The notes below the pieces were generated by a model that worked only from the letters and a program-made list of their open reading frames with translations, made no database searches and was not told the origin of the DNA. DNA of 64,000 bases, from the IMG/VR virus record IMGVR_UViG_3300017917_002374, positions 1 through 64,000 of that record; one strand, written 5' to 3'. Made by a program: the position numbers and the translations under genes. Positions 1-64,000 of the stretch are shown here, one piece after another. Within the stretch, counting starts at the first letter, position 1. The number at the start of each line of letters is the position of its first letter.

Positions 1-1
1 C

Positions 2-1183
2 AAAGAGCTTTATGAGCGAGCAGAGCGTAATACCAAGCTGAGAAAGAAAACTTTCAAGGCTGCTGATTTGTTTAGTAGATTCATGCAGGAACGCAAAGAC
101 ACTGGTCGTATCTATCTTCAGAATGTGGATCATGCCAACACGCACAGTCCATTTGATGAAAGTGTGGCTCCGATCAAGATGAGTAATCTTTGCGCAGAAA
201 TAGATTTGCCAACTGTACCGTTGAACGATGTCAACGACGAGGATGGTAGGATCGCCCTGTGTACTCTATCAGCGATCAATTGGGGTAATGTAAAAGGCCC
301 CCATGACTTCGAGAAGATGTGTCGGTTAGCAGTGCGAGGGTTGGATGCACTATTAAGCTATCAAAATTATCCTATACGTGCCGCAGAACTAGCTACAAAA
401 GAATTTAGGCCTTTGGGTATTGGTATTATTAATTTTGCCTACTTCCTTGCAAAACATGATGTTAGTTATAGTGATCCACGAGCATTGGCTTTGGTTGATG
501 AATATGCAGAAGCATGGTCATACTATTTGATCAAGGCCAGCGCAGATCTTGCTGAAGAACAAGGCGCTTGTGAACGTTGGCAAGATCTCAAGAGTGCTCG
601 TGGAGTTTTACCTGTTGATACAAGAAAACCAGACGTGGATGAACTGGTGCCCTACCAAGAGCGCATGCCTTGGCAATCACTACGCGAACAGATTCAACGC
701 ACAGGTCAGCGTAATGCTACCTTGATGGCATTGATGCCGGCAGAAACCAGTGCGCAGATTTCAAATGCCACCAATGGCATTGAGCCACCACGTTCTTATG
801 TGTCAATCAAAGGCAGTAAACATGGACAACTCAAACAAGTGGTGCCAGAGTATCGTAGATTGAAAAACAAATACGAACTGCTGTGGGATCAAACTAGTCC
901 AGAAGGCTATCTCAAACTGTGTGCAGTGCTACAGAAATACATTGATCAAGGTATCAGTGTGAATACTAGTTACAACCCACAGTTTTACGAGGACGAAAAG
1001 ATTCCTATGAGTGAAATGTTGCAGCACATTCTCATGTGTTACAAGTATGGAATCAAACAGTTATATTATTTCAACACCTTTGATGGGCAAGGCGAAATCA
1101 ATGTGGACAAACTAATGGAAAGTCGTCCAGTTGAAGTGGAGCAAATGTCCGATCAAGAAGATTGCGACAGTTGTGTGATCTAG
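2..1183 (+). CDS. nrdA: Class Ia ribonucleotide reductase alpha subunit, 5'-truncated by the window
   Basis: SNLCAEI catalytic loop, ALMPAETSA, LYY, C-terminal CxxC (DCDSC); frame is open from base 2. Confidence 0.97.
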   Translation, partial: KELYERAERNTKLRKKTFKAADLFSRFMQERKDTGRIYLQNVDHANTHSPFDESVAPIKMSNLCAEIDLPTVPLNDVNDEDGRIALCTLSAINWGNVKGPHDFEKMCRLAVRGLDALLSYQNYPIRAAELATKEFRPLGIGIINFAYFLAKHDVSYSDPRALALVDEYAEAWSYYLIKASADLAEEQGACERWQDLKSARGVLPVDTRKPDVDELVPYQERMPWQSLREQIQRTGQRNATLMALMPAETSAQISNATNGIEPPRSYVSIKGSKHGQLKQVVPEYRRLKNKYELLWDQTSPEGYLKLCAVLQKYIDQGISVNTSYNPQFYEDEKIPMSEMLQHILMCYKYGIKQLYYFNTFDGQGEINVDKLMESRPVEVEQMSDQEDCDSCVI

Positions 1184-1191
1184 GAAGTCAA

Positions 1192-1641
1192 ATGAATCTA
1201 AGAAAACTTATGGACTTGGTAGAACAGGCCGGCGCAGGAATCTCTGATGCATGGTTTCAGGATGGAGCATTTGAAACTTATAAAAAACCAAATCCTGAAA
1301 AATACGAGATCGCACAGCAAGACGGTGTTATTCAGACACTAGAAGGTCCTGTGAATTACAAAGCAGGATACTATATCTTAACCGGACCCAAAGGGGAACA
1401 GTATCCTATTCCTCCAGAAAAGTTTCATGAACTCAAGGACGACGCTGGCAATGGTATCTGTTATCCTAAGAAAATTATAAAATTAGCCAAATTGGCTGAT
1501 CATGACGGTTCGGTTGCAACCAGCTGGGGAGAAATATTAAACTATACCACTGGGCAAGATGTTATTGTTAGACATGGCTCTAATGATTACGGTGTAGTTA
1601 AAAAAGATATTTTTGCAAAAACTTATACACAGGAAAAATAA
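1192..1641 (+). CDS. PGDYG-like protein with an internal tandem duplication
   Basis: IQTLEG..GYYILTGPKGEQYPIPPEKF and second copy VATSWG..QDVIVRHGSNDYGVVKKDIFAKTY; ATG at 1192 follows the nrdA stop. Confidence 0.6.
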   Translation: MNLRKLMDLVEQAGAGISDAWFQDGAFETYKKPNPEKYEIAQQDGVIQTLEGPVNYKAGYYILTGPKGEQYPIPPEKFHELKDDAGNGICYPKKIIKLAKLADHDGSVATSWGEILNYTTGQDVIVRHGSNDYGVVKKDIFAKTYTQEK

Positions 1642-2768
1642 TGAGCGTATTTAATATTAATAATAAAAAAGATCATACCAAATCTCTAGCATTTTTTGAC
1701 GAGACTGGCGGAGCGCCAATTCAACGTTATGACGTACTAAAGTACAGACAGTTTGACAAACTAACAGACAAACAACTGGGGTTTTTTTGGCGCCCTGAAG
1801 AAGTTGATGTATTACGTGACGCCAAAGATTTCAAAGACCTGACCCCTTATGAGCAACACATTTTCACCTCAAACCTTAAACGACAAATACTTTTGGACAG
1901 CGTACAAGGTCGTAGCCCCAACCTGGCTTTTCTTCCTGTTGTATCATTACCTGAGTTGGAAACATGGATTCAAACTTGGAGTTTTAATGAAACAATCCAT
2001 AGCCGTAGCTATACTCATATCATTCGCAATGTTTATTCTGATCCTAGTGAAATATTTGATCAGTTATTGGACATTGGTGAAATCGTTGAATGCGCTACCG
2101 ATATCAGTAGATACTATGACGATCTCATCCAAGCCAATCAATGGTATCTGTTGCTCGGACCCGGAACACACACAGTGAATGATAAAACTGTTGTAGTAGA
2201 CGAATACGAACTAAAGAAAAAACTGTGGCTGTGTCTTAACAGTGTGAACGCACTGGAAGGCATTCGTTTCTATGTTAGTTTTGCTTGTAGTTGGGCGTTT
2301 GCTGAACTTAAAAAGATGGAAGGCAATGCCAAGATCATCAAGCTGATCGCACGAGACGAAAACGTACATTTAGGGTCTACGCAAACCCTTCTCAAATTGC
2401 TACCTCAGGATGATCCAGATTATGTTCGTATCAAAGAAGAAACTCGTGCAGAGTGCGAACAGATATTCTTGGCTGCTGCTGCTCAAGAAAAAGCCTGGGC
2501 ACGGTATTTGTTCAAGGATGGTAGCATGATTGGTCTTAATGAACAACTGCTATGCGATTACGTAGATTGGTTGACCTGCAAGCGCATGACCGCAGTTGGT
2601 CTCAAGTGCGGTATCAAGACCGGTAGTAATCCACTGCCTTGGACAGCCAAGTGGATCGCAGGTGCAGAAGTTCAAGTTGCTCCACAGGAAACAGAGATAA
2701 GTAGTTACGTGATTGGTGGCACCAAACAAGATGTCACTACCGAAACTTTTAAAGGATTTACATTATAA
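1641..2768 (+). CDS. nrdB: Ribonucleotide reductase beta subunit
   Basis: FFWRPEEV, ETIHSRSY, LEGIRFYVSF, RDENVH, APQETEISSY. Confidence 0.97.
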   Translation: MSVFNINNKKDHTKSLAFFDETGGAPIQRYDVLKYRQFDKLTDKQLGFFWRPEEVDVLRDAKDFKDLTPYEQHIFTSNLKRQILLDSVQGRSPNLAFLPVVSLPELETWIQTWSFNETIHSRSYTHIIRNVYSDPSEIFDQLLDIGEIVECATDISRYYDDLIQANQWYLLLGPGTHTVNDKTVVVDEYELKKKLWLCLNSVNALEGIRFYVSFACSWAFAELKKMEGNAKIIKLIARDENVHLGSTQTLLKLLPQDDPDYVRIKEETRAECEQIFLAAAAQEKAWARYLFKDGSMIGLNEQLLCDYVDWLTCKRMTAVGLKCGIKTGSNPLPWTAKWIAGAEVQVAPQETEISSYVIGGTKQDVTTETFKGFTL

Positions 2769-3011
2769 ATGCTCACTGTGTATTCAAAGAACAACTGTCC
2801 CTTCTGCGTACAGGCCAAACGTTTGTTAGAAAGTAAAAATGTTCCTTACGAGGAAATCAATATAGAGAATCAACCTGAGGCAAGACAAATGCTATTGGAT
2901 CGTGGACTAAGAAGTGTACCACAGATCTTCAATCAACAAGAACTTGTGCCTGGTGGGTTTCAAGGACTGAGTAAACAACCCGCAGAATTTTTTAATCAAT
3001 TTCAAGGATAA
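2769..3011 (+). CDS. Glutaredoxin
   Basis: CPFC active site, RSVPQIF, GG; directly after nrdB. Confidence 0.93.
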   Translation: MLTVYSKNNCPFCVQAKRLLESKNVPYEEINIENQPEARQMLLDRGLRSVPQIFNQQELVPGGFQGLSKQPAEFFNQFQG

Positions 3012-3013
3012 AA

Positions 3014-3328
3014 ATGTTAATTTCAAACAACAAGTATGATGATGGTGATGTGGTCAGTTTTAAATTGGTCAACGGTGACGAAATCGTGGCCAAAATTGTT
3101 GAAGACCGATCAGATGCTTGGGTATTAAGCAAACCTTGTACAGTACTACCCAGCCCTAAGGGTATTGGTTTGGTACAAAGTTTATTCACTGCTGATCAAA
3201 ACAAAACTATCACACTTAAAGAACAGCATGTGATGATGCATCAATTGTGTGTTAAAGAAGTAGGCAATCATTATTTTGAAGTTACAACAGGTATCAAGCC
3301 TGTGACAAGTGGGAGCATAGTAATCTAA
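3014..3328 (+). CDS. Conserved phage hypothetical protein (possible Sm/SH3-like beta fold)
   Basis: Tightly packed ORF; FKLVNGDEIVAKI pattern. Confidence 0.6.
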   Translation: MLISNNKYDDGDVVSFKLVNGDEIVAKIVEDRSDAWVLSKPCTVLPSPKGIGLVQSLFTADQNKTITLKEQHVMMHQLCVKEVGNHYFEVTTGIKPVTSGSIVI

Positions 3329-3588
3329 TGCCAGGTGCAGTAAGACAAAGTCAAGACAGTGCAGGTGGAGTACTTGTAGCAGGCAGTCCAAATGTTATTA
3401 CAAATGGAACTCCGCAAGTGCGTATTGGCGATGCAGTTCAAGGACATGCACCGCCGCCTCATGCAGCACCAGTGATGGCCGAAGGTAGCCCCAACGTGAT
3501 TGTGAATGGTATTCCTGCATGTCGTGCAGGAGATAAGGCCACATGTGGACATCCAGCGTCAGGCAGCCCTAATGTGATTATTAACTGA
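3328..3588 (+). CDS. PAAR-repeat spike-tip protein (T4 gp5.4-like)
   Basis: Three GSPNVI repeats, PQVRIGD / PACRAGD, His/Cys ligands. Confidence 0.92.
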   Translation: MPGAVRQSQDSAGGVLVAGSPNVITNGTPQVRIGDAVQGHAPPPHAAPVMAEGSPNVIVNGIPACRAGDKATCGHPASGSPNVIIN

Positions 3589-3589
3589 C

Positions 3590-5425
3590 ATGACATACTC
3601 TGCATCACAACTTATAGCAGTAAGCGGATTCAGTCAAAATCTGGGTCTGCAGGTATCATCTGCTATGTTGAACCGAATCGCAGACTGTCAAGACATCACG
3701 GTACTGTCTGGGAAACTCAGACAGATGCTAACTCATCCTAACAGCACAAACAATGTGGTGACCATATGTAGAACCAAAATTCCAGGAATCAGCATGACAG
3801 TGCCGGCATCATTTAGCACAGTTCCTGAAGGATTTGTGTTTTCTAATCTATCCGACAGTGTCAAAGAACTGGCAGAAATTTATTTTAACAATGGAGTTGC
3901 AGGATATCTAAATCGTCTTGGGCAAGCAGCCAACGCTTGCAGAGCAGCAAGAGATATTCTTGGCAGTGTTTACTTTTTAGAAACCGAAGGATTCAGCGGA
4001 GTCGCGCCAGACGTGAGCAATCACAATGACTTGGTCACTGGTGGTATTACCAGCAAGTTTGGTCCGCTGGCAGTGGGCAGTCAAGACTATTTGCGAGCTT
4101 CAGGATTGTACACTGGAGGAAGTGCGATTTCAGCTACATCTGCAGATATAAAAAGAAGCATAGAATCTGTAGCAGATGCCATTGACAATCTTGGCACTTT
4201 GTACGATTTCACAAGATTAGAATCTTTAGGCACAGCCTATGGGCTGATCAATAATCTGTTGCTGCAAGGCCTGATAAAAACTGAATTCATACAAACTTTT
4301 GAAAATCAAAATGTTGATGTCAATGCACTACAACAAGCAAGCGAATCAGTTTTGATTTCTATCCTAGAACAAATTCAAGGAAAAGATGTACAAAGAATCA
4401 TAACCGGCACAGGCCTTAAACAGCCCACCAATTCCATTATACAAAATGCAGCAGATCTACTTAAAACTGACAAAGTGATAACCATAGCTGCCATAAATGC
4501 TATTCCTGGTGGCAAACTGACTGACTTGGCTGCTGCACTGATCAGTCTTAATGTAAACTATGAAACCAAGGAAGACTTGGTTACCACTTTAAGAAACATT
4601 GAACTGTTGGACACACCAACTCTGTCATCTTTGTCCAAACCAGTGCCTACTGTGGACACACAATCAATTAGATCTTCATTTCCTTCAGGATCAGGAGATT
4701 TTGGTTCGCCGTTTATTCAAGAAATTATTGGAACTCCGTCTGGCTACATACACACCGACACATTTTCAACTGTGTTTAGAGTGTGCAGCTCCATCGCAAG
4801 CACAGCCGAATCTATCGCGCTGATAGCTGCCTGCAACACTGTGTTGGCTGCTTATGATGCTGACGCTGATCCAACTGCGGCAGAAAATGCATTTGAAACA
4901 GCAGTGGATAACTTGATTGCTTTATCTTCTATCAGTAGTTTGCTAGACGAAGCTGACACAGCGATAGGTCTTTCCACAGCTCAGGTGATACTAGAAGAAA
5001 ACAATCAACTCAAAGGCGGCATTGACATTCAAAGTTACATACCGGGTAGTGCCACGTTGAGTCAATTGACTTCGTTGCTTACCACATTAGGCACAGACTC
5101 TTTTAACAGTGGCGCTACTTCTATGTTGCTGGACATGCTAACCGATGACATCTATGGTGAGGCAACAAGAGCAGTATTGCTTCAAGGAAAAAATGAACAA
5201 ACACTCAAACTGATTGGTAAAGAAACCATTGGTATTTCTGATATTGAAAGATTGGCATTGGGTGTACGTGCAGCAGAAGGCGAAGGGCTCACTGCACAAC
5301 AAAGAGAAAACGTGATTGACGACGCAAGATCAAGAAATCTTGATATCAACACAGCATTGGCTAATGCTGCTTTTTATGGATACAATAATCAATATTATAC
5401 CAGTAGAGGTTACCCAAAAGCATAA
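3590..5425 (+). CDS. Probable virion (baseplate/tail) protein
   Basis: 611 aa, Ser/Thr/Ala-rich, next to the PAAR gene; no catalytic motif. Confidence 0.5.
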   Translation: MTYSASQLIAVSGFSQNLGLQVSSAMLNRIADCQDITVLSGKLRQMLTHPNSTNNVVTICRTKIPGISMTVPASFSTVPEGFVFSNLSDSVKELAEIYFNNGVAGYLNRLGQAANACRAARDILGSVYFLETEGFSGVAPDVSNHNDLVTGGITSKFGPLAVGSQDYLRASGLYTGGSAISATSADIKRSIESVADAIDNLGTLYDFTRLESLGTAYGLINNLLLQGLIKTEFIQTFENQNVDVNALQQASESVLISILEQIQGKDVQRIITGTGLKQPTNSIIQNAADLLKTDKVITIAAINAIPGGKLTDLAAALISLNVNYETKEDLVTTLRNIELLDTPTLSSLSKPVPTVDTQSIRSSFPSGSGDFGSPFIQEIIGTPSGYIHTDTFSTVFRVCSSIASTAESIALIAACNTVLAAYDADADPTAAENAFETAVDNLIALSSISSLLDEADTAIGLSTAQVILEENNQLKGGIDIQSYIPGSATLSQLTSLLTTLGTDSFNSGATSMLLDMLTDDIYGEATRAVLLQGKNEQTLKLIGKETIGISDIERLALGVRAAEGEGLTAQQRENVIDDARSRNLDINTALANAAFYGYNNQYYTSRGYPKA

Positions 5426-5438
5426 TCTGGGTATATAA

Positions 5439-5479
5439 CCGCCGTAATAACCCACTAGATCCACCGTAATATGCCCACT
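5439..5479 (+). repeat. Tandem imperfect direct repeat with 22-bp period
   Basis: ccgccgtaataacccact (5439) and ccaccgtaatatgcccact (5461). Confidence 0.5.
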
Positions 5480-5503
5480 TTATGGGCTTGAACGATATTT
5501 AAG

Positions 5504-5557
5504 TTGACATAGCACAACTTATATTGTATTATTACCTGGATCCTGTGTTCTTAAATA
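5504..5557 (+). promoter_or_regulatory. Sigma70-like promoter plus late TAAATA motif upstream of the cell-wall hydrolase
   Basis: TTGACA(5504)-17-TATTAT(5527); inverted repeat aagttg/caactt overlaps -35; TAAATA at 5552. Confidence 0.55.
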
Positions 5558-5590
5558 TCACTACGTCTAAAACTAAGGAGGAAGTAAATT

Positions 5591-6181
5591 ATGACTCTGA
5601 CCAATAGATCTTGGCAACGATGGATTCCAGGCATTACCAAACTGGTAATCGGAATCGCAGGATTTACATTTTGTGCAACCATGGCAGTAAAAGTCACGAC
5701 CGCCAAAATGAATCAACTACGTGAAGCAAACAATCAGGCACAAACCGTTTTTGTGACTGCTGCCACACGCGAAAGACAGTTAACCTGTCTAGCAAGAAAT
5801 ATCTATCACGAAGCAGGTTTTGAACCTTTTGAAGGCAAAGTGGCTGTAGCACAGGTAACACTGAATCGTGCTGCCAGCGGACAGTTTCCCAATGACATCT
5901 GTGCTGTGGTGTATCAGAAAGGTGTGATCTACGACAAGGTGATTTGCCAGTTTTCCTGGTACTGTGAACAGCCCGGCAAGATGCGCCCAGTGAATCCTGC
6001 TGCCTATGCAGAAAGCTATGCTGTGGCCAAAAAGGTATTGCTGGAAAATTTCCGTCTTGACGGATTGAAGCATGCATTGTATTATCATGCAGACTATGTG
6101 AACCCACAGTGGGGCAAGGAAAAAATTGCCAAAATTGGGCGACATATTTTTTATTCAGATCGTAAAGCAAAAGGCACATGA
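5591..6181 (+). CDS. SleB/CwlJ-type cell wall hydrolase (Hydrolase_2) with N-terminal membrane anchor
   Basis: CLARNIYHEA, VAVAQVTLNR, ICAVVYQ, CQFSW, ALYYHADYVNPQW, IGRHIFY. Confidence 0.92.
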   Translation: MTLTNRSWQRWIPGITKLVIGIAGFTFCATMAVKVTTAKMNQLREANNQAQTVFVTAATRERQLTCLARNIYHEAGFEPFEGKVAVAQVTLNRAASGQFPNDICAVVYQKGVIYDKVICQFSWYCEQPGKMRPVNPAAYAESYAVAKKVLLENFRLDGLKHALYYHADYVNPQWGKEKIAKIGRHIFYSDRKAKGT

Positions 6182-6498
6182 TGAAAAAGTTTAGTGTTGA
6201 GCAATTTCGTGAGGGCACACTGGCCTGGTTCCGTGCGCACCTTACCCATGTAAGTGCCGAAACGCTGGGCTGGATGGCCAGCTTGTTTATTCATTTCAGT
6301 ATCATTCCCAGTCTGCTAGCAGCCATGGCAGGACTCACTGATAAAATGCCTCCTGTGGACATGGTGCTGTTCTGTTGGGGCGCATTGGCCCTGCTGTTTA
6401 TCAAGGCTGTGATGATGCGTGATCGTTTGAACATTCTTACAATTGGCGCAGGCTTTATTGTACAGTGTGTTCTTATGGGGCTCATGTTATTCAAATAA
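6178..6498 (+). CDS. Small membrane protein, about 3 TM helices
   Basis: Three hydrophobic segments; coupled to the hydrolase (ATGA overlap). Confidence 0.6.
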   Translation: MMKKFSVEQFREGTLAWFRAHLTHVSAETLGWMASLFIHFSIIPSLLAAMAGLTDKMPPVDMVLFCWGALALLFIKAVMMRDRLNILTIGAGFIVQCVLMGLMLFK

Positions 6499-6528
6499 AT
6501 AATGTAGCAGTTTAGGAGGCTGCAAAAC

Positions 6529-6777
6529 ATGAGCAAAATCTCCCAAGAAGAACAAGAGCAAGAACAAGAACTGAGCCTGGAAGAAGAACTAGGCATTGAC
6601 GACGAAACTGATTATGGTTTTGTTATAGGCGCAGATGGTGAACTCAAACACCTGTTCACTCCAGATCAGTTCTACCTAGATCCGCCCCCAGTAGTGCGCA
6701 AGATACTAAAACTGCTGGGTATCAAAGATATCAATCTTGTGGCCACAGACAGCGCACCCAGCGACAGCATACACTGA
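6529..6777 (+). CDS. Acidic hypothetical protein
   Basis: SD aggagg and upstream TAAATA. Confidence 0.6.
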   Translation: MSKISQEEQEQEQELSLEEELGIDDETDYGFVIGADGELKHLFTPDQFYLDPPPVVRKILKLLGIKDINLVATDSAPSDSIH

Positions 6778-6820
6778 TTATAGTTTACACCGTGATTTTG
6801 CTATGGTTAAATAGTATATT

Positions 6821-7318
6821 ATGGCCATAGATGCAAACTTATACCCTAATTCCAGTGGACTTGTTCTAAATCGTTTTCTTGGAGTTTTTGCCAACACAGA
6901 CACGATTGATGATTCTACCGGAGCCCTGCAGGTCTGGGGCGGGGTGGCGATTAAAAAAAATCTATATGTTGGCGGCAATACTGTAATTCAAAACACTTCT
7001 CTTGATAATCTCACAGCAAACCTAATCAGTGTAAGCAACGTTGTTGTTGCCAACCTAACAGCTACAACAACCAGTACGCTATCTACTTTGGCTGTGATTG
7101 GTAACATTTCAGCAGCAAACGTTTCAACTGGTAATATAACAGTTTCAGGTAATATTTCAGCTAATAATCTGCTGTCTGATACACTAAGTACACAAAATAT
7201 ACTAGTGTCGGGAAACATTCAAGCTTCAAATGTGATTATCACAGGCACCGGTACCAATCCTCTGGCTGCAATCACACGGTCAGAAGCGTTTGGGTTGAGC
7301 ATTGCGTTTGGACTCTAG
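6821..7318 (+). CDS. Probable virion fibre-like protein
   Basis: STGALQVWGGVAIKKNLYVGG tail-fibre-type motif, GNI repeats; late motif upstream. Confidence 0.65.
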   Translation: MAIDANLYPNSSGLVLNRFLGVFANTDTIDDSTGALQVWGGVAIKKNLYVGGNTVIQNTSLDNLTANLISVSNVVVANLTATTTSTLSTLAVIGNISAANVSTGNITVSGNISANNLLSDTLSTQNILVSGNIQASNVIITGTGTNPLAAITRSEAFGLSIAFGL

Positions 7319-7348
7319 TTCAAACTAAATAGCTTAAAAGGATCAGTT

Positions 7349-7678
7349 ATGAAAGTTGCAGATATTATCCGTGGAGTTCTAGATCTTCTAGATGGGGAAG
7401 ATCGTCCTGTACACGCACAGGGTACCATAGTATTAGGTCCTAAACCGGACACTGTAGAAATTAATCAAGTTGATGATGAGAATGAACTGATCAGGCTCAA
7501 ACAAATTGCTGGATTGATAGGCTCGGGCAATACAGAATTTTCTAACAGTCCTGAAGAAAAAATTGCTGGAATAGAAGCAGTTATACAATCTGGTGATGAT
7601 GTACATCACAGCAAGCATCCTAGTGATATTCGTAGTGACAGCGTGAGCATGTATCCTATGTATCAGAGTAGACCATAA
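7349..7678 (+). CDS. Hypothetical late protein
   Basis: TAAATA upstream; ELIRLKQIAGL motif also echoed in the 34476 ORF (DDLKKKAGL). Confidence 0.6.
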   Translation: MKVADIIRGVLDLLDGEDRPVHAQGTIVLGPKPDTVEINQVDDENELIRLKQIAGLIGSGNTEFSNSPEEKIAGIEAVIQSGDDVHHSKHPSDIRSDSVSMYPMYQSRP

Positions 7679-8088
7679 TGTATCTATTAGTGCAAAGCTA
7701 TCTACAAAGTGCTAGAACTGTGAACCTTACTGTGAACAGTTCAGACACTATCAGCAGTGTAAAAGTTCAGATGTTCACAGCAGAGGGATTTAGTCCTGCT
7801 TACATGGAAATGTACTATAATGGCACCTTGTTGGCAAATGCCAATACTTTGAGCAGTTATGGAATAATATCCAATGATATCTATATCAAGACCAGCAACA
7901 ATATTGCCACATTGGCCACTAGAGAAGCCAGACAAAAGGCCAAGCTGGATCTTGCTGCACTACAGCGCACAGAGTGGGGTCGTCCAGACACCTATGATAT
8001 CACAGAGCTACCCACACAGTACAGCGGCAACACCGTGGTAGACAATCCCAATGCTGGAGGCCTGATAGTTGGTCGCCCATGGAGTTGA
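7678..8088 (+). CDS. Ubiquitin-like (beta-grasp) domain protein with C-terminal extension
   Basis: TVNLTVNSSDTISSVK..EGFSP..NGTLL...TLSSYGI aligns without gaps to ubiquitin residues 12-61 (19/50 identities, hand count). Confidence 0.8.
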   Translation: MYLLVQSYLQSARTVNLTVNSSDTISSVKVQMFTAEGFSPAYMEMYYNGTLLANANTLSSYGIISNDIYIKTSNNIATLATREARQKAKLDLAALQRTEWGRPDTYDITELPTQYSGNTVVDNPNAGGLIVGRPWS

Positions 8089-8091
8089 TCC

Positions 8092-9714
8092 ATGAGTAAT
8101 CCACGCACCAACACAACCAATTATGCTCATCCACAAGAGACCAATCTCTTAAACGTTCACAAGGCCATGGAGTATGACCTTGCTGGCAAACCCATGCTTC
8201 GTGTGGCAGCACAACTGTCAGGCCCCAGCATTGCTGGACAGGTGTCGGCATTTGGTGAACCTCTTGCTATCAGTCCTACGGCAGTTATACAACTAGATGC
8301 TATCTACGGCACTACTACAGATGTAATACAGACTTTTACCAGTGGCACAGGATCATCAGCAGGAGCAGATACACAACTGTTCCGTGTACAGTCAGGAACT
8401 ACCCAAGGCGGATATGGTGTGCTACGTTCAAAGCGTTTCATGCGTTATCGACCAGGACAAGGTATCGTGTGTAGACTCACCGCGGCATTTACAACAGGTG
8501 TGGTAGGCAGTGGTCAGTATGCAGGATTGGCAAATCAAGAAAATCGTGTGGCATTTGGTTGGAATGGCAATCGTTTTGGAGTTGTTCGCAGTACCGGTGG
8601 CAAAGCCACAATATATCTTATGACCATGACAGTGGCACCCAATGCCACACAGACAGCGACTATCACTCTTAACGGTGTTGCCTACACAGTTACTTTGAGT
8701 AACACTTCATCTGACGTAGCTGTACAAACTATTGTGAATCGTGCGGGAGGGTATGGCGGCTGGTTGTTTCAACAAACAGACGGTGCTATGTTATGGTTGG
8801 CGCCCACACTGGGGCCAATGAACGGTACATTCTCGTTTACCAGCACTGGCAATGCTCAGGCAACATTTATACTAAAACAGGTAGGTGTAGCACAAACAGA
8901 CAACTGGACCTATCAAGAAGACTGGAACGTTGACAAGCTGGATGGTACTAACACTATTACAACCAATCCCAGTGGTATGCTGTTGGATCATACCAAGCTG
9001 AATGTTTACCAGATTGGCATGCGTTGGTTAGGTGCTGGAGTGATCAGTTATGCTGTTGAAGATCAAGCATCAGGTGCCATGGTATATGTGCATAGAGAAC
9101 ACTATGTGAATCAACACACCACACCACACACTCTAAATCCCAGTTTTAAAATAACCTATGCTGCCTTTAACACCACTGGCAATACCAGTGTCACAGTAAC
9201 TGGTGCAAGTGTGTACGGCGCAGTAGAAGGCACTATATTCCAGAATGAACTCACCCGCAGCCACAGTGCATCAAAATCCAGCCTCACACAAAATGTCACA
9301 CATCATATGATGACTATTAAAAATTCTGTGGTCACTAACGGACTGGCCGGTGCAAACAATGGCAACTATGTGTTGAATACCAAAGAAGCCATCGTCAAAA
9401 GTTTGAGTGTGTCGGTGCAGGCCACAGATCCGTCACAGGTGTTTTTGTTTTTTGAACCCACTAGTTTTTCTAGCACTCATTTGTACTTTAACATACCGAA
9501 CTGCAACGAAGTGTACAGTGAAGCAACAGGCACATTGAACCTTGCTGTGGACACTCCAGTCTACACAGGTTTGCTTGCCATTAACGGAACTATCAACATT
9601 GATCTTAGTCCCTATCGTATAACCGTTCCGCCAGGTAGTCAGGTCAGCATCGCAGTGCGCAGTACAAATGGTATCACGCAGGCCACAGTGGCCCTGGTTT
9701 GGTCAGAAGATTAA
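8092..9714 (+). CDS. Probable virion structural protein (beta-rich, Thr/Ser/Gly-rich)
   Basis: 540 aa; composition typical of tail/fibre proteins; lies in the late cluster. Confidence 0.6.
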   Translation: MSNPRTNTTNYAHPQETNLLNVHKAMEYDLAGKPMLRVAAQLSGPSIAGQVSAFGEPLAISPTAVIQLDAIYGTTTDVIQTFTSGTGSSAGADTQLFRVQSGTTQGGYGVLRSKRFMRYRPGQGIVCRLTAAFTTGVVGSGQYAGLANQENRVAFGWNGNRFGVVRSTGGKATIYLMTMTVAPNATQTATITLNGVAYTVTLSNTSSDVAVQTIVNRAGGYGGWLFQQTDGAMLWLAPTLGPMNGTFSFTSTGNAQATFILKQVGVAQTDNWTYQEDWNVDKLDGTNTITTNPSGMLLDHTKLNVYQIGMRWLGAGVISYAVEDQASGAMVYVHREHYVNQHTTPHTLNPSFKITYAAFNTTGNTSVTVTGASVYGAVEGTIFQNELTRSHSASKSSLTQNVTHHMMTIKNSVVTNGLAGANNGNYVLNTKEAIVKSLSVSVQATDPSQVFLFFEPTSFSSTHLYFNIPNCNEVYSEATGTLNLAVDTPVYTGLLAINGTINIDLSPYRITVPPGSQVSIAVRSTNGITQATVALVWSED

Positions 9715-9722
9715 TTTTAACA

Positions 9723-10508
9723 ATGAATCATTTTTATGAATCCATATATGGTTGGAGTCATTATCTAATGCCCTGGTACAAGTACATAGTACCATTGTTG
9801 CCTGATAATCCGCAGGTGGTAGAGGTTGGCTGCTGGCACGGTCGTAGCACAGCATGTTTAGCAGTAGAATTAATTAATCATAAGCAAACTTTTAATCTCT
9901 GGGCAGTGGATCATTGGCTAGGTTGTAATGAACCATTTTATTTTCAAAACATCATTCTTGAAGAACTAGCAGAAGATCAGCCTTACAAAATATTCTTAAA
10001 AAACATGGAACCTGTAGTCGATCAACTGAACATCATTAGAGAGACCAGTGTACGAGCAGCAGAACAATTTGAGGATAACAGTTTGGATCTTGTGATACTA
10101 GACGACGACCATGTGCAGGAGGCTGTGGCAAATTCTATCATGGCTTGGTGGCCCAAATTAAAACCAAATGGAATACTATGTGGTGATGATCATGACAGTA
10201 ATTACCCTGGCGTGATAAATGGAGTAAGAAACATGTTTGGCAGCGATCCAGGCAGCTATGCTATCTATACCTATCTAGGCTTCGCTGAAATAGAAAGCAC
10301 CGGAGTGTGGGTGGTACAAAAAACTCCAGACAGACAATTATTAGATCAATCCTTGCCAGAAGATTTTTGGCAATATAAGATTCCTTACAAATCCAACGAT
10401 CACGTTGAACACGAATCAGAAATCATTTGTCAAGATTGCTCTAGCAAAGAAGAAAAAATTATTCCAATTAGTCGCTTGCAAAATCCAAAGAAACATAGTA
10501 TAATTTAA
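9723..10508 (+). CDS. Class I SAM-dependent methyltransferase (Methyltransf_24-like)
   Basis: VVEVGCWHGRS, SLDLVILDDDH, LKPNGILCGDD. Confidence 0.85.
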   Translation: MNHFYESIYGWSHYLMPWYKYIVPLLPDNPQVVEVGCWHGRSTACLAVELINHKQTFNLWAVDHWLGCNEPFYFQNIILEELAEDQPYKIFLKNMEPVVDQLNIIRETSVRAAEQFEDNSLDLVILDDDHVQEAVANSIMAWWPKLKPNGILCGDDHDSNYPGVINGVRNMFGSDPGSYAIYTYLGFAEIESTGVWVVQKTPDRQLLDQSLPEDFWQYKIPYKSNDHVEHESEIICQDCSSKEEKIIPISRLQNPKKHSII

Positions 10509-10532
10509 AATCTTACACCAATAAATAGATCT

Positions 10533-12524
10533 ATGTTTTTTGGATATCTCATTCTTTTAATTGCCATTCTTATTTCGGCGATAGCGGCATACTACTCTGT
10601 GGTAGGACTCACAGCGATATTTGCTGCGGCAGTGCTGCCCGTAATGATCATGGGCGGCGCACTAGAAGCCGGCAAGATTGTGGCCACAGTATGGTTACAC
10701 AATAACTGGCAACGCATAGGATGGGCATTCAAAACCTATCTAGTGCCTGCTATCGTATTTCTCATGCTGCTCACCAGCATGGGTATCTTTGGATTCCTTA
10801 GCAAAGCACACAGTGACCAAGGACTGGTCAGTGGTGACAGTCAAGCCAAACTGGCCATATATGATGAAAAAATTAAAACCTCTCGTGATAACATCGAAAC
10901 CAACCGCAAGGCTCTTAAACAAATGGATGAGGCTGTGGACCAAATCATGGGTCGCAGTACAGATGAAAAGGGAGCCGATAAGGCAGTGGCAGTGCGCCGG
11001 AATCAACAAAAGGAACGTACTAGGCTCCTTGCTGAAATTGACGCCGAGCAGAAAAAGATTGCTCGCCTTAACGAAGAAGCAGCGCCAATACGAGCAGAGA
11101 ATAGAAAGATTGAAGCCGAGGTAGGCCCAATCAAATATATCGCTGCACTGATCTATGGTGACAATCCTGATGCCAATCTACTGGAAGCAGCAGTGCGCTG
11201 GGTGATCATATTGATTGTGATTGTGTTTGATCCTTTGGCACTAACCTTGATTCTAGCTGGTAACAAACAACTGGAGTGGGCTCGCGAAGATCGTCGTAAA
11301 CAAGATCAAGAGTTTGATGAGAAGTATGTGGAAATACCCACAGAGCCAGCCAAGGAGTTTAGCCTATTCCAGTGGACCAAGCCAGAAGAAATTCCTCCTG
11401 AAGAAGAAAAGTCTGTTGAAGTGGCACAAAATGTACAAGACACGCCACCACCTCCGGAGGATCTTGGGTTGTGTCCAAAATGTGATACGCCTATACAGTC
11501 AGCACCGGGTATCGGCCCATTCTGCCCTAATAAAGACTGCGATGTAGTAGATGGGTTAGAACAGGCTAGAAAAGAATTGGCAGACAAAGAACAAGAAGAA
11601 TTTTTCTTCCGCAGCCGCATGATTGCCAAAGGCCTGGACGCAGAAGAACAAGAACGCATGATCACTGAAGCCAACACTGCTTTGGCGGCTATTGGCGATC
11701 AAGACTATGACATTGAGTCTGTGGTAGAACAAGCAGAAAAAATCAATGCCTACGAACAACAGATTGCCGGTCTAGCAGAAGAAAAAGAAAATCTAGCAAT
11801 TGAAAAAAACAAATTGCAAGAAGCACTGGATCTGTTGGCAGTGGAATTTGAAAGAGTAAACAACCACCTGCCTGATGTAGAAGTGTATAGAAACCAACTA
11901 GAACAGCAGGTGGCGCAACTGTCGGCTGAAAAATACATCATTGAACGAGAACTGGTTAGCACAAAAGAAACTCTTGAGTCCACAGTGCAAAGACAACAGG
12001 AACTAGAACAGTTTTTGGACACACTGCCTCCTCAATTGGATCAGCTGGAGACAGTAAAAACTCAACTGCAAACTGAAATTCAAAGTCTGTTGACTGACAA
12101 TCGTCAGTTGAGAGAATGGGTGGATCAACTGGAAAAAGATCTTAAAGAAGCAGTTGAACTAGCACAGCAAAAAACCCAAGCACTGGCACAAGTTCAAGAA
12201 CCGCAGGTGGCTGTGACAGCCGACAACGATGACGGCACTCCCAATGACACCAAGGCAACTTTTGGTACAGAATTTCCTAAAAATCAAAAGAAAGGTGATC
12301 TTTTTCTAAGAGTGGATTATTTGCCCAGCAGACTGTTCAAGTGGAACGGAACCAAGTGGATTGAGATTGATAGAGATCAAACCGATCGCTATGCCTATGA
12401 CAGCGCATATATAAGAATGCTGGTAGAAAAACTGCAATCAGGCGAATATGATATTGATGATTTAAACGAACTAGAAAGATCACAAGTAAGCACATATCTA
12501 AACGATCCTCGTACGGATGCATAG
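10533..12524 (+). CDS. Multi-pass membrane protein with coiled coils and a C4 zinc ribbon
   Basis: N-terminal TM helices, further TM near aa 225, CPKC...CPNKDC, long heptad region. Confidence 0.7.
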   Translation: MFFGYLILLIAILISAIAAYYSVVGLTAIFAAAVLPVMIMGGALEAGKIVATVWLHNNWQRIGWAFKTYLVPAIVFLMLLTSMGIFGFLSKAHSDQGLVSGDSQAKLAIYDEKIKTSRDNIETNRKALKQMDEAVDQIMGRSTDEKGADKAVAVRRNQQKERTRLLAEIDAEQKKIARLNEEAAPIRAENRKIEAEVGPIKYIAALIYGDNPDANLLEAAVRWVIILIVIVFDPLALTLILAGNKQLEWAREDRRKQDQEFDEKYVEIPTEPAKEFSLFQWTKPEEIPPEEEKSVEVAQNVQDTPPPPEDLGLCPKCDTPIQSAPGIGPFCPNKDCDVVDGLEQARKELADKEQEEFFFRSRMIAKGLDAEEQERMITEANTALAAIGDQDYDIESVVEQAEKINAYEQQIAGLAEEKENLAIEKNKLQEALDLLAVEFERVNNHLPDVEVYRNQLEQQVAQLSAEKYIIERELVSTKETLESTVQRQQELEQFLDTLPPQLDQLETVKTQLQTEIQSLLTDNRQLREWVDQLEKDLKEAVELAQQKTQALAQVQEPQVAVTADNDDGTPNDTKATFGTEFPKNQKKGDLFLRVDYLPSRLFKWNGTKWIEIDRDQTDRYAYDSAYIRMLVEKLQSGEYDIDDLNELERSQVSTYLNDPRTDA

Positions 12525-12873
12525 CAATTTTATTACTCCACCAGATTTCGTTGACAACAACTTACCAACTATATTGGTAGTTGATGCTGCTTGGGATGAT
12601 ATAGAAACTCTAGCATTGTATTGTCAAAATTCAAATTATCTTTATAATGTGTATATCTATCAAGATGTGATGTTCGATACCGAATGGCTGCAACAAGCTG
12701 CACTAAGATCACATGCCATAATCATGAACTCAGATCAAAGTGCATGCACCAACGAAAAAAATAAATTTTTGAAAGAATCTAAAACTTGGTATTACGGTCC
12801 TAATCGTTATCTAGGCAACAACAATCAGTTGCAATCTTTGATTGAATTTTTTATAAAACATAATGAACAATAA
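12517..12873 (+). CDS. Hypothetical protein
   Basis: Overlapping packing with both neighbours. Confidence 0.6.
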   Translation: MHSNFITPPDFVDNNLPTILVVDAAWDDIETLALYCQNSNYLYNVYIYQDVMFDTEWLQQAALRSHAIIMNSDQSACTNEKNKFLKESKTWYYGPNRYLGNNNQLQSLIEFFIKHNEQ

Positions 12874-14071
12874 TGTACACCATGTGCTGTGCAATTTTTG
12901 TGGTAAAAGTCGCAGCGAAGTAGACAAACTTATCGTGGCCAATGACGCCGGTATATGCAACGAGTGTATTGAGTTTTGTGCAGATCTCTTGAATCGCGAA
13001 CGTATCAAAAATATTCAATCTGATAAGAAAATTTCAAGATCACTTGATGCAGTCAAACTCAAGAACTATCTTGATGAGTATATTATTGGTCAAGAGCAGG
13101 CCAAGATAGCTCTAGCAGTGGCAGTGGTCAATCACTACAAAAGAATTTATTTTCAACCCGACATAGAACTAGAAAAAAGCAATCTGCTGATATATGGTCC
13201 TACTGGTGTTGGTAAAACCATGCTGGCAAAAACTGTAGCCAAATATCTAAATGTGCCATTTGTGATTGCTGATGCTACCACTCTTACTCAGGCAGGATAT
13301 GTAGGCGATGATGTTGAAAGTGTGATTTCAAGATTGTTTAGCGAAGCAGATTTTGACATTGACAAGTGCCAACAGGGCATAGTGTTTATTGACGAAATTG
13401 ATAAAATCAGTAGAAAAAATGAAAGCAGTAATCTGCACCGTGATGTAGGCGGCGAGGGTGTGCAACAGGCCCTGCTCAAGCTGGTCGAAGGTACCAAATG
13501 CACTGTGAGTGTGGAGTCAAGAAAAAAACACCCCAGTGTTGATACTGTGGAAATAGACACAAAAAATATTCTTTTTGTTGCAGGTGGAGCATTTGACGGG
13601 CTGGAAAAAGTGGTATCCGCTAGAGCCAAAGGCAACAGCATAGGATTTACATCTCAGGCTGTGGAAAATTCTTCTGGCCAGGTGTTGGCCGAAGATTTTA
13701 TCAACTACGGCATGATTCCTGAATTTATAGGCAGATTTCCTGTTACAGTAAGTGTTAATGCACTGGGACTAGAAGATCTAACAAGAGTGCTAGTTGAACC
13801 TAAAAGTAGTTTACTGCAACAAATGCAGTGGTATTTCAACACCGATGACATTGAGTTAGAGTTTGAAGATCAAGCAGTTCTAGCTATTGCACAACAGGCT
13901 CTGGACAGAGGAATTGGAGCAAGAGGACTTAAAACCATTTTAGAGCAGTGTCTTATGCCTGTTATGTATTCTTTGAACGAACTGAAAACTCAAGGTATAA
14001 GTAAAGTGAGGATTACTAAAAAAGTAATTACAGAAAATCAAAAACCGGAATTTATTAAACATGAGAGATAA
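12863..14071 (+). CDS. clpX: ClpX AAA+ unfoldase
   Basis: CNFC/CNEC zinc domain, GPTGVGKT, GYVG pore loop, DEIDK, RKKHP, IGF loop, GARGL. Confidence 0.96.
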   Translation: MNNNVHHVLCNFCGKSRSEVDKLIVANDAGICNECIEFCADLLNRERIKNIQSDKKISRSLDAVKLKNYLDEYIIGQEQAKIALAVAVVNHYKRIYFQPDIELEKSNLLIYGPTGVGKTMLAKTVAKYLNVPFVIADATTLTQAGYVGDDVESVISRLFSEADFDIDKCQQGIVFIDEIDKISRKNESSNLHRDVGGEGVQQALLKLVEGTKCTVSVESRKKHPSVDTVEIDTKNILFVAGGAFDGLEKVVSARAKGNSIGFTSQAVENSSGQVLAEDFINYGMIPEFIGRFPVTVSVNALGLEDLTRVLVEPKSSLLQQMQWYFNTDDIELEFEDQAVLAIAQQALDRGIGARGLKTILEQCLMPVMYSLNELKTQGISKVRITKKVITENQKPEFIKHER

Positions 14072-14297
14072 ACCACCTTTTTTAAATGGATCCATTGTTG
14101 TGGTTGTAAACGACAACGTGGAAAAAGCTCTGCGCAAGCTGAAAAAGAAAGTGCAAGAAAGCGGCATTCTTCAAGAGTTGCGTGAAAGAGAACAGTACGA
14201 AAAACCAACCACTTCTAGAAAACGAGCCAAAAACGCAGCACGTCGTCGTTGGCAGAAAAAACTGGAAAGCGAGCAGTTGCCTAAAAAACTGTTCTAA
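14061..14297 (+). CDS. rpsU: Ribosomal protein bS21
   Basis: VEKALRKLKKKVQESGIL.ELRERE.YEKPT. Confidence 0.93.
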   Translation: MRDKPPFLNGSIVVVVNDNVEKALRKLKKKVQESGILQELREREQYEKPTTSRKRAKNAARRRWQKKLESEQLPKKLF

Positions 14298-14548
14298 TGT
14301 ATATTGAATTTTGGTTGCCCAGCGGTGCAGGAGGTGTTGCTGCTTCGTATGCTAGCAGTGTGATACAACGAGAGATCAAGTCCTGGGCATCAAAATACAA
14401 TGTGGTCTACCGAACCAAGATAGTAAAGTACACTCTTAGACTATCGTTCAATAACAGTGAAGACTATGTGCATTTCCAGTTGAGCTGGAATCCTGACAAT
14501 GTTTTTGCCACTCGTTACTCCATTATAGAACCTGGCCAAATAAATTGA
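14297..14548 (+). CDS. Hypothetical protein
   Basis: TAATG coupling to rpsU. Confidence 0.55.
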   Translation: MYIEFWLPSGAGGVAASYASSVIQREIKSWASKYNVVYRTKIVKYTLRLSFNNSEDYVHFQLSWNPDNVFATRYSIIEPGQIN

Positions 14549-14603
14549 CTTTTGAGAGTCAATCATGTATAAATACACATGTAAGATGCCTACGGGGTCT
14601 TGC
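14545..14603 (+). promoter_or_regulatory. Composite early/late promoter and structured leader of hsp20
   Basis: TTGACT(14545)-17-TATAAA with full TATAAATA (14568); hairpin with c(UACG)g loop at 14581-14603. Confidence 0.6.
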
Positions 14604-14637
14604 AAGCCAATTACTTGCTTATTGAAAGGAGAAAAAA

Positions 14638-15075
14638 ATGGCTACTATTCTAACTCTAGATCTACCTACGCTGCATCGTCGTTTTATTGGTTTTGATCAA
14701 TTCTTTGACGAAATAGAGCGTACATTTAATGTGCAAAAACAAGACAACTATCCTCCTCATAACATAGTGCGTATCAATGACACACATTTCATGATTGAAT
14801 TAGCTGTGGCAGGATTCGCCGAGGACGAGTTAGATGTTAGTTTGTACAACAATAAATTGATTGTTAAAGGCGAACGCAAGCGAGACATTGATGAAGCTTG
14901 GCAGTATCTACACCGAGGTATTGCCAGTAGAGACTTTGAACGCAGCTTTCCTCTTAACGAAAATGTTGAAGTCAAACAGGTTACTGTGCAAAATGGTATC
15001 ATGACTATTAATTTGGAATTGGTTGTTCCTGAGGAACAAAAAGCCAAAAAGATAGCAATTACCTTTGCCAAGTAA
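14638..15075 (+). CDS. Small heat-shock protein Hsp20 (IbpA-like)
   Basis: IGFD, NYPPHNI, ELAVAGF, YLHRGIASRDFERSF, NGIMTINL. Confidence 0.95.
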   Translation: MATILTLDLPTLHRRFIGFDQFFDEIERTFNVQKQDNYPPHNIVRINDTHFMIELAVAGFAEDELDVSLYNNKLIVKGERKRDIDEAWQYLHRGIASRDFERSFPLNENVEVKQVTVQNGIMTINLELVVPEEQKAKKIAITFAK

Positions 15076-15122
15076 TATAATAGTGGGTGCAACATCGCAC
15101 CCACTATATCAAAGAGGAAACA

Positions 15123-15446
15123 ATGGGAAACGCAGATACTTTGACCAAAACACAAAGCAGTCTTAAAATTGAACCAAAATTAAATATTCCTGAACCACGG
15201 TTATGGAAAGTGATTTTTATCAATGATGAAATCACTACCATGGAATTTATCATAGAAGTTCTAAAAAACATATTTGATTACGACGAAGATCAAGCTCAGA
15301 ACATGACCATGAGAATACACCAAGAGGGTGCAGGTGTAATCGCAATTTATCCGCATGAAATCGCAGAACAAAAAGGTATTGAAACCACTTTGCTTGCAAG
15401 AAACAATGGATTCCCACTACAGGTTAAACTAGAACCAGAAGGATAA
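15123..15446 (+). CDS. clpS: ClpS N-end-rule adaptor
   Basis: WKVIFINDEITTMEFI, IHQEG, EIAEQK, GFPL. Confidence 0.92.
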   Translation: MGNADTLTKTQSSLKIEPKLNIPEPRLWKVIFINDEITTMEFIIEVLKNIFDYDEDQAQNMTMRIHQEGAGVIAIYPHEIAEQKGIETTLLARNNGFPLQVKLEPEG

Positions 15447-15448
15447 TC

Positions 15449-16006
15449 ATGGATGTAATGTTGGACTTAGAAACTCTAAGCACAAGACCCGAAAGCGTTA
15501 TTCTTACCATTGGTGCAGTAAAATTTGATCCTTGGGGCGAGGATGTGGATGCAGAACACGGACTTTACTTTCGTGTGAACGTTGATCAACAACTTGCTCT
15601 CGGGCGTCATGTGCAAGAAGAAACTATACAGTGGTGGAGTAAACAACCAGCAGAAGTTTTTGAAGAAGCCATGGGCGAAAATGATCGTGTGGGTTTAGAA
15701 GATATGACTGCTGGACTCAATCGTTTTCTAGTAGGAGTAAACAACATCTGGTGCCAAGGTCCTGCATTTGATATTGTGATTCTAGAAAATCTTTACAGAC
15801 AATTGGTCAAGCCCACTCCCTGGCAGTTTTGGCAAATTCGCGACAGTCGTACACTGTTTGGTGTACACGGCGATCCAAGAGAAAAAGATCGTAAGGCAGC
15901 ACATAATGCACTCATGGACTGTTACTATCAAGCCATTGGTGTACAGCAGATATATAAACAGGCAAAAGTGCCCAACCCCAAGGAGAGAGCTTATGCCCAT
16001 GTATGA
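15449..16006 (+). CDS. DEDDh 3'-5' exonuclease (DexA/Rv2179c-like)
   Basis: MLDLETL, FDIVIL, RDSRT, HNALMD. Confidence 0.9.
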   Translation: MDVMLDLETLSTRPESVILTIGAVKFDPWGEDVDAEHGLYFRVNVDQQLALGRHVQEETIQWWSKQPAEVFEEAMGENDRVGLEDMTAGLNRFLVGVNNIWCQGPAFDIVILENLYRQLVKPTPWQFWQIRDSRTLFGVHGDPREKDRKAAHNALMDCYYQAIGVQQIYKQAKVPNPKERAYAHV

Positions 16007-16211
16007 AGACAGCATAATAGAGAAACTGGAAGAATTAGCCAGTTTGATACGAGTATTAGACACACGAATTCAATTTGTGCAGCAGGACATAGAAGAACTG
16101 AAACAAGGTGAACTAACTGCTATAAAATTGTGTGTTGAACAGTTGGCTCAAAAACAGTTAGAAGAAGTTCATGATAACACAGCCAAACGATGGACTGTAG
16201 AAAGACTATAA
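15999..16211 (+). CDS. Small coiled-coil hypothetical protein
   Basis: Fills the gap between neighbours; start uncertain. Confidence 0.45.
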   Translation: MYEDSIIEKLEELASLIRVLDTRIQFVQQDIEELKQGELTAIKLCVEQLAQKQLEEVHDNTAKRWTVERL

Positions 16212-16546
16212 TGCAAATAGTATTTGGAAAAGAAACAGTAGAGCAACTGAAAGAAAAATACACTGTGTTGGAACTGGAAAAAATTTCCACACCAAGTGGA
16301 ACTCTTGAACCATATTGCGTGATTCCTGTTGAACAGATTGCTCTTAATCTGTCACACATTGAGCATGATATTCAACTACACGAGAAGTTTGTTCAAGCTA
16401 TTAAAGACAATGATGTAAAATTGTGTTTGGATCTGCATGAACATCTTGTTGGTAAATTTGGTGGCGAACTAGACAGCTTTTACGACATTGTAACACAACG
16501 TTGCCGAGACACTGGCAGCGCACAATTGGTACTACCGCAGCAGTAA
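16211..16546 (+). CDS. Hypothetical protein
   Basis: Coupled ORF (TAATG). Confidence 0.6.
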   Translation: MQIVFGKETVEQLKEKYTVLELEKISTPSGTLEPYCVIPVEQIALNLSHIEHDIQLHEKFVQAIKDNDVKLCLDLHEHLVGKFGGELDSFYDIVTQRCRDTGSAQLVLPQQ

Positions 16547-16624
16547 TCATAAACATATTACATTTAGATTACAAGTCATGAAATATATACTGTATGGGTA
16601 GATTTGACTGCCCAGGGGTGTTTC

Positions 16625-16966
16625 ATGAAAAATTTACTAGCTGCCATCTTACTGGCCACTCTAGCCACGGCAGCTAACGCAGAGCCAAGACCTAGAAAAA
16701 TTCAAATGATGTGTGGCAGCTTTGAGGATGTTGAAGCTACCATGAACAAATACGGCGAAAAAATGGTTATTGCCACACAAGCGCCTAACGAGCAAACAGT
16801 TAACATGCTGTATGCGAATTTTGAAACACAAACTTCCAGCTGGTTTATTCATGACCTACAAACCGATGAGTACTGTATGGTTGGTGTAGGAAAAGCTGTG
16901 TATATACCAGATGATAGTGCCCTACAAAAAGGCACCGGAGTTGGATTAAAAGTAACTTACAAATAA
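16625..16966 (+). CDS. Secreted hypothetical protein
   Basis: Signal peptide MKNLLAAILLATLATAANA. Confidence 0.65.
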   Translation: MKNLLAAILLATLATAANAEPRPRKIQMMCGSFEDVEATMNKYGEKMVIATQAPNEQTVNMLYANFETQTSSWFIHDLQTDEYCMVGVGKAVYIPDDSALQKGTGVGLKVTYK

Positions 16967-16989
16967 GCCTGGAAATTCCAGGCTTTTTT
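16965..16989 (+). terminator. Rho-independent terminator
   Basis: aagcctgga-aat-tccaggctt followed by T run. Confidence 0.75.
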
Positions 16990-17009
16990 ATGATCATAAG
17001 GAGCATGCC

Positions 17010-17087
17010 ATGAGCTGGTTTTCACATAGACCCAAACGAAATCCACCAACTCCACCGCAGCCCACACATCCTCCGCACAGAATGTAA
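17010..17087 (+). CDS. 25-aa proline-rich peptide MSWFSHRPKRNPPTPPQPTHPPHRM (not in ORF track)
   Basis: SD aaggag 6 nt before ATG; 8 of 25 residues are Pro. Confidence 0.55.
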   Translation: MSWFSHRPKRNPPTPPQPTHPPHRM

Positions 17088-17152
17088 ATAAATACTGTTG
17101 TTTTCAACGATTCCTGCCCTTCAAAATAATAACAAAATGGAATCAATGAGTC

Positions 17153-17929
17153 ATGGATCCGTTAACACTGTTTGCACTGGCAAATGGCGCGGTCAAACTT
17201 GTAAAGGAAGGCTGTAAACTTTACAAGGACATAAAAGGAGCTGCCGGGGACATTAAAGATGTACTCGCAGATCTTGATGACCAATTTCACAACAAATTCC
17301 GAGATCGTGCTCCTACTGTCGCGGAAAAAAATCAGTTCATCACTGAAAAAAATCGCATAATTGAACTTAACAAAAAGGCCGGCGACACTACCAACATCTA
17401 CACAGAAATTGGTCAGCAGTTGGGTGCATACTTTGACAACTACTACAAGTGCAAGGCTATATTTGAAGAAGAAGAACGACGTAGTAAAACAGAAGTATAC
17501 CACGGCGAAGATAGTATAGGCAAACGTGCATTACAACGTGTTTTGCTAAAAAAACAGCTTCAGCACATGGGCGAAGAACTGCGTGAAATCATGGTCTATA
17601 ACAGTCCGCCAGAACTGGGTGCTTTATGGACTGAAGTAGACGAAATGATGCAAAAAGTTGGCAAGGAGCAAGCAGGTGCTATTGCCATACAAATGAGAGC
17701 AGATGCTGAAGCTAAAAAACGAGCCTATCGTCGTAGAAAGAAAATACAGTACAAGATCATGTGCTGGACTATGAGCACTGTGGGTGTGTTATATTTGGTA
17801 TGGTTGATCTGGGCAGTGGTACAAGTGCGCATAGAAAAATATCCTGAACTAGGCGTGTGTTTGCTGCCCAAAGGAACACCTGGGTATAATTTTTATAATA
17901 ATTTAAAATGGGTAGACTGCGATAAGTAA
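17153..17929 (+). CDS. Helical hypothetical protein with C-terminal TM
   Basis: 258 aa; TAAATA upstream. Confidence 0.65.
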   Translation: MDPLTLFALANGAVKLVKEGCKLYKDIKGAAGDIKDVLADLDDQFHNKFRDRAPTVAEKNQFITEKNRIIELNKKAGDTTNIYTEIGQQLGAYFDNYYKCKAIFEEEERRSKTEVYHGEDSIGKRALQRVLLKKQLQHMGEELREIMVYNSPPELGALWTEVDEMMQKVGKEQAGAIAIQMRADAEAKKRAYRRRKKIQYKIMCWTMSTVGVLYLVWLIWAVVQVRIEKYPELGVCLLPKGTPGYNFYNNLKWVDCDK

Positions 17930-18126
17930 ACTTACAGAGATTGCTTATGCCAATTTTTATTAATTTTTTTAGTTTTTGGATATTGATGACCTGGACCTTG
18001 CATCGCGGTGATCCAATTGGCGCAGTGTTAACTATAATTACTTTCCTCATAATGCATGGTTTCTGCGAAGAACTTGTAGACAACAGCACTGGTTTATCAT
18101 AGTATTAGACTTTTTTGACAAGCAGA

Positions 18127-18954
18127 ATGATGCGAAAACTACTAGCCTTCTTTTTACTTTTTTGTACACAAGCAGCGGCTGCCCCTTTAACTGCAAAAAG
18201 CTGGTTGGTCACAGATGGCGAAGGAAATTTCATAGCCGGCGAAAACATGTTTGATGTTAGAAGCATTGCCAGTGTTACCAAGCTGATGACCGTGGTTACC
18301 ATACTGGACAGCAAGCTAGAACTAGACAGTCCACTCAATATCAAACTTACCACTTATAGTAAAAAAAATCGCAAGGTCAAATCCAGTCCTTACGACAATA
18401 CTACTAGACGCCAGTTGATTGATCTAGCCATGGTACGCAGTGACAATAATGCTGCACGTTTGTTATGTACCACTTATCCCACAGGATACGATGGTTGTAT
18501 AAGAGACATGAATATCAAGGCACGCAGTTTGGGCATGATCAACAGTGTGTTTTATGATCCTACAGGGCTAGATGATAGAAACAACAGTACCGCCAAGGAT
18601 CTGGTTCTTCTGGTACAATCTGGACACTTGCACCCAGAAGTTGTGTCCGCCAGTCAAAAAAGCAAAATACAAATCAAGATCAAAAAACGCTGGTTTTTAG
18701 GAAGAAATACCAATCCCTTGATTGGTACCAAACATGACATTCAAGTGAGCAAAACCGGTTGGACCACTCGAGCCGGTGGGTGTATTGTGATGCTCATGGA
18801 TACAGATCGCGGTCGCCGCATAGTGATAGTGTTGGGCAGTCGCAGTATCAAAACCAGAATTCCCGAAGCAGAATTTATTTCAACAATTGAAGGTTCTCCT
18901 GAAGAAAAACTACAACAACAAGAACCTTCAAACTTGTGGCGCCGGTGGTTTTAG
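18127..18954 (+). CDS. Peptidase S11 D-Ala-D-Ala carboxy/endopeptidase (PBP7-like)
   Basis: Signal peptide; SVTK (SxxK), SDN (SxN), KTG. Confidence 0.92.
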   Translation: MMRKLLAFFLLFCTQAAAAPLTAKSWLVTDGEGNFIAGENMFDVRSIASVTKLMTVVTILDSKLELDSPLNIKLTTYSKKNRKVKSSPYDNTTRRQLIDLAMVRSDNNAARLLCTTYPTGYDGCIRDMNIKARSLGMINSVFYDPTGLDDRNNSTAKDLVLLVQSGHLHPEVVSASQKSKIQIKIKKRWFLGRNTNPLIGTKHDIQVSKTGWTTRAGGCIVMLMDTDRGRRIVIVLGSRSIKTRIPEAEFISTIEGSPEEKLQQQEPSNLWRRWF

Positions 18955-19009
18955 TTTGCTCACCCATAATTCTTTGAACCCTATATAAATATTATTAACG
19001 AGGAGCATC

Positions 19010-19735
19010 ATGGGGTTTTTAGAATATTCTGACATCAGTTTTAGAGCATTTTCATCTAGTACAAAAAAACAAGATATCATACAGCGCAAAAACAGCATTC
19101 TAGATGAAGTACATCGGCATCATAGAATGACTCCGCAATCAATATTATTTGTGGGATTTAATCCTGCACTGTTTGGATCTACAGTATCTGATATCTATGT
19201 TACAGAAGTTGACGACGAAGCGTTGGCCTACATCCAGTCTCAAAACGCACAAGTTAAATTTGTGAGCATAGACAATCTTTTCAACTACGAAAAACATTTT
19301 GATGTAATTGTAGCACTAGAAGAGTTCTTTACTTTTAGCGACAGCGAAAACAATCAAAAAGTTCAATTTGAAATGATTTGTCGCGCCAGTAAAAAACTAG
19401 TGATAACTACACTTAGGGACTATAAAAATCAAGAATTCAAAGATAGAGAATTTAGCATTCCTGCTGTGATCAAAAACGATGACAGCACTAATGTGTATCT
19501 TGAATATCATGATTATGATGCAACAGATCGTAACGCATGGTGCAGAGTGGTGTACGAAGTAGAAGGCAGAACATTGACCTACAACGGACCTTTTGAATGC
19601 AGAAACATGTATTTTAAGCAGTGTGCAAAATTTGGCTATGACATGGGAGCCAAAGAATTCTTGATACATAAGAACATCATGTACAAGAGTTTGATCAAAA
19701 AGAATTATGAACATGTGATTTCAATTTTATTCTAA
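19010..19735 (+). CDS. Methyltransferase-like fold protein
   Basis: SILFVG, FDVIVA pattern with degenerate SAM motif; TATAAATA and SD upstream. Confidence 0.45.
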   Translation: MGFLEYSDISFRAFSSSTKKQDIIQRKNSILDEVHRHHRMTPQSILFVGFNPALFGSTVSDIYVTEVDDEALAYIQSQNAQVKFVSIDNLFNYEKHFDVIVALEEFFTFSDSENNQKVQFEMICRASKKLVITTLRDYKNQEFKDREFSIPAVIKNDDSTNVYLEYHDYDATDRNAWCRVVYEVEGRTLTYNGPFECRNMYFKQCAKFGYDMGAKEFLIHKNIMYKSLIKKNYEHVISILF

Positions 19736-19738
19736 TAT

Positions 19739-21001
19739 ATGGACGTAACAGCACAGGTAGACAGCATAGTTGAAAATCTTGTACGTGGTATTGAAACCAG
19801 ACTTGAAGCTAGACTAGAACAAACAGTAACAGCTTTTTTGCAAAGCAAACTTGACGCAGTTGATGTTGATAAAAAACTCAACTGGCTGGCCAGTGTTAAA
19901 CTTGACAATCTAATTGGTGCTTTGAGTATTGATCAATCCACAGTGCAACAGCGAGTGGAAGCAGTCACAGACACAGTGGTCAACGGCATTGAAGCAGAGT
20001 GTAGGAAAACCAGTCTTGAAAGAATAAGACATCGCATCAACAGTGAACTGGATATCAACAAGTTGGTCAAAGAAGTGTTGTCCAGCGAACTTGAATCTAA
20101 AATAACGCAGTTGAATTTTCCTGCAAAAAGCATACCATCAGAAGCTATTGAGTTTAAAGGATTACAACTCACCGGAGACAACATTGTTGGCGGCATAATC
20201 AAAAACTTTGGCAGTTCAGGCATACAGGATCTCAGCGAGAATGTACAACTGACCTTGCTTGACGAAGCCGTGGTGATAGAAAACAATGTGGTAACACTGG
20301 GCCTACAGGTAAAAGGAACCACAGTGCTAGAAGGCGATGTGGTAATCAACGGCAACGTGCCTCCCGAAAGTCAATTCTATTCCAGCTTGATCAGCAATGC
20401 AGTGGATGGTGTAAAGCGCAGCATGAATCAAGAGTTCTTTGGTGATTATGCAGAGGTAATCTTTGATCGCATTCGCCAAGAAGGCTTGGATCTCAATCGC
20501 ATTACACTGAATGGTACAGAAATCATAACTGGTAACAAACTGAACTATGGAATCACTGACACCAATATCTCCAGACTGGGCATGGTCAAGGATCTCCAAA
20601 CCGCAGGTGAAACCTATCTAAGCGAAGTGCTGTATGTTGGCAAGAACCGTGTGGGAATCAACACACTGGAACCAGCAAACAGTCTAAGTGTTTGGGATCA
20701 AGAAGTTGAACTGGGTATGGGCAAGCGTAGTAAAGACGTGGGCTGGATTGGTACTACTAGACGTCAGGATTTTATACTCAGTGCCAACAATCAAGACAAC
20801 CTTACACTCAAACAAGATGGCACAGTGAGTGTTCAAAAACTACAGGTCAACAAGATCACTATCATGAGCAGTGCAGGAACACCTGCCGGCGATGAACCTC
20901 GTGGCACAGTGGCATTCAATGAAAATCCAGCTCCTGGACAGCCTATCGGATGGGTGAGTTTAGGTAATGGCGCATGGTCTAAATTTGGCACAGTTGGTTG
21001 A
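19739..21001 (+). CDS. Hypothetical protein (N-terminal coiled coil, beta-rich C-terminus), possibly virion
   Basis: NRVGINTLEP and PIGWVSLGNGAWSKFG are fibre-type motifs. Confidence 0.55.
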   Translation: MDVTAQVDSIVENLVRGIETRLEARLEQTVTAFLQSKLDAVDVDKKLNWLASVKLDNLIGALSIDQSTVQQRVEAVTDTVVNGIEAECRKTSLERIRHRINSELDINKLVKEVLSSELESKITQLNFPAKSIPSEAIEFKGLQLTGDNIVGGIIKNFGSSGIQDLSENVQLTLLDEAVVIENNVVTLGLQVKGTTVLEGDVVINGNVPPESQFYSSLISNAVDGVKRSMNQEFFGDYAEVIFDRIRQEGLDLNRITLNGTEIITGNKLNYGITDTNISRLGMVKDLQTAGETYLSEVLYVGKNRVGINTLEPANSLSVWDQEVELGMGKRSKDVGWIGTTRRQDFILSANNQDNLTLKQDGTVSVQKLQVNKITIMSSAGTPAGDEPRGTVAFNENPAPGQPIGWVSLGNGAWSKFGTVG

Positions 21002-21032
21002 CAATTCAAGTTACAAAAATTAAAATCTTATA

Positions 21033-21737
21033 ATGCTATTCTTATTTGATGTAGATGGTACTCTTACACCCAGCCGAGGTACCATGGATCCAGAATTCAA
21101 ACATTGGCTGTGGCACGAGTTCAAACATCCTATTAGGCTAATCACTGGCAGCGATCCAGAAAAAACTCAAGAACAAATTGGCATGGATTTCTGGAGTGAT
21201 TGTTTTGTGTACAATTGTGCTGGCAATCATGTGTTTGATCACGGTAAAGAAATTTTCCGCAGCGAATGGCGTTTGCCTGCAGATCTAGAATGGATTCTAC
21301 AGGCCAAACTGTTTGCCAGTCCTTGGTTGATTCGCACAGGCAAGCATCTAGAACATAGGACCGGGCTGTGCAACTTTAGTATTGTGGGGCGTAACGCCAC
21401 TCCTGAACAGCGCAAAATGTATTACGATTGGGACTGTATAACTAAAGAACGAGAAATTCTAGCCAAACTGATCAACATGGTTTGGGGAGCCACAGTTGAA
21501 GCCACAGTAGCAGGCGAGACTGGCATTGACATATATCAACGCGGGGCAGGCAAGGATCAGATTTTGGACCAAGTGACAGAACTAGGACCTATCCATTTTT
21601 TTGGCGATCGGCAAGATCCAGCAGGCAATGATTACAAACTAGCACAAGTTATCTTGACAAAAAATGCAGGTCAGTGTTATCATGTTAAAAACTGGCAACA
21701 CACCTGGGATCTTTTGAAAGAACTTAATGACAATTAA
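21033..21737 (+). CDS. HAD-IIB phosphomannomutase-like enzyme
   Basis: FDVDGTLT, TGSD, NFSIVGRNA, FFGD...GND. Confidence 0.88.
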   Translation: MLFLFDVDGTLTPSRGTMDPEFKHWLWHEFKHPIRLITGSDPEKTQEQIGMDFWSDCFVYNCAGNHVFDHGKEIFRSEWRLPADLEWILQAKLFASPWLIRTGKHLEHRTGLCNFSIVGRNATPEQRKMYYDWDCITKEREILAKLINMVWGATVEATVAGETGIDIYQRGAGKDQILDQVTELGPIHFFGDRQDPAGNDYKLAQVILTKNAGQCYHVKNWQHTWDLLKELNDN

Positions 21738-22758
21738 ACGCATTGGCTTTGCTTGTAAATGGCTCACAGATCCAGCAGAAGTTGCTGGTGCTAAACCTGC
21801 TGCCACAGACCACAACACTCGTTCAACCACTGTGGCCTGGCTTAACCGTCAACCCAAAGATGAAGCTGTGCAAAGACTTTGGGATATTGTTCGTCATAAC
21901 ATTGCAGCAACACAACGTCTTGTAGAAAGGGTAGGCAGCTATGATCTCTCACGTCGCATGGTTCGTATTGGCAGCGATATTCTGCCTATGTACACTCAGC
22001 CTGATTGGAGCTGGTTTTATCAGCAACCGGATGTTAGAGCTTATGCCGAGAAGCATTTTGCTGATGTGGGGCGGGTGGCTCGCGCCCTTGATGTGCGCCT
22101 CAGTTTTCATCCTGGCCAGTATTGTGTTCTTGCAAGTGAGTCTGATAACATCGTTGAACGTAGTATTGAAGAATTTGAGTACCATGTAGACATGGCTCGC
22201 TGGATGGGCTACGGTGCCACCTGGCATGAGCATGGTTTTAAAATTAATGTGCATTTAAGCGGGCGCGGTGGTCCCGACAAATTTCTAGCCACACTGGGAA
22301 GGCTCACACCAGAAGCTAGAAATTTAATCACCATTGAAAATGATGAGATGAAATATGGACTTGATTATACTCTTGCTGTCAGTAAACATGTGGCTCTTGT
22401 TCTCGATCTTCATCATCACTGGGTCAACTCGGGGGAGTATATTGTGGCGACAGACGATCGTGTTCAGCGTGTTATTGACAGCTGGCGTGGTTCTCGTCCT
22501 GTTCTGCACTACTCTGTTAGTAGGGAAGATATTCTTGTGGATCATTGTACCCGATCTAGGCCCGATCTTCACGCACTTATTGGAAGAGGCCATAAGAAAC
22601 AGCAGCTTAGGGCGCACAGCGACTTCTATTGGAATGAAGCTGTGAACGAGTGGGCGTTGGAATTTGGTGATGAGTTTGATACCATGTGTGAAAGCAAGGC
22701 CAAAAATTTAGCCAGCTTCGCATTATACGAACTGGCTAAATCCAAGAACATAATCTAG
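21727..22758 (+). CDS. uvsE: UV damage endonuclease
   Basis: RIGFACK, RLSFHPGQY, TIENDE, LDLHHH, RAHSD, ESKAKN. Confidence 0.92.
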   Translation: MTIKRIGFACKWLTDPAEVAGAKPAATDHNTRSTTVAWLNRQPKDEAVQRLWDIVRHNIAATQRLVERVGSYDLSRRMVRIGSDILPMYTQPDWSWFYQQPDVRAYAEKHFADVGRVARALDVRLSFHPGQYCVLASESDNIVERSIEEFEYHVDMARWMGYGATWHEHGFKINVHLSGRGGPDKFLATLGRLTPEARNLITIENDEMKYGLDYTLAVSKHVALVLDLHHHWVNSGEYIVATDDRVQRVIDSWRGSRPVLHYSVSREDILVDHCTRSRPDLHALIGRGHKKQQLRAHSDFYWNEAVNEWALEFGDEFDTMCESKAKNLASFALYELAKSKNII

Positions 22759-22759
22759 A

Positions 22760-23059
22760 TTACTTCTTGGTTTTTGGCTTGGCAGTTTTTTTGGCTGCTG
22801 TTTTAACTTTGGCTACAGTTTCTTTTGCCTTGCGAGTGGTCTTTTTAACCACTTCAACCGCATCAGCTGCATCAACTTTGCCATCCTTGTTTACATCAGC
22901 AACTTGTGCTACGGTTTGCGTGAGCACAGGTGCAACGCTCAAGGCATCTTTAGCATCAACTTTACCGTCCTTGTTTAAGTCCAGAGGCTTTTTGCTGTTA
23001 TTCACGTAAAGCAGATAGCCCACTACTACAAATACAACTAGGCCAATTAGAATTTCCAT
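22760..23059 (-). CDS. Membrane-anchored protein with two EF-hand/dockerin-type Ca loops and Lys-rich tail
   Basis: N-terminal TM; DLNKDGKVDAKD and DVNKDGKVDAAD; SD and TAAATA upstream on the minus strand. Confidence 0.75.
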   Translation of the reverse strand: MEILIGLVVFVVVGYLLYVNNSKKPLDLNKDGKVDAKDALSVAPVLTQTVAQVADVNKDGKVDAADAVEVVKKTTRKAKETVAKVKTAAKKTAKPKTKK

Positions 23060-23231
23060 TTAAATCTCCTTGTAAGGTATAAAATATTTAGCGATCAAAT
23101 TAAACACACAAAATCTTAATCTGGGCAGATAAAATTTGCTGCGCTGCAATAAATACTATATAATGATGCATGTGATGCCCAGGTGGGGTCATTTCAGCAT
23201 TATGGAACATTTCGTCTAAAAGGAGAAACTC

Positions 23232-23510
23232 ATGTTCAACGCATACGAAACAGTAATTGACGCAGTTACCGCTGCCAAAAAAACCGCAATCGCAACTTTT
23301 GTAAGAAACGACACTGTGGCAGACAGTCTGACCAAATGGACTGATACTGAAGCAGCCGTGGCCAAAAATATCATCAAGGCCAGTGTGGAAACAGCCACAG
23401 TGATTGGTACTGAAGTTACCAAGGCCGTGCAAGAAGCTGCCAAGGTTGACCTGAGCAAAGGTTTTACGACCTGGGCACAGGATGTGCAAAAGACCAGCAA
23501 AGCCAAATGA
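23232..23510 (+). CDS. Ala-rich amphipathic helical protein (phasin-like, tentative)
   Basis: Strong SD; composition only. Confidence 0.5.
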   Translation: MFNAYETVIDAVTAAKKTAIATFVRNDTVADSLTKWTDTEAAVAKNIIKASVETATVIGTEVTKAVQEAAKVDLSKGFTTWAQDVQKTSKAK

Positions 23511-23665
23511 TTTTTAAAATTGTAGAGCATATTGCAGATCAATTTCGTCCAAATCTCCAAAGTGATTTGGAAAGATGGTTACAATATCAAAATCCAACAA
23601 ACGGCGCAGATCTTGAACGGTTGATCAAGGAATACACCTACAAAGATCTAGGCATGCGGTTGTAA
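23507..23665 (+). CDS. 52-aa protein (DUF3563-like, tentative; not in ORF track)
   Basis: ATGA coupling; LERWLQYQNPTNGADLERLIKEY. Confidence 0.5.
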   Translation: MIFKIVEHIADQFRPNLQSDLERWLQYQNPTNGADLERLIKEYTYKDLGMRL

Positions 23666-23735
23666 AAAAAGCAACGAAAACGGGCAGAAATGCCCGTTTT
23701 TTATGGTTGACCTAAATTCTTGCTTTTGCTAAAAT
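23659..23735 (+). promoter_or_regulatory. Terminator + early promoter cassette
   Basis: gttg-taaaaaaag-caac box, hairpin cgggca-gaaa-tgcccg-T6, TTGACC(23707)-17-TAAAAT. Confidence 0.7.
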
Positions 23736-23760
23736 AAGGTTGTGTTTAAATTTTAAGAGG

Positions 23761-23970
23761 ATGATCATGAACATCAGAATGCAAAGTGTTAGCGGATTTG
23801 TAATTGTTTTGATTCTTGCAATATTAATAATTTTGCTAGCACCCTTGGCAGTGATCTGGGCTATTAACACTCTAGTGTCCACAGCGGCTATTCCTTACAC
23901 TCTGGAAACCTGGGCAGCCAGCATTATAATTTGCAGCGTGTTTGGTGTGGGCAAGGTAAAAACCAATTGA
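23761..23970 (+). CDS. Small 2-TM membrane protein
   Basis: Hydrophobic segments; follows the early promoter. Confidence 0.55.
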   Translation: MIMNIRMQSVSGFVIVLILAILIILLAPLAVIWAINTLVSTAAIPYTLETWAASIIICSVFGVGKVKTN

Positions 23971-24025
23971 CTTTTTTGCCCAAAAGTGTATAATAACATT
24001 GTTATCAATATGTTGGACTGCGATC

Positions 24026-24178
24026 ATGAATCTAGCAAACAAAACTCCTGTAAAACAGTCTCGCACACGAGCACATCGGGTATTGTTTCTCAACGACAGT
24101 CCGTTTCGTTCTCGCACTGTTGAAAATAAAAAACAGTTTCGTCGTCAACCCAAGCATCGTTTTCAACAACCACTCTAA
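24026..24178 (+). CDS. ArfA-like alternative ribosome rescue factor, 50 aa (not in ORF track)
   Basis: MNLANKTPVKQSRTRAHRVLFLNDSPFRSRTVENKKQFRRQPKHRFQQPL compared with ArfA [27 protein letters not shown]; own promoter TTGACT(23967)-16-TATAAT. Confidence 0.55.
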   Translation: MNLANKTPVKQSRTRAHRVLFLNDSPFRSRTVENKKQFRRQPKHRFQQPL

Positions 24179-24188
24179 GGAGAAATCC

Positions 24189-24356
24189 ATGAGCAATTCC
24201 TTTTACAACACCGTGATGACCGTGGCCGATGAAGCTATCTTTGTACGGCAGCTGAACACAGAAGCAGCCATTAGGTATATCATAAACAAAACCGAAGCCA
24301 ACCGCGATATGGCGGCAGAAGCTCTGCGTCAGGTTGTGACTTTTTACAAACAATGA
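24189..24356 (+). CDS. Hypothetical protein
   Basis: SD aaggag before ATG 24189. Confidence 0.6.
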   Translation: MSNSFYNTVMTVADEAIFVRQLNTEAAIRYIINKTEANRDMAAEALRQVVTFYKQ

Positions 24357-24643
24357 CCAGACAGTTTATTTTCGCGGCGTTGATGGCCACTGGCAGCATG
24401 CAAGTGTTTGCTCAAACTGCAGGTTCTGCATCCAGTCTGGGCATTCAGCCCATGACCATAGATTGTGCTCAGGCAGCTGCCATGAGCCAAGAGCTTGAAG
24501 CTATTATTGCTGAACCCGGCAAACGCAACGCCACATGGGATCCCACGCTGTCATGGGTGGGCGGTATCAACTCTGCACAACAAAGGTTGGCCAGTGCCAA
24601 GACTGTGTTATGGAACATAAGAACACAATGCCGCGGATTTTGA
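24353..24643 (+). CDS. Secreted hypothetical protein
   Basis: Signal peptide ending VFA. Confidence 0.6.
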   Translation: MTRQFIFAALMATGSMQVFAQTAGSASSLGIQPMTIDCAQAAAMSQELEAIIAEPGKRNATWDPTLSWVGGINSAQQRLASAKTVLWNIRTQCRGF

Positions 24644-25191
24644 TTCTCCTGCTATTGGTAGCGGGCACTGCGCAAGCAGACTGTTACTATCGCAGCAGCA
24701 ACATCAGCCGACTGCGGGCACCCATTGAACGCATTGCTGATCTAGAGCGTACAGTGATGCCAGTAGGACAGGATCAAAATCGTTGTCGTGTGACATTTAG
24801 AGCCTTGATACAGAATCAATGGCACACAGTGGAAGGTGAAAGCACTGGTCCAATCACTACCAGTTTGGATCAAATCTGTGGGCAGGCTCTTAATCTTGGA
24901 CGCACTCAAATCTTAGATCGTGTGGCCGGTACAGATATCACAGCAGCTCAAGAAATGATCTGTACGGATCAACCTATTCCACGCACAAGAGATCTTGTGG
25001 CAGTGGGCGATACAGTGCGCGAAAGCGAAGTTCAACCGCATCCTGTGCATCGCAGAAGTTTTGGATATAGAGGTAGCGAGTGTAAATGGTTTGTGGAAAG
25101 TCGTCCAGAAAGCGGGCGGGTTGACATGAATCAAGGTATCATTTGTCGCGGATCCAAAGAACAGGATTGGCGAGTGGTTGACAAATGGTAG
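24628..25191 (+). CDS. Secreted Cys-containing hypothetical protein
   Basis: MPRILILLLLVAGTAQA signal; 6 Cys in the mature part. Confidence 0.65.
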   Translation: MPRILILLLLVAGTAQADCYYRSSNISRLRAPIERIADLERTVMPVGQDQNRCRVTFRALIQNQWHTVEGESTGPITTSLDQICGQALNLGRTQILDRVAGTDITAAQEMICTDQPIPRTRDLVAVGDTVRESEVQPHPVHRRSFGYRGSECKWFVESRPESGRVDMNQGIICRGSKEQDWRVVDKW

Positions 25192-25247
25192 ATTTTTTAG
25201 TAAACTGTGACAGTGGTAATCTTTATCAACTTCCGAAAGGAAACAAA

Positions 25248-26081
25248 ATGAAACGTATTATAGCAATCAGTGCAGTATCTGTAATTCTTGCAGCATGTAA
25301 CAGTGCGCCCAAACGTGCGGAGGCACCGCCCATTCCTAGTCCTACGCCGCCTGTGACCAAAGATGTCACGGTGCCTGTGCAAGGCAAAGTGGATGCTCCG
25401 CCTACTCTGGACATTCCAGCATGGTACATCAAGGCACCTGCCAGCACAGACGACTATGTGTTTGTCACAGGCACTGCGGTGAGTTCCGATCTTGCCATGA
25501 GCCGTACCAAGGCACTGCTGGACGCACAAGTACAGTTGGCTGACAAGATCAATGGCATGCTCAACGCCATAACCAAGCAAACTCGTAAGGATGACAGTGG
25601 ACAGGTTGGCATTGACCGTACCAGTCAAACTGTGAAAAAGCTGATCATTGACACAGCTCTCACAGGCTATCATCTAGAGGACAGTCGTGTGATGAGCGAA
25701 AATCGCAACTATCGTACCTTTGTGCTGGTGCGCTATCCGCTGGGCGATGCTAACCGTTTGCTCAAAGACAAACTGCAACGCGAACGTCAGGACAAGGACG
25801 ATGTTGACAATGCCCTAGATGAGCTGGAACGTGAAATCAACTCACGCAAGAAAAAGCCGGCTGCACCTGCTGCGCTTGATGACAAACAGAGTCAAGTGCA
25901 AGACGACAGCACTGTTCTTGCTCAAGCGGATCCTGTAAAACGTCCGCTGACCATAGATGAAATTGTGGCTATTGAAAAACAGCACAATCTAGTGGATACC
26001 AAAAACATGGATCTGCGCCGTCGTAGAGCCGAAGCACTTACCAAGCCCGGAGCAACTGTGCAGAGATTTACTGTGCAATAA
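25248..26081 (+). CDS. Lipoprotein, LPP20-like
   Basis: Lipobox LAAC; IPAWY, GTAVSSDLAMSRTKALLDA. Confidence 0.75.
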   Translation: MKRIIAISAVSVILAACNSAPKRAEAPPIPSPTPPVTKDVTVPVQGKVDAPPTLDIPAWYIKAPASTDDYVFVTGTAVSSDLAMSRTKALLDAQVQLADKINGMLNAITKQTRKDDSGQVGIDRTSQTVKKLIIDTALTGYHLEDSRVMSENRNYRTFVLVRYPLGDANRLLKDKLQRERQDKDDVDNALDELEREINSRKKKPAAPAALDDKQSQVQDDSTVLAQADPVKRPLTIDEIVAIEKQHNLVDTKNMDLRRRRAEALTKPGATVQRFTVQ

Positions 26082-26095
26082 CAGCTCTGCTCAAA

Positions 26096-26131
26096 AAAGC
26101 CCTCCTCGGTGTAAATACCAAGGGGGGCTTT
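26096..26131 (+). terminator. Terminator-like hairpin with a late promoter (TAAATA) in its loop
   Basis: aaagccctcctcggt-gTAAAT-accaaggggggcttt. Confidence 0.6.
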
Positions 26132-26134
26132 CTT

Positions 26135-26620
26135 ATGGCTAGACCAAATCCTATACGACGTATCATGCAATCCGCGCTGCCTAGTGTTACATATCAGCGA
26201 CAGAAACTTTTTAGGCCCTCTCCAAAAGATGTAAAATATGCGTATAAAATAATCAACAGGCATGTGTTTAACAATCAGCTGAAACTGCCACCTATCCAAC
26301 TGGGCGTGACCAGGGGCTATTGGGGCATGTGTATTGGGTTACACGAAGAAACTAGTCCTAACACTTTGTGCAGTCTAAAACTCAGCGACAAATACTTTTG
26401 TGTGCAATGGTTCATGAACACTCTGGCACACGAAATGGTACATCAATATCAATGGGACATCAATAGTGAATACAGACAGCAGCACGGACTGGAACCTTTG
26501 ATGAGCCACGGTCCTAGTTTTTTTGCCTGGCGTGATGTCATGGACTACTATGGACTGAGCTTGAAAACTGCACATGGACAGCGACGTTGGTTTGCACATC
26601 AAGATTTCAATAAGTGTTGA
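26135..26620 (+). CDS. SprT-like zinc metalloprotease
   Basis: TLAHEMVHQYQ, HGPSF. Confidence 0.85.
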   Translation: MARPNPIRRIMQSALPSVTYQRQKLFRPSPKDVKYAYKIINRHVFNNQLKLPPIQLGVTRGYWGMCIGLHEETSPNTLCSLKLSDKYFCVQWFMNTLAHEMVHQYQWDINSEYRQQHGLEPLMSHGPSFFAWRDVMDYYGLSLKTAHGQRRWFAHQDFNKC

Positions 26621-26670
26621 CAAACTTCCCGCAGTTCTCTATAATTGACTCTAGTTAACCAGGAGTCAGT

Positions 26671-27261
26671 ATGCCCCATTTTGTACCTACCGTATTAGAA
26701 AAAACCAGCAACGGCGAACGTGCGTATGATATTTACAGTCGCCTGCTTAAAGATCGTATTGTGATGCTGGACACAGATGTAAATGAACATTCAGCCAGCC
26801 TTGTGGTTAGCCAATTGTTGTTCCTAGAAAGTGAAAACCCTGATGCAGACATTCTTTTCTATATTAACAGCCCTGGTGGCGTGGTTACTGCTGGCATGGC
26901 TATCTATGATACTATGCAGTACATTAAACCTGACGTATCTACTATTGTAATGGGCCAGGCCTGCTCCATGGGCAGTTTGTTAGCACAAGCCGGCGCAGCA
27001 GGCAAACGCTATATTCTGCCCAATGCACGTCACATGATACACCAACCGTCAGGGGGTGCAGGTGGGCAAGCCACAGACATGGAAATTCAGGTGCGTGAGA
27101 TACTCAAAATGAAGCGTACACTTACAGAAATCTATGTCAAGCACAATAGTGCAGGCAAAGTGTATGACGAAATCCTAGCAGACATGGAACGTGATTTCTT
27201 TATGAGCGCACATGAAGCTGTGACGTATGGACTGGCAGATCAAGTGATTGAAACCAGATAA
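26671..27261 (+). CDS. clpP: ClpP protease subunit
   Basis: [24 protein letters not shown] (Ser), MIHQP (His), ERD (Asp); promoter TTGACA(26617)-17-TATAAT. Confidence 0.97.
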
Positions 27262-27282
27262 TACCTAAAACTGTACCTGCGG

Positions 27283-27318
27283 TAAATAATAGGAGACAGT
27301 TTGTCTCCTATTTTTTTA
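27283..27318 (+). promoter_or_regulatory. Late promoter TAAATA overlapping the 5' arm of a terminator hairpin at the head of the modular-protein cluster
   Basis: TAAATA 27283; aataggagaca-gtt-tgtctcctatt plus T run. Confidence 0.65.
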
Positions 27319-27323
27319 TTATT

Positions 27324-28991
27324 ATGCGTCTAAACGAATTTGAATCACTGGATCTTGCTGTTAATTTTCATGACGAATTGAACCCAAAACTATGGGATGA
27401 CAATCGCATGCGTCCCGAAGTACGTGCAGCACTCATGCGTATCGCAGAAAATTTCAAAGATTTCTTGGGTGTTGATATCTATGATTTACTGGATATCACA
27501 GTAAGTGGTAGTAATGCAGCATATACCTATACTTCACACAGCGACATTGATCTACATCTTGTGGTCATGATTCCTGAAGCACACGAAACCGAACTCAAAG
27601 AACTGTTCACAGCTAAAAAATATCAGTACAATGATCAACACGATATCAAGGTACGTGGATTTGATGTTGAACTGTATGTGCAAGATGCAGAAGATCCGCA
27701 TCACAGCATGGGCATCTACAGTGTGCTCAACGATCGCTGGATCAAGCAGCCTAAAAAAGTACGGGCACAAATTGATGATATAGAAGTACAAGAAAAATAT
27801 CGCAGCATCAAACACAGAATCAATCGTGCTATTGTTAGCGACGACTACGACAGTGTGCAGCAGGTTTGGAACAGTGTGAAAAACATGCGCCAGACTGGTC
27901 TAGAACAAGGTGGTGAATTCAGCCCTGAAAATCTTGCATTCAAGATTCTGCGAGCAGACGGTACCTTGGAAAAACTCAAGCGTCATATGGGCAATCTCAA
28001 AGATGCCGAACTCAGCATACACGAAGCCACTAATGCTCCTAAAAGAAAAAGTGAAGTGTATCTAGACATGGATGGTGTGTTGGCAGATTTTTTTGCAGAG
28101 TATGCAAAACTGGCGGGCGTTCAAGGAACCTATAGAGACATACCTCCTGCCAAGACTGACCCTACCTTGAACAAAATGGTAGGTACTGATTTTTTTGCAC
28201 GATTGCCTAAGTTTGGATCCGCAGATACCTTGGTCAGCATGGTGACAAGTATATTTGGTCACTATAACATCTGCTCCAGTCCACTGCGCGGAGATCACGC
28301 CAACAGTGAAAAACAAAAACGTATTTGGATCGCAAAACATCTATCACCACAGCCTAAAGATATCATTATAACACCACGTAAAGAACGTCATGCAGTACAA
28401 GAGGATGGCACTCCTAATGTGTTGATTGATGACCGCGGTGACAACATTACCAAGTGGGAAGCAGCTGGCGGCGTGGGAATAAAATATCAAGCAGATGAAG
28501 ATGGTCTTGACACTGTGACTCGTGGATTAAAACGTGCTATGAAAATCATTGCAGGCAAAAAGCAGCTGGTGCCGCAAAAATTAAAAAGTCTAGATCGCAG
28601 CATGCCAGTGGCCACACAGGACGACCCCAAGCCTCTACAGGAAACCGTTAACCAATCAGAAGTGGTCAATTTTATTAAATTTGTTTATGACAGACTGCAT
28701 ATAGACGCTCCGCTACCACGCATCAAACTGCAACAGGAAAAAGAATCTCCAGATCAAAATCGCACTGGTTGGTATAACCCTGATACAAATGAAATGTGGG
28801 TGTACACAGGCAACAGAAATTTGATTGATATTCTACGCACGGTGGCTCACGAACTGGCACATCACAAACAAAGACTAGATGGTGACACTGCTGCCAACAC
28901 TGAACTGACAGACCTAGAAGGACAAGCAGATCAAGTGGCAGGCATAATTATGAAAATATATGTAAGAAAGCATCCGGAGATTATTGAATGA
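27324..28991 (+). CDS. Fusion protein: Pol-beta-type nucleotidyltransferase + HAD 5'(3')-deoxyribonucleotidase + HExxH zincin
   Basis: GSNAAY..SDIDLH / VELYVQD; YLDMDGVLAD..LIDDR; TVAHELAHH; domains joined at IHE and LQE. Confidence 0.8.
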   Translation: MRLNEFESLDLAVNFHDELNPKLWDDNRMRPEVRAALMRIAENFKDFLGVDIYDLLDITVSGSNAAYTYTSHSDIDLHLVVMIPEAHETELKELFTAKKYQYNDQHDIKVRGFDVELYVQDAEDPHHSMGIYSVLNDRWIKQPKKVRAQIDDIEVQEKYRSIKHRINRAIVSDDYDSVQQVWNSVKNMRQTGLEQGGEFSPENLAFKILRADGTLEKLKRHMGNLKDAELSIHEATNAPKRKSEVYLDMDGVLADFFAEYAKLAGVQGTYRDIPPAKTDPTLNKMVGTDFFARLPKFGSADTLVSMVTSIFGHYNICSSPLRGDHANSEKQKRIWIAKHLSPQPKDIIITPRKERHAVQEDGTPNVLIDDRGDNITKWEAAGGVGIKYQADEDGLDTVTRGLKRAMKIIAGKKQLVPQKLKSLDRSMPVATQDDPKPLQETVNQSEVVNFIKFVYDRLHIDAPLPRIKLQQEKESPDQNRTGWYNPDTNEMWVYTGNRNLIDILRTVAHELAHHKQRLDGDTAANTELTDLEGQADQVAGIIMKIYVRKHPEIIE

Positions 28992-30292
28992 GGTACCAAG
29001 ATTTTTTAGCGGAAGGCATACTGTTTGAATATGATAGAACAATCACTGCCAAGAACTATGGAGACAAGATTTTACTTGTAGCAGCCAAAGACCGTTGGCT
29101 GGTTGATCAAATTGCAGGACGCAATCGTCTAGGCATGAGCTTTCAAGAAGCAGTGAAAAAAGATCCTGCCATGATCATAGATGCTATTTTAGAAATACTA
29201 GAACGTGGCGATCCCACCCGCAATAAAGAATACACACAGGCCATTGCCAAGATGTATGCCAATGGTGGCATCATGGCAGAGGATGTGGTATCCACTCTAG
29301 CAGACTACCTGGCTAAGTTTGACAAGCTGAAACGCCGGAAGAAAATTCCGCCGCCACGTAACGACTTCAATCGTTACAAGAGCAAGGATGATTTCTATGA
29401 TGTGGTGGATGAATATCCTGACGAAGAAGCAGAAGACAAACCAGAAGAAAAAAAGAACGCTACGGAACTGTATCGTGATAGCAAACTGATTGTGACCATA
29501 CCCAATGATGTGGAAGCTGCCTGTTACTATGGACAGGGCACACGCTGGTGTACAGCGGGCAAGAACAATAACATGTTTGACTACTATACCAAGGGAGGCC
29601 GTCCACTGTATGTGATCATTCCACGACAGCAGGAGTACCCAGGTGAAAAGTATCAGTTTCACTTCGAAACCAAGCAGTTCATGAATGAACAGGATCGTCA
29701 GATTGGCGAAGACGGCATGCGCAAGCTGGTCAAGCGTTTTCCACAGTTGCCCAAGATCCTGCAGAAGCCTGCAGAGCAGTTCATGATTGCACCACTACTG
29801 TCGCAGGAATACAAGAACATCGTGATAGAAAGCACAGAAGAAGTTCAGAAGGCCACTGTGCAGTTGATCAATCAGTATGCTGACCGTATCATTGCATTTG
29901 GATTCAAGAGTTTGGATGGCTATGGTGTGCAATTGCCAGACGCAGCAAAACAGACCATTGCAGACAGCATGCGTGACTACTTGGCTGACTGTGTGAAAAA
30001 CATGGGCAGCTTTTGGCAGGAGATTACTGCCAAACCAGAACTGGCTCGTGATGAAGACAAGATTGAAAGCCTGCTGAGTGCCAACAGAAATCTACAGGCA
30101 GTGGCAGATAAAAGCGCAGCGGTGGACCAGCTGAAAGCAGCACTGGCACAGACCGGACAGAAGATTCACAAGGATGCAATGGCACACATTATTGAACTCA
30201 CAGTGCGTGATCCACTGTTCCGCTTCATGATGAAACAGGTGGCCAAACTGTACACCGCTAAACTACAGGAGCAGGGCCATGCGCTACAGTGA
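28988..30292 (+). CDS. Putative head-packaged protein with YGxGTxWC domain (PcfJ-like, tentative)
   Basis: N-terminus MRYQDFLAE; AACYYGQGTRWCTA, KYQFHF. Confidence 0.55.
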   Translation: MRYQDFLAEGILFEYDRTITAKNYGDKILLVAAKDRWLVDQIAGRNRLGMSFQEAVKKDPAMIIDAILEILERGDPTRNKEYTQAIAKMYANGGIMAEDVVSTLADYLAKFDKLKRRKKIPPPRNDFNRYKSKDDFYDVVDEYPDEEAEDKPEEKKNATELYRDSKLIVTIPNDVEAACYYGQGTRWCTAGKNNNMFDYYTKGGRPLYVIIPRQQEYPGEKYQFHFETKQFMNEQDRQIGEDGMRKLVKRFPQLPKILQKPAEQFMIAPLLSQEYKNIVIESTEEVQKATVQLINQYADRIIAFGFKSLDGYGVQLPDAAKQTIADSMRDYLADCVKNMGSFWQEITAKPELARDEDKIESLLSANRNLQAVADKSAAVDQLKAALAQTGQKIHKDAMAHIIELTVRDPLFRFMMKQVAKLYTAKLQEQGHALQ

Positions 30293-32141
30293 ACTGATTG
30301 AAAACACAGACAGCGACGATGATTTGTTTGCTAAACCATTGGCGGATAGAATTCGTGCTCGTTTGGCAGAGTTAGAAGATCAGGACTTTATGGAACCTGA
30401 GGACATGATTGACCAGGTGGCTGAGGAGTTCAATCTAGAAGTAGAACAAGTTTATGATCTACTGGATGACGAAGTATACGAAAACACAGATGACGATGAT
30501 CTGTTTGGCGGCAGTGATCGCGGGACGCCCTCTCCTGAGAAGGCAGTGGCCAAGTTCAAGATGTTTTTTCCTATAAACAAGCGTGTGAGCTGGAGTAAGA
30601 TGCATTTTGGAACCGTTGACCGCTTGTTTGGCTTCTCCACCGACTCACGTTTTCACGCAGGAGCCAGTTATGACAGACACAGCTACTGGGGCACACAGGC
30701 CTATACCAATCGCCAGACTGGCCTAGGCTTGCTGATCTATGAAGACAGTGGTCAAGGTACCTGGGCATATCTAGGCGCACAGAGTCGTGAGGATATGGCT
30801 CACATGATACAGCAGTTGATTGCAGCAGATCAGTTGGAAGATCCTGAGGCAGCAAAGCAACGTCGCCTGGCCAAACAACAAGGCCGTGCTGCTGCCGCTG
30901 AGAAAAAAGGCATTCGTGTGGGCGCCAAGATACGAGTACCCTACCAAGGACAAACTGCCACAGCAGAAGTGGTCAGCATTTCCAAGGCTGGTAAACTGAA
31001 CCTACGCATGATAGATGGACCAGATGCAGGACAACTGCACTCCTGGCAGCCCTCCGCACACAGCGTTAGAAAAGCAGATGTGCTAGGTGAGAATGATGAT
31101 GACGATGACGAGCTGTTTGGTGAGCCAAGATCCTACATGTTCATTGTGGCAGCTCCAGATGATGAAATAGTAGGAAACTACAAAAATATTGAAGATGCTC
31201 TAGACGCAGCACGATTTTTAGTAGATGATTATCTAGAGGCAGGCTATGAGGACACTGATGCTATTAGAGTTATGAAATACAAAACAGACAGTGATGGCAT
31301 GGTTGATTTTGACGAAGCAGGGGTCACAGTTGGCACTATCTATCTAGGCACAGGAGAACTGGCAGAAAATTTTGACGACGATGATATGTTCGCTACCCCC
31401 ACAATCAAGTTTGCTGACTTGTTCAACGAGTACGACGAGGATCAATTAATGGCACAAGGTTTTCAATATGGAGACCATCCTGAGCAGGACATTGAAATAC
31501 TCAACGACTATTTAGAAGACTATAAAGATTTCCGTGTGGTTGGTATCAGTGGCGGCGAGCATGACCTAGTGCTGCATCTAGACCGCAGCAGCAAACTAAG
31601 AGAAACAGACGATGATGAACTGTTTGGTTCACTAGCACTAACCGCTGCCAAGATTGGTAAACTGTTAGGTGCAGCAGGCATAACCAGTGGTGAAATCGTT
31701 GATCCTGAAAGCGTAAATCTAGCCTTGCACAGAATTGCGGCACTGGACAAGTATCGTATCCGGGCAGAAATCATGCAGCAGCAGTGGTTGAACATGGATG
31801 AAGACACTGCCTGGAACATGGTAGATGACATAGCCAATGTGGTATACGACATCAACGGTGACGGCTGGGAACCAGAAGACACCATCTACAACGAATCAGA
31901 TGATGAGCTGTTTGGTAAAAAGTGGCATGAGCGCATCAACATGAGCAGCATTGAGTTGGACGGCATAGATCGCAGTGACAGTCCTGACTTCTCAGATGCT
32001 CATGTGAGCTATGCAGAGTTTGACGACGGCAAGCCACTGAATAATGAACAGTTGGAATGGCTGACCAATGAGCTGGGCAGCACAGGTGAATTGCATGAGC
32101 TGGTCTGGGACAGTTTGCACGAGGGCCAGCATGCGTTATAA
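30279..32141 (+). CDS. Modular acidic polyprotein-like protein, 6 xE-DDDLF linkers
   Basis: LIE-NTDSDDDLF, VYE-NTDDDDLF, LGE-NDDDDDELF, LAE-NFDDDDMF, LRE-TDDDELF, YNE-SDDELF. Confidence 0.75.
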   Translation: MRYSELIENTDSDDDLFAKPLADRIRARLAELEDQDFMEPEDMIDQVAEEFNLEVEQVYDLLDDEVYENTDDDDLFGGSDRGTPSPEKAVAKFKMFFPINKRVSWSKMHFGTVDRLFGFSTDSRFHAGASYDRHSYWGTQAYTNRQTGLGLLIYEDSGQGTWAYLGAQSREDMAHMIQQLIAADQLEDPEAAKQRRLAKQQGRAAAAEKKGIRVGAKIRVPYQGQTATAEVVSISKAGKLNLRMIDGPDAGQLHSWQPSAHSVRKADVLGENDDDDDELFGEPRSYMFIVAAPDDEIVGNYKNIEDALDAARFLVDDYLEAGYEDTDAIRVMKYKTDSDGMVDFDEAGVTVGTIYLGTGELAENFDDDDMFATPTIKFADLFNEYDEDQLMAQGFQYGDHPEQDIEILNDYLEDYKDFRVVGISGGEHDLVLHLDRSSKLRETDDDELFGSLALTAAKIGKLLGAAGITSGEIVDPESVNLALHRIAALDKYRIRAEIMQQQWLNMDEDTAWNMVDDIANVVYDINGDGWEPEDTIYNESDDELFGKKWHERINMSSIELDGIDRSDSPDFSDAHVSYAEFDDGKPLNNEQLEWLTNELGSTGELHELVWDSLHEGQHAL

Positions 32142-34479
32142 CGAGATCATTGAAAGTGCGGATGATGACGATGACCTGTTTGGTCGCGGTCTGCATCATC
32201 GTATCGCTGCGGCTCTACTGGCACAGGCCGAGGAAGACCAGCGTATCGCAGATGAAGAACGCGGACTAGGTGACCAGATTCATCGTAATGTGCAAAACGC
32301 AGATGAGTTTGAAGCACAAGCTAGAAACTATCGTTACATAGCAGACGCTTTTAATCAAAGCATGGCTCAGGGAGTTAAAGTTTATCGCAGTCTAGACCGC
32401 AGCTGGAAAGGTGCAGTGGATGATGTTGTGGACATTGAGCTTGACATGGACTTCCGCGACTATGTGAAACAGATTCCAGAAAGTGCGGATGACGATGACT
32501 TGTTCTCTACCAGTCCAAAGTTGGATCGCCGTCAAGAGCTGAAAGCCAAGGCCATTCGTCGCATAGAAAAGCGTGACGCACTGAACATACAGCCAGGCAC
32601 ACGACTCATGGTCAAATGGGACAATGGCAAATACTACAAAGGCAAAGTGGTCAGACTCACTCCCAGTGGCCGCGTGATAGCACAGGTAAAGTTTCACAAT
32701 GTGGGCTGGCCCTTGGAAAAGAACATCAGTCCACGTGACATCAAGCCTGAACACATCTTGAAAGAAACAGATGATGACATGTTTGCCAAGAACAGTCAGA
32801 TGAGCCAAGACATCAAAACCAAGCTAAAACAAATTGATGATCCTTATCTGCGCACTGTACGCAAGATTCGTGAGTTGGCAAAAACCAAATATGGTGCAAA
32901 AATTCGTGTGAGTGGTGCACCCAAGACATCGGCCCGCGGCAGAGCAACTGTTTGGGTGGGCGACTATGATGCAAATTATCAAATTCCAAAAACTACCCCT
33001 GAGGCCTATGCTGTAAAAAACGATTTAGAACAGATGGGATTTGAGTGTCGTTTTACAGACGCAGGTTGGCTCAGTGTCAAGGTTCCGCCAGTGTTCTCTG
33101 ATCTAATCAGCGAAGAAAGCGACGACGAGCTGTTTGGGCAAGAAGATGGCGCTCGTCTGGCACTGAAACTATTGAAACTGTTACGAGCAGCAGTGGCTCG
33201 CGATCCTCGTGGTGTGGGTGAAATGCTGAAACAGTACAGCAATGAAAACAGCACTCTGGCACAGAGAGTAGATTATACCTTGGATTACATGGCACAGGCC
33301 GTGGGCATGCCACGTGAGATATTTGACAAATACGCAGATGACTTTTTCATACTGCCATGGCCCACAGGTGTGGACATAAACCGTCCATGGCAGATCTGGG
33401 ATGCACAGGTGTTGGACCGAATCATTGAGACCATGCGACGAGTGGTTTATGGCCGGGACATGAATGAAAGTGATAATGACGATGACCTGTTCAGCCATAG
33501 TGTGCATGAAGAAGTGATATATCGTGTGGAAGAATATAAAAAAGGTCTTGAAAAACATCTAGAAGTAGTACAGCAGGCAGATCCTGAAGACGCAGAATAT
33601 CTTGAGGATGTGATCAATGATGTGAATCAAGTGTTGGCCAAATTGCAGAAAAATTGGATAGAAGGCATGGATGCACTGCTACAAGCATCAGATAGCGAGG
33701 ACTGGGCAGAAAATATCATGCACGAACTCAAGGCAGATAATATACCGTTGAACAGATACTACCGCGCACCTTGGCTGCGCGAAGACGCAGACGATGATGA
33801 ACTGTTTGGTGAAACTACCTTGGCAGATCGTGTGGCTGATTTAATCAAGCACAAGCAACGTGTACGCATTCTAGTACCTGGTGCCATGGGCTTTGTGCGA
33901 GCTGTATTTCATGGCAGCACTGCTATCAGTCGCAGCATGAAGAGCACTACACGCTACGCCTGGCCAGGACTGCACGGCGAACGAGCTAACGGCCTTGAGT
34001 TGGTACAAAATCCTGCCACACGCACCTGGGACATTGTAGAGCGAGACCAGGCTGTAAACATGCGTAAATACACAGAAGACATTGGTGACGATGAACTGTT
34101 TGGCAGCGGCTACAGTGCTGTGCAAAGACAGATCTATGAAACAGGCCGGCAAATGTTGCAAGCACTGAAAGACAGTTGGAAACAGGATTCTGTGCGCAGC
34201 GAATTTCAAACTTACATGGATGCCGACGATGGCGACGCTATGTTTGATCTTGTGCAGGATGTGACCAGAGTGCATGGTTGGCCAGCACTGGTAGTAGACA
34301 CTGTGATTCGTGAATACACTACCATGGAAGGACTCAACGACTTTGGCTGGATGCTGGAAGAAGGCAGCTTCAACGACCTAGAGGAAGCCTGGGAAAGATT
34401 TAGAACAGATAGAGAAATCAAAAACGAACCCTGGTTCCAAGCGGAAGCAGACAGATTTATGAAAAGAAAACTAAGATGA
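32131..34479 (+). CDS. Modular polyprotein-like protein, 7 xE-DDDLF linkers
   Basis: Start MRYNEIIE at 32131; IIE-SADDDDDLF, IPE-SADDDDLF, LKE-TDDDMF, ISE-ESDDELF, MNE-SDNDDDLF, LRE-DADDDELF, YTE-DIGDDELF. Confidence 0.75.
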   Translation: MRYNEIIESADDDDDLFGRGLHHRIAAALLAQAEEDQRIADEERGLGDQIHRNVQNADEFEAQARNYRYIADAFNQSMAQGVKVYRSLDRSWKGAVDDVVDIELDMDFRDYVKQIPESADDDDLFSTSPKLDRRQELKAKAIRRIEKRDALNIQPGTRLMVKWDNGKYYKGKVVRLTPSGRVIAQVKFHNVGWPLEKNISPRDIKPEHILKETDDDMFAKNSQMSQDIKTKLKQIDDPYLRTVRKIRELAKTKYGAKIRVSGAPKTSARGRATVWVGDYDANYQIPKTTPEAYAVKNDLEQMGFECRFTDAGWLSVKVPPVFSDLISEESDDELFGQEDGARLALKLLKLLRAAVARDPRGVGEMLKQYSNENSTLAQRVDYTLDYMAQAVGMPREIFDKYADDFFILPWPTGVDINRPWQIWDAQVLDRIIETMRRVVYGRDMNESDNDDDLFSHSVHEEVIYRVEEYKKGLEKHLEVVQQADPEDAEYLEDVINDVNQVLAKLQKNWIEGMDALLQASDSEDWAENIMHELKADNIPLNRYYRAPWLREDADDDELFGETTLADRVADLIKHKQRVRILVPGAMGFVRAVFHGSTAISRSMKSTTRYAWPGLHGERANGLELVQNPATRTWDIVERDQAVNMRKYTEDIGDDELFGSGYSAVQRQIYETGRQMLQALKDSWKQDSVRSEFQTYMDADDGDAMFDLVQDVTRVHGWPALVVDTVIREYTTMEGLNDFGWMLEEGSFNDLEEAWERFRTDREIKNEPWFQAEADRFMKRKLR

Positions 34480-36722
34480 AAAGCAAAGATTTCCTAAATG
34501 AAAAGTGGAGCCAGAAGTACAAGAAGAGCATCAACTGCTCTAACCCCAAAGGCTTCAGCCAACGTGCGCACTGTGCAGGCCGCAAGAAAAACGAAAGTGT
34601 GGAACTGGATGAAATTGATCGCAGAGGATTCCTCAAGGGCCTTGGTGCTGCTGCACTGGCAGGTGCAGGTGGCGCTGCCATGGCAGGAGATCTAGAAGGT
34701 CAGATAGGCCCACTGCCCATCATGGCTACTATCAAAGTGCAGATGCCAGACGGCACTGTGAAAACAAAAAAGATTGATCTTGGTCATGAGTACGACTACA
34801 GACTGGATGATGCCAAGAAAGAAATTGAACAGATCCTGGATCGCAAGGGCGTGAAGAACTATACCATTCACTTGGACAGATACAAGGACAATGAGGCATA
34901 TCTGGATCGTGAACAGATGAAGCCGCAGTCAAAGACTGACAAAAACGACTACATGGATCGTAAACCCTATCAGCCCAAAGGCGGCAGTGGCAGCTATGTG
35001 GACAACACACCTGCCCGGGCCAGCGGCAAACACAACTACATGGATCCTGCCAACTACGAAGAAAGTTTACAGGAATACGGCGATACTGCCCGAGGTCAAA
35101 AGCAGTTGACCCGGGTTCACAAACGTGCAGTTGATCGTCTAATCAAGGCAGATGACCAAAACATGTTAGAGCCAGATTATACCAAAAGAGATTTAAAAAC
35201 AGTAAGAAAGAATGCAGACACTGCTAACCGTGCTTGGGATAGATTCACAGATCTGGATTTAGATGAAGCATCAGTTTATAAAAAAGATCAAGACCTAAGC
35301 AGTATTCCTACTCAAGAACTTGAAGCATTTGTTAAAAAACATTGGGGTGGTGGTATTCCAACTTATGGCCAAGGCAAAAGTGTTCAACGAGCCATGCGAG
35401 AATTGCGCCGCAGACAAAAGCAAGGTGTGGCGGAAGGCTCTGCTGGAGCAAAATACAAAATAAAAAGCATTGGCAAAGACAAGAACGGTGATTACTACAT
35501 CAGCCCTAACACAGGCAAAAAAGTTTACAAGAATGCTAAAGTGGGTGATCACGAAACTCCACGCGGGGAAGTAAAACCTAAGGTGACGGAAAACAATGAC
35601 AGTGATGAAGAATTGTTTAGCGTGTCTCAAACGCCACCACGAACAGCACAGGCACTATACCATTGGAGCCGCATGGATCCCAACAGATACAGTTTTCGTG
35701 CCATAGCTGAATTTGCCTTGAGTAACAAGCTGACCTTAAAGCAGGCACTGGAAGTTACTTCAAGGTTTGACGAGTACAACGAACAGATGCAAGATGAATA
35801 TGGTGTTGATGATGATCAAATGAGTGATCTGTTTGGCGCATATGAAGAAGTGTGTGATGCATGGAACACTGATCCAACAGGCGATACCAGTACAAATGAC
35901 TCCTGGGAAAAACTACGAGAAGCAGATGCAGAACTAGCAGAACCACCTGAGCGTCCACGCAAAACCACAACAAAGACCAAGACCAAACCTGATATCAAAT
36001 TTGATATTCCGTTCCAGCAAGATCAAGATCGTCCTCTGGCCAAAACAGATCCACTGGATGACTTGAAAAAGAAAGCTGGACTAGGTGATGAGCCTAAGGT
36101 CAACATTAAGAAGGCCAAACAAAAGGATACCTTGAGCAAAACCGCAGGCATTGGCAGTGATGACATGGCAGACATGCTGAGTCGCATGCGTAACATTGAA
36201 ATAGATCGTGATCTAGAAGCCTATCCAGAGCCAGAACCACCAGAGCAGTTGCCATCAGTGGAAGTGAACACAGCCAATTTGCCAGCAGTGGCAGGGCAGG
36301 CATTACAAGCCGCAGGCGTGCAGAATCCAGATTTCCATCAAGTGGCTAACCTGCCAGGCAACATGGCAGACCAAATTCGCCAGCTGGGCAAGAGTCTGTT
36401 TGGCAGTCTAACCATGACACCTACCAAGCGTATTCACGTGGTGGCCAATCTAGGCGGACAAGGCCCTAACAGCTCAGCAGAAGTAAACGCAGTGGCCGGC
36501 TTCCTAAAAGACCACGGTAAAGATCTAGGCCCAGGCGACATTGACTTTGACAATGTCATGCCAGGCTACAAGGCACAAACACACATGTTCTCAGCAGCAG
36601 GCATTCGCTGGATGCTGGTAAAAGACTTTGCCGGACAGTACATCTACTGCTGGCCAGAAGAAGACAGCCATGATGCAGTGGATGCGATTGGCCAGGACAC
36701 GGACGTTAAAAGACTAAAATGA
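34476..36722 (+). CDS. Modular polyprotein-like protein with internal Tat-like signal
   Basis: MKSKDFLNE; LDE-IDRRGFLKGLGAAALAG; QGVAE; VTE-NNDSDEELF; further LQE/LDE/LRE joints. Confidence 0.7.
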   Translation: MKSKDFLNEKWSQKYKKSINCSNPKGFSQRAHCAGRKKNESVELDEIDRRGFLKGLGAAALAGAGGAAMAGDLEGQIGPLPIMATIKVQMPDGTVKTKKIDLGHEYDYRLDDAKKEIEQILDRKGVKNYTIHLDRYKDNEAYLDREQMKPQSKTDKNDYMDRKPYQPKGGSGSYVDNTPARASGKHNYMDPANYEESLQEYGDTARGQKQLTRVHKRAVDRLIKADDQNMLEPDYTKRDLKTVRKNADTANRAWDRFTDLDLDEASVYKKDQDLSSIPTQELEAFVKKHWGGGIPTYGQGKSVQRAMRELRRRQKQGVAEGSAGAKYKIKSIGKDKNGDYYISPNTGKKVYKNAKVGDHETPRGEVKPKVTENNDSDEELFSVSQTPPRTAQALYHWSRMDPNRYSFRAIAEFALSNKLTLKQALEVTSRFDEYNEQMQDEYGVDDDQMSDLFGAYEEVCDAWNTDPTGDTSTNDSWEKLREADAELAEPPERPRKTTTKTKTKPDIKFDIPFQQDQDRPLAKTDPLDDLKKKAGLGDEPKVNIKKAKQKDTLSKTAGIGSDDMADMLSRMRNIEIDRDLEAYPEPEPPEQLPSVEVNTANLPAVAGQALQAAGVQNPDFHQVANLPGNMADQIRQLGKSLFGSLTMTPTKRIHVVANLGGQGPNSSAEVNAVAGFLKDHGKDLGPGDIDFDNVMPGYKAQTHMFSAAGIRWMLVKDFAGQYIYCWPEEDSHDAVDAIGQDTDVKRLK

Positions 36723-38998
36723 GATACAACGAACTGATTGAAAACGATGATGAGGACATGTTTGGCGCCAGCGAACGTGTGGATCGTGACCTGCGTCGCG
36801 CTACCTTCAATGCCAATATACCAGAAATGATTCGTCGTGTGCAGCAGGGCCTACTGGCCAGTGCAGATCGTCAGGCGCGAGCCATGGCCATGGAGTTTGT
36901 TAGAGAAGCCAACTATCTTGAAAAAGAAGAAGTGTATGGACTGGCTCGCGAGATATTCACACACGATGCACCGCAGCATCTGCATCAGGCCTTTGCTATT
37001 GTGAGTGAGGATCCTGCCATCATTGCAGATGAAGATATGCTGAGTGACGTCTTGATGACCAACAACATATTCACCAACATACGCAAGGACAGCGATCTGT
37101 GGATCTATGCAACAGAAATGATAGAAGATTTTGCTGAAGGTGACGAGGAACTGGAATATCACCTGGGCATGGAAATAGAAGGCACAGTGGGCAATCTAAT
37201 AGTACGGCTCATGCAAGACGCATTTGCCAATGTGCGAGCACTGGGTGAGAATAGCAAGCCAGGTGTGCCGCAACCAGGGCCAAGTTCTGGGGCTCCTAAG
37301 AAATTTGGCTCTGATGCTAAAATACAAACTCGCCAGATGACGGTAAATGATATTATATCATCTGTGCCTGGTGTTCCCTATTACAACAATGTGGTGGATG
37401 ATTGGGACGCCAAAGATTACAGTTGGGGCGTGACCAAAAAGGTCATAGAGTACGCAACCTACTTGAAGGATCATCCAGAAAGTCTGGCACAGTTACCGCC
37501 AGCAATAGTGTTGAATGGCAAGTTTGAAGATGGTGCCCACAGGGTATCTGCCATATGGTTGCTGCAACAAAGAATGGATCCTAAAAATCCCTTATGGAAA
37601 CGTGCCAAATTAAATGTTCAGTTTGTTGAGCAAGGTGTCACAGAAGCCACAGACGACGAACTGTTCAGCAAATCACGTGAGCGTCCTGTGAATCGTTTTA
37701 CCATTTATGTTAATAATAAACCACTGCGCACCATGATAGATCTGGAGCAGGCGGCAGGTGTGGCAGAGGACTTGATAAACCAAGAAACCCGGCGAGTGAA
37801 TGTGCAGGTGGTCAACGCCGTTGATGGTGAAATACTCTGGAGTGGCGGCACTGACCGCATGGGCAAATGGTATGGTGCTTATGCAGCTTATCTTGAAGAA
37901 ACAGAAGATGATGACGACTTGTTCAGCAATCGCCCCAACGGCAAAGTAATAGCACATGATCTAGAACTGTGGCTGCGTCGCAGACAGTCAGGCAGTCGTC
38001 GTCCGCTCAGCAGCTATTCTGCAGATGCCATAACGGAAATTATAGCAGCGTTTAATAAAAGTTTTGCAGCAGGTGTGCAGGCCTGGGACGTGGCGCCAAT
38101 CATTGCAGATCTAAAATACGACATTCGCGAGTACATTGGCAGCAGTCAGCACATTGATCTTGCTGACCATGTGCAAGAACTCAATGAAGCTCCTCTAGCA
38201 GACTACGAGCCCATGGGTGACTTTGAAAAGCCAGGCCCCTTTCGTGGCGCAGATAAGAAATTAATTCCTCATCCTACCAACAAGCTCAAGACCGCACGTT
38301 TCTTTGAACAAACACCCTATGACTTTAGACTGTTCTTCAGCAACATTCCTGGCACCGGTCGTTACAGCGAATACGGTCCAATGGAACCACGGGTCATACA
38401 AGAGATATTCAAGGATGCTGCTGAACAGATTCTAGCAGGATCAGAAAATGCCATTACAGTGGTGTTTGTGGGCAACAAAGGTGACAGCAAGGTCATGCTC
38501 ACACCCTGGATGATGGCGCATAGAATTGGACATGCTGTGCAAGCCGGCACAAGATTAGCAGGTGGACGCGGCGCCTGGCGCGAAGCAGAAAATCATTTCT
38601 TCCGTGGCATCAATCAATTGCTCAAAGACTTCTATGGCAAGAGCAGCAACAATCGTTACGACGGTGAAGCCAACTGGGCCATGAGTCAAGAATATGCAGC
38701 ACTGTTCAATGCCATTGGCACACAGCGCAGTAGCCGCAAAGGTGAGATCAAAAGACCATACGAATTTCTGTATGAATTGTTTGCACAGTATCTGGGCACA
38801 GGACGGATTGAGCTCAATCCACTGCCACAAAAACAATCCTATGGTCGCAAGGTGTTTGGTCGCAGCAGTCAAAGTCTACGCATGACACCTGGCGCAGAAG
38901 AGGAATCAAAATACACAACTGAAGTCTTAGCACGTGACATGGAAATCATGTTCAGCGATGTGCTGAGTGAACTGGTTGGGAAAGTGTTGGTGATGTGA
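36719..38998 (+). CDS. Modular polyprotein-like protein with a ParB/Srx-like module and an HxxxH module; 3 xE-DDDLF linkers
   Basis: MRYNELIE-NDDEDMF; LPPAIV..EDGAHR; VTE-ATDDELF; LEE-TEDDDDLF; MAHRIGH. Confidence 0.7.
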   Translation: MRYNELIENDDEDMFGASERVDRDLRRATFNANIPEMIRRVQQGLLASADRQARAMAMEFVREANYLEKEEVYGLAREIFTHDAPQHLHQAFAIVSEDPAIIADEDMLSDVLMTNNIFTNIRKDSDLWIYATEMIEDFAEGDEELEYHLGMEIEGTVGNLIVRLMQDAFANVRALGENSKPGVPQPGPSSGAPKKFGSDAKIQTRQMTVNDIISSVPGVPYYNNVVDDWDAKDYSWGVTKKVIEYATYLKDHPESLAQLPPAIVLNGKFEDGAHRVSAIWLLQQRMDPKNPLWKRAKLNVQFVEQGVTEATDDELFSKSRERPVNRFTIYVNNKPLRTMIDLEQAAGVAEDLINQETRRVNVQVVNAVDGEILWSGGTDRMGKWYGAYAAYLEETEDDDDLFSNRPNGKVIAHDLELWLRRRQSGSRRPLSSYSADAITEIIAAFNKSFAAGVQAWDVAPIIADLKYDIREYIGSSQHIDLADHVQELNEAPLADYEPMGDFEKPGPFRGADKKLIPHPTNKLKTARFFEQTPYDFRLFFSNIPGTGRYSEYGPMEPRVIQEIFKDAAEQILAGSENAITVVFVGNKGDSKVMLTPWMMAHRIGHAVQAGTRLAGGRGAWREAENHFFRGINQLLKDFYGKSSNNRYDGEANWAMSQEYAALFNAIGTQRSSRKGEIKRPYEFLYELFAQYLGTGRIELNPLPQKQSYGRKVFGRSSQSLRMTPGAEEESKYTTEVLARDMEIMFSDVLSELVGKVLVM

Positions 38999-39258
38999 TG
39001 CTCAAACTATTGGTTCTCAGCGTGGCACTGAATGCGGCAGAATTGCCATATAGAGAGTTGGAAAAGTACTACTGGGACTGCGATACCCTGTTCATGAAAG
39101 GTGAACTGGGCGGGCAGGACACCTGGAGTTGTCTGGCTGTCACTGACGAGTTCCAAACCTATTTTGACAGCAAAGAAGATTTCATGATCTATTGGCACGA
39201 ACACAGAATGCAACAGTGGCAGAGTCGTGGTTATTACCCTAAGGCAGAGATATACTAA
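38998..39258 (+). CDS. Small secreted hypothetical protein
   Basis: Short signal-like N-terminus. Confidence 0.55.
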   Translation: MLKLLVLSVALNAAELPYRELEKYYWDCDTLFMKGELGGQDTWSCLAVTDEFQTYFDSKEDFMIYWHEHRMQQWQSRGYYPKAEIY

Positions 39259-39259
39259 A

Positions 39260-39985
39260 ATGAGATACCACGAAATAGTAGCAAAAGATTCACCTGCTGA
39301 GGATAGGCATCCTAATGATCGTCCATATGGACCAGAAGCCAAACCTACCATGCCCAAGGGCACAGTTAGAGTGGATGTCAGCGACGTGTATGATTGGTAC
39401 AAGCTGGGCATGAACATCAGTGATCTTAAAAAAGCCAACAAGAGTCAGTTTGGTAAAGGTCCTCCTAGCACCATAGTTTCTTTTGGTGACGAAAACACTG
39501 AACACAAGTATATCAAGGATCTTGAAAATCTTGGACTTACGACCACTGACATAGATCCTGTTGATCCCAATCAGCCCCGAGGCATGCCGCGTCAGAAAGT
39601 TGATCCCACATTCAATGTAGATGAAAACTTTGCTGATGGCAAAGTAAAAGGCAAGAGTCGTCCGGGCCGTGTGAAACGTGCAGGCGCAAGTTGCAACGGG
39701 TCAGTAACTGATCTACGAGCTCGTGCCAAGAATGCTAGCGGTGAAAAGGCAAAAATGTATCACTGGTGTGCAAACATGAAAAGTGGTCGTAAGAAAGCCA
39801 ATGAAGCCAGCCCCACAGGACTAGAGTTTAAAGGTTACCCATGCACCAAGGACTGTTCAGGACATCAAGCCGGGCATGATTGGGCAGAGCGTTGGGGTAT
39901 TGAAAATCCAGATTCTTGTCCTTACAGCAACAACAGTTTCTGGGAGGGCTGTCTAGCTCGCACAGACGACTTTCAAGATGAGTAA
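39260..39985 (+). CDS. Modular protein with three E-joined modules, two of them Cys-rich
   Basis: MRYHEIV start; VDE-NFADGK..SC..HWC; ANE-AS..GYPCTKDCSGH. Confidence 0.65.
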   Translation: MRYHEIVAKDSPAEDRHPNDRPYGPEAKPTMPKGTVRVDVSDVYDWYKLGMNISDLKKANKSQFGKGPPSTIVSFGDENTEHKYIKDLENLGLTTTDIDPVDPNQPRGMPRQKVDPTFNVDENFADGKVKGKSRPGRVKRAGASCNGSVTDLRARAKNASGEKAKMYHWCANMKSGRKKANEASPTGLEFKGYPCTKDCSGHQAGHDWAERWGIENPDSCPYSNNSFWEGCLARTDDFQDE

Positions 39986-39993
39986 ATAAGCAT

Positions 39994-41349
39994 ATGAAAA
40001 TTACAGAAATTACCAAAGGTCGCACATTAGGCGGATTCCCAGTCCAAGTGTTAGACATACAAAACAGCGAAGTAGACGAAAATCAATATCGCCGCGAGTT
40101 TAAACGCAACGAGCTAGAACATGAGCTAGGACACGAAACAAACAACTATTCCGTTAGTATTAATGGTAAAAGTTGGAAAGTGTTTGCGAGCAAAGCACAT
40201 GCCGAAGCAGTGGCTCGCAGTGTACAAATGAAAAATCCTACCAAAAAAGTAGGTGTGCATGAGACTGGTGAATCAGTCTCAGAAGCACTCAAGCTGAACG
40301 CTCCGCAGCGTCGCATGAGTAGAGATGAGTTACAAGGCTATGCTGATCGTATTAAAACAGGTACTAAAACCAAACAAGATAAATTTGCACCAATTATTCA
40401 CGGGAGTAATATCAAGGCAATCACGCAGAGCGACAATCCTGATGACAAATGGGATCTGGATGATCTAGCGGCGCAGATTACAAAACGTCCTTCTAAAATA
40501 CTTGGCACCAATGCCAAAATGGAAAAAAGCCGTACAGAAGGCGAGATTGTGTATGACCTTACGCTACCAGCACTTTCCGGCATAGTGGTGGATGAAAGTA
40601 ACGGCGACTTTGTGGAAATCACAACCTGCCCAGGTGCAGGTGAATGCCAATTGTATTGTTATGCTCGCAAGGGCGGATATGTGATGTTTCCTGCCAGCTC
40701 CATGAGTGCGGCACAGGCCTTGAACTTCTTGGTTAATGATCCTGAGGGATACATGGCCATGGTGAATCGCGAAGTTAAAGCACTCAAAGGCAAAACAGAC
40801 AAGCATGGGATTAGACTGGTAGTACGTTGGCACGATGCAGGCGACTTCTTCAGCAAAGAATATTTAGATCTAGCCTATAAGGTAGCAGAAGCCAATCCTG
40901 ATGTGAAGTTTTATGCTTATACCAAGATGGGCGAAGTGGCAGTAGGAAACAAGCCGGCCAACTTTATTGTGAACTTCAGCACAGGTGCCAAGAGTCGTGA
41001 AGTGAAAAAAGTTACCTTACACAAACAAGCAGGCAACATTGTTAAGGACGCCATCACTGTGCCTAAGGACATGTTCCGCAACCTGTTTGTAACAGATGCC
41101 AAAGGCAAGTATGTGAAGGATGAAAAAGGTCGTACACAGGTGCGTGGCGAAGCGGAATGGAATCAATTCAAACAGCAGTTGGGCGCCAAGTATGACATTG
41201 ATCCAGACACCATTATTACATATGACCAAATGCTAAAGATTCCAGAAGGGCCTACGCCCAAGTGGCATGTGGTTATTTTCCCTGCAGGGCATGGCGATCG
41301 TGCTGCAAACAGACTGGACGTGATCAACAGTTTCTTAATGTTTCATTAA
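39994..41349 (+). CDS. Phage GP88-like Cys-cluster protein with N-terminal extra modules
   Basis: TCPGAGECQLYCYA, VRWHDAGDFFS, FYAYTK. Confidence 0.75.
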   Translation: MKITEITKGRTLGGFPVQVLDIQNSEVDENQYRREFKRNELEHELGHETNNYSVSINGKSWKVFASKAHAEAVARSVQMKNPTKKVGVHETGESVSEALKLNAPQRRMSRDELQGYADRIKTGTKTKQDKFAPIIHGSNIKAITQSDNPDDKWDLDDLAAQITKRPSKILGTNAKMEKSRTEGEIVYDLTLPALSGIVVDESNGDFVEITTCPGAGECQLYCYARKGGYVMFPASSMSAAQALNFLVNDPEGYMAMVNREVKALKGKTDKHGIRLVVRWHDAGDFFSKEYLDLAYKVAEANPDVKFYAYTKMGEVAVGNKPANFIVNFSTGAKSREVKKVTLHKQAGNIVKDAITVPKDMFRNLFVTDAKGKYVKDEKGRTQVRGEAEWNQFKQQLGAKYDIDPDTIITYDQMLKIPEGPTPKWHVVIFPAGHGDRAANRLDVINSFLMFH

Positions 41350-41354
41350 CAAAT

Positions 41355-41457
41355 TAGCAAAAAAGCAACAAAAAACCCTAGTATTTGCTAGGGTTTTTTT
41401 ATGGTTGACCAAAAACACCCATTTCTATATAATATGGGTTCAATAACAAATTAGGAG
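41355..41457 (+). promoter_or_regulatory. Terminator + early promoter + SD cassette (start of early region)
   Basis: gcaaaaaagcaac box, aaccctag-tatttg-ctagggtt plus T run, TTGACC(41405)-17-TATAAT. Confidence 0.8.
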
Positions 41458-41462
41458 CAAAC

Positions 41463-41693
41463 ATGGAAGTAACAGAATTTCGTGGTCGTGTGTACGATCA
41501 GCGTCATGGCGGTGCATTTGATCGTGGCAGTGCTGACAGTTATTACGGTCGCCCGCGTCGCCCGCATTATTTTGAAGGTGCTACTCATGCCAGCAAGGAA
41601 ATCATTCCTGAGCCAGGTAGCAAAGAATACCAGGATTACATGGCTGGCTATGAGCAGAACGAACTCTACGGTGACAAAAAGGACTGGGGTTAA
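41463..41693 (+). CDS. Small early hypothetical protein
   Basis: SD; RHGGAFDRGSADSYYGR. Confidence 0.7.
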   Translation: MEVTEFRGRVYDQRHGGAFDRGSADSYYGRPRRPHYFEGATHASKEIIPEPGSKEYQDYMAGYEQNELYGDKKDWG

Positions 41694-41696
41694 AAC

Positions 41697-41753
41697 GGTT
41701 GACCAAAAATACCCATTTTTGTATAATATAGGCATACGTTAACAAAAAGGAGC
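41697..41753 (+). promoter_or_regulatory. Repeated early promoter-leader-SD cassette
   Basis: ggTTGACCaaaaatacccatttttgTATAATataggcatacgttaacaaaaAGGAGc. Confidence 0.9.
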
Positions 41754-41757
41754 ACAC

Positions 41758-42036
41758 ATGGACATCAAGCAAATCAACTCCGCTATCATGTTTGGCACAT
41801 GGACCAATGCAGAACTCACTGCAATGGGCGACGCTATCAAATTCAACCGGGCTCAACTGGCCAAGCAGGTCAAGCGAAGCATTGTAGTAGGTGACAATGT
41901 GGAGTTTACCTCCAACAAAAATGGTCGTCGCATGCGCGGCTTTGTGTCTAAAATTGCAATCAAGTATGTGACCGTGAACACAGGTGCAGGCTTGTGGCGG
42001 GTGCCTGCTAACATGCTGGAGCCTGTAAATGCTTAA
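41758..42036 (+). CDS. Small early protein with SH3/KOW-like C-terminus
   Basis: VGDNVEF..GFVSKIAIKYVTV..WRVPANML. Confidence 0.65.
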   Translation: MDIKQINSAIMFGTWTNAELTAMGDAIKFNRAQLAKQVKRSIVVGDNVEFTSNKNGRRMRGFVSKIAIKYVTVNTGAGLWRVPANMLEPVNA

Positions 42037-42250
42037 GGAGTGGGTACTGATCATTGAACTGCTCAGTCCGGGCGGCGACTACATGGACAAGGTCACTGTG
42101 ACCATGCCTACCAAGGCCGCCTGCGAGCAGGCCAAGCGAGATCTAAAACGAGAACCTGAGCATCCTTTGGGCATACGATTTCAAGGTAAATGTGTTACAA
42201 AAGCACACTGGACCGGCAAGCAAACTATGAAGGATGTGCCTCTTGATTAA
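42029..42250 (+). CDS. Hypothetical protein
   Basis: Coupled ORF. Confidence 0.55.
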   Translation: MLKEWVLIIELLSPGGDYMDKVTVTMPTKAACEQAKRDLKREPEHPLGIRFQGKCVTKAHWTGKQTMKDVPLD

Positions 42251-42458
42251 TACTGTGCTGAAATGGGTGGCCTGTGCTGTGACACTGTTTGGTGCCTTGT
42301 GTACCAGTCTACAGATAGATCCACTGAACATCTGGCTGTTGAATGCTGGCGCACTACTGTATCTAATCTGGAGTTGGAGAATTAGAGAATGGAGCCTGGT
42401 AACCATTAATTTTGGGTTGCTGGCAATTTATTTGGTTGGATTGGTTGTAAGGAGTTGA
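42234..42458 (+). CDS. Small membrane protein
   Basis: Three hydrophobic stretches; start uncertain. Confidence 0.55.
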   Translation: MCLLINTVLKWVACAVTLFGALCTSLQIDPLNIWLLNAGALLYLIWSWRIREWSLVTINFGLLAIYLVGLVVRS

Positions 42459-42459
42459 T

Positions 42460-42750
42460 ATGGAAAAAGGAACTTGTCCAGTTTGTAATGGTAGCGGCAG
42501 AGCCGCAGTGCCGATCAGTATGGAGCGATACAAGAATGTTATCACTGGCTATGACAAGGACACAGACACCCTACCCTGCACCAATTGCGGTGGACAGTAT
42601 ATGTTCGGATCGCCAAAAGGTCAAGTCCGTCTCAACCGGGATGGTGAACCCTGTCACCACAAATACTCCAGTCAGACGGTGGGACGATGCCTGACCGAAT
42701 ACACCTGCGAGTTTTGTGGAGATCGTTTTCAAATTGACTCAGGAGATTGA
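42460..42750 (+). CDS. Zinc-finger protein
   Basis: CPVCNGSG, CTNC, CHH, CEFC. Confidence 0.7.
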   Translation: MEKGTCPVCNGSGRAAVPISMERYKNVITGYDKDTDTLPCTNCGGQYMFGSPKGQVRLNRDGEPCHHKYSSQTVGRCLTEYTCEFCGDRFQIDSGD

Positions 42751-42752
42751 AC

Positions 42753-43160
42753 ATGGGACTGGACATGTACGCATACGTGGCCTCTAAGGCAGGACAGAAC
42801 GACGAGTACTGGGAACAGTATGATCTTCCAGAAGAAGAAAAGACTGTGGAGAAGCCACGTGAAATTGCCTACTGGCGTAAACATCCTAATCTGCATGGCT
42901 GGATGCACCAACTGTGGCGTAGAAAAAACATAGATCCTAGTGCAGATCCTACGTTCAATGGTGTGGAACTAGAACTCTCCTGGGAAGACCTAGACGAACT
43001 AGAACAGACTATTGAAAGTGGCAATCTACCAGCCACACAAGGATTCTTTTTTGGTGATAATGCAGATGAGTACTATCGCGAACAGGATCTTGAGTTTATT
43101 AAAACCGCAAGAAGTGAACTGTTCTGCGGACTGCGAGTGTTTTACAACTCCAGCTGGTAA
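42753..43160 (+). CDS. Conserved phage hypothetical protein
   Basis: MGLDMY, YWRKHPNLHGW, GFFFG, YNSSW. Confidence 0.7.
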   Translation: MGLDMYAYVASKAGQNDEYWEQYDLPEEEKTVEKPREIAYWRKHPNLHGWMHQLWRRKNIDPSADPTFNGVELELSWEDLDELEQTIESGNLPATQGFFFGDNADEYYREQDLEFIKTARSELFCGLRVFYNSSW

Positions 43161-43382
43161 TTATCTTGAATAGCGGCGCACATGATGGAACACTGGATGT
43201 CGTGCCTGTCGTGTGCCCGGATCACCGCCTACGGTGAGTCGTAGTGCAGGATCAATGCCGCGACTGAGATAGTGAATCAGATGTGCCATGTACCCGTCTG
43301 TGGTATAAAGCAAACAGGAGCCAGCGTCGTTGCATACCATGTAAGTGGTTATACCATTTTCGTCTTGGTTTCTAATAAGCAT
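43161..43382 (-). CDS. Hypothetical protein
   Basis: Fills the gap; TAAATA on the minus strand at 43404-43409. Confidence 0.5.
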   Translation of the reverse strand: MLIRNQDENGITTYMVCNDAGSCLLYTTDGYMAHLIHYLSRGIDPALRLTVGGDPGTRQARHPVFHHVRRYSR

Positions 43383-43413
43383 TTGTTGTTATTATTATAA
43401 CCATATTTATTGA

Positions 43414-43465
43414 TTGACCAAAAAGACCCATTTGTGTACAATACTGATATTGAACATTAAAGGAG
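43414..43465 (+). promoter_or_regulatory. Early promoter of rIIA
   Basis: TTGACC-aaaaagacccatttgtg-TACAAT; SD aggag. Confidence 0.75.
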
Positions 43466-43471
43466 CAGACA

Positions 43472-45646
43472 TTGATTCTCAATAACGCACCGCAGCACGA
43501 AGCTGTTCTGTCTAACGTAGGCGAGATTGGCGAGTTCCGTATTCGTAACTCAGCCAAGGCATTTTCCATTCTTTCGTCAGGACTTTACGCTAACAAAATT
43601 CGTGCAATTATCCGCGAACTATCCTGTAATGCTGTGGACAGTCATGTGGCTGCTGGTCGCAGTGATGTGCCTTTTGATGTGCATCTACCCAACAACCTGG
43701 ACCCTACCTTTCGCATCCGTGACTATGGCACTGGCCTATCTCACGACCAGGTGTTGAACATCTACACCACCTACTTTGAGTCAACCAAGACCGAGAGCAA
43801 TCAGTTTATTGGTGCGCTGGGTCTTGGTAGCAAAAGTCCTTTTTCTTACACCGATAACTTTACTGTTACCGCTATCAAGGACGGCACTCGCAATGTATAT
43901 TCGGCTTTTATCAACGGCGAAGGCGTGCCTTCTGTTGCACTCATGCACAGTGAGGCCAGTACGGAATCAAACGGTGTAGAAGTACAATTTGCTGTCACAG
44001 ATCGTTGGGACTTTGACAAGTTTTATGACGAAGCACGACAGGTGTACACCTATTTTGCTCTGCGCCCTAATGTGTTAGGTGGCGATCGCGAGTTCAAGTT
44101 TCGCGATGTAGAATACAAAGATCGCAACATCATTCCTGGTGTACACTATGTGGGTCGCGGTGCCAGCCGGGCAATAATGGGCAATATTGCCTATCCTATT
44201 GACATGCCCAATGCAGACACCAACCTTGGCGAACTGCATCGGCTGTTGGGCTGCGGTCTAGAAATGCACTTTGACATTGGCGAACTGGACTTCCAGGCGT
44301 CGCGTGAGGGTCTTTCTTATATCCCTAGCACCATTGAAGCAATCAAGCAAAAACTGATTGCTCTTAATGCTCAGTTGGCAGTGCATCTAGAAATGGAAGC
44401 CAGTGCTATCACCAATGACTGGGAAAAGGTCTACTTCCTGCAGAAAAAGGTGCATGAAGATCTCTGGGCAGGTGCCACTCGTGCCTATATCACAGCCAAG
44501 CAACCTCCCATGATGGATTACACTAACCTGCACTATGTTCGTGCTCAGGCACCAAAGATCAGCTTGAAAGAACTGGCCTCACGACACAATATCTCTATTC
44601 TGGCCTTTAACAAGACTCGTCACAGTGTTACCTGCCACGAGATCAAACCGCACAAGGATTTCACTGATCGTGCGCTGAGCCAGTACGAAGAATCTTGGCA
44701 GTTCAGTGTGGATGCTGGCACCATCTTTGTCAAGAATGATCTCAAGGTAGGTGCACTGACTCGTGCCAAGTACCATTGGCGTCATGCTGCCAGCAAAGGC
44801 GTTAAACTGCCCAGCGAAGGTTACAGTCATAATGTGTATGTGCTAAGTCCTGCTACCAAGGGTCATGCCATGGACACTGTGGGTTTCTTTGCTGCTCTCA
44901 ACATGCCACCTGAGAACCAGATTGTTAAGGCCAGTGACCTGATTGAAAAAGAACGCAAGGTCAGCTCGGGCAATCGCGCCAAGGATGTGCGCATTGTACG
45001 TCTGGAACGCAAGGATTATGGTCGTCGTGGCTATGAAAATCTAGTATGGGGCGAAGCGGGTCGTGCAGATCAATACGATACAAGCAAGAACTATTATTAT
45101 ATTCCGTTGAGTGGATACACTGCTATTGACTGCAAGATGGACCCAAAAACTCTGCAGGACAAAATGGCCAATAGTGGTATTCCTGCACTGGCTGTGGATG
45201 TGTATGGTGTACGAAAAGGTGACATTGAATTTATTCGTACTCAGAAGAACTGGATCCCGTTGGAGACTCATGTGAGTGCGGTGCTCAACAATCTCAGCGC
45301 CAAAGATCTGGGTAATTTGGCCTTGAATGAAATTGACAATGGCGCCCTGTTTCGTTATAATAAGACCATAGCGCACAACATCACCAATCGTAACAGTGCC
45401 TATCTTGCATTGATTAGTAAATTTGAAAATCTCAGCAAGGTTCGCTACAGCAAGCATGCATTGGAGTATTTGTTTAAAACCTATGCGCCCGGTGTGGGTG
45501 TTCAGCCCACCATTGACGCATTGGTAGCGGAACTGGATGCTGTGAAACGTCGTTATCCGCTGCTGGATTCAATTCGTGATTACTCCATTCCTGAATTGGC
45601 AGTGGCACAGTATATTAACTTGATTGACAACTCGAAAGGCAACTGA
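43472..45646 (+). CDS. rIIA: rIIA protein (GHKL ATPase N-terminus)
   Basis: IRELSCNAVDSH, IRDYGTG, STK, IGALGLGSKSPFSYTD, SREGLSY; precedes rIIB. Confidence 0.9.
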   Translation: MILNNAPQHEAVLSNVGEIGEFRIRNSAKAFSILSSGLYANKIRAIIRELSCNAVDSHVAAGRSDVPFDVHLPNNLDPTFRIRDYGTGLSHDQVLNIYTTYFESTKTESNQFIGALGLGSKSPFSYTDNFTVTAIKDGTRNVYSAFINGEGVPSVALMHSEASTESNGVEVQFAVTDRWDFDKFYDEARQVYTYFALRPNVLGGDREFKFRDVEYKDRNIIPGVHYVGRGASRAIMGNIAYPIDMPNADTNLGELHRLLGCGLEMHFDIGELDFQASREGLSYIPSTIEAIKQKLIALNAQLAVHLEMEASAITNDWEKVYFLQKKVHEDLWAGATRAYITAKQPPMMDYTNLHYVRAQAPKISLKELASRHNISILAFNKTRHSVTCHEIKPHKDFTDRALSQYEESWQFSVDAGTIFVKNDLKVGALTRAKYHWRHAASKGVKLPSEGYSHNVYVLSPATKGHAMDTVGFFAALNMPPENQIVKASDLIEKERKVSSGNRAKDVRIVRLERKDYGRRGYENLVWGEAGRADQYDTSKNYYYIPLSGYTAIDCKMDPKTLQDKMANSGIPALAVDVYGVRKGDIEFIRTQKNWIPLETHVSAVLNNLSAKDLGNLALNEIDNGALFRYNKTIAHNITNRNSAYLALISKFENLSKVRYSKHALEYLFKTYAPGVGVQPTIDALVAELDAVKRRYPLLDSIRDYSIPELAVAQYINLIDNSKGN

Positions 45647-45648
45647 TC

Positions 45649-46488
45649 ATGGCATACTCATATCTCATTCAAGGCAAAAACATTGTTGTGGTAATTGACA
45701 ACAAGCCTTATACTATTACTTCAACTCATATTGGCTACGAGAAGCTGAAAGAAGCTATCAAGGCTGGTGATTGGGATACTGTAAAGTCAGTGGTTGATCC
45801 AGTTAAAGAGATTCTCAACTACGGTAAGGGTCTGGTGGCTGTGCAAGGTTCCAAAGTGTTCTACAAGGACCGTGAGATGGTGGGTGTGATCACCCAGCGT
45901 CTGATTGACATGTATCAGGAAGGCTTTCCTGTGGAGCCCTTGATCCTGTTCATGGAGAACTTGATGCAAAATCCCTCCAAGCGAGCTGTGGAAGAACTGT
46001 ACACCTTCCTGGAAAAAGGCAAACTGCCCATCACTCCAGATGGACACTTTCTGGCATACAAGAAGGTCCGTGCAGACTTTCTGGACATTCACTCGGGTAC
46101 TATGAACAATGCTCCTGGACAGATTGTGGAGATGGAACGTAATGAAGTAGACGATGACGCTAATCGTACCTGTTCCGCAGGCTTGCACTTCTGCTCCAAA
46201 GAGTATCTAGACCACTTTGGTGGCAGCGACAGTCGTACAGTGATCCTCAAGATCAACCCTGCTGACGTGGTTAGTATTCCAGCTGACTACAATGCAACCA
46301 AGGGTCGTGCCTGCCGTTATGAAGTGTTGGGTGAGTTGGGTGTGCATCCAGATGAAGCATTTATTGCACCTGTACAAACAGAAGCAGTGAGCAAAGATGT
46401 AAGCAACGAAGAACTGATCAAAGCCGCTGTGGATGCTGCTGTAAAGGCCGCACTTGCCGCGGTAAGAAATGGAACTGATCACAAATGA
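45649..46488 (+). CDS. rIIB: rIIB protein
   Basis: PITPDGHFLAYKKV, MERNEVDDD..TCSAGLH, INPADVVSIPADY..KGRAC.Y. Confidence 0.9.
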   Translation: MAYSYLIQGKNIVVVIDNKPYTITSTHIGYEKLKEAIKAGDWDTVKSVVDPVKEILNYGKGLVAVQGSKVFYKDREMVGVITQRLIDMYQEGFPVEPLILFMENLMQNPSKRAVEELYTFLEKGKLPITPDGHFLAYKKVRADFLDIHSGTMNNAPGQIVEMERNEVDDDANRTCSAGLHFCSKEYLDHFGGSDSRTVILKINPADVVSIPADYNATKGRACRYEVLGELGVHPDEAFIAPVQTEAVSKDVSNEELIKAAVDAAVKAALAAVRNGTDHK

Positions 46489-46724
46489 TGAAACACTACG
46501 ACTTTGAACTGGCAATGGGTGCCACTATTTCTGAATCGGTAGTACAAGAGATGGTGGCATCTGTTGTGGAAAAACAAACAGGTAAGAAAATCAAGAACAT
46601 AGACGCTGTGTACACAGATGGCAAGTTTAAAGGATACACAGCGACCTTTTATACGGACATTAAACCACAACGATTCAAGCCTAGCAAGGAATTTATTGTG
46701 GAAAATTATGGAGCAGAAGAATGA
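46485..46724 (+). CDS. Hypothetical protein
   Basis: ATGA coupled at both ends. Confidence 0.6.
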   Translation: MMKHYDFELAMGATISESVVQEMVASVVEKQTGKKIKNIDAVYTDGKFKGYTATFYTDIKPQRFKPSKEFIVENYGAEE

Positions 46725-47791
46725 GTCATTTTATTCGTAACGGTAATACCTGGCGGGTGGCCGACGAAGCCGCAATGGATCTTCACAAGCAACTGCCACC
46801 TGGTAATTATGTGGTCAAGCAGGATCAGTTTGGCAATTTGTTTTTAGAACAAGTGGACCACTTTGAACTCAAAGGCAAACGCTACGGTGAAAACGATAGC
46901 AATCGTGATCGTATCTATAGCACCTTTATGGACCGTTCAAGTTCAACTGGTGTGATGCTCACTGGCGAAAAGGGTTCAGGTAAAACCATGTTGGCCAAGA
47001 GTCTGGCTATTCAGTGTGCAGAAAACGGGCATCCTTGTATCTTGATCAACAGTGCCTGGCACGGAGATTCATTTTCTAAACTGCTGCAAGATATTCAACA
47101 GCCTTGCATGGTGTTGTTTGACGAGTTTGAAAAGGTGTACGACAATGATGAGCAGGAACAGATGCTCACACTGTTGGACGGAGTATTTCCTAGCAAGAAA
47201 CTGTTTGTGCTAACCTGCAACGACAAATGGCGAGTGAATCAACACATGCGCAATCGTCCTGGTCGTATCTATTATATGTTAGATTTTAAAGGACTGGACG
47301 AAGATTTTGTGACGGAATACTGTCACGATAATCTTAAAAATCTAGCCAACATTGACGGAGTGCTGACTGTGGCAGGTCTATTTGCCGAGTTTAACTTTGA
47401 CATGCTCAAAGCTCTTGTGGAAGAAATGAATCGTTACAACGAAACTGCTCAAGAGGCCATGCGCATGCTGAATACCAAGCCTGAGTTCGGCGACGGCGGC
47501 GAGTACAAGGTAACCTTGATTCCTGTGGGTCGTGGTCCGCTGAACACCAAGGAGTTTGACGAAGACGATTGGGAAGGCAATCCGCTTACATATCGTCGTG
47601 GCTGGCACTACGGCTACGACCCAGATCCTGAAAACGACAAGGAAGATTGGTATCGCATGCAGTTCACTTACCAAGACCTTAAAAAGGTTGAGGGCAAGGA
47701 TGGCAAGTTTGTTTATGTAAACAGTGTAGGCGACACCCTGATCCTTACACGCAAGAAGGATCGTTATAGCTATCATTGGAATGCGTTCTAA
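46721..47791 (+). CDS. AAA ATPase
   Basis: GEKGSGKT, LFDEFEK, LLDG, NRPGRI. Confidence 0.9.
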   Translation: MSHFIRNGNTWRVADEAAMDLHKQLPPGNYVVKQDQFGNLFLEQVDHFELKGKRYGENDSNRDRIYSTFMDRSSSTGVMLTGEKGSGKTMLAKSLAIQCAENGHPCILINSAWHGDSFSKLLQDIQQPCMVLFDEFEKVYDNDEQEQMLTLLDGVFPSKKLFVLTCNDKWRVNQHMRNRPGRIYYMLDFKGLDEDFVTEYCHDNLKNLANIDGVLTVAGLFAEFNFDMLKALVEEMNRYNETAQEAMRMLNTKPEFGDGGEYKVTLIPVGRGPLNTKEFDEDDWEGNPLTYRRGWHYGYDPDPENDKEDWYRMQFTYQDLKKVEGKDGKFVYVNSVGDTLILTRKKDRYSYHWNAF

Positions 47792-47793
47792 AA

Positions 47794-47911
47794 TTGTTGC
47801 AAAAAAGCAACAAAAACACCCTGTAAACCCTAGCATTTGCTAGGGTTTTTTTTTGGTTGACCAAAAATACCCATTTTGCTATACTATAGGCATACGTTAA
47901 CAAAAAGGAGC
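47794..47911 (+). promoter_or_regulatory. Palindrome + terminator + repeated early promoter cassette
   Basis: ttgttgc-aaaaaa-gcaacaa; aaccctagc-attt-gctagggtt plus T run; TTGACC(47857)-17-TATACT; 57 nt identical to 59188-59244. Confidence 0.9.
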
Positions 47912-47916
47912 CCAAA

Positions 47917-48180
47917 ATGAAAGCACTTCAATCATATGTAGAGCAAAAAAACAAATGGTATGCCTTGTTTAATAAGCAACCTAATTATTTGGACCTGAGC
48001 AAAACTGCGGATCGTCAGCGTATTGCCAACATGATAGACTCTGAGCTGAGCCCAGAAAATCTCACCTGCGATGGCGAATTGAGCCGCGCTCAGGTACAGG
48101 CACGTTACAACACCTTGACCAAGGTTGCAAAAGAATTGCAGCAACTGGATCCGTCTGTTAAATTTTACGAATTCGCTTAA
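47917..48180 (+). CDS. Small early hypothetical protein
   Basis: LSPENLTCDGE; follows the cassette. Confidence 0.7.
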   Translation: MKALQSYVEQKNKWYALFNKQPNYLDLSKTADRQRIANMIDSELSPENLTCDGELSRAQVQARYNTLTKVAKELQQLDPSVKFYEFA

Positions 48181-48391
48181 GGAGAAAAACATGATTGAAC
48201 TCACTTGTGCAAATGTACCTGGTGGCTGGCAAACAGAAATCAAAGCCAGTGGTTACCGGTTTGGTCCTGTGTTTAATCGTATCAACGACCTTTGGTCTTG
48301 GCAGCGAGAGTTCATTTACGCACAAAATTGATTTTGATTGACAAGTATTTGACCTTTTGCTATACTTTAGACTCCAAGTAAGGAGAATATT

Positions 48392-48877
48392 ATGAAACGC
48401 TTAATTGTTACTGCTGCTCTGATTTCTGCTGCTGCCGGTGCCCAAGCTCAACAGAGCAATTGGATAGCGGAAGGTATTGGTGCGGTAACTGGTGCTGTGC
48501 TGTGTAGCGAACTAGGCGGCGGCAATGCCAGATATGTGGCCAGCGGTGTGTGTGCATACGCAGGCGCTCAAATTGCTCGCAAGTTGACCACGCCCAACAC
48601 GCCACCAGTGTATCCTGTACAGCCTGGTCAGCCTGGCATGGTGTACGCACCGCCTCAGCCGGTATATCAAGACAACTGTTTGACTGATGGTTATTTCAAA
48701 GGCGAATACAATCCAGCTGCGGCACGTGCCTACTGCCGTGGTGCAGTTGAAGCCCAGCGTCGTGCTGCTATTGCTGCTGAACGTGATGCCTACTATGAAG
48801 GCCTGCGTAGCAGCCAACAGCTGGAGCGTGATGCCCATCGTTGGGGTGCTGCCAACAACATGTACACCGGTTACTAA
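48392..48877 (+). CDS. Secreted glycine-zipper protein
   Basis: Signal peptide; GIGAVTGA..GGGNAR..GAQI; promoter TTGACA(48338)-17-TATACT. Confidence 0.65.
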   Translation: MKRLIVTAALISAAAGAQAQQSNWIAEGIGAVTGAVLCSELGGGNARYVASGVCAYAGAQIARKLTTPNTPPVYPVQPGQPGMVYAPPQPVYQDNCLTDGYFKGEYNPAAARAYCRGAVEAQRRAAIAAERDAYYEGLRSSQQLERDAHRWGAANNMYTGY

Positions 48878-49045
48878 GGAGACCTTATGAATTTCTTGAT
48901 TGACATTGATTACGATCCAGTTAGTGGTGCGTACATGGCTTGTTTTGCAGATGGACAAAACATACTGTTAGGTGCCACCAGTTATGAGGATGCTGTGCTG
49001 GAAGCAGACATGATTGATCTAGATCTTTACGAGCTAGGTTAACAC

Positions 49046-49258
49046 ATGGTCCGCAAAACTGCCAAACCAGTTGTTGAATCTAATGAAGACTTTGGTCCGC
49101 CCATGACCTACTTTGTATGCGATACCTGTGCTCATCAGTATTATGATCTAAACAATTATTTTTATGATACCAAGAGTTCCAGATGCATGTGGTGTACCAA
49201 ATTTCCAAAGGCTAAAAATGAACGATCAGTTAAACCAAGCAGTGATACATCTGCATGA
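49046..49258 (+). CDS. Small zinc-ribbon protein
   Basis: CDTC...CMWC. Confidence 0.5.
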   Translation: MVRKTAKPVVESNEDFGPPMTYFVCDTCAHQYYDLNNYFYDTKSSRCMWCTKFPKAKNERSVKPSSDTSA

Positions 49259-49617
49259 TATAGCAAGATTGATTGAAACGGATATTGGAAGCGGTCAGCT
49301 GAGTGAAGATGTACGTGAGTGTGCGGATCGTTTGCATAGTCTTTTACAACCATTAACAGTTGAACAGGATATAGAATAATGGGAAACTTTCTGCTAGGAT
49401 TTCTTTTGGCCTGCGCTATCATGAATCCTGTGCAGACCAAGGCCTTCTTGAGCAAGGGTGTGGACGCTGTGCATCATGTGTACAAGGCCACAGTGAAAGA
49501 GGCAAAGTGATTTGGTAAAATTGCCTACCAGAAATTGGTTGACACAATTTCAAAATGGCAATACAATAATGGTAAGCTACATGGTGTGGCTGACTTTTAA
49601 CTAAACTAGGAGTATGT

Positions 49618-49944
49618 ATGTCTGACAAAATGTTTACTATCGCTGGTGTTTCTAAACTCAAAGGCGCTTACAAGGTTCGTTTCGCCAACGACATGACTCG
49701 TGTAAAGGTGCTGGCCAAGACCGGTCACACTGAGATTGAGCTGATTGAGCTGCCCAAGGCCATGGACAAGCCTGCAATCGTTACTTTCCTCAAGGGCTCT
49801 GAGCTGTACAAGCGAGCCGAGTTCCGTGCTGCCATTGATGCAGCTGATGAGAAGTATAATGCAGCTGGTACTGTGAAGGTTGCTGGTGTTAAGGTCAAGG
49901 CTCCTGCCAAGGCTCCTGCTACCAAGGCCAAAGCCACTGCCTAA
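49618..49944 (+). CDS. Conserved phage protein with Lys/Ala-rich tail (possible nucleic-acid binding)
   Basis: YKVRFAND, IELIELPKAM, KAPAKAPATKAKATA; own promoter and terminator. Confidence 0.7.
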   Translation: MSDKMFTIAGVSKLKGAYKVRFANDMTRVKVLAKTGHTEIELIELPKAMDKPAIVTFLKGSELYKRAEFRAAIDAADEKYNAAGTVKVAGVKVKAPAKAPATKAKATA

Positions 49945-49963
49945 GCGTTTACACACGCTCTCC

Positions 49964-49990
49964 AAAGCCCGCTTACATGCGGGCTTTTTT
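49964..49990 (+). terminator. Rho-independent terminator
   Basis: aaagcccgc-ttacat-gcgggcttt plus T run. Confidence 0.8.
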
Positions 49991-50013
49991 ACGATTGTAA
50001 AAATAAATATAGA

Positions 50014-50145
50014 ATGGGTGTTGAACAACTGTACTTTATAATAGGATTCCTACTTGGTAGTATTTTTGTAGGTTGTTTTTGTGTGGTTGGATTTGTACTA
50101 TGGTACGAGTGGGTTTTTCAACCGCCCAAACGAGACCACGAATGA
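50014..50145 (+). CDS. 43-aa single-TM protein (not in ORF track)
   Basis: TAAATA-N4-ATG; MGVEQLYFIIGFLLGSIFVGCFCVVGFVLWYEW; ATGA-coupled to the next ORF. Confidence 0.5.
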   Translation: MGVEQLYFIIGFLLGSIFVGCFCVVGFVLWYEWVFQPPKRDHE

Positions 50146-50330
50146 AAACAGTTTGGATCATGGTCGTGCTAGTAATAGCAGATGGTGAATGGAGAGAGTG
50201 GGATCACCATTACGCTAGACTAGAAGAATGCCTTGAAGCCAAAGAAATACTCACACATCGCAGAGAACATCTTTTAACCATACGCTGCGAACCAAGACAA
50301 GTAAAATCACTTGACATTCCTGAAAAATAA
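50142..50330 (+). CDS. Small protein with N-terminal hydrophobic segment and Cys pair
   Basis: MKTVWIMVVLVI...EEC...RC. Confidence 0.55.
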   Translation: MKTVWIMVVLVIADGEWREWDHHYARLEECLEAKEILTHRREHLLTIRCEPRQVKSLDIPEK

Positions 50331-50345
50331 ATATACACTGTAATC

Positions 50346-50717
50346 TATTGCTGTATGAAGCAGATTGAAAGGCGTTCTGGACGCGGGTTCGACTCCCGCC
50401 TGGTCCACCAAAAGTATATTACTAAGAGTCCAGGTTCAGAGCGTGGCATAATATACTTCTGATGGGCCAGACATGGTTTCGACAGGGTGATGAGTAAGGA
50501 AGTGGACAGCACGGCAATGCGAAAGCCGTAGGACAGGGGTAACCCGGTCGTAGAAGCAAACCAAGTAAATGCAAAAGCATCTACAACAGAGAGCGCAGTA
50601 AAAGTAACCAAAGCACGTGGTTTCCGTTTCGGCGGTGCTCGTGTTGCGGCAGCTGACGCTGCTTTCGCCTAATCAGCGAAAACTCCGGGGCAGTTATGCC
50701 TTGTAACCCAAAATAGC
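50346..50717 (+). ncRNA. ssrA: Circularly permuted (two-piece) tmRNA
   Basis: Acceptor piece with T-arm gcggg-ttcgact-cccgc and ctggtcc-ACCA ends at 50410; coding piece starts gggccag at 50464; 7-bp acceptor stem with G3.U70; tag ORF 50571-50672; promoter TTGACA(50311)-17-TACACT; outer ends approximate. Confidence 0.92.
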
Positions 50718-50741
50718 AAAACGGCCTTCGGGCCGTTTTTT
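50718..50741 (+). terminator. Terminator after tmRNA
   Basis: aaaacggcc-ttcg-ggccgtttt plus T. Confidence 0.85.
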
Positions 50742-50758
50742 CTTTTATAAATATCTGC

Positions 50759-50959
50759 ATGTGGGTATTAATCATCAGCTTGTATTTGCCGCAGCCTTTA
50801 GGATTCACTCAGAGCAAAGGCATCATTCAGGCTCCACAGCCCAGCTACGAAACCTGCATGCGCGAACGCGACAGAATCAAAGCCACTTGGTACACAGACG
50901 GCTATCGTGTGAGTCCACGTTGTGTGTACATCAAATACTACGATCCTCGTGGCAGTTAA
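50759..50959 (+). CDS. Small hypothetical protein
   Basis: TATAAATA-N5-ATG; MWVLIISL, Cys pair. Confidence 0.55.
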   Translation: MWVLIISLYLPQPLGFTQSKGIIQAPQPSYETCMRERDRIKATWYTDGYRVSPRCVYIKYYDPRGS

Positions 50960-50982
50960 AATATTTTTGCCAAACCACCATT

Positions 50983-51000
50983 TTGTAACACGCTTGTAAT
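50983..51000 (+). promoter_or_regulatory. Putative Pho box
   Basis: TTGTAAC-acgc-TTGTAAT, 11-bp direct repeat upstream of pstS. Confidence 0.6.
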
Positions 51001-51058
51001 CTTAAGATGTTTAAATATTTTTGTGCAATGCACATAATAATATCTTAAGGAGATACAA

Positions 51059-52069
51059 ATGAAACAACTCGTAGCGGCGCTATTGGCCATGTTGGCAATC
51101 AGCGCACAAGCGGCCGATATTACCGGCGCAGGAGCAACATTCCCTTTCCCAATCTACAGCAAGTGGGCAGAAGCCTACAAGGCGCAAACAGGAATTGGCC
51201 TTAACTATCAATCAATTGGATCAGGTGGCGGTATTCGTCAAATCAAAGCCAAGACAGTGGATTTTGGCGCTAGCGACATGCCACTCAAATTGGAAGATTT
51301 AGAAAAAGATGATCTGGTGCAGTTTCCGGTAATTATTGGAGGTGTGGTGCCAGTGGTGAATGTAGAAGGCATTCAGCCAGGACAATTAAAACTAACCAGC
51401 GATGTTGTAGCTGGTATTTTTTTAGGAAAAATTACCCGGTGGAACGACACTGCAATTGCAGCACTGAACCCTGACACAAAATTGCCTGCTCAAAACATCA
51501 CCGTGGTTCATCGCAGTGACAGTTCAGGCACAACATTCTTGTTCACAGACTGGCTGAGCAAGACCAGTGCAGAATGGCGAGACCAAGTGGGCGCAGGTGC
51601 AGGAGTCAAATGGCCCGTGGGCGTGGGTGGCAAAGGCAACGAAGGTGTGGCCACACAAGTGCAACAGGTTAAAGGAGCCATTGGTTATGTGGAGTATGCG
51701 TATGCCAAACGTAATAAGATTCCGCACACACAGCTCAAGAACCGTGATGGCAAGTTTGTACAACCAGACGATCTTACTTTTAAAGCAGCCGCTGATGGTG
51801 CAGAATGGAGTGGCACCAATGGCATGTATACTCTGCTCACAGATCAAAAAGGCCAAAATGCTTGGCCAATCACGGGTGCATCGTTTATAATCATGCACAA
51901 GAAACAACAGGACCCTCTAGTGGGTAGAGCTGTGCTGAAGTTTTTTAGTTGGGCATTCAACAACGGCGGTAAGATGGCCGAGGACTTGGACTACGTACAC
52001 TTGCCAAAAAGTTTACAAGACAAAGTTCGTGTTGAATGGACAAAATTTAACCTAGGAGAAATCAAATGA
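51059..52069 (+). CDS. pstS: Phosphate ABC transporter substrate-binding protein
   Basis: GAGATFP, YQSIGSGGG, DFGASD, RSDSSGTT, GAIGYVE, WPI. Confidence 0.97.
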   Translation: MKQLVAALLAMLAISAQAADITGAGATFPFPIYSKWAEAYKAQTGIGLNYQSIGSGGGIRQIKAKTVDFGASDMPLKLEDLEKDDLVQFPVIIGGVVPVVNVEGIQPGQLKLTSDVVAGIFLGKITRWNDTAIAALNPDTKLPAQNITVVHRSDSSGTTFLFTDWLSKTSAEWRDQVGAGAGVKWPVGVGGKGNEGVATQVQQVKGAIGYVEYAYAKRNKIPHTQLKNRDGKFVQPDDLTFKAAADGAEWSGTNGMYTLLTDQKGQNAWPITGASFIIMHKKQQDPLVGRAVLKFFSWAFNNGGKMAEDLDYVHLPKSLQDKVRVEWTKFNLGEIK

Positions 52070-52626
52070 AGTTGGTAAAATATCTAGCAGTCGCACTGCT
52101 GTTGACAGCAGGTGCTGCACAAGCACAGTTGAAATATTATGGAACTTATGAATTCACTGATGAAGAAAATCGCGTGACAGATGCTAACAAGCAGAAAAGT
52201 GGTTTTGTGCTGGGTGGCAAAAATGCTCAAGGTTGGGACTTCAGTGCCAAGTTTGACATGGGTCATGAGTCAGGCGCCAGCAAGGGTGCAGAAGTGCGCA
52301 TTCGTAAAAACTGGGCCAATGCTGTTGGCACATTGAGCCCATGGTTGGGAGTGCGTGGTGGCGAAGCCATCACCACAGATGACAACTGGACCTACTATGC
52401 ACTGGAGGGTGGCGTTAAGTTTCCCATCGTGGGCGCACTCACAGGTGATGTAGGGTACCGTTATCGCAACGCAGTGGAACAGAGTCGTGCATACCAAACT
52501 GATCGTTATTACGGCATGGTCAGCTATGCGTTAACCAAACAGGACAGTGTGGGCTTGCGCTATGCTCGCAGCTACGGAGACAGTGAAACCAATGCTTGGC
52601 GATTGAGTTATACACGCAGTTTTTAA
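52066..52626 (+). CDS. Outer-membrane beta-barrel (porin-like)
   Basis: Signal peptide, alternating strands, C-terminal YTRSF. Confidence 0.8.
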   Translation: MKLVKYLAVALLLTAGAAQAQLKYYGTYEFTDEENRVTDANKQKSGFVLGGKNAQGWDFSAKFDMGHESGASKGAEVRIRKNWANAVGTLSPWLGVRGGEAITTDDNWTYYALEGGVKFPIVGALTGDVGYRYRNAVEQSRAYQTDRYYGMVSYALTKQDSVGLRYARSYGDSETNAWRLSYTRSF

Positions 52627-52649
52627 AAAAGGCCCGCAAGGGCTTTTTT
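52625..52649 (+). terminator. Terminator
   Basis: ggccc-gcaa-gggct plus T run. Confidence 0.75.
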
Positions 52650-52782
52650 AATGGCCGCGCTTAAACCCAGTGTATTATTTTTTACAGAGACTGCTTAAAT
52701 AATCAAAAGGAGTCTCTGTTTTTCAATTAATGCCACTTCAATCAACTCCATAACAAAAGGGTACGAAACCCAGGGAGTATAA

Positions 52783-53238
52783 ATGAAGAAAAAAATACTA
52801 GCAAGCATTATGATATTTGCTGCTGTTGGAGCGAACGCAGCAGATCCTATAGTAACCGATAGCACCAGCCGCAGCACATCAGAAACCACAATTAAATCAC
52901 CACCACCAACAGCAATTGCGCCCGGAATTACCAGCATGAATACCGACTTGTGCGCAGTGGGTGTAAGTGGTGCAGCACAAACACAAATACTAGGCATTGC
53001 TATTGGATCTACATTTGTAGACAAAAATTGCGAACGTCTAAAATTATCCAAAACACTATATGACATGGGCATGAAAGTGGCAGCAGTGGCTACCCTGTGC
53101 CAAGACGAACGAGTGTTCACTGCCATGATGAATGCTGGCACACCTTGTCCAGTGGATGGTAAAATTGGTGCTGAGGCCAAAGAAATATGGGACAACAATC
53201 CACAGCGCCAGCCACAAAAGGTCAAGAGTAAAGATTAA
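52783..53238 (+). CDS. Secreted Cys-containing protein
   Basis: Signal peptide; DLC, NCERLK, LCQD, AGTPCP. Confidence 0.7.
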   Translation: MKKKILASIMIFAAVGANAADPIVTDSTSRSTSETTIKSPPPTAIAPGITSMNTDLCAVGVSGAAQTQILGIAIGSTFVDKNCERLKLSKTLYDMGMKVAAVATLCQDERVFTAMMNAGTPCPVDGKIGAEAKEIWDNNPQRQPQKVKSKD

Positions 53239-54743
53239 TGAAAAAACTTTTTGCAATTCTAGCATTCCTGTCATTGCCGGCATTTTCTGTTGAACCAACA
53301 GTGGGAGAAAATGCACTGATCAACGGCGCACTAAATGGTAATGCCACAGGATGGACACAAAGCGGCATGGCAGGCGGAGCGGATGGCAACGGCGGCGGCG
53401 GTTATACTTTTAGTTTTCAAAGCGGTACCATATCTCAAACCTATGCTATCAATCAGGCACTGCAAGGAACTGGCATTCAGATACATGGATTCAATTATGG
53501 ATTTGAATATAGATTCAATTGCGGTCAACGCATTGGTGCCAGTTGTGACAGCAATTCGTTACAAGATACATTGAATGCCACAGTTAGCATAACCAACAAC
53601 AGCGGTGCTACAGTGTATTCTCAGTACTATGGATTAGGTGCTAAAAATGCTGCCGACGGTAACAGTGCCTATAATCCAAATTGGCAAAGTGTGGCCACCG
53701 AACAAAGATTTACCAATCCCTATGACATTGCCAATCTGGGCACTTTTACCATGAGTATCACTGGCATGGACGCAGGCTTCTGGGGCGGTAACTATGGTCC
53801 TAGTGTTCGTAACGCATATTCAAGACCTGTGTACACACAGAATGTTTGTACTACCAATCCATTGAGTTCGCCAGAATGCCCTGGATACGAGACAGCATAT
53901 TTGAATCTTCAGTGCAGTATGAATCCAGGATACAGTCCAAGCTGTCCAGGATATTTTACACATCAATGCTCTGCGAATCCTTTGTTTAATGCAAGCTGTC
54001 CAGGATATGCCACTGCCTATCATACCTTGCAATGTAGTACGAATCCGTTGTATGCCACTGATTGCCCTGGATACAAACAAGCATACTTCTTAGAACAGTG
54101 CAAAAAAGACAGTTTATACAGTCGCGACTGTGAGGGTTATAGTACAGCTTATGCAATAAAGAATTTAGTGGCGTTGGAAGTTGATAGCAGTTTGATCAAT
54201 CAGTCTCTGGCCACAACTGCGGCCAGCAGTCCGGCAGTGGTGCAAAAGCAAGCTGAAGCGCAGGCTACCACGGCTAGTGCAACTGTGTCGCCAACTTCAG
54301 TAACTTCTGTTAACTCTGTTGTGAGACCATCCGTGACATCAACTCCAGAAACTCGCACACCGCCCAAAGAAGAACGACGTGAAACAGCCAGCAATCCAGA
54401 AACACGTACTCCTCCTAAAGAAGAGAAACGTGAAACAGTGGCCAAGAAAAATACAGAAAATAAAAAGAACGCTGAAACCGCAGCAAGAGACATTACAAAA
54501 GCCAAAAAACAAGAAGACATTGTGGCAATTCAAAATGTCATAGTATCAGGCATGGGCATATTACCAGGGTTTGAAGCCTATCAGTACAATGCACTACCCG
54601 ACGGAATGTTTTATAAGCCAAAGGAAATGTACGCCAATCAAAAAAATGTGGACAATAGAAATGCCCAAAGATTTTTAGGTGGCGCAAGCGATGCCCGTCA
54701 TCAACAGATGATAGAACAACAATACCAATTAGGAGAAAAATAA
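53238..54743 (+). CDS. Secreted protein with beta domain and five CxxNPxxxxxCxGY repeats
   Basis: Signal peptide; tandem Cys repeats; duplicated PETRTPPKEE. Confidence 0.7.
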   Translation: MKKLFAILAFLSLPAFSVEPTVGENALINGALNGNATGWTQSGMAGGADGNGGGGYTFSFQSGTISQTYAINQALQGTGIQIHGFNYGFEYRFNCGQRIGASCDSNSLQDTLNATVSITNNSGATVYSQYYGLGAKNAADGNSAYNPNWQSVATEQRFTNPYDIANLGTFTMSITGMDAGFWGGNYGPSVRNAYSRPVYTQNVCTTNPLSSPECPGYETAYLNLQCSMNPGYSPSCPGYFTHQCSANPLFNASCPGYATAYHTLQCSTNPLYATDCPGYKQAYFLEQCKKDSLYSRDCEGYSTAYAIKNLVALEVDSSLINQSLATTAASSPAVVQKQAEAQATTASATVSPTSVTSVNSVVRPSVTSTPETRTPPKEERRETASNPETRTPPKEEKRETVAKKNTENKKNAETAARDITKAKKQEDIVAIQNVIVSGMGILPGFEAYQYNALPDGMFYKPKEMYANQKNVDNRNAQRFLGGASDARHQQMIEQQYQLGEK

Positions 54744-55376
54744 ATGGCAGAAGAAAAAGTTGACGTAAACAAAAAAATTGACGATCTTGAAGCAGCATCT
54801 AAAAAATATGCTAGTAAAGACACAGTGATCAGTATTGGCGGGTATGAATTTACTCCAGCCAAATTAATGGTGGCATTTACTTTGGTGAGTTCTGCACTAG
54901 GCGGCCTATATGGATGCTTTGAAGTGTACAAAGACTACATGGGCATGAAGAAAAAGATTGCTGAATACGTGAGTCCTGATCTAACAGAAGTTTATAAAAA
55001 GTTGGAAGTGCTAGAAGCCAACACCAACAAAACCGTAGAATACAGCCAAGATATCAAGAACGATCTTAAAAGCGACATTCGCAGACTTGAAGGTGTGGTA
55101 GAAAGTGTAGAGCGTGACAGCAAGGTAGCACAGCGAGATACAGATAAAAGTGTGCAGGATGCACGTAAAGATGTGCGTGAAACCAAAGCAGAAGTAGACA
55201 AAATAACTCGTCAACTGGAAAAAGACACTACCCAGCAAAACAAAGAATTGCAACGCAGTGTTGACAATGCAGTGCGACAGTTACAAAAAGAAAACGAAGC
55301 CGAGCTCAAGTCCATACGCAGAGAGCTAGACGACAAAATCAAAAAAGCTCTGGACAATCCACTCAACAACAAATAA
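54744..55376 (+). CDS. Membrane-anchored coiled-coil protein
   Basis: One TM then long heptads; ends ALDNPL. Confidence 0.7.
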   Translation: MAEEKVDVNKKIDDLEAASKKYASKDTVISIGGYEFTPAKLMVAFTLVSSALGGLYGCFEVYKDYMGMKKKIAEYVSPDLTEVYKKLEVLEANTNKTVEYSQDIKNDLKSDIRRLEGVVESVERDSKVAQRDTDKSVQDARKDVRETKAEVDKITRQLEKDTTQQNKELQRSVDNAVRQLQKENEAELKSIRRELDDKIKKALDNPLNNK

Positions 55377-55383
55377 AACCCAC

Positions 55384-55419
55384 TATAATAAAAAAGCCCG
55401 CAAGGGCTTTTTTATTATA
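55384..55419. terminator. Bidirectional terminator
   Basis: tataataaaaaagccc-gcaa-gggcttttttattata perfect inverted repeat. Confidence 0.85.
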
Positions 55420-55447
55420 AGACAGTTGTCCACTATAAGTAAATTCT

Positions 55448-55699
55448 ATGCTAGATTATGCCTTGACATTCTTTTCCATTTTTTTTCTTGATATTGTGTA
55501 TACATACTATCTAAGATGTGTGGCCAAAGAGCATGTGTTGGGCGCCAGTTTTTGGAGTGTGGCCTGTTATCTACTGGGCAGCATTGCAGTAATCAGCTAT
55601 ACCACAAATCATTGGTTGATTATTCCTGCGGTGATTGGTGCTTTCTGTGGGACCTATGTAGGGATGAAGCTGAAAAAGCTGAATTTTTTAACAGAGTAA
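55448..55699 (+). CDS. Small 3-TM membrane protein
   Basis: Hydrophobicity pattern. Confidence 0.6.
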   Translation: MLDYALTFFSIFFLDIVYTYYLRCVAKEHVLGASFWSVACYLLGSIAVISYTTNHWLIIPAVIGAFCGTYVGMKLKKLNFLTE

Positions 55700-55707
55700 A
55701 TACTGTT

Positions 55708-56352
55708 ATGAAACCTACCATTGCCATGTTTTTGTATCAGCCTCGTGCAAGTGTACAATGCGGTAATGCAATGATGGAGGCTCTATCTGACTACTACCGA
55801 TTCAAGATCTTTACCAAGCAAGAAATGGAAGAAGATTTTTTTGATGATGTAGACATTGTGGCTTTTCCGGGTGGTGACGGCGATAGTGAAAGCTATCGCT
55901 TTTTAATGAAACATCACCAAAAACGCATTCAAAATTTTGTTGCCAATGGCGGGCGTTATTTGGGCATTTGCATGGGCGCATACTGGGCAGGATCACATTA
56001 TTTTAATATTCTACATCATGTGGATGCTGTGCAGTATATCACTCGTCCTGGCACAGACACACGTAGACCTCATGCCAAGGCCTGCCCAGTGAACTGGCTT
56101 GGTGAACCCATGCGCATGTATTTTTACGATGGATGTGCATTGGTTGGAGACGAGCGTAGATTTGAAACAGTGGCTCGATACGCAAACGGTGACCCAATGG
56201 CCATATTTCAGGATCGTGTTGGAATCATGGGTTGCCATCCAGAAAGTCAACAGTGGTGGTACAACATGTACAACTATCTCAAGCCACACTATCATAATGG
56301 TTACCATCATCGTTTGCTGTTGGATTTTGTTGACCAACTCATGCGTCAATAA
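55708..56352 (+). CDS. BPL_N / class I glutamine amidotransferase-like protein
   Basis: FPGG, YLGICMGAY, HPE; likely start MKPTI at 55708. Confidence 0.8.
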   Translation: MKPTIAMFLYQPRASVQCGNAMMEALSDYYRFKIFTKQEMEEDFFDDVDIVAFPGGDGDSESYRFLMKHHQKRIQNFVANGGRYLGICMGAYWAGSHYFNILHHVDAVQYITRPGTDTRRPHAKACPVNWLGEPMRMYFYDGCALVGDERRFETVARYANGDPMAIFQDRVGIMGCHPESQQWWYNMYNYLKPHYHNGYHHRLLLDFVDQLMRQ

Positions 56353-56437
56353 GTTTTTTCTATTCAATTCATAAAAATATATTTGGTAAAAACCTATGGA
56401 AAATGCCTAGACAATAGGCATTGTAGTCATATATAAT
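56349..56437 (+). promoter_or_regulatory. Putative OxyR-type site and promoter of ahpC
   Basis: ATAA-N7-CTAT-N7-ATAA ... TTGG-N7-CTAT next to TAGACA(56408)-18-TATAAT. Confidence 0.5.
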
Positions 56438-56473
56438 TGTTTTATGCACTGCAACATTATTCAAGGAGATAAA

Positions 56474-57007
56474 ATGAAAACCGTAGGTGATAAGATTGAG
56501 AAGTTTGCCGTTACTGGTGTGAACCCAGGCAAGGATGATTTCTTTGCCATTACAGATGAGAGCTTTGCTGGCAAGTGGAAAGTGATTGTTTACTATCCAA
56601 AAGACTTTACCTTTGTGTGTCCAACTGAAATCGTGGCATACGACAAACTGTTCCAGGATTTTGCTGACCGTGACGCTGTGCTGCTCACAGGCTCAACAGA
56701 CAACGAGTTCTGCAAGTTGGCATGGCAGAACGCACATGAGGATCTGAAAAAGATTCGTCACATTCAGTTTGCTGACACTGCTCGTGATGACAACAGTCTG
56801 ATCAATCAACTGGGCGTGTTCTATGCACCAGCTGGTGCAGCACTACGTGCCACCTTTATTGTTGATCCAGAGGGTGTGATTCAGCATGTGACCGTGAACA
56901 ACCTCAACGTTGGTCGTAGTCCAGAAGAAACACTGCGTGTGCTGGATGCACTGCAAACAGGCGAACTGTGTGCATGTAACCGTAACATTGGCGGCGAAAC
57001 ACTTTAA
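56474..57007 (+). CDS. ahpC: Peroxiredoxin AhpC
   Basis: YPKDFTFVCPTE, RATFIVDP, GRSPEETLR, ELCAC. Confidence 0.95.
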   Translation: MKTVGDKIEKFAVTGVNPGKDDFFAITDESFAGKWKVIVYYPKDFTFVCPTEIVAYDKLFQDFADRDAVLLTGSTDNEFCKLAWQNAHEDLKKIRHIQFADTARDDNSLINQLGVFYAPAGAALRATFIVDPEGVIQHVTVNNLNVGRSPEETLRVLDALQTGELCACNRNIGGETL

Positions 57008-57019
57008 TAGGAGGCTCAA

Positions 57020-57424
57020 ATGCTAGAATGTTTGATTGTTGGAGACAGTATTGCAGTAGGTGTAAGTCAAGTAAGACCTGAATGCCGGTCCATTGCGAAA
57101 AGTGGAATTAATTCTGCCAATTGGAACAAGCAGCATTTGAACAAACTGCAACCAACCAAGACCATGATTATCAGCCTGGGTGCAAATGACCTAGGGGTGA
57201 ACACTGAAGAAAACATTCGCCAACTGCGTGAACGTGCGCAGGCTGATAGAGTGTTTTGGTTGTTGCCCAGTCAGCGACTGAAACCTGATCAGGTACGAGC
57301 TGTAAAATTTGTTGCCATAGACTACGGTGATACAGTGATACCAAGGCCCGAGCGAGACATCAGTGCTGATGGGGTGCATCCTACATATAAAGGATATAAA
57401 GTTTTAGGAGAATTAACACGATGA
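57020..57424 (+). CDS. SGNH/GDSL hydrolase
   Basis: GDSI, LGAND, DGVHP. Confidence 0.85.
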   Translation: MLECLIVGDSIAVGVSQVRPECRSIAKSGINSANWNKQHLNKLQPTKTMIISLGANDLGVNTEENIRQLRERAQADRVFWLLPSQRLKPDQVRAVKFVAIDYGDTVIPRPERDISADGVHPTYKGYKVLGELTR

Positions 57425-57933
57425 GTTGGTTAGAACAGATCAAGTCAGGACTTCCTGACTACGCAAAAGATACTAAATTAAATTTAGATGCTGTGATACT
57501 TCGCAGTACCTTGGATCCAGTTGAGGCAAACGCTGTTGCATTAGCAGCGGCCATGGCTACAGGCAATGGCAAGTTGGTGACCTTTATTCAAAGCAACATT
57601 GAAGATGCCAAGGAACGTGATGCTGCCCTGACAGCGGCCGCTATCATGGCGCAGAACAATGTATGGTATCCGTATGTTGAAATGACCGACGATGAAAATC
57701 TCAAAGGCTTGCCTGCGCAACTGCGTATGAACGCCATTGCCAGCCATGGTGGTACAACCAAGGCTCGTTTTGAAGCATATAGTCTTGCTGCCAGCATTGT
57801 GGGCAAGTGTCATTTCTGTGTGAAAGCGCACTATGAAACTCTCAAACAGGAAGGCTACACAGTTGAACATCTTCGTGACATTGGACGTATTGCAGCCGTA
57901 ATCACCAGTGTGGCTAGAGTGCTGAATTCCTAA
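57421..57933 (+). CDS. ahpD: Alkyl hydroperoxidase AhpD
   Basis: LPDYAKD.KLNL, MAQNNVWY, LRMN, GKCHFCV.AH. Confidence 0.93.
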   Translation: MSWLEQIKSGLPDYAKDTKLNLDAVILRSTLDPVEANAVALAAAMATGNGKLVTFIQSNIEDAKERDAALTAAAIMAQNNVWYPYVEMTDDENLKGLPAQLRMNAIASHGGTTKARFEAYSLAASIVGKCHFCVKAHYETLKQEGYTVEHLRDIGRIAAVITSVARVLNS

Positions 57934-58046
57934 AGAAAATCACGAGTACAAAATCATGATGTACTGGATACGAAATGTCCAAAATTCATCGTATAATTCA
58001 GATACATACTGTTGCAGTATGTTAATTTTAATCAAGGAGAAATAAC

Positions 58047-58121
58047 ATGGCATGGACTACACCTCAAGCAACCGACCTTCGGTACGGTTTTGAAATTTCA
58101 ATGTATATCGCCAACCGCTAA
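58047..58121 (+). CDS. pqqA: Coenzyme PQQ precursor peptide MAWTTPQATDLRYGFEISMYIANR (not in ORF track)
   Basis: 24 aa; W..P...DLR.GFE...YI.NR with the ExxxY core; SD aaggag. Confidence 0.93.
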   Translation: MAWTTPQATDLRYGFEISMYIANR

Positions 58122-58139
58122 TATACATTTGAAATAAAG

Positions 58140-58616
58140 TTAGCCCTCTTGTAGGGCTTTCTTTTTGGCTCTTGTTTCTGCAAGAGTGCGTCTAATTTTT
58201 TCTCTGGTTTCTTCTGTTACGGCATGTCCTTTTCTAGATGCTGCCCAATTGGCTAAATGCTCGGGAGATTTAGTTTTACCTTTATGAGATTCAGATCGTT
58301 TCTTATTTGCGTTAAGCAAGGTACCATCAGCTCGTTGTCGTTCAGTTCGTTTGGTACATGCTTCTTTCATTTTAGCAATGGCTTCGGGTGTGTGTTTCTT
58401 GCCTTTCATCCCCATACCTTGTTTCATCCTTAACATTTCTTCTTGTCCTATTCTTTTAGAAAGTGCAAGCCAAGCAATTTTATCTTGTATATTTCCATGC
58501 TGCTCGTACAATACACGATGAGCTTCCGCATGCTCCTCTACTGTAAGCTCTACTAGATTACTCGGATCGTCTGTGCCGCCCATGTATTTGGGTATGATAT
58601 GGTGTATGTGTTTCAT
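58140..58616 (-). mobile_element. Free-standing HNH homing endonuclease with NUMOD3-type tail
   Basis: HHIIPKYMGGTDDPSNLV..EEHAEAH; GKKHTPE, GKTKSPEH, VTEETREKI; likely start MKHIH at 58616. Confidence 0.85.
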
Positions 58617-58733
58617 GTAATTATTTAGCAATCGTGACTTCAAAACCTAGTGTTAAAAAATCAAGATCTTTTTGGTTGACCATTTTGTTCACATGCACTA
58701 CAATACAAGCTCTATCACTTGATTCTCACAATT

Positions 58734-59186
58734 ATGACTTTGCTAATTCTAGTTTTGATCTTTGCTGCGATCATACGCTGGTACGAAACCAACGAATATT
58801 TTTGGATACTAGCGTGGCCGGGCACTATCATGCATGAACTGCTACATGCCGTGGTTGGATTTGTGATGTTGGCACAGCCCAGCAATTTCAGCATTCTACC
58901 TCGCCGCACAGAATTTGGTATGGAATTGGGCAGTGTGGGATTTGATAACCTCACCTGGTACAATAAACTGCCCATTGCAGTGGCGCCGTTGCTGGCTATA
59001 CCCATTGTTTTTATTGCAACTAATAGTATTACATTTTCAACAACTGTTACAGGATTTGCAACTGTTTGGATTCTAGCAAGCATGTTGAGCCAGTGTATGC
59101 CCAGCAAACAGGACTGGCAAGTTGGGTTCAGTAGCCCTGTGGGTGTAGCAGCCTGGGCAGGTGTTGCATATTTGCTAATTCGCTAA
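58734..59186 (+). CDS. Membrane zinc metalloprotease (M50B-like)
   Basis: PGTIMHELLH, APL, PSKQD, TM helices; promoter TTGACC(58676)-17-TACAAT. Confidence 0.7.
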   Translation: MTLLILVLIFAAIIRWYETNEYFWILAWPGTIMHELLHAVVGFVMLAQPSNFSILPRRTEFGMELGSVGFDNLTWYNKLPIAVAPLLAIPIVFIATNSITFSTTVTGFATVWILASMLSQCMPSKQDWQVGFSSPVGVAAWAGVAYLLIR

Positions 59187-59187
59187 C

Positions 59188-59244
59188 GGTTGACCAAAAA
59201 TACCCATTTTGCTATACTATAGGCATACGTTAACAAAAAGGAGC
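59188..59244 (+). promoter_or_regulatory. Repeated early promoter-leader-SD cassette
   Basis: Identical to 47855-47911. Confidence 0.9.
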
Positions 59245-59249
59245 GATAA

Positions 59250-59573
59250 ATGGCCAAACTGCTGATCACCACCCAAGTGTTTGAAAACTATGCCTGGCGC
59301 GAAGATGGCACTCTGGGCACAGGTGCTGATGCCTACTGGAAGGCCAAAGGCGGCAACGACTACGTGGTCAAGAATTTCAAGGGCAATGAGCAGGATGCCA
59401 CTGTGGCTGTGATGGCCCTGCGTGAGCAGATTGAACAGGCCAACGACGGCTACATGGAGCACATTGTTGATTTTACTATTGTGGCTGACGACCACCTTAC
59501 CGAGTTTGAGCGTAGCCAACTGGAGTACGAGGGCTGTATTACATTTCCTGCAACAGAATTGCAATTTGCCTAA
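59250..59573 (+). CDS. Small early hypothetical protein
   Basis: ENY..YWKAKGG..FERSQLEYEG. Confidence 0.7.
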   Translation: MAKLLITTQVFENYAWREDGTLGTGADAYWKAKGGNDYVVKNFKGNEQDATVAVMALREQIEQANDGYMEHIVDFTIVADDHLTEFERSQLEYEGCITFPATELQFA

Positions 59574-59575
59574 CA

Positions 59576-59631
59576 GTTGACCAAAAAGATCCGTTTTGCT
59601 ATAATATAGGCATACGTTAACAAATAGGAGC
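59576..59631 (+). promoter_or_regulatory. Repeated early cassette
   Basis: TTGACC(59577)-17-TATAAT-ataggcatacgttaacaaatAGGAG. Confidence 0.88.
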
Positions 59632-59635
59632 TCAT

Positions 59636-59872
59636 ATGATACTAGCAGACACTGTTACAACTCTTACAACCATGACCCCAAAGAGCCTGGCTAAAACGCT
59701 GGACACCAGTGGTTACAAAGATTGCAAGTTTGACACCGCTAAATTTTTGGGCTTGACCAACGGTAAGCAATTCTGCTACTCTGTGACTTTTGTTGAAGAC
59801 GGACAGGTGCAGACCAGCAAGGTGTTTGTGCGTTACGATTCTGCTACGGGCTTTATCACTGCTGATTTCTAA
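59636..59872 (+). CDS. Small early hypothetical protein
   Basis: Follows the cassette. Confidence 0.7.
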   Translation: MILADTVTTLTTMTPKSLAKTLDTSGYKDCKFDTAKFLGLTNGKQFCYSVTFVEDGQVQTSKVFVRYDSATGFITADF

Positions 59873-59875
59873 AAC

Positions 59876-59931
59876 GGTTGACCAAAAATACCCATTTTGT
59901 TATAATGTTGTTATCGTAACTGATAAGGAGC
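59876..59931 (+). promoter_or_regulatory. Early cassette with variant leader
   Basis: TTGACC(59878)-aaaaatacccattttgt-TATAAT; SD aaggag. Confidence 0.85.
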
Positions 59932-59937
59932 TCACAA

Positions 59938-60321
59938 ATGGCTTATATTTCCGCTCAAGATGTTGCAGCAATTCGCGCAGAACTCAAGCAATCCTTTCCT
60001 GGTTGGAAGTTTAGTGTTCGCAAAGGCTCAGGCTCGTTGAGTGTGGATGTTACTATCCTGCAAGGTGATGTGGACTTTAGCGAGAACTTGGACCACGGCT
60101 ATTGCCAGGTGAACCAGTATTGGATCAATGATCATTGGACCAATCCAGCGGCTCGTGATGCACTCACCCGTATCAATGATATCATGCACCATGCACCGGG
60201 TCGTGCAGGTGGCAAGAAATACTTTGATGAAAGTGACGCCATGACCGATTACTTTCACACTGCATTCTACACTCATCTGAGCATTGGTGACTGGCGCAAA
60301 GAATACGCACTGGTGAAATAA
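59938..60321 (+). CDS. LPD29-like protein
   Basis: IRAELKQSFPGWKFSVR...FDESDAMTDYF. Confidence 0.65.
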   Translation: MAYISAQDVAAIRAELKQSFPGWKFSVRKGSGSLSVDVTILQGDVDFSENLDHGYCQVNQYWINDHWTNPAARDALTRINDIMHHAPGRAGGKKYFDESDAMTDYFHTAFYTHLSIGDWRKEYALVK

Positions 60322-60322
60322 C

Positions 60323-60508
60323 ATGACACCAGACTACTCACCCAAACAATATTATATCGTGAATCAAACCAATCTGCGCCGTGAAGCAATTGATGCACTG
60401 CTACAAGAACTTCATGCGCAACACGAACAGATGATAGAGCAGGCGCTGGCATACAGCGACATGCAACAAGCACGTGATGTGATCAAATGGATACAGGAGA
60501 AATCGTGA
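60323..60508 (+). CDS. Hypothetical protein
   Basis: Tightly packed ORF. Confidence 0.5.
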   Translation: MTPDYSPKQYYIVNQTNLRREAIDALLQELHAQHEQMIEQALAYSDMQQARDVIKWIQEKS

Positions 60509-60738
60509 TGCAGTTGGAATTTGAAAATATCCAAAGCGCAGGTTTTCAAGGCAATGGCTTATACAGCGAGAATCTCATGAATGAAGTGTATGCGCGAGTC
60601 ACTGAACTGGAAGAAATCGTAGAACTGTTAGATCTCTCTCCTTCCGTTCGTGCCAACATACAGTACGAACTGAATCGTTGGACCAGTGTGATAGAGGACG
60701 AACTGGACCGTGCTGCTCAACAGATGAGGACCAAGTGA
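60508..60738 (+). CDS. Hypothetical protein
   Basis: TGATG coupling. Confidence 0.5.
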   Translation: MQLEFENIQSAGFQGNGLYSENLMNEVYARVTELEEIVELLDLSPSVRANIQYELNRWTSVIEDELDRAAQQMRTK

Positions 60739-60923
60739 TGAGTATCACACTAGATGGTGAAACTGCGGATCGTATCACTGCACTTACACTTGCAGAGCAT
60801 CGTGAGTTCATGGTAGAACAGTTGGACAACGAGGCATTGCATGACGAAGACCGTGGCAGATACACTCGCTATATCAAGGCCATTGATACCTTGCTAGGCG
60901 AATACTTTGAGGTGCCGCGATGA
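60738..60923 (+). CDS. Hypothetical protein
   Basis: TGATG coupling; MSITLDGETADRIT. Confidence 0.55.
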   Translation: MSITLDGETADRITALTLAEHREFMVEQLDNEALHDEDRGRYTRYIKAIDTLLGEYFEVPR

Positions 60924-61282
60924 AATACTTTCAAGAAGTAACAGAATGGAGCGACGGCTCTAATGCCAATCACATCTATCTGCTAGACGACAGCAAAGGC
61001 AAAATGTATGCGTATGTACCCAAGGACACAGATCAATTGGTTCAGTTCAAAAACCCAATCAAAATTGACATCCGTGGACGCAAATTCAAGCCGGTGGCCG
61101 CTAGGTGGCACTACGTTGGTGCAGACGAGCCCAAGTTGGGGCCAAAAGAAAAACACGTGGTCAAAGGCAGCAACGGAAACGAGTACGTGGTGGAAAAAGT
61201 AGACAGCATATATACTTGCACCTGCCCGGGCTACAAATACCGAGGCGATTGTAAACATGTTAAGGAGTTTGGTAGTGAATAA
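60920..61282 (+). CDS. SWIM zinc-finger protein
   Basis: CTCPGYKYRGDCKH. Confidence 0.8.
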   Translation: MKYFQEVTEWSDGSNANHIYLLDDSKGKMYAYVPKDTDQLVQFKNPIKIDIRGRKFKPVAARWHYVGADEPKLGPKEKHVVKGSNGNEYVVEKVDSIYTCTCPGYKYRGDCKHVKEFGSE

Positions 61283-62600
61283 ACAGAATGCACCCTGGGA
61301 TGTGATTGCTAGGCTAGAAGCTGATAACAGTCGTCTGGCCAAAGAGCAAATCATTCGTGTGGAAGCAGAAGCTGGTAACACAGAATTTTTTCGTGGCTGC
61401 CGTGCTGCGCTGGACAGCATGATCACCTATGGTGTTAAACAAGTAGAACCCAAATCTGGTGATGGTAAAGGATTGCGATCTGAAACCTTTTGGCGTATTG
61501 CACAGGAACTGGCCGAGCGTCAGCTCACAGGCAATCAAGCCTTGTTCACCATCAACACCTTGCGAGCACAAGCCACCGAAGCCGAATGGAATCTTTGGTA
61601 TCGTCGCATACTGATCAAAGACCTGCGTTGTGGTGTAAGCGAAAAAACAATCAACGGTGTGGTGAAAGATATCCGTGAAGATTATTCCGTTCCTGTTTTT
61701 ACTTGCCAGCTGGCTCACGATGGAGCTAATCACGAATCCAAAATCACCGGTGAGAAACTGGTGGAAGTCAAGCTGGACGGAGTTAGGGTTGTGGCTGTCG
61801 TGTATCCTAGTGGTGTTGTCAATCTTTTCAGCCGCAATGGTAAAGAGCTGAACAACTTTCCGCACATTGAAAAACAGTTGAGCAAACATGCAGTGCTGTT
61901 TGCAGAACCCACTGTGCTGGACGGAGAGATCATGAGTGCCAGCTTTCAGGATCTAATGAAGCAGGTGCATCGCAAGGACAATGTGCAGGCCAATGATGCT
62001 GTGCTTCATCTATTTGACATGCTGACCTTGCGTGAGTTTCAAGCAGGACGCGGAGAACATAGACAGATTGATCGCAGTTATACTCTGCAGGCCTGGCATA
62101 GTCACATCAAAGACCATATGCCCAACGTGACCACTGTGGGATGGGAACTGGTAGATCTACGTGAAGCTGCTGGCCAAGCTCGCTTTGCTGAGATCAATAA
62201 TCTGGCTATACGTCGTGGTTATGAAGGCATTATGATCAAGGATCCAGAGTCTGTTTACGAATGTAAACGCAGCACTGCCTGGCTCAAGCAAAAGCCTTTT
62301 ATTGAAGTCAGCCTTACTGTGGTTGGACTGGAAGAAGGTACAGGCAAGAATGCTGGACGTCTTGGTGCTCTAATCGTGGAAGGCGAAGACGACGGTAAGT
62401 TCATCCGTACCAATGTGGGTTCAGGACTGACCGATGCTATGCGCGAAGAGATCTGGGCAAATCAAAATGGTGTGCTTGGGCAGATTGTGGAAGTGCGAGC
62501 AGATGCTGCCACACAGAATCAAGACAGTAACGGAGAGTGGAGTCTACGTTTTCCACGTTTCAAAGGCTTTCGTGGATTTGGTGCAGGTGAAAAATTGTAG
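61275..62600 (+). CDS. ATP-dependent DNA ligase
   Basis: EVKLDGVR, LDGEI, FDML, EGIMIK, WLKQK, VGSG, SLRFP; GTG start after aaggag. Confidence 0.95.
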   Translation: MNKQNAPWDVIARLEADNSRLAKEQIIRVEAEAGNTEFFRGCRAALDSMITYGVKQVEPKSGDGKGLRSETFWRIAQELAERQLTGNQALFTINTLRAQATEAEWNLWYRRILIKDLRCGVSEKTINGVVKDIREDYSVPVFTCQLAHDGANHESKITGEKLVEVKLDGVRVVAVVYPSGVVNLFSRNGKELNNFPHIEKQLSKHAVLFAEPTVLDGEIMSASFQDLMKQVHRKDNVQANDAVLHLFDMLTLREFQAGRGEHRQIDRSYTLQAWHSHIKDHMPNVTTVGWELVDLREAAGQARFAEINNLAIRRGYEGIMIKDPESVYECKRSTAWLKQKPFIEVSLTVVGLEEGTGKNAGRLGALIVEGEDDGKFIRTNVGSGLTDAMREEIWANQNGVLGQIVEVRADAATQNQDSNGEWSLRFPRFKGFRGFGAGEKL

Positions 62601-62911
62601 ATACCATGGCCGAGATCATACCGTTTCCTGGACGCAAACAAATTGACTCGGTAGAGCTGGCACGATTACGAGCCAAACTATTAGAGCTGCATGATTGCAG
62701 AGAAGCCATACAAAGAGAAATAAGACTGACCAAGGACCTTATTAGACTGTACGAAAGCGGTGAGAGCAAATGACTAGATTAATCATAATTTTTTGTTGTG
62801 CAACACTAACAGGTTGTGCTATAGTAAAAGATGCTCGCAACGAACTGCGAAAAGAGGTAGTGGGATTCAAAGACAACTGGGATCGCTATGTACTCAAAAA
62901 GGATGCTGTAA

Positions 62912-63217
62912 ATGAACGAACGAATTAAAGAACTAGAAAAACAATGCTGGAGTCATCGAGTTAATGGTACTCTAGTAGACGGGCAATTACATTTTGATAC
63001 AAAAAAGTTCGCCGAGTTAATAGCCGAGTATTGTGCCCAATTATGTGGAAGTCAAGCAGATAAGAAAAACATTCGCAATGCGTTTGGAATATCTGTTGGC
63101 AGCGATGTAAAATATCCTGGACCAGAAGCACACAACAGCGTGGTATCACAATACACAAGAGAATACAATATACCTAAAGTCTTGACATTAGATAAAGATG
63201 ATAGCAAAATAGTGTAG
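62912..63217 (+). CDS. Hypothetical protein (MNERIKEL..KFAELI family)
   Basis: N-terminal pattern common in phages. Confidence 0.6.
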   Translation: MNERIKELEKQCWSHRVNGTLVDGQLHFDTKKFAELIAEYCAQLCGSQADKKNIRNAFGISVGSDVKYPGPEAHNSVVSQYTREYNIPKVLTLDKDDSKIV

Positions 63218-63510
63218 GAGACATTTTTATGAAACTAGGAATTATAGTACTAGGTTTATTTGTTTTGATAGGCTTGTTTTTGTTTGTTTGGTATCATATT
63301 GAACGCATGCAAGACGAGCTTGAACAAATAAATCATTTGGATCATAAGGACCAAACATGATAGCAGAAATGATTATCTGGGGATTTTTTAGTGCGTGTGG
63401 ATGGCTCACCGCCAACTGGATCAAAGAAGAAATATGGCCTGAACCGCCTGCTCAACAGCAACCTGCAGAAAAAGCCGAGCAAGGAGTAAATACCAAAAAG
63501 GCCACTTCAA

Positions 63511-63723
63511 ATGACCCAGGACGATAAAGAAATCAAAGCACAGTTAAAGAAACTTAAACCCAAGAAAAAGTTAGCAGTGCCCGCAGAGTTTTTGGACAAT
63601 GCCAAAAGCTACGAAGACAAATTGGGATTGGTACAAGTGTTAACAGAAAAAGAAAAAGGCCGTGTGCTGTTGATCATCAAAAGCATGCTAGCCGATGCAG
63701 TTAAATCAAGAAATCGTAAATGA
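63511..63723 (+). CDS. Basic hypothetical protein
   Basis: TAAATA upstream. Confidence 0.55.
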   Translation: MTQDDKEIKAQLKKLKPKKKLAVPAEFLDNAKSYEDKLGLVQVLTEKEKGRVLLIIKSMLADAVKSRNRK

Positions 63724-63947
63724 AAAAGAAAAGAGAACTTGCTGCCAGCAGAGAAGATGATTCAGGCACTGTGATTTTTCGTGCCGGCAACTGGTTAGAT
63801 GATGACAGCGAAATGTTGAAAATTGCCAAGGACGGTTTTTGGGTTAGAGGTGTGAAAGTACCACAAGACGAACGTGAAGCCCAGCATGTGTACAGTGCAT
63901 TTAAAGAATGGTTGACCTGGTCAGCCTTGTCAAGGAAAAATCAATGA
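63720..63947 (+). CDS. Hypothetical protein
   Basis: Overlap-coupled ORF. Confidence 0.5.
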   Translation: MKKKRELAASREDDSGTVIFRAGNWLDDDSEMLKIAKDGFWVRGVKVPQDEREAQHVYSAFKEWLTWSALSRKNQ

Positions 63948-64000
63948 GTGTAACCAATCAAAATGTAAAACGCATAGGCCAAGAAGTTGGCATATACATG

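Follow-up and report, generated by a model that had tools for sequence, protein, structure and literature searches.

Why should eight neighboring genes of a phage, coding for otherwise unrelated proteins, all begin with practically the same leader of about ten residues? The genes occupy positions 27324-41349 of the window (the whole analyzed stretch of 64,000 nucleotides) and form a 14 kb operon in the genome of an uncultured 355-kb freshwater relative of T4. The initial annotation ascribed to them a T4-like capsid-targeting N-terminus and regarded the whole block as cargo for the head interior. All eight N-termini proved to be real: they stand at consecutive, mostly overlapping ORFs of the + strand (genes A-H, Table 1) and follow the pattern M-[RK]-x-x-[ED]-[FIL]. 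Two starts were corrected, gene D to ATG 32131 in place of the upstream ATG 32068 and gene G to ATG 39260 in place of GTG 39227. The products range from 241 to 782 aa, with pI 4.25-6.23 in six of them, 7.60 in G and 8.84 in H, and the C and D products are strongly acidic, with a net charge of -79 and -37, respectively. The claim that the block is head-interior cargo could be upheld in part: all indirect tests agree with a T4-style targeting leader, but one ORF of the block (38995-39258), for which no match was found in the relative L061, lacks it.

The rarity of the leader was confirmed by a scan of the whole 355-kb genome for ATG starts M[KR]xx[DE][FILVM] that are followed by 80 aa or more, which gave 17 matches, eight of them the block genes; about four other genes of the genome bear the leader outside the block. 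With about 1.5% as the background rate, the chance of eight consecutive leaders is approximately 3e-15. When genes were scored with a position matrix made from the leaders of relatives alone, seven cluster genes were among the top ten of the genome, and after the tenth gene the score falls from 13.1 to 7.7; gene C was missed by the crude gene caller. Because Arg of the leader is spelled by four different codons (CGT, AGG, CGC and AGA), with variation in the remaining leader codons too, it is conserved as protein and not as DNA. Related metagenomic loci (n = 138) have the consensus MRAxEF[IL]xE, after which comes a small residue, and distinct N-termini of relatives (n = 256) the consensus M-R-A-x-E-F-[IL]-x-E-[ASNG]; leader genes are found there in runs of up to seven. 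The L061 orthologue of gene H begins with MRYNELVNE.

In the T4 record AF158101 the leader of IPII and IPIII is MKTYQEFIAE followed by A, that of gp24 MAKINELLRE followed by S, while gp67 and gp22 begin with MEGLIE and MLKEQLIAE, both followed by A. The closest match in the block to T4 MKTYQEFIAE|A is the leader of gene B. The [LI]-x-E site with a small residue is present in seven of the eight genes, at residues 6-9 in B, C, D, E and F and at residues 3-5 in A and H; the leader of gene G has no [LI]-x-E site. A gp21-type prohead protease is encoded at positions 236195-236833 of the genome (G000; Peptidase_S77 PF03420, 3.8e-28). It is 37% identical to T4 gp21 and keeps the DHP, GVSSRG and VD catalytic motifs. 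The genome also encodes a gp23-type capsid protein, the propeptide of which ends with L-A-E, followed by S.

Table 1. Features of the leader gene block and its borders (window positions; for linkers, the position of the first acidic codon)
Feature	Position	Strand	Description
ClpP gene	26671-27261		directly upstream of the block
TAAATA motif	27283..27288	+	35 nt upstream of the gene A ATG
Hairpin with T-run	27288..27312	+	directly after ClpP; dG -14 kcal/mol, z -4.7
Gene A	27324..28991	+	555 aa; leader MRLNEFE
Gene B	28988..30292	+	434 aa; leader MRYQDFLAE, then G
Gene C	30279..32141	+	620 aa; pI 4.25; leader MRYSELIE, then N; six acidic-LF linkers, six modules
Gene C linkers	30315, 30489, 31095, 31374, 31608, 31899	+	
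Gene D	32131..34479	+	782 aa; leader MRYNEIIE, then S; seven linkers, seven modules (87-124 aa)
Gene D linkers	32161, 32488, 32770, 33121, 33478, 33790, 34087	+	
Gene E	34476..36722	+	748 aa; leader MKSKDFLNE, then K
Gene E junctions	35604; 35421	+	acidic-LF linker; QGVAEG junction
Gene F	36719..38998	+	759 aa; leader MRYNELIE, then N
Gene F linkers	36746, 37652, 37904	+	
Small ORF	38995..39258	+	87 aa; GTG start; signal-peptide-like N-terminus; without leader
Gene G	39260..39985	+	241 aa; leader MRYHEIV; C-terminal part Cys-rich
Gene H	39994..41349	+	451 aa; leader MKITE, then ITK; Pfam GP88 domain
Closing terminator	41370..41399	+	intrinsic; dG -16.1 kcal/mol, z -4.3
Sigma-70 promoter	41405-41433		near-consensus; after the closing terminator

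The TAAATA late motif with which the block was said to open was found again upstream of gene A. In the genome 56 of the 125 + strand copies of this motif are located in the intergenic 5.5% (about 8-fold enriched, p = 8e-37). It typically lies 15-35 nt before structural genes, preceding those of the portal, the core and the capsid block as well as giant structural genes. The full T4 late promoter consensus, TATAAATA, was not enriched (12 on the + strand vs. 18 expected) and therefore the genome-specific TAAATA was used as the promoter core. A gene for a gp55-like sigma factor is present at genome positions 224264-225154. The hairpin following ClpP terminates sigma-70 transcripts that arrive from upstream; the start point expected for the TAAATA transcript falls in its 5' arm, and late transcripts would thus start within the stem and escape termination. 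The terminator that had been placed at the end of the block was likewise confirmed. Genes around the block carry near-consensus sigma-70 promoters, and no strong sigma-70 promoter was found within it. The head genes are at 236-239 kb, so that the block is about 200 kb away from them, between ClpP, which has the same position in L061, and small genes with sigma-70-type promoters. Judging from its sequence, the block is best explained as an operon of late type in a T4-related jumbo phage from the RaK2/PA5oct clade.

In genes C, D, E and F the linker h-x-E-[SNT]-x-DDDD-[LM]F-[GSA] occurs 17 times, compared with three loose matches elsewhere in the genome. The linkers join modules of about 100 aa, which relatives shuffle as cassettes. 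In the AlphaFold model of gene D pLDDT falls below 50 in seven segments, which are the seven linkers, while modules score 75-88, so the linkers are predicted to be disordered and the modules folded; this architecture is common to 31 + 58 homologues. Just ahead of the acid run [LIVM]-x-E is present in 216 of 234 distinct linkers of the family, in comparison with 14% of random 10-mers. The 185 modules examined fall into 27 families and vary in order. Single-module proteins bear the same composite leader (leader and acidic-LF), and one module is situated after the N-terminal leader in L061 and after an internal linker in this block. A second junction, QGVAE|G, was found in 279 copies in 85 related loci, and it has the h-x-E core alone in common with the acidic-LF linker. 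No such linkers were found in Pseudomonas phage PA5oct, and a literature search on the linker letters returned only noise. Possible likenesses of acidic-LF to SSB C-terminal tails, clamp-binding motifs and ribosomal stalk tails were set aside; a motif of the SSB C-terminal tail type needs a free C-terminus. The initial annotation had overlooked these repeated internal linkers, which are the main structural feature of the block.

The products of genes A-H are fairly probably internal proteins of the T4 type, ejected at infection, some of them synthesized as polyproteins and then cut by the prohead protease. The leader M-[RK]-x-x-[ED]-[FIL]-[IL]-x-E with a small residue would direct eight of the nine products of the block to the scaffolding core within the prohead, the gp21-type protease would then remove it after Glu, and the cargo proteins would remain in the head beside the DNA until their ejection into the cell at infection. 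C, D, E and F would be cassette polyproteins built of independently folding modules and disordered linkers, where each linker repeats the h-x-E site of the leader, followed by the acidic run and [LM]F-[GSA]. Cleavage of every linker could free about 20 small proteins and several enzymes within the capsid, including nucleotidyltransferase-like, 5'-nucleotidase, zincin, ParB/Srx-like and GP88 domains. Packaging, cleavage and ejection, as well as a role against host defences, are what we infer for these proteins. Several observations count against this reading: the distance of the block from the head genes and its setting among genes with sigma-70 promoters, the [LI]-x-E site that is absent in G and placed early in A and H, the acidity of C and D, and in PA5oct the weak tie between leader and virion proteins and the lack of linkers. 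More tentatively, the block may represent a general cassette system, in which any ~100-aa module that stands behind the composite tag (h-x-E, acidic run and LF-G) enters the prohead as a part of a polyprotein and is freed by the protease, and in which recombination at the tags reorders the injected effectors. Such effectors would most likely be anti-defence proteins, gained, lost and reordered at will, and the acidic-LF part might be a new signal, a protease exosite or a retention/ejection tag.

In another reading the leader packages intact “polyvalent” proteins, and the acidic-LF linkers are not cleavage sites but short linear interaction motifs, with h-x-E as a part of the motif, that dock on the scaffold, on the shell or, after ejection, on a host factor. 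The conserved D-D-D-[DE]-[LM]-F-[GSA] beyond h-x-E is indeed superfluous for a T4-type site, acidic-LF follows the leader in single-module proteins as well, and some polyvalent proteins are packaged unprocessed (PMC5512222). We nevertheless consider this unlikely, as the second junction retains the h-x-E core alone, the disordered linkers lie exactly at module boundaries and a module may come after either kind of site.

Packaging itself would be in doubt if the leader was a tag for some other intracellular fate, for example recognition by the adjoining Clp machinery. This would agree with the position of ClpP immediately before the block in this genome as well as in L061, with the sigma-70-type promoters that flank the block and with PA5oct, where the leader is only weakly predictive of MS-detected virion proteins (4/9 leader-bearing CDS vs. 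93/461, p = 0.086). However, a terminator stands between ClpP and the block, the leader closely copies that of T4 IPII/III, including the gp21 site and the small residue, and PA5oct also speaks for the virion: EST35_0150, its head-module core gene, bears the leader and is present in virions, while EST35_0205, the homologue of gene B, starts with MKLFEVF and is described as “structural protein, ESI-MS/MS”. This makes an unpackaged fate quite improbable. The least credible of the alternatives, and hardly probable at all, is that N-termini and linkers are merely DNA joints for cassette recombination, spread by duplication or gene conversion, with no function as protein signals. Modules are shuffled exactly at these joints, but leaders differ in synonymous codons and the amino acid pattern is kept over all the 256 leaders and 234 linkers mentioned above, from many samples.

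Injected internal proteins are the first response of a phage to host defences. To our knowledge, detailed studies of them are confined to T-even phages, in which every such protein has a small gene of its own. Head-cargo polyproteins are probably a means of filling the capsid with many injected effectors. If this is true, the cargo of a widespread clade of freshwater jumbo phages is far larger and more diverse and is packed by a rule that is readable from sequence, leader plus repeated processing linkers, and the head cargo of uncultured phages would become predictable from sequence alone. Dozens of 100-aa modules without known function would become candidate anti-defence proteins, and the polyproteins would be a natural template for packing several foreign proteins into a single capsid.

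The capsid-targeting sequence of T4 internal proteins was reportedly the subject of work by Mullaney and Black in 1996. It is carried by the internal proteins IPI, IPII and IPIII (and Alt) (PMC3012670, PMC5694885), and Ip1-3 are injected inhibitors of GmrSD (PMC12373910). The block resembles these proteins in the length of the leader (about 10 aa), its pattern and its [LI]-x-E end with a small residue, in the presence of a gp21-type protease in the genome, in the location of the genes outside the head module, in the leader being common to otherwise unrelated proteins and in the variation of loci between relatives. The likeness to T4 cargo that the initial annotation assumed holds for the leader, which is near-identical to that of IPII/IPIII, but not for the proteins: T4 internal proteins are small (95-193 aa in the T4 record) and basic, whereas those of the block are large, multidomain and mostly acidic. 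Furthermore, here eight genes are in one operon and four of them have repeated internal sites and acidic-LF, which are absent in T4. The phage is also of the RaK2/PA5oct clade, and in two papers on that clade no such leader is mentioned.

In phiKZ-like giant phages (such as SPN3US) inner-body and ejection proteins are known (PMC5694885, PMC7411985, PMC10052503). Many of their head-internal proteins are cut by a gp21-related prohead protease and their propeptides are thought to target the prohead, but these propeptides are long (>100 aa), and the proteins do not consist of a regular series of ~100-aa cassettes joined by a single recurring linker. The cleavage site in these phages is (A/S/G)-x-E. 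The Dar proteins of phage P1 are large anti-restriction proteins loaded in the head and injected (PMC12810830, PMC9024508), and DdrB has ParB-like and zincin domains, which is a similarity with the block. In contrast to it, what decides their entry into the head is a hierarchy among the Dar proteins and not a short leader common to them, and they have no repeated linkers.

The polyvalent proteins known from phages and conjugative elements (Iyer et al. 2017, PMC5512222) are comparable with the block in several unrelated effector domains per polypeptide, presumed delivery with DNA and domain shuffling. Their processing has been proposed to depend on a built-in MPTase zincin, whereas the uniform linkers of the block fit the site of the prohead protease, and their genes adjoin virion structural or packaging genes, unlike the distant block. 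At least two unrelated domains are present in one polypeptide in gene A (nucleotidyltransferase-like, NT5C and HExxH zincin) and in gene F (ParB/Srx-like and a conserved module). The putative zincin and ParB/Srx-like domains of the block have counterparts in polyvalent proteins, while nucleotidyltransferase and nucleotidase are found in gene A only. The predicted domain content of the block matches that of injected polyvalent proteins (PMC5512222) and was counted for the best explanation.

The GenBank phage collection gave no match for the block (megablast) or for F and its ParB-like module (tblastn), Pfam and PHROGs gave at most sub-threshold matches for C, D, E, F and G, and the Pfam MPTase and DdrB-ParB models did not match any block protein even at E = 1. 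In gene G the stretch conserved in L061 is limited to 60 aa. The second module of gene D showed only weak Tudor/SH3-like matches in Foldseek, from which its function is not inferable. Residues 46-70 of gene E, after an L-D-E site, are Tat-signal-like (Pfam TAT_signal, E = 0.005-0.009, which does not reach the curated cut-off). The ParB/Srx-like module of gene F (residues ~182-310) had sulfiredoxin, ParB-N and Noc as top Foldseek matches (E 0.01-0.1), and no match was obtained for gene F in a PDB sequence search; its C-terminal module (residues ~488-759) is widely kept in relatives, and an Atlas search gave zincin-like leads only. The GP88 domain of gene H covers residues 172-360 (2e-31). Gene A has a pol-beta-type nucleotidyltransferase-like N-domain (phrog_36119, 3e-52), an NT5C/HAD 5'-nucleotidase at residues 240-393 (Pfam NT5C, 1.3e-5, with matches to deoxyribonucleotidases in PDB) and a C-terminal HExxH zincin (PHROG 87 “metallo-protease”, 4e-4), in addition to a match to PHROG 2643 (7e-21). 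In L061 its content is divided among three separate genes, two of which have leaders of their own.

The window covers the initial 64 kb of a record that is complete at 354,959 bp and has direct terminal repeats. The gp23-type major capsid protein of this genome (PF07068, 1.9e-101) shares 66-70% identity with its counterparts in PA5oct (a Pseudomonas jumbo phage), Vibrio phage 2.275.O, Sinorhizobium phage Phosso and Erwinia jumbo phages. The genome also codes for a gp55-like sigma factor and for a prohead protease of the gp21 type (PF03420, 3.8e-28), which has 37% identity to T4 gp21 and aligning DHP, GVSSRG and VD motifs. These three matches place the phage, which is uncultured, in the T4-related RaK2/PA5oct jumbo clade. 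The same DNA is present in at least 20 metagenome runs from pond, lake, freshwater and soil.

Nine overlapping or abutting plus-strand ORFs occupy positions 27324-41349. The initial annotation had described eight genes here whose N-termini resemble the T4 capsid-targeting sequence, and all eight leader starts were recovered at ORFs of this block (A-H, see the Table). A genome-wide scan of the kind that it had proposed as a check, covering ATG starts of the form M[KR]xx[DE][FILVM] followed by at least 80 aa, gave 17 starts, eight of them the cluster genes. A position matrix trained on leaders of relatives only and then run over every gene placed seven cluster genes in its top ten, after which the score falls steeply; C is missing from this ranking because it was dropped by the gene caller, and the remaining top places are taken by single genes from other parts of the genome (Table). 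Leader codons vary synonymously among the cluster genes, so conservation is of the peptide rather than of the RNA. In comparison with T4 N-termini taken from record AF158101 (the site is marked by a slash), the leader of B, MRYQDFLAE/G, is near-identical to that of IPII and IPIII (MKTYQEFIAE/A), and the leaders of C, D and F (MRYxE[LI]IE/[NS]) resemble gp24 (MAKINELLRE/S); IPI starts with MKTFKEF, gp67 with MEGLIE/A and gp22 with MLKEQLIAE/A. The element [LI]-x-E followed by a small residue is found in seven of the eight cluster leaders, G being without it. Among the phage's own head proteins, L-A-E/S occurs around residue 42 of the capsid protein, and the head-module core protein has the N-terminus MNKYEKLIEY.

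Table. Leader-bearing genes, junctions and transcription signals (positions prefixed G000 refer to the whole record)
Feature	Position	Strand	N-terminus	Remarks
A		+	MRLNEFE	NTase-like domain, NT5C/HAD 5'-nucleotidase, HExxH zincin
B		+	MRYQDFLAE	PA5oct homologue is an ESI-MS/MS structural protein, start MKLFEVF
C		+	MRYSELIE	
D	32131 (true ATG)	+	MRYNEIIE	
E		+	MKSKDFLNE	
F		+	MRYNELIE	ParB/Srx-like module; fold matches to sulfiredoxin, ParB-N and Noc weak (E 0.01-0.1), consistent
Ninth ORF	38995-39258	+	signal-peptide-like	87 aa, GTG start, no leader
G	39260 (ATG)	+	MRYHEIV	
H		+	MKITEIT	GP88 domain
TAAATA	27283	+		followed by strong hairpin and T-run
Hairpin and T-run	27288-27312	+		dG -14 kcal/mol
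Terminator closing block	41370-41399	+		
Leader gene elsewhere	G000:C1:265213-265593		MKIREIITE	high-scoring
Leader gene elsewhere	G000:C1:343763-344860		MRVREVILE	high-scoring; GDID motif, nucleotidyltransferase kind
Leader gene elsewhere	G000:C1:278998-279963	-	MRITEVTQE	high-scoring
Second locus gene			MYIFEMFEAA	640 aa
Second locus gene			MNVFDLFEYN	419 aa, contains QGVAEG junction
Second locus gene			MKYRELLEAC	119 aa
(K/Q)QGVAE/G junctions	35421, 37631; G000:C1:119433			also in related loci L003-L140

Two scans of IMG/VR yielded 138 related loci, in which the leader begins 343 of 2,081 called genes (16.5%), in runs of up to seven; the 256 distinct N-termini of these genes have the consensus M-R-A-x-E-F-[IL]-x-E-[ASNG]. 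The nearest relative, locus L061, retains the gene order ClpP-A-B-C-D-E-F-H, with A present as three separate genes, two of them with leaders of their own (MRLQEFDKL, MQSKEFLKG), and with two modules missing from F; the ninth ORF has no counterpart there. A second probable cargo locus was observed beyond the window, at G000:C1:116136-120270. A leader variant, M-x-[IV]-F-[ED]-[LM]-F, occurs in it and in a 78-aa head-module gene at 234938 (MNIFELFDPE), and is common to many polyproteins of relatives (MNLNNLFE and similar).

Unnoticed in the initial annotation, 17 acidic-LF linkers of the form h-x-E-[SNT]-x-(D/E)3-5-[LM]-F-[GSA] are present in C, D, E and F, the first one in C, D and F running straight on from the N-terminal leader, while the rest of the genome holds only three loose matches. 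Homologues of D comprise 31 metagenomic proteins in a word-based search and 58 clusters at 50% identity in an exhaustive HMMER search, and nearly all full-length ones start with M[RK]YxE[IL][IL]E[NS]x-DDDD-LFG. They contain from 1 to 13 linkers about 100 aa apart, and [LIVM]-x-E stands just before the acid run in 216 of 234 distinct linkers, vs 14% of 10-mers drawn at random from these proteins. The 185 modules delimited in this way (median 101 aa) fall into 27 families, which are permuted differently in each protein: 1-2-3-4-6-7-10 in D, and 1-5-2-3-8-4-6-7, 14-8-1-4-6-7 and 9-12-1-5-2-11 in its homologues P0003, P0019 and P0022, respectively. Proteins with only one module (141 and 148 aa) also begin with the composite leader, and in the C-like protein of L061 a D module is placed right behind the N-terminal leader. 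The AlphaFold model of D (19-sequence alignment, pTM 0.26) has modules with pLDDT 75-88, and seven of its low-confidence segments (1-18, 118-128, 213-235, 321-337, 441-456, 551-561 and 650-659) coincide with the seven linkers, so that D, as modelled, is a string of folded beads with exposed linkers. Residues 38-128 of H (window 40105-40380) are 43% identical to an internal piece of the L061 E-like protein (L061:7589-7846); by this similarity, the N-terminal part of H is another module moved between different cargo genes.

In the wider clade a second junction, (K/Q)-Q-G-V-A-E/G, is situated on both sides of the F-type ParB/Srx-like module. The count over 85 of the related loci is 279 (115 for QGVAEG alone), with up to eight copies per ORF, often in proteins with a leader start. 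This junction and the acidic-LF linker have only h-x-E and the following small residue in common. Of all the observations, this one hints most strongly at the Glu site as the possible functional core of the junctions.

The T4 late consensus TATAAATA is not enriched in this genome. TAAATA is enriched, with 56 of 125 plus-strand copies located in the intergenic 5.5% of the genome (p = 8e-37). The usual place of these copies is upstream of the portal, core, capsid-block and giant structural genes, at 15-35 nt from the ATG; the motif also precedes a single ORF of 6,288 aa in the structural region (G000:C1:194894-213760, minus strand). Near-consensus sigma-70 promoters are common on the plus strand; none was found within the structural block or 27324-41349, and the latter is flanked by them at 26617 (before ClpP) and 41405. 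The block is probably transcribed late. We take the hairpin behind its opening TAAATA to terminate the ClpP transcript; RNA begun a few bases after TAAATA would be without the 5' arm of the stem and would therefore pass it. The terminator previously noted at the end of the block was confirmed and its limits placed (Table). Two more TAAATA copies lie inside the block (34065-34070 and 39983-39988); one ends 5 nt ahead of the H start codon, a spacing too short for it to act as the promoter of H, and is probably a chance match. Just upstream of the block lies the gene for a full-length ClpP (26671-27261, Pfam 1.2e-79) with a perfect 12/12 sigma-70 promoter (26617-26645), preceded by one for a SprT-like zincin (26135-26620). 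In L061 ClpP likewise directly precedes the cargo block, and for the ClpP of PA5oct the annotation reports detection by MS in virions.

Several independent, indirect lines point to the block as capsid-targeted head cargo delivered at infection, which is the best available, as yet unproven, reading. Its mix of cargo domains resembles that of the injected polyvalent proteins (Iyer et al., PMC5512222), and its cargo is alike in logic to the ip loci of T-even phages, which encode Ip1-3, each an injected inhibitor of GmrSD (PMC12373910). No function can be recognised for the C and D modules, the sole fold match being a weak Tudor/SH3-like one for D module 2. Among the relatives, only PA5oct has virion proteomics; four of its nine leader-bearing CDS are virion proteins vs 93 of 461 overall (p = 0.086), and acidic-LF linkers are absent from it. 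It should also be weighed that a long distance separates the block from the head genes, that C and D are very acidic, and that conservation of the linker's acidic-LF part goes further than a T4-type site requires. The leader concept itself is already known from T4, and no mention of such a leader was found in the papers on PA5oct and RaK2 that were consulted; new are the adoption of the leader by this jumbo clade for large multidomain, putatively packaged cargo and, above all, cassette polyproteins with uniform processing-type linkers, putatively cleaved.

Residues 43-70 of E (window 34476-34700), after an L-D-E site, form a twin-arginine-signal-like stretch, RRGFLKGLGAAALAGAGGAAMA, with a Pfam TAT_signal match below the cut-off (E = 0.005-0.009). 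With a cut at the L-D-E site, the new N-terminus would be a Tat-type signal, which hints that E may be exported to the periplasm after ejection.

Follow-up and report, generated by a model that had tools for sequence, protein, structure and literature searches.

An array of module junctions with an acidic tag in an uncultured jumbo phage: candidate head-packaged polyproteins

Why should four adjacent phage genes carry the same short acidic motif again and again between different modules? The question is raised by IMG/VR record IMGVR_UViG_3300017917_002374, a ~355-kb uncultured jumbo phage, of which positions 1 to 64,000 were analysed (the window). The genes (30279-32141, 32131-34479, 34476-36722 and 36719-38998) overlap their neighbours by 4-14 nt and belong to a block of eight genes at 27324-41349.

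The answer favoured here, with slightly better than even confidence, is that they encode head-packaged, injected cargo polyproteins. The prohead protease would cut these after Glu into ~17 tagged products of 60-376 aa. The initial annotation had proposed much the same. Linker disorder and the conservation of the cut-site pattern now speak for that proposal, and two of the tag roles that it offered, mimicry of the SSB C-tail and of clamp-binding motifs, have been dropped. An array of PHI-x-E junctions (PHI being a hydrophobic residue) followed by an acidic [LM]F tag has not been described before.

The repeated junction motif

The initial annotation counted 17 copies (6+7+1+3 in the four genes) of a hydrophobic-x-Glu triplet, a short spacer, an acidic run and [LM]F. 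The same pattern returns exactly these copies, in the same places and with the same triplets, all on the + strand. Polyprotein 1 (30279..32141, +, 620 aa, leader MRYSELIE|N, the bar marking the predicted cut) has six tagged modules and predicted products of 60-203 aa. Its junctions, copies 1 to 6, are LIE-NTDSDDDLF-A (30294..30329), VYE-NTDDDDLF-G (30474..30506), LGE-NDDDDDELF-G (31083..31118), LAE-NFDDDDMF-A (31359..31391), LRE-TDDDELF-G (31596..31625) and YNE-SDDELF-G (31887..31913).

Polyprotein 2 (32131..34479, +, 782 aa, leader MRYNEIIE|S) has seven tagged modules. Copies 7 to 13 are given here with the surrounding segment of pLDDT<50: IIE-SADDDDDLF-G (32146..32181; aa 1-18), IPE-SADDDDLF-S (32473..32505; aa 116-131), LKE-TDDDMF-A (32758..32784; aa 212-235), ISE-ESDDELF-G (33106..33135; aa 322-337), MNE-SDNDDDLF-S (33460..33492; aa 442-456), LRE-DADDDELF-G (33775..33807; aa 551-561) and YTE-DIGDDELF-G (34069..34101; aa 645-659). 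An upstream ATG at 32068 was rejected as the start of this gene; the true Met, on which the JGI gene call agrees with every homologue, is at 32131 (MRYNEIIES).

Cargo protein 3 (34476..36722, +, 748 aa, leader MKSKDFLNE|K) has one tagged junction, copy 14, VTE-NNDSDEELF-S (35583..35618). It also contains a single GVAE|G junction as well as a latent Tat-like signal. Polyprotein 4 (36719..38998, +, 759 aa, leader MRYNELIE|N) has three tagged and two untagged junctions. The tagged ones, copies 15 to 17 with their pLDDT<50 segments, are LIE-NDDEDMF-G (36734..36763; aa 1-23), VTE-ATDDELF-S (37637..37666; aa 305-324) and LEE-TEDDDDLF-S (37892..37924; aa 386-396).

When the residues of the four proteins were shuffled 5000 times, the full pattern turned up 0.036 times on average and at most twice, compared with the 17 copies observed. 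The bare core (two or more acidic residues followed by [LM]F) reached a mean of 0.37 and a maximum of 4 in the same shuffles, and the remaining coding ORFs of the window contain none. The residue after the tag Phe is G, A or S in 17 of 17 copies, a feature absent from the initial annotation. Since the codons within the motifs are mixed as in the background (GAT 30 and GAC 23, CTG/TTG, TTT/TTC), the repeat reflects selection on the protein and not repetition of the DNA.

Across 75 metagenomic relatives the consensus tightens to PHI-x-E, 4-8 residues, D-D-[DE]-[LM]-F-[GAS]. Conservation was scored over 248 unique sites in 76 proteins, namely 72 homologues and the four window genes. The tag positions are D (94%), D (90%), [DE], L (81%) or M (17%), F (100%) and G, A or S (99%). 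PHI-x-E occurs just upstream of the tag at 88% of the sites, compared with 16% of control positions (p = 6e-129). The initial annotation had named conservation of a hydrophobic P3 and a Glu P1 among homologues as a check, and the pattern holds at 88-90% of 229-248 unique sites, versus 16% of controls. Conservation is stricter in the acidic [LM]F core than in the PHI-x-E part. The tag lies directly behind the leader in 60 of 72 proteins; every tag precedes a module, and none of the 72 ends with one.

Leaders, modules and linkers

All eight genes of the block begin with a peptide that resembles the T4 capsid targeting sequence (CTS), over a span of just 8-10 residues, PHI-x-E itself being a short pattern. 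The T4 leaders, taken from fetched sequences, are MKTYQEFIAE|A in ipII/ipIII, MAKINELLRE|S in gp24 and MLKEQLIAE|A in gp22. Window counterparts are MRYQDFLAE|G, MRYNEIIE|S and MKSKDFLNE|K; the first of these, at the N-terminus of the second block gene (28988..30292, +, 434 aa), is the closest match to the ipII/ipIII leader. The first 10 residues of IPIII are enough for head targeting, and its residues 8 and 10 direct gp21 processing (PMC9026906). Leader-bearing genes number 11 in the related array L002 and 9 in L003. At least two lie on the coding strand in 32 of 59 IMG/VR loci, and the opposite strand gives 3 matches in total.

The outer genes of the block are of mixed content. The first (27324..28991, +, 555 aa, leader-like N-terminus MRLNEFE|S) has a nucleotidyltransferase-like N-domain, then a 5'-nucleotidase (NT5C, 1.3e-5) and a small HExxH domain at its C-end; its profile matches are phrog_36119 (3e-52) and phrog_87 metallo-protease (4e-4). 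The seventh (39260..39985, +, 241 aa) has the leader-like N-terminus MRYHEIVAKD, and its L003 homologue MRYSEIIQKN. The last (39994..41349, +, 451 aa, MKITEITKG...), in which leader likeness is weakest, carries a GP88 domain (Pfam PF17338, 2e-31) that is located in the second or first block gene in L002 and L003. A palindromic terminator-like hairpin (41370..41399, no strand assigned) closes the block.

Cutting the proteins at the motif yields 375 modules with a median length of 102 aa. These fall into 57 families that recur in many orders, such as L-J-I-A-B-C and E-F-G-H-O-M-K in the window and D-B-G-A-C-K in one relative. The motif is found only between these ~100-aa modules. In the two proteins modelled with AlphaFold, a check that the initial annotation had called for, 10 of 10 copies lie in disordered linkers between folded domains: pLDDT<50 segments match 7 of 7 motifs in polyprotein 2 and 3 of 3 in polyprotein 4, and the flanking modules reach pLDDT 70-97.

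Disordered linkers between folded modules also suit proteins that are never cut. These would be cytoplasmic or packaged multidomain "polyvalent" proteins, an established class (PMC5512222), in which the repeated DD[DE][LM]F would act as a multivalent short linear motif for one partner, e.g. an oligomeric host hub. The stricter conservation of the core fits this idea, which is nevertheless judged unlikely. It leaves unexplained the hydrophobic-x-Glu upstream of the tag and the position of the tag right after an 8-residue leader in most of the homologues. Nor does it explain why stand-alone modules occur directly behind a T4-like cleavable leader.

Such stand-alone modules come to light at the untagged junctions. 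Polyprotein 4 contains a very widespread PQPG-SSGAPK module (aa ~182-310), preceded by LGE|NSKPGVPQPG (37241..37279, +, pLDDT<50 at aa 175-195). At this module boundary, (Q)GVAE|G or an N-terminal leader takes its place in relatives; the PQPG module has (Q)GVAE|G in front in 58 of 65 cases, or follows a leader directly. The C-terminal module (aa ~491-759, pLDDT >90) begins after LNE|APLADY (38180..38206, +, pLDDT<50 at aa 477-490). It is preceded by LNE|APL in the window and by ...ITE|APL in relatives, and its stand-alone relatives have a leader followed by APL.D at exactly this point (examples are MKINEIITE|APMSD and MRAHEFITE|APLQS). A leader of this type is present in 82 of the 150 best relatives of gene 36719. 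Two further untagged junctions occur in cargo protein 3: LDE|IDRRGFL (34605..34634, +), directly before the Tat-like signal, and GVAE|G (35424..35438, +), the junction type of the wider family.

That family, which is much wider and likewise uncultured, has the same modules either directly behind a leader (stand-alone) or behind an internal PHI-x-E, "QGVAE|G" (fused), and its junctions are PHI-x-E only, without the acidic tag. Leaders and internal junctions are interchangeable before the same modules. Tagged and untagged junctions occur in the same proteins, which shows that a junction can do without the tag and makes it less likely that the tag serves as a determinant for the protease.

Candidate proteases and the role of the tag

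We infer the following course of events from these patterns. The block would be the internal-protein (head cargo) locus of a phage distantly related to the PA5oct/T4 superfamily. The propeptide M-[RK]-x-x-[ED]-PHI-PHI-(x)-E on each of the eight genes would load its protein into the prohead scaffolding core. The four polyproteins would consist of independently folding, evolutionarily shuffled modules of 60-200 aa joined by disordered junctions, each a PHI-x-Glu of the type cut by gp21-family (S77) proteases, with D-D-[DE]-[LM]-F-[GAS] 4-8 residues later. During head maturation the protease would cut after Glu, which would remove the leader and separate the modules. The ~17 tagged products, with a few from untagged junctions, would stay inside the head and reach the next host together with the DNA, where they are probably host-takeover or anti-defence factors. 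Each product would retain the acidic tag on its new N-terminus. For the tag, the best guess is that it forms the junction signal's prime-side half, to which the processing or loading machinery (the S77 protease, the core or the co-encoded small HExxH peptidase) would dock; alternatively it may be a handle for a host target.

Evidence from virions comes from the cultured relative PA5oct, which encodes a T4 gp21-type (S77) protease and whose rIIA is ~30% identical to that of the window phage. PA5oct gp150, which has the same kind of leader (MKINDIITE|G), is a mass-spectrometry-confirmed virion protein, and its gene is located between those for the portal and the S77 protease. EST35_0205 (gp205) is annotated as a structural protein by ESI-MS/MS; it is a homologue of the neighbouring block gene 28988 and matches none of the four polyproteins. 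A search for a prohead protease of the window phage found none in the window, in the contig to 82 kb (18 kb downstream) or in 60 array-flanking loci. Membership of the S77 group is suggested for this phage by distant relatives only.

A second candidate processing enzyme lies within the block: the zincin-like HELAH module at the end of gene 27324 (28656..28988, +, aa ~445-555). This peptidase, instead of or together with the prohead protease, might cut the junctions, perhaps before [LM]F, leaving Leu-Phe or Met-Phe N-termini. Many zincins prefer to cut before hydrophobic residues, and the L/M interchange and invariant Phe would suit a hydrophobic S1'/S2' pocket. A homologous module of ~110 aa occurs in 24 of ~62 related loci, in many of them with a leader of its own: it is either stand-alone behind a CTS-like leader or the last module. 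The survey of polyvalent proteins by Iyer et al. proposes that a zincin-like peptidase (MPTase) releases their units (PMC5512222). However, the Pfam matches of the module are weak zincin matches, all below threshold, and the wider family has the module without the tag, its junctions being PHI-x-E. The module could equally be an effector, and its role as the junction protease seems improbable.

The initial annotation suggested a latent Leu/Phe N-degron for the phage ClpS. Once trimming had exposed Leu or Phe, ClpS would pass each injected module to a Clp protease, giving effectors a timed life span. The phage does encode ClpS (15087-15443, 6.8e-26), ClpX and ClpP, and the residues after the tag Phe are flexible and G/A/S-rich. 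ClpP (26671..27261, +, Pfam 1.2e-79) adjoins the block in three genomes, the window phage, L002 and L003, and ClpP or ClpX lies <10 kb from 11 further related arrays. It is a separate unit directly upstream, with a perfect, early-looking sigma-70 consensus promoter (26617-26645, 12/12 match). A terminator-like hairpin with a T-run (27288..27312, +), kept in L002, separates it from the block, its end being 11 nt upstream of the first block gene's ATG; the block has no recognisable promoter of its own. Against the degron, Met replaces the needed Leu at 17% of sites, Clp genes also accompany untagged arrays, and ClpA, the partner of ClpS, was not seen in the window. To our knowledge, no enzyme cuts after such an acidic run. 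Asp at P1 blocks gp21 processing (PMC9026906). This role is considered quite improbable.

Least probable of all is that the tag imitates a ligand of the host replisome, either the SSB C-terminal tail (DDDIPF) or the beta-clamp motif (QL[SD]LF), and so steers modules to the host replication or repair machinery. The likeness is superficial, consisting of an acidic run with a hydrophobic residue and Phe behind it. The SSB tail requires the free C-terminal carboxylate of its Phe, and the tag does not belong with it because it is never C-terminal in the proteins examined, being internal in every case, with G, A or S next to it. The beta-clamp-binding motif requires Gln at its first position; membership there fails because Gln is absent and this position (-4) is Asp in 94%.

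Comparison with known systems

The closest likeness of the proposed cargo polyproteins is to IPI, IPII and IPIII, the internal proteins of T4, and to Alt. These have an N-terminal leader of ~10 residues that shares the residue pattern of the window leaders and likewise ends in PHI-x-Glu, and the predicted products are similarly small at about 7-23 kDa, apart from three of ~34-42 kDa. Like the window locus, the T4 internal-protein locus is hypervariable, its unrelated proteins having just the leader in common (PMC3012670, PMC9026906). T4, however, has one protein per gene, where the window phage has up to seven modules with internal junctions between them, and nothing in T4 is comparable to the conserved acidic [LM]F tag that would be retained on the product after the predicted cut site. 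T4 internal proteins are basic, whereas the window modules are both acidic and basic. For the window phage, both the protease and packaging are predicted.

Polyvalent proteins of phages and conjugative elements offer another comparison. As described by Iyer, Burroughs, Anand, de Souza and Aravind 2017 (PMC5512222), many unrelated domains share one polypeptide, are shuffled as mosaics and are predicted to be delivered with the DNA, as is proposed for the window locus with its HExxH module. The window modules are much smaller, the four proteins have 0 matches to Pfam polyvalent-protein domains, and they combine a T4-type leader with a defined junction signal that is repeated. Under the keywords looked up, that paper yields neither such a signal nor such a leader ("linker" occurs 0 times).

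Head and ejection proteins of phiKZ, 201phi2-1 and SPN3US are cleaved by a gp21-related protease behind the Glu of x-x-E motifs, in some cases at several places, and their conserved N-terminal propeptides have been likened to the CTS (PMC5694885). The P3 residue of these motifs is small (A/S/G-x-E), unlike in the window, and the long propeptides (>100 aa) are discarded; neither a shuffled-module array nor a retained tag is reported for these phages. Viral polyproteins (e.g. picorna-like) likewise release several functional units from a single translation product with a repeated junction consensus. In those RNA viruses the units are replication and structural proteins, released by the viruses' own 3C-/2A-type proteases. 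In the window they would be accessory modules of a dsDNA phage, and the likely protease would be a capsid maturation enzyme.

Pfam, Foldseek and further comparisons recognised no function among the modules, so the label "effector" is a guess. The AlphaFold model of polyprotein 2 has a Tudor/SH3-like barrel at aa ~155-200, with Foldseek Tudor matches at prob ~1, TM 0.6-0.7 and E 0.2-0.5. The twin-arginine (Tat)-like signal of cargo protein 3, RRGFLKGLGAAALAGAGGAAMA, matches Pfam TAT_signal at 0.009, below the cut-off. This segment is kept in L003 and P0070, and in P0115 it is an internal module after LEE|VD.

The polyprotein block and its leaders

The window covers positions 1-64,000 of a metagenomic contig of 354,959 bp (Ga0192394_131365, JGI 3300017917; IMGVR_UViG_3300017917_002374). 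It is identified as phage DNA by genes for rIIA, rIIB, DNA ligase, ribonucleotide reductase, ClpX, ClpP, ClpS and virion proteins, and nearly all of its genes lie on the + strand. The closest rIIA matches are those of the PA5oct group of Pseudomonas jumbo phages, at about 30% identity. No near phage was found in GenBank: the 8.7-kb region, the second polyprotein and two widespread modules (the last three compared with 50,697 GenBank phage records) returned zero matches.

Four adjacent + strand genes, named by their start coordinates, code for the polyproteins. These are gene 30279 (30279-32141, 620 aa), gene 32131 (32131-34479, 782 aa, with its true start at MRYNEIIES), gene 34476 (34476-36722, 748 aa) and gene 36719 (36719-38998, 759 aa). 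Neighbours overlap by 4-14 nt. Two overlaps (30279-30292 and 32131-32141) fall on a conserved start region, GC ATG CG[CT] TA, from which the final codons of the preceding gene are also read; this explains the C-termini ...GHALQ and ...GQHAL of the upstream proteins. The start region for translation is duplicated together with the leader.

The leader is a link to phage T4. The N-termini of T4 proteins were read from NC_000866 and compared with those of the eight genes in the block at 27324-41349. With the presumed cut after Glu marked by a slash, the T4 sequences are MKTYQEFIAE/A (ipII and ipIII), MAKINELLRE/S (gp24), MLKEQLIAE/A (gp22) and MNEPQLLIE/T (gp21). The four polyproteins begin with MRYSELIE/N (gene 30279), MRYNEIIE/S (32131), MKSKDFLNE/K (34476) and MRYNELIE/N (36719), and their neighbours with MRLNEFE/S (27324), MRYQDFLAE/G (28988) and MRYHEIVAKD (39260). 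The eight genes carry the pattern of a capsid targeting sequence, a propeptide of about ten residues ending in (L/I/V)-x-Glu, with gene 39994 as a weak case. In the best match (YQDFLAE against YQEFIAE of T4) five of seven residues are identical, and the D/E and L/I differences are conservative.

In IPIII, the ten N-terminal residues alone can bring a protein into the T4 prohead; positions 4 and 7 account for the targeting, and positions 8 and 10 guide gp21 cleavage after Glu (PMC9026906). The internal proteins of T-even phages are a diverse set with only the leader sequence in common (PMC3012670). The window block and its relatives have the same arrangement, a variable locus of unrelated proteins sharing only a leader. 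Leader-type N-termini in the window are concentrated in this single uninterrupted block. It also lies downstream of ClpP in a 351-kb ENA contig (L002) and a 180-kb JGI contig (L003), which have 11 and 9 leader genes compared with 8 in the window.

The block is bounded by hairpins. The first (27288-27312) carries a T-run, and only 11 nt separate it from the block's first ATG, too few for a usual ribosome-binding site; the arrangement is kept in the 351-kb relative. A palindromic hairpin at 41370-41399 closes the block, and strong sigma-70-like sites resume only beyond it, none scoring at least 11/12 being present inside. The T4 late promoter box TATAAATA is not enriched: 3 copies were found where 1.75 are expected, all of them away from the block.

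The acidic tag and the modules it precedes

The initial annotation had counted 17 copies of an acidic motif in the four polyproteins (6+7+1+3). The same 17 were found, with exactly the hydrophobic-x-Glu triplets it had listed, and the residue after Phe is Gly, Ala or Ser in all of them. When residues were shuffled, the full pattern occurred 0.036 times on average and at most twice. No other coding ORF in the window has even the bare core. Codon choice inside the 17 copies is as mixed as in the background, so selection acts on the peptide; a repeat or recombination signal at the DNA level is ruled out on the same ground.

Searches with the first two polyproteins gave 72 homologous proteins, all metagenomic, which together with the four window genes contain 248 unique copies of the motif. 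Phe is invariant in these copies. Before it, position -4 is Asp in 94%, position -3 is Asp in 90%, position -2 is Asp or Glu, and position -1 is Leu (81%) or Met (17%). The following residue is Gly (66%), Ala (19%) or Ser (14%), together 99%, giving the consensus DD[DE][LM]F-[GAS]. A hydrophobic-x-Glu triplet stands 3-11 residues (mostly 5-7) ahead of [LM]F in 224 of the 248 sites. The P3-hydrophobic, P1-Glu pattern on which the initial annotation relied is therefore kept in homologues: counted more strictly, it is present at 88% of sites, compared with 16% of control positions taken from these proteins. The motif is real and non-random. A full-text literature search gave no relevant mention of it, or of the QGVAEG junction described below, in a phage context. 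The initial annotation knew of no description of such a tagged module array.

In 60 of the 72 proteins a copy follows directly after the first ~8 residues. Each module has a single tag, which always lies ahead of it. Cutting the proteins after the motif yields 375 pieces with a median length of 102 aa, which fall into 57 sequence families, and each family recurs in many orders and neighbourhoods. For instance, the window has the orders L-J-I-A-B-C and E-F-G-H-O-M-K, and relatives have E-D-F-G-B-H-O-M, E-F-H-O and D-B-G-A-C-K. The proteins are therefore built like beads on a string, with the motif as the joint, and evolve by shuffling of modules.

Predicted structures have their joints in the same places. 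In the AlphaFold model of gene 32131, pLDDT falls below 50 at residues 1-18, 116-131, 212-235, 322-337, 442-456, 551-561 and 645-659, the seven motif positions, and the modules between them score 70-90. In gene 36719 the low-confidence segments are the three motifs and the untagged junctions LGE/NSKPGVPQPG and LNE/APLADY; the C-terminal module exceeds 90. Disordered linkers outside folded domains, proposed earlier as a check on the polyprotein reading, are thus what both models contain.

No module function was recognised by Pfam, PHROGs, PDB sequence profiles or Foldseek against PDB and BFVD. The sole fold match, from Foldseek against the same two databases, is a Tudor/SH3-like barrel in gene 32131, and the C-terminal module of gene 36719 matches only uncharacterised proteins of uncultured phages. 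Gene 34476 contains a near-consensus twin-arginine (Tat) export signal, RRGFLKGLGAAALAGAGGAAMA, at residues 44-75 (window 34605-34700), directly after the hydrophobic-x-Glu site LDE/ID. The signal is kept in the 180-kb relative and in a related protein (P0070), and in another (P0115) it is an internal module after LEE/VD. Cleavage at LDE/ID would place it at a new N-terminus, and an injected protein might then be re-exported to the periplasm.

The wider family and candidate proteases

A full-database search with gene 36719 returned 1064 representative clusters (E ≤ 0.001). Two of its modules are widespread, at residues ~182-310 (starting PQPG.SSGAPK) and ~491-759. Among the top 150 matches, 82 have a leader such as MRAxEFIxE or MKINEIIxE, and the acidic tag is present in only 8. 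In 58 of 65 cases (Q)G-V-A-E/G stands ahead of the PQPG module; otherwise the N-terminal leader directly precedes it, as in MRASEFVVAE/GVPQPG. Likewise, the C-terminal module can stand alone behind a leader (ITE/APL.D), and in the window the same module follows ...ELNE/APLADY. One module can thus stand behind either a removable, T4-like leader or an internal hydrophobic-x-Glu, and this argues more strongly than any other observation for cleavage of the internal sites in the manner of the leader.

At least two leader-bearing genes lie on the coding strand in 32 of 59 IMG/VR loci, compared with three matches in all on the non-coding strand, and two IMG/VR loci have the leader MKTYQFITE/T. The array is part of a large family of putative leader-bearing cargo arrays in uncultured phages, for which the full-text searches gave no description. 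The tag is thus a speciality of the window's subclade, added onto an older junction.

The PQPG.SSGAPK module itself (37262-37648) is far more conserved than its surroundings. Its protein sequence is 87-95% identical across many IMG/VR contigs (L108-L122) with different flanking modules and genes. A DGAHR motif lies inside it, its AlphaFold confidence is only 50-70, and a ParB-like identity finds no support from Pfam or Foldseek.

Indirect evidence from virions comes from PA5oct, a Pseudomonas jumbo phage whose group contains the nearest cultured relatives. Its homologue of gene 28988, EST35_0205 (gp205), is annotated as a structural protein by ESI-MS/MS. Its gp150, a 73-aa virion protein confirmed by mass spectrometry, has the leader MKINDIITE/G, as in array members of relatives. 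The gp150 gene lies between the portal gene and a Peptidase_S77 gene of the gp21 family (5e-24 to PF03420), and PA5oct retains the T4 order of head genes: portal, small core proteins, protease, scaffold and Gp23-type capsid protein. Another of its virion proteins, the 798-aa gp148 (781-3177 of the PA5oct locus L007), reads VAEDIRIVG... from its annotated GTG start, resembling a GVAE/[GD] junction. The gene may start further upstream, or this may be the mature N-terminus.

The S77 profile has no match in the window, in 60 array-flanking loci or in the contig up to 82 kb. The contig is also absent from the 120 listed relatives of the PA5oct protease and from the 80 metagenome loci returned for S77 relatives.

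A second candidate protease lies in the block. Gene 27324 ends in a module of ~110 aa with HELAH, and homologous HExxH modules occur in 24 of about 62 related loci, either alone behind their own leader or as the last module of a polyprotein. Many zincins cut before hydrophobic residues, and [LM]F could be the site of this module if it does so too. However, the module is also present in the wider family, which lacks the tag, and it is therefore a rival and not the preferred reading.

A zincin-like peptidase has been proposed to release the units of polyvalent proteins (Iyer et al., PMC5512222). Such proteins have 2-15 globular domains per polypeptide in mosaic architectures, and the AlphaFold models and 57 module families likewise point to many domains in mosaic order. 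Their typical domains are the zincin-like MPTase peptidase, DdrB-ParB, LPD families and others. The four polyproteins have no Pfam domain match, the HExxH module of gene 27324 matches only zincin families, all below threshold, and an LPD29 domain lies in another part of the window.

The ClpP gene beside the block is not favoured as the maturation protease. It codes for a full-length canonical ClpP (1.2e-79), with its own perfect sigma-70 promoter (TTGACA-17-TATAAT at 26617-26645) and a terminator-like hairpin. The genes for ClpX and ClpS occupy another part of the window, and Clp genes also lie beside untagged arrays. In 11 further IMG/VR loci a Clp gene is found within 10 kb of leader-bearing arrays without the tag: ClpP in L100 and L125, and ClpX in L108, L111, L112, L114, L115, L117, L121, L133 and L138. 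Phage Clp systems may therefore be linked more widely to leader-bearing arrays, in synteny or in function.

Several independent comparative lines make head-packaged, cleaved polyproteins, the main proposal of the initial annotation, the best available explanation as a prediction. The block would then be a set of capsid-targeted internal proteins of the T4 type, made as shuffled polyproteins, whose products are predicted to keep a tag not described before.

Possible roles of the tag

Two resemblances suggested by the initial annotation do not hold. In the tail of SSB an acidic run leads to a Phe at the C-terminus, whose carboxylate is free. The motif is C-terminal in 0 of 72 proteins, and Gly, Ala or Ser comes next in 99% of copies, so it does not mimic that tail. 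Beta-clamp-binding motifs of the QL[SD]LF type need Gln in the first position; at the corresponding position -4 of the tag, Gln is present in less than 1% of the 248 sites and Asp in 94%. Neutralisation of basic cargo is also rejected, since some module bodies are acidic (pI 4.1-4.9) and others basic (pI 9.5-10.5).

A ClpS N-degron needs Leu, Phe, Tyr or Trp at the very N-terminus. The tag would thus have to be cut directly before [LM]F, where 17% of sites have Met; the phage does encode ClpS. If the HExxH module made such a cut, the ClpS idea would become possible.

The tag stands at a short, bounded distance after the Glu site, ahead of every small module including the first, and takes the place of QGVAE/G, the strongly conserved non-prime consensus of the wider family. 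For these reasons the reading favoured, if only tentatively, is that the tag belongs to the junction signal as its prime-side half, a handle on which the machinery for processing or loading would dock and which happens to remain on the product. The tag may also act after injection, through a host target shared by the modules or as a latent degron.

Secretion systems use common effector signals. It is conceivable, though less likely than not, that DD[DE][LM]F-[GAS] is a dedicated portable signal of this kind on each ~100-aa unit of an injected multi-effector polyprotein, serving head loading, ejection or docking to a host hub, and that the clade assembles what it injects by shuffling more than 50 families of tagged modules in plug-and-play fashion. 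In a variant of this portable-signal idea, a co-packaged HExxH peptidase and the phage ClpS could read the tag and time the life of each effector.

Small proteins injected with phage DNA include the T4 restriction inhibitor IPI. If the prediction of head-packaged polyproteins is correct, the locus and its relatives form a large unexplored library of such proteins, and the short leader with its Glu-specific cut extends far beyond T-even phages and is applied to polyproteins. Since the junction signal makes module boundaries readable from sequence, dozens of ~100-aa candidate anti-defence or host-takeover domains could be excised and screened. The T4 targeting sequence is already exploited to load foreign proteins into capsids; the conserved tag, a new short linear motif, might serve likewise.

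Other genes of the contig were noted in passing. A proteostasis and translation cluster at 12863-15443 codes for ClpX, bS21 (4.5e-18), HSP20 (1.5e-17) and ClpS (6.8e-26), with ClpP apart at 26671-27261. Beyond the window, at contig 75.2-82.3 kb (13275-20345 of locus L149), genes for an eIF-1A-like protein, a superoxide dismutase and an Fe-S assembly protein are followed by a 2299-aa ORF without a Pfam match. A 136-aa ORF at 7678-8085, shortly before a gene for a virion structural protein (8092-9714), matches the ubiquitin family (Pfam, 5.4e-9), and one small window ORF matches the PAAR motif (2.6e-13). Host-like auxiliary genes (51059-52069, 56444-57933, 18115-18954) code for a PstS-type phosphate-binding protein, an AhpC peroxiredoxin, a GDSL-like hydrolase, a CMD-family protein and a D-Ala-D-Ala carboxypeptidase. 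A stand-alone LPD29 (large polyvalent protein associated domain 29, 2.7e-11) lies at 59938-60318.

What the first reader, a model, noticed from the sequence alone, without database searches (positions are those of the whole stretch)
34605..34688. Cryptic twin-arginine (Tat) signal directly after a predicted maturation cut
Seen: about 45 aa into the 748-aa protein is LDE|IDRRGFLKGLGAAALAGAGGAAMA-G. This is an RRxFLK Tat motif, a Gly/Ala h-region and an AxA cleavage site. Known: Tat signals act near the N-terminus and export folded proteins. Inference: cleavage after LDE would expose the signal, so an injected module could be exported to the host periplasm or could jam TatBC. This independently supports the polyprotein model.
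Basis: partly seen in the sequence, partly recalled or inferred. Interest (0 to 1): 0.7.

Follow-up and report, generated by a model that had tools for sequence, protein, structure and literature searches.

The report
Tat export signal inside phage polyprotein
A giant uncultivated phage carries a textbook bacterial twin-arginine export signal in the middle of a mosaic multi-module protein, always just after a glutamate site of the kind its capsid protease should cut, which suggests (but does not prove) that a virion-delivered fragment is sent on to the host periplasm.

Summary
Residues 44-71 of the 748-aa ORF (34476-36722, +) read LDE|IDRRGFLKGLGAAALAGAGGAAMA|G. The segment passes NCBIfam's Tat-signal cut-off and is the only such match in all six frames of the 355-kb phage genome.

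It heads a roughly 150-aa mobile module. I found 54 non-redundant copies of such signal-like segments in metagenomic phage proteins. They start at residue 18 to 863 of their proteins and always follow an upstream tag or module.
- 41 copies keep RRGFL[KR].
- 13 copies replace RR by [DE]E but keep the Gly/Ala h-region.
- A hydrophobic-x-Glu triplet precedes nearly all of them.

The signal codons are under purifying selection (pN/pS 0.2-0.4). Close relatives (about 85% DNA identity) have swapped out exactly this cassette (34599-35603) between linker motifs.

The phage has a T4-type head module (gp21-like protease, scaffold-like protein, gp23). It also has a block of coupled genes whose N-termini resemble the T4 capsid-targeting sequence.

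Best reading: a functional export signal that works only after proteolytic release from a packaged polyprotein. Cleavage, packaging, injection and Tat dependence are all inferred. Internal uncleaved Tat signals (FecR type) are a real rival. "Jamming TatBC" has no support. The passenger's function is unknown.

The parts
34476..36722 (+). 748-aa mosaic multi-module ORF (g748). Its start overlaps the stop of the upstream gene (ATGA), and its stop overlaps the start of the next gene in the same way.
34476..34595 (+). N-terminal basic mini-module, residues 1-40 (MKSKDFLNE tag + WSQKYKKSINCSNPKGFSQRAHCAGRKK). It is homologous to a stand-alone 51-aa ORF of cyanomyoviruses and occurs as an internal module in other phage polyproteins.
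34596..34613 (+). Junction S41-V-E-L-D-E46. It holds the hydrophobic-x-Glu triplet L44-D45-E46, the putative protease site directly before the signal. Homology to the close relative L005 ends at 34597.
   Evidence: cleavage inferred only
34614..34685 (+). Tat-type signal peptide, residues 47-70: IDRRGFLKGLGAAALAGAGGAAMA. It has the RR motif (R49 R50), a weakly hydrophobic Gly/Ala h-region and A68-M69-A70 before G71.
34686..35057 (+). Passenger, residues 71-194: a small beta-beta-alpha-beta domain (GPLPIMATI...IHLDRY) followed by DY[MIV]D..P[YL] repeats. Function unknown.
   Evidence: alignment A1; AF2 pLDDT 56; no fold match
35058..35075 (+). Next junction, E195-E-S-L-Q-E200, before module YGDTARGQK. 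It is the same (E/G)-S-hydrophobic-x-E pattern seen before the signal in homologs.
34599..35603 (+). Swapped-in cassette, residues 42-376: the Tat module plus two or three further small modules. In relatives L005/L006 (about 75-85% DNA identity in the flanking homologous blocks) other modules take its place, and after the same mini-module they have an NESTDTDADLFG linker.
35583..35624 (+). Acidic linker V370-T-E-NNDS-DEELF-S383, one of 17 such linkers in the gene block. DNA homology to the relatives resumes at 35604.
35913..36719 (+). Conserved C-terminal domain, residues about 480-748. It has 2710 relatives. The stand-alone forms have no signal peptide and start with capsid-targeting-like tags.
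27324..41349 (+). Block of eight adjacent, partly overlapping genes. Seven have N-termini that follow M-[RK]-x-x-[DE]-[FLI]-[LIV]; the eighth starts MKITEITKG. Compare the T4 capsid targeting sequence MKTYQEFIAE. Four of them (30279-38998) carry the acidic-LF linkers.

Best explanation
The segment is a genuine Tat-type export signal. It heads a small mobile passenger module (signal plus a roughly 125-aa domain) that phages of this group insert in frame into modular polyproteins.

In the primary product the signal is buried. It lies 46 residues in here and up to about 860 residues in elsewhere. It becomes a working N-terminal signal only when the polyprotein is cut at the conserved hydrophobic-x-Glu junction directly upstream.

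The most likely cutter is the phage's T4 gp21-type prohead protease. On that reading:
1. The polyprotein is carried into the prohead by its N-terminal capsid-targeting-like tag.
2. It is diced into roughly 50-270-aa pieces during head maturation.
3. The pieces are ejected with the DNA.
4. The released Tat module is picked up by the new host's TatBC and moved to the periplasm. Signal peptidase can then trim it at AMA|G.

Shown:
- Tat-model match above threshold, unique in the genome.
- Conservation of RRGFL[KR], the h-region and the Glu junction across many different contexts.
- Purifying selection on the signal codons.
- Cassette mosaicism.
- A T4-type protease, scaffold-like protein and gp23 in the genome.

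Inferred: cleavage at E46, packaging, ejection, Tat dependence, periplasmic destination. The passenger's function is unknown.
For: (1) Signal quality. TIGR01409 scores 20.3 bits against a 16.7 cut-off. It is the single six-frame hit in 355 kb, at E 1.1e-5. Homologs P0045 and P0046 pass the Pfam gathering score.

(2) All 41 RR-type copies were collected by the pattern RRGFL[KR][GA][LM]. Within them the rest of the signal is also kept, across at least four unrelated passenger domains. A plain membrane helix would not need the F-L-K of the Tat consensus.

(3) The signal codons are under purifying selection in the fused context. Window vs P0172 shows 14.5 synonymous and 7.5 non-synonymous differences in 24 codons. 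pN/pS is 0.2-0.4 in all pairs, and the replacements are conservative (K>R, L>M, G>T, M>A).

(4) The signal always follows an upstream tag or module: the motif starts at residue 18 to 863. Up to three signal-plus-domain units occur in one ORF (P0033).

(5) A Glu junction directly precedes the signal in both variants despite differing upstream modules. In stand-alone genes the same payloads follow an N-terminal tag ending in hydrophobic-x-E. Examples are P0154 (MRAVEFIVIENSVEE|VDRRGFL) and the L009 gene MRAKEFITEE|WSQKYKK. So tag end and internal junction are positionally equivalent.

(6) The downstream C-terminal domain is not an exported domain. Fifty-two relatives of 300 aa or less were examined; the complete stand-alone ones show no N-terminal signal. 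Orthologs in L005 and L007 carry the same C-terminal half with no signal at all. The signal therefore cannot be meant to export the whole protein.

(7) The genome has Peptidase_S77 (96 bits), a coiled-coil scaffold-like gene next to it and gp23 (E 1.9e-101).

(8) From the literature: T4 gp21 cuts after Glu (ITE-6 and LTE-619 of Alt). The T4 capsid-targeting sequence is a roughly 10-aa N-terminal tag. Tagged foreign proteins are packaged, delivered into the next cell and refold there (PMC5694885, PMC9026906, PMC8442874).
Against: - There is no protein-level evidence of any kind. The phage and all relatives are metagenomic, and no GenBank phage carries the module.
- 13 of 54 copies lack RR ([DE]E in those columns). 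So Tat cannot be the universal route, and the hydrophobic segment may be what matters.
- The LDE site lacks the acidic-LF linker that marks the other junctions in this block.
- Hydrophobic-x-Glu triplets are common in these acidic proteins: there are 12 in g748.
- Copies are related by descent, so 54 is not 54 independent events.
- The capsid-targeting resemblance is a short pattern match, not a tested homology.
- Internal Tat signals can work uncleaved.
- The docking attempt with E. coli TatBC gave no answer.
- The passenger model has low confidence (pLDDT 56).
Confidence: 0.42

Rival explanations
1. Internal, protease-independent Tat signal (class V / FecR-like, or simply a Tat signal with a long n-region). 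The intact protein is made in the infected cell. The 46-aa basic mini-module stays cytoplasmic, TatBC recognises the internal RR signal, and everything downstream (about 680 aa) goes to the periplasm, with or without signal-peptidase cleavage at AMA|G. No maturation cut and no injection are needed.
For: Internal uncleaved Tat signals preceded by a folded cytoplasmic domain are documented (FecR; Streptomyces Rieske proteins; PMC13673990). In g748 and its closest relatives the signal is only 46-70 residues from the N-terminus. P0154 has RR at residue 18-19, a normal position for a Tat signal.
Against: - The downstream modules are the same ones that close relatives carry without any signal (L005, L007). 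The C-terminal domain family generally lacks signals, so its compartment would flip between phages whose orthologs are 81-89% identical over the shared part.
- Homologs place the signal at residues 135-863, between cytoplasm-type domains: cytidylyltransferase-like, sigma-70 region 4, GP88.
- Two or three signals can sit in one ORF, which gives an impossible topology without cutting.
Confidence: 0.2
2. The segment is not an export signal but a membrane-interacting helix of an ejected or head-core protein. The Gly/Ala-rich segment with a positive flank would insert into the inner membrane. It could help form or anchor the DNA-entry conduit, or tether prohead core components to the membrane during assembly. 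The Tat-like look would be incidental or only ancestral.
For: The h-region, not RR, is the invariant part: 13 of 54 copies have no RR. Ejection proteins with predicted transmembrane helices that are cut by the prohead protease are described in phage SPN3US (gp47; PMC5694885). P22 and T7 eject membrane-inserting proteins (PMC8402733 abstract).
Against: - The uncharged stretch is only 13-19 residues and weakly hydrophobic (Kyte-Doolittle about 1.4-1.5 over 15 residues). That is short for a stable transmembrane helix.
- The G-F-L-[KR] after RR is kept in every one of the 41 RR copies and matches the Tat models above threshold.
- A polar residue flanked by Ala (AMA, AKA, AQA, ADA, AHA) always ends the segment.
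Confidence: 0.2
3. Evolutionary baggage. The module was once a free-standing gene for a Tat-exported protein. It was fused in frame into the polyprotein together with its signal, which is now inert.
For: - Position -2 before RR is M/I/V/L (9 M of 41), as if a former start codon: EEMDRRGFLK looks like an intact N-terminus.
- The cassette boundary falls just before V42 (GTG).
- Module shuffling is rampant in these proteins.
Against: - The signal codons show purifying selection in the fused state (pN/pS 0.2-0.4 with pS 0.34-0.8).
- The signal is retained on four different passenger domains and in about 20 different upstream contexts.
- No free-standing copy with the signal at the extreme N-terminus was found. 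Eight hits of 99-211 aa all carry a tag or mini-module first.
Confidence: 0.1
4. Internal translation start. A second product begins at V42 (GTG) or nearby and is an ordinary Tat pre-protein made in the infected cell. The long ORF is a by-product of gene fusion.
For: GTG at 34599 is in frame, five codons before I47. Some homologs have ATG two codons before RR.
Against: - There is no Shine-Dalgarno-like sequence upstream of V42 or of the homolog's ATG, whereas about half of the gene starts in this window have one.
- V42 is not conserved (S-T-ELDE, N-S-ELDE in P0173 and P0174).
- The non-RR variant has no possible start codon at the junction (EGWKS).
Confidence: 0.06

Closest known systems
Bacterial Tat signal peptides (TIGR01409 / PF10518; class I substrates)
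   Same: It has the RR-x-F-L-K motif, a weakly hydrophobic Gly/Ala h-region of about 16 residues and an AxA end. It scores above the NCBIfam cut-off.
   Different: It is not at the N-terminus of the translation product: residue 47 here, up to about 860 in homologs. It is encoded by a phage and embedded in a mosaic polyprotein. Asp replaces Ser/Thr before RR.
T4 internal proteins and Alt: capsid-targeting-sequence-directed, gp21-processed, injected head proteins
   Same: The phage has a gp21-family protease, a scaffold-like gene and gp23. The gene block has N-termini like MKTYQEFIAE. Junctions are hydrophobic-x-Glu, like gp21 sites. Modules are small, often basic and hypervariable between relatives, as at the T-even ip loci (PMC9026906).
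   Different: Many modules are fused in one ORF instead of one tag per small gene. No T4 internal protein is known to carry an export signal. Packaging and processing are untested here.
Polyvalent proteins of phages and conjugative elements (Iyer et al. 2017, PMC5512222)
   Same: Large proteins built from many unrelated, shuffled domains. They are predicted to be delivered with the DNA and to be proteolytically released. A neighbouring gene ends in an HExxH metalloprotease-like domain.
   Different: That survey does not mention signal peptides, twin-arginine, transmembrane or periplasm at all (0 occurrences). None of its hallmark domains was found in g748. Here the junctions are short, recurrent linear motifs.
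Bipartite transit peptides of thylakoid-lumen proteins (stromal cleavage exposes a Tat signal). Recalled from general knowledge, not tested here.
   Same: The logic is the same: a first targeting tag takes the protein into compartment 1, a protease removes it, and the newly exposed twin-arginine signal drives a second, Tat-dependent step.
   Different: That is a eukaryotic organelle system with one passenger per precursor. Here compartment 1 would be a phage capsid followed by another cell's cytoplasm.
Class IV/V Tat substrates with internal uncleaved signals (Streptomyces Rieske, FecR; PMC13673990)
   Same: A Tat signal that is not N-terminal and is preceded by another domain.
   Different: Those signals are single, uncleaved membrane anchors in cellular proteins. 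Here the segment ends in an AxA-type site, can occur several times per ORF, and is followed by modules that elsewhere lack any signal.

Membership tests
Tat signal peptide (TIGR01409 / PF10518) | Twin-arginine consensus (S/T)-R-R-x-F-L-K | tested here: met
   D48-R49-R50-G51-F52-L53-K54. Six of seven positions match; Asp replaces Ser/Thr. RRGFL[KR] is present in all 41 RR-type homolog copies.
Tat signal peptide (TIGR01409 / PF10518) | Score above the curated HMM threshold | tested here: inconclusive
   TIGR01409 scores 20.3 bits against 16.7, which passes; it scores 25.3 bits in the six-frame scan. Pfam PF10518 scores 16.3 against 22.7, which fails. Homologs P0045 and P0046 pass Pfam.
Tat signal peptide (TIGR01409 / PF10518) | Uncharged, weakly hydrophobic h-region followed by a small-x-small signal-peptidase site | tested here: met
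   There are 17 uncharged residues, G55-G71, with a Kyte-Doolittle mean of about 1.4-1.5, and then A68-M69-A70|G71. AxA is weak evidence in an Ala-rich stretch.
Tat signal peptide (TIGR01409 / PF10518) | Location at the N-terminus of the precursor (RR within roughly the first 35 residues; this rule is recalled from TATFIND, not tested with that program) | tested here: not met
   RR is at residues 49-50 of the ORF. In homologs the motif starts at residue 18 to 863. The feature would be met only after a cut at E46.
Tat signal peptide (TIGR01409 / PF10518) | Tat-dependent export, abolished by RR to KK or in a tatC mutant | not testable with these tools
   No experiment was possible. Docking to E. 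coli TatBC gave no answer.
T4-type capsid-targeted, gp21-processed internal head proteins | The phage encodes a gp21-family (Peptidase_S77) prohead protease with T4-type scaffold and capsid genes | tested here: met
   PF03420 scores 96 bits at genome 236252-236698. The adjacent gene is a 366-aa coiled-coil protein. PF07068 Gp23 matches at E 1.9e-101.
T4-type capsid-targeted, gp21-processed internal head proteins | N-terminal capsid-targeting tag of about 10 aa ending in a hydrophobic-x-Glu processing site | tested here: inconclusive
   MKSKDFLNE resembles T4 MKTYQEFIAE. The pattern is clustered in seven adjacent genes, 27324-39985, and on the stand-alone homologs. It is only a short pattern resemblance.
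T4-type capsid-targeted, gp21-processed internal head proteins | Presence in the virion and cleavage after Glu during head maturation | not testable with these tools
   No cultured relative exists and there are no proteomic data.
Polyvalent proteins (Iyer et al. 2017) | Several unrelated, independently shuffled domains in one phage polypeptide | tested here: met
   The modules of g748 recur in other orders and combinations in P0029, P0033, P0045, P0173, P0176 and P0193, and in L005 and L007.
Polyvalent proteins (Iyer et al. 2017) | Hallmark effector or processing domains (MPTase, ArdC-N, etc.) in the same protein | tested here: not met
   g748 has no Pfam or PHROG domain other than the weak TAT_signal hit. 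Only the neighbouring g555 has an HELAH metalloprotease-like tail.
Class V internal Tat substrates (FecR type) | A single internal, uncleaved Tat signal acting as a membrane anchor between a cytoplasmic N-domain and an exported C-domain | tested here: inconclusive
   g748 alone could fit this. Homologs with two or three signals per ORF, and downstream modules that lack signals elsewhere, argue against it. Whether the signal is cleaved is untestable here.

The most novel reading that the evidence does not exclude
Phages of this group pack polyproteins into the capsid. The prohead protease unmasks cryptic Tat-type (and, in the non-RR variant, Sec-like) signal peptides. The ejected fragments are then re-exported by the new host's own translocases into the periplasm within moments of infection, before any phage gene is expressed. 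This would be a two-step 'inject, then export' route for virion-borne effectors, for example for superinfection exclusion or for neutralising envelope-level defence.
Probability: 0.25. Interest if true: 0.85.

Novelty: new variant of a known kind. Interest (0 to 1): 0.62.

Why it matters
If the reading is right, export signals can be stored in a masked form inside virion polyproteins and switched on by capsid maturation. A phage could then place proteins in the host periplasm at time zero of infection.

That would extend two things. The repertoire of phage-injected proteins is so far thought to act in the cytoplasm or as entry conduits. The known Tat substrate classes are N-terminal signals or internal uncleaved ones.

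It also gives sequence-level support for a polyprotein strategy in uncultivated giant phages: junction motifs, mobile modules, and tags equivalent to internal linkers. And it defines a simple, portable test object, residues 1-200 versus 47-200, that can be assayed in E. coli.

Even if Tat export fails, the family is worth knowing about. It is a set of roughly 100-aa modules shuffled at short linear motifs, a compact record of an arms race in a phage group with no cultured member.

Tried and rejected
- DNA and protein searches of GenBank phages (INPHARED). Nothing was found for the 6.9-kb region, the downstream gene, the Tat module or the C-terminal domain. Only the first 38-44 residues hit small cyanomyovirus ORFs.
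- Pfam, PHROG and NCBIfam scans of g748 and its neighbours. There was no informative domain for the passenger. The weak rhamnose-mutarotase hits (13.9-17.7 bits, far below cut-offs) were rejected as an annotation.
- AF2 of the Tat module. Mean pLDDT was 56, and only a beta-beta-alpha-beta core reached 62-72. Foldseek against PDB gave no hit at E <= 0.001. The ESM Atlas gave nothing above chance level.
- AF2 of the C-terminal domain. The core is good (pLDDT above 90). The only fold matches are weak, LppA/DcrB-like (E 5e-3 to 1e-2, TM below 0.35), plus uncharacterised AFDB clusters. No function was assigned.
- PHROG scan of nine stand-alone C-domain homologs and P0154: no family.
- Docking of residues 46-140 to E. 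coli TatC plus TatB(1-70): the verdict was 'no answer', so it is not used either way.
- Internal translation start: no Shine-Dalgarno sequence upstream. It is kept only as a minor rival.
- Cluster look-up for names or organisms of homologs: only 'hypothetical protein' and one automatic 'L-rhamnose mutarotase'.
- Literature search for phage-injected proteins with Tat or signal peptides found no precedent. The polyvalent-protein survey does not discuss signals.
- AxA as independent evidence was downgraded, because it is nearly automatic in an Ala/Gly-rich segment.
Full report
**Context**

The window is the first 64 kb of a complete 354,959-bp uncultivated virus record with direct terminal repeats. 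All long ORFs lie on the + strand. The phage has an rIIA gene at 43472-45646. It has no close relative among GenBank phages.

Outside the window it encodes a T4-type head module:
- a Peptidase_S77 (gp21-like) prohead protease (96 bits; 212-aa ORF);
- an adjacent 366-aa coiled-coil scaffold-like protein;
- a gp23 major capsid protein (E 1.9e-101).

**Observation**

The 748-aa ORF at 34476-36722 reads ...K38 N E S V E L44 D E46 | I47 D R49 R50 G F L K G L G A A A L A G A G G A A68 M A70 | G71 D L E....

- NCBIfam's Tat-signal model scores it at 20.3 bits against a cut-off of 16.7.
- It is the only hit in a six-frame scan of the whole genome, at 25.3 bits and E 1.1e-5.
- Pfam's model is sub-threshold here (16.3 vs 22.7) but passes on two homologs.
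- It is the only long uncharged stretch in the four polyprotein-like genes.

**What surrounds it**

Four consecutive, translationally coupled genes (30279-38998) contain 17 copies of a linker, hydrophobic-x-E-x(1-3)-DDD[DE]-[LM]-F-[GSA]. The copies are mostly spaced 80-120 residues apart. Only one further copy occurs in the other 346 kb.

Seven adjacent genes (27324-39985) begin M-[RK]-x-x-[DE]-[FLI]-[LIV], for example MRYNELIEN, MRYQDFLAE and MKSKDFLNE. This resembles the T4 capsid targeting sequence MKTYQEFIAE (PMC8442874).

In T4 such tags carry internal proteins into the prohead. gp21 removes them by cutting after Glu in short motifs (ITE-6 and LTE-619 in Alt). Tagged foreign proteins are delivered into the next host cell and refold there (PMC9026906, PMC5694885).

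**g748 is a mosaic**

- Residues 1-40 are a basic mini-module. In cyanomyoviruses it is a stand-alone 51-aa ORF.
- DNA homology to the closest relatives (L005/L006) stops at 34597 and resumes at 35604. Residues 42-376 are therefore a swapped cassette.
- In the relatives the same mini-module is followed by an NESTDTDADLFG linker and by unrelated modules with no Tat segment. The C-terminal half is shared at 81-89% identity.
- The C-terminal domain (about 480-748) has 2710 relatives.
- Fifty-two relatives of 300 aa or less were inspected. The complete ones show no N-terminal signal and begin with capsid-targeting-like tags such as MKLFELITEA and MRIIELNEAP.

**The Tat module elsewhere**

An exhaustive HMMER search and two word-indexed searches recovered about 50 proteins. 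These gave 54 non-redundant signal-like segments.

- None is at the extreme N-terminus. The motif starts at residue 18 to 863.
- Forty-one copies are RR-type: [DNS]-RRGFL[KR][GA][LM]-G[AG]AALAG..., ending in AMA, SAA, AKA, AQA or ADA.
- Thirteen copies are a variant in which the RR columns hold [DE]E and the segment starts GWKS[AK][VL]AGAALAG (alignment A1).
- In RR-type copies, positions -5 to -3 are [LIV]-[ED]-E, with Glu at -3 in 37 of 41. In the variant, positions -3 to -1 are [VLF]-[DE]-E, with Glu in 13 of 13. The upstream modules differ.
- At least four unrelated passenger domains follow such signals.
- P0033 carries three signal-plus-domain units in one ORF. P0029, P0180 and P0193 carry two.
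- In P0173, P0174 and P0179 the module sits between homologs of two proteins that are separate genes in this window: the g555 N-domain and the GP88 protein g451.
- In stand-alone form the payload follows a tag, as in P0154 (MRAVEFIVIENSVEE|VDRRGFL...). So the tag end and the internal junction are positionally equivalent.

**Selection**

I compared codons between the window and three relatives whose DNA I could fetch (L012, L013, L009). Synonymous change in the signal segment is near saturation (pS 0.34-0.8), while pN/pS is 0.2-0.4. The replacements are conservative. The signal is being maintained in its embedded position.

**Interpretation**

The simplest account of all this is a functional export signal that needs proteolytic release. 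Five points support it:
- the conserved full Tat consensus;
- purifying selection on the signal codons;
- several signals per ORF;
- downstream domains that are not exported elsewhere;
- a conserved Glu junction, in a phage that has a Glu-specific capsid protease and capsid-targeting-like tags.

Tat fits a protein that arrives ready-made rather than being translated at the membrane. The non-RR variant, after a cut, would start G-W-K-S, a minimal Sec-like n-region. Without a cut, the DE in front of it would be unfavourable.

Every step after [quoted passage not shown] is inference.

**Rivals**

- *Internal uncleaved Tat signals.* These are documented (FecR, Streptomyces Rieske; PMC13673990). 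They could explain g748 on its own. They do not explain the homologs with signals far downstream or in tandem, or the signal-less orthologs.
- *A membrane-inserting helix of an ejected protein.* This is compatible with the loss of RR in 13 copies and with precedents in SPN3US, P22 and T7. It does not explain the invariant G-F-L-[KR].
- *An inert relic of a captured gene.* The selection data argue against this.
- *An internal start at V42.* There is no ribosome-binding site and V42 is not conserved.
- *The 'jam TatBC' idea.* It has no support. The docking job returned no answer.

**What remains unknown**

The passenger is a roughly 55-aa beta-beta-alpha-beta core followed by DY[MIV]D..P[YL] repeats. 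It has no confident model and no fold or family match. The C-terminal domain folds confidently but matches nothing convincingly. No literature precedent for export signals in injected or polyvalent phage proteins was found.

**Verdict**

- It is a new variant combining known parts: a Tat signal, T4-type capsid targeting and processing, and polyvalent or mosaic phage proteins.
- It is of real interest because it is directly testable with a short construct, but it rests on sequence evidence only.

Noticed in passing
30279-38998 (+): There are 17 copies of an acidic linker, hydrophobic-x-E-x(1-3)-DDD[DE]-[LM]-F-[GSA], mostly spaced 80-120 aa apart, in four coupled genes. Only one other copy occurs in the 355-kb genome. 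Mosaic breakpoints between related phages fall at these linkers. The DDD..LF part looks like an SSB C-terminal tail (DDDIPF; from memory, untested).
   Followed up: partly
50297-50741 (+): A phage-encoded permuted tmRNA of the beta-proteobacterial type (Rfam RF01850 at 87 bits, RF04321 at 90.6 bits; ARAGORN agrees). It hints at a betaproteobacterial, diderm host.
   Followed up: partly
34476-34595 (+): The first 40 residues (WSQKYKKSINCSNPKGFSQRAHCAGRKK) are a stand-alone 51-aa ORF in cyanomyoviruses; in phage Bellamy it lies between genes annotated putative tail fiber (gp121) and hypothetical protein (gp123), within the terminase small/large-subunit region. The same unit occurs as an internal or C-terminal module in other metagenomic polyproteins. 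A second basic mini-module, DUF7230, plays the same prefix role in P0151-P0153.
   Followed up: partly
27324-28991 (+): This 555-aa protein combines a phrog_36119 domain, a 5'-3' deoxyribonucleotidase (NT5C) domain and a C-terminal HELAH metalloprotease-like tail. It is a possible alternative processing enzyme for the neighbouring polyproteins.
   Followed up: no
35913-36719 (+): The C-terminal domain of g748 belongs to a very large, unannotated phage family (2710 HMMER hits). Stand-alone members begin with capsid-targeting-like tags followed by a KTKTKT stretch. The AF2 core has pLDDT above 90, and the only fold hits are weak LppA/DcrB-like ones.
   Followed up: partly
32068-34479 (+): The mechanical 803-aa ORF more likely starts at 32131 (MRYNEIIESADDDDDLFG), like its neighbours. 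That start overlaps the end of the upstream gene by 11 nt. Several genes in the block overlap by ATGA.
   Followed up: partly
39994-41349 (+): A GP88-family (PF17338) protein. In P0173, P0174 and P0179 this domain is fused downstream of the Tat module, and a homolog of the 27324-28991 N-domain is fused upstream, all in one ORF.
   Followed up: partly
34836-35057 (+); alignment A1: After the passenger core comes a run of short repeats, DY[MIVL]D[KRN]xP[YLA], with invariant Tyr, Asp and Pro. In many homologs the run ends in ...EFRDM[DG]NY, exactly at the next junction or at the C-terminus. Their role is unknown.
   Followed up: no
L009 and L010 (related metagenomic phage contigs): Relatives encode DnaJ, a ClpB-like ATPase and peptide deformylase just upstream of their blocks of tag-bearing small genes. 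In L009 the modules that are fused in this window occur as separate small genes, each with its own M[KR]xxE[FL] tag.
   Followed up: no
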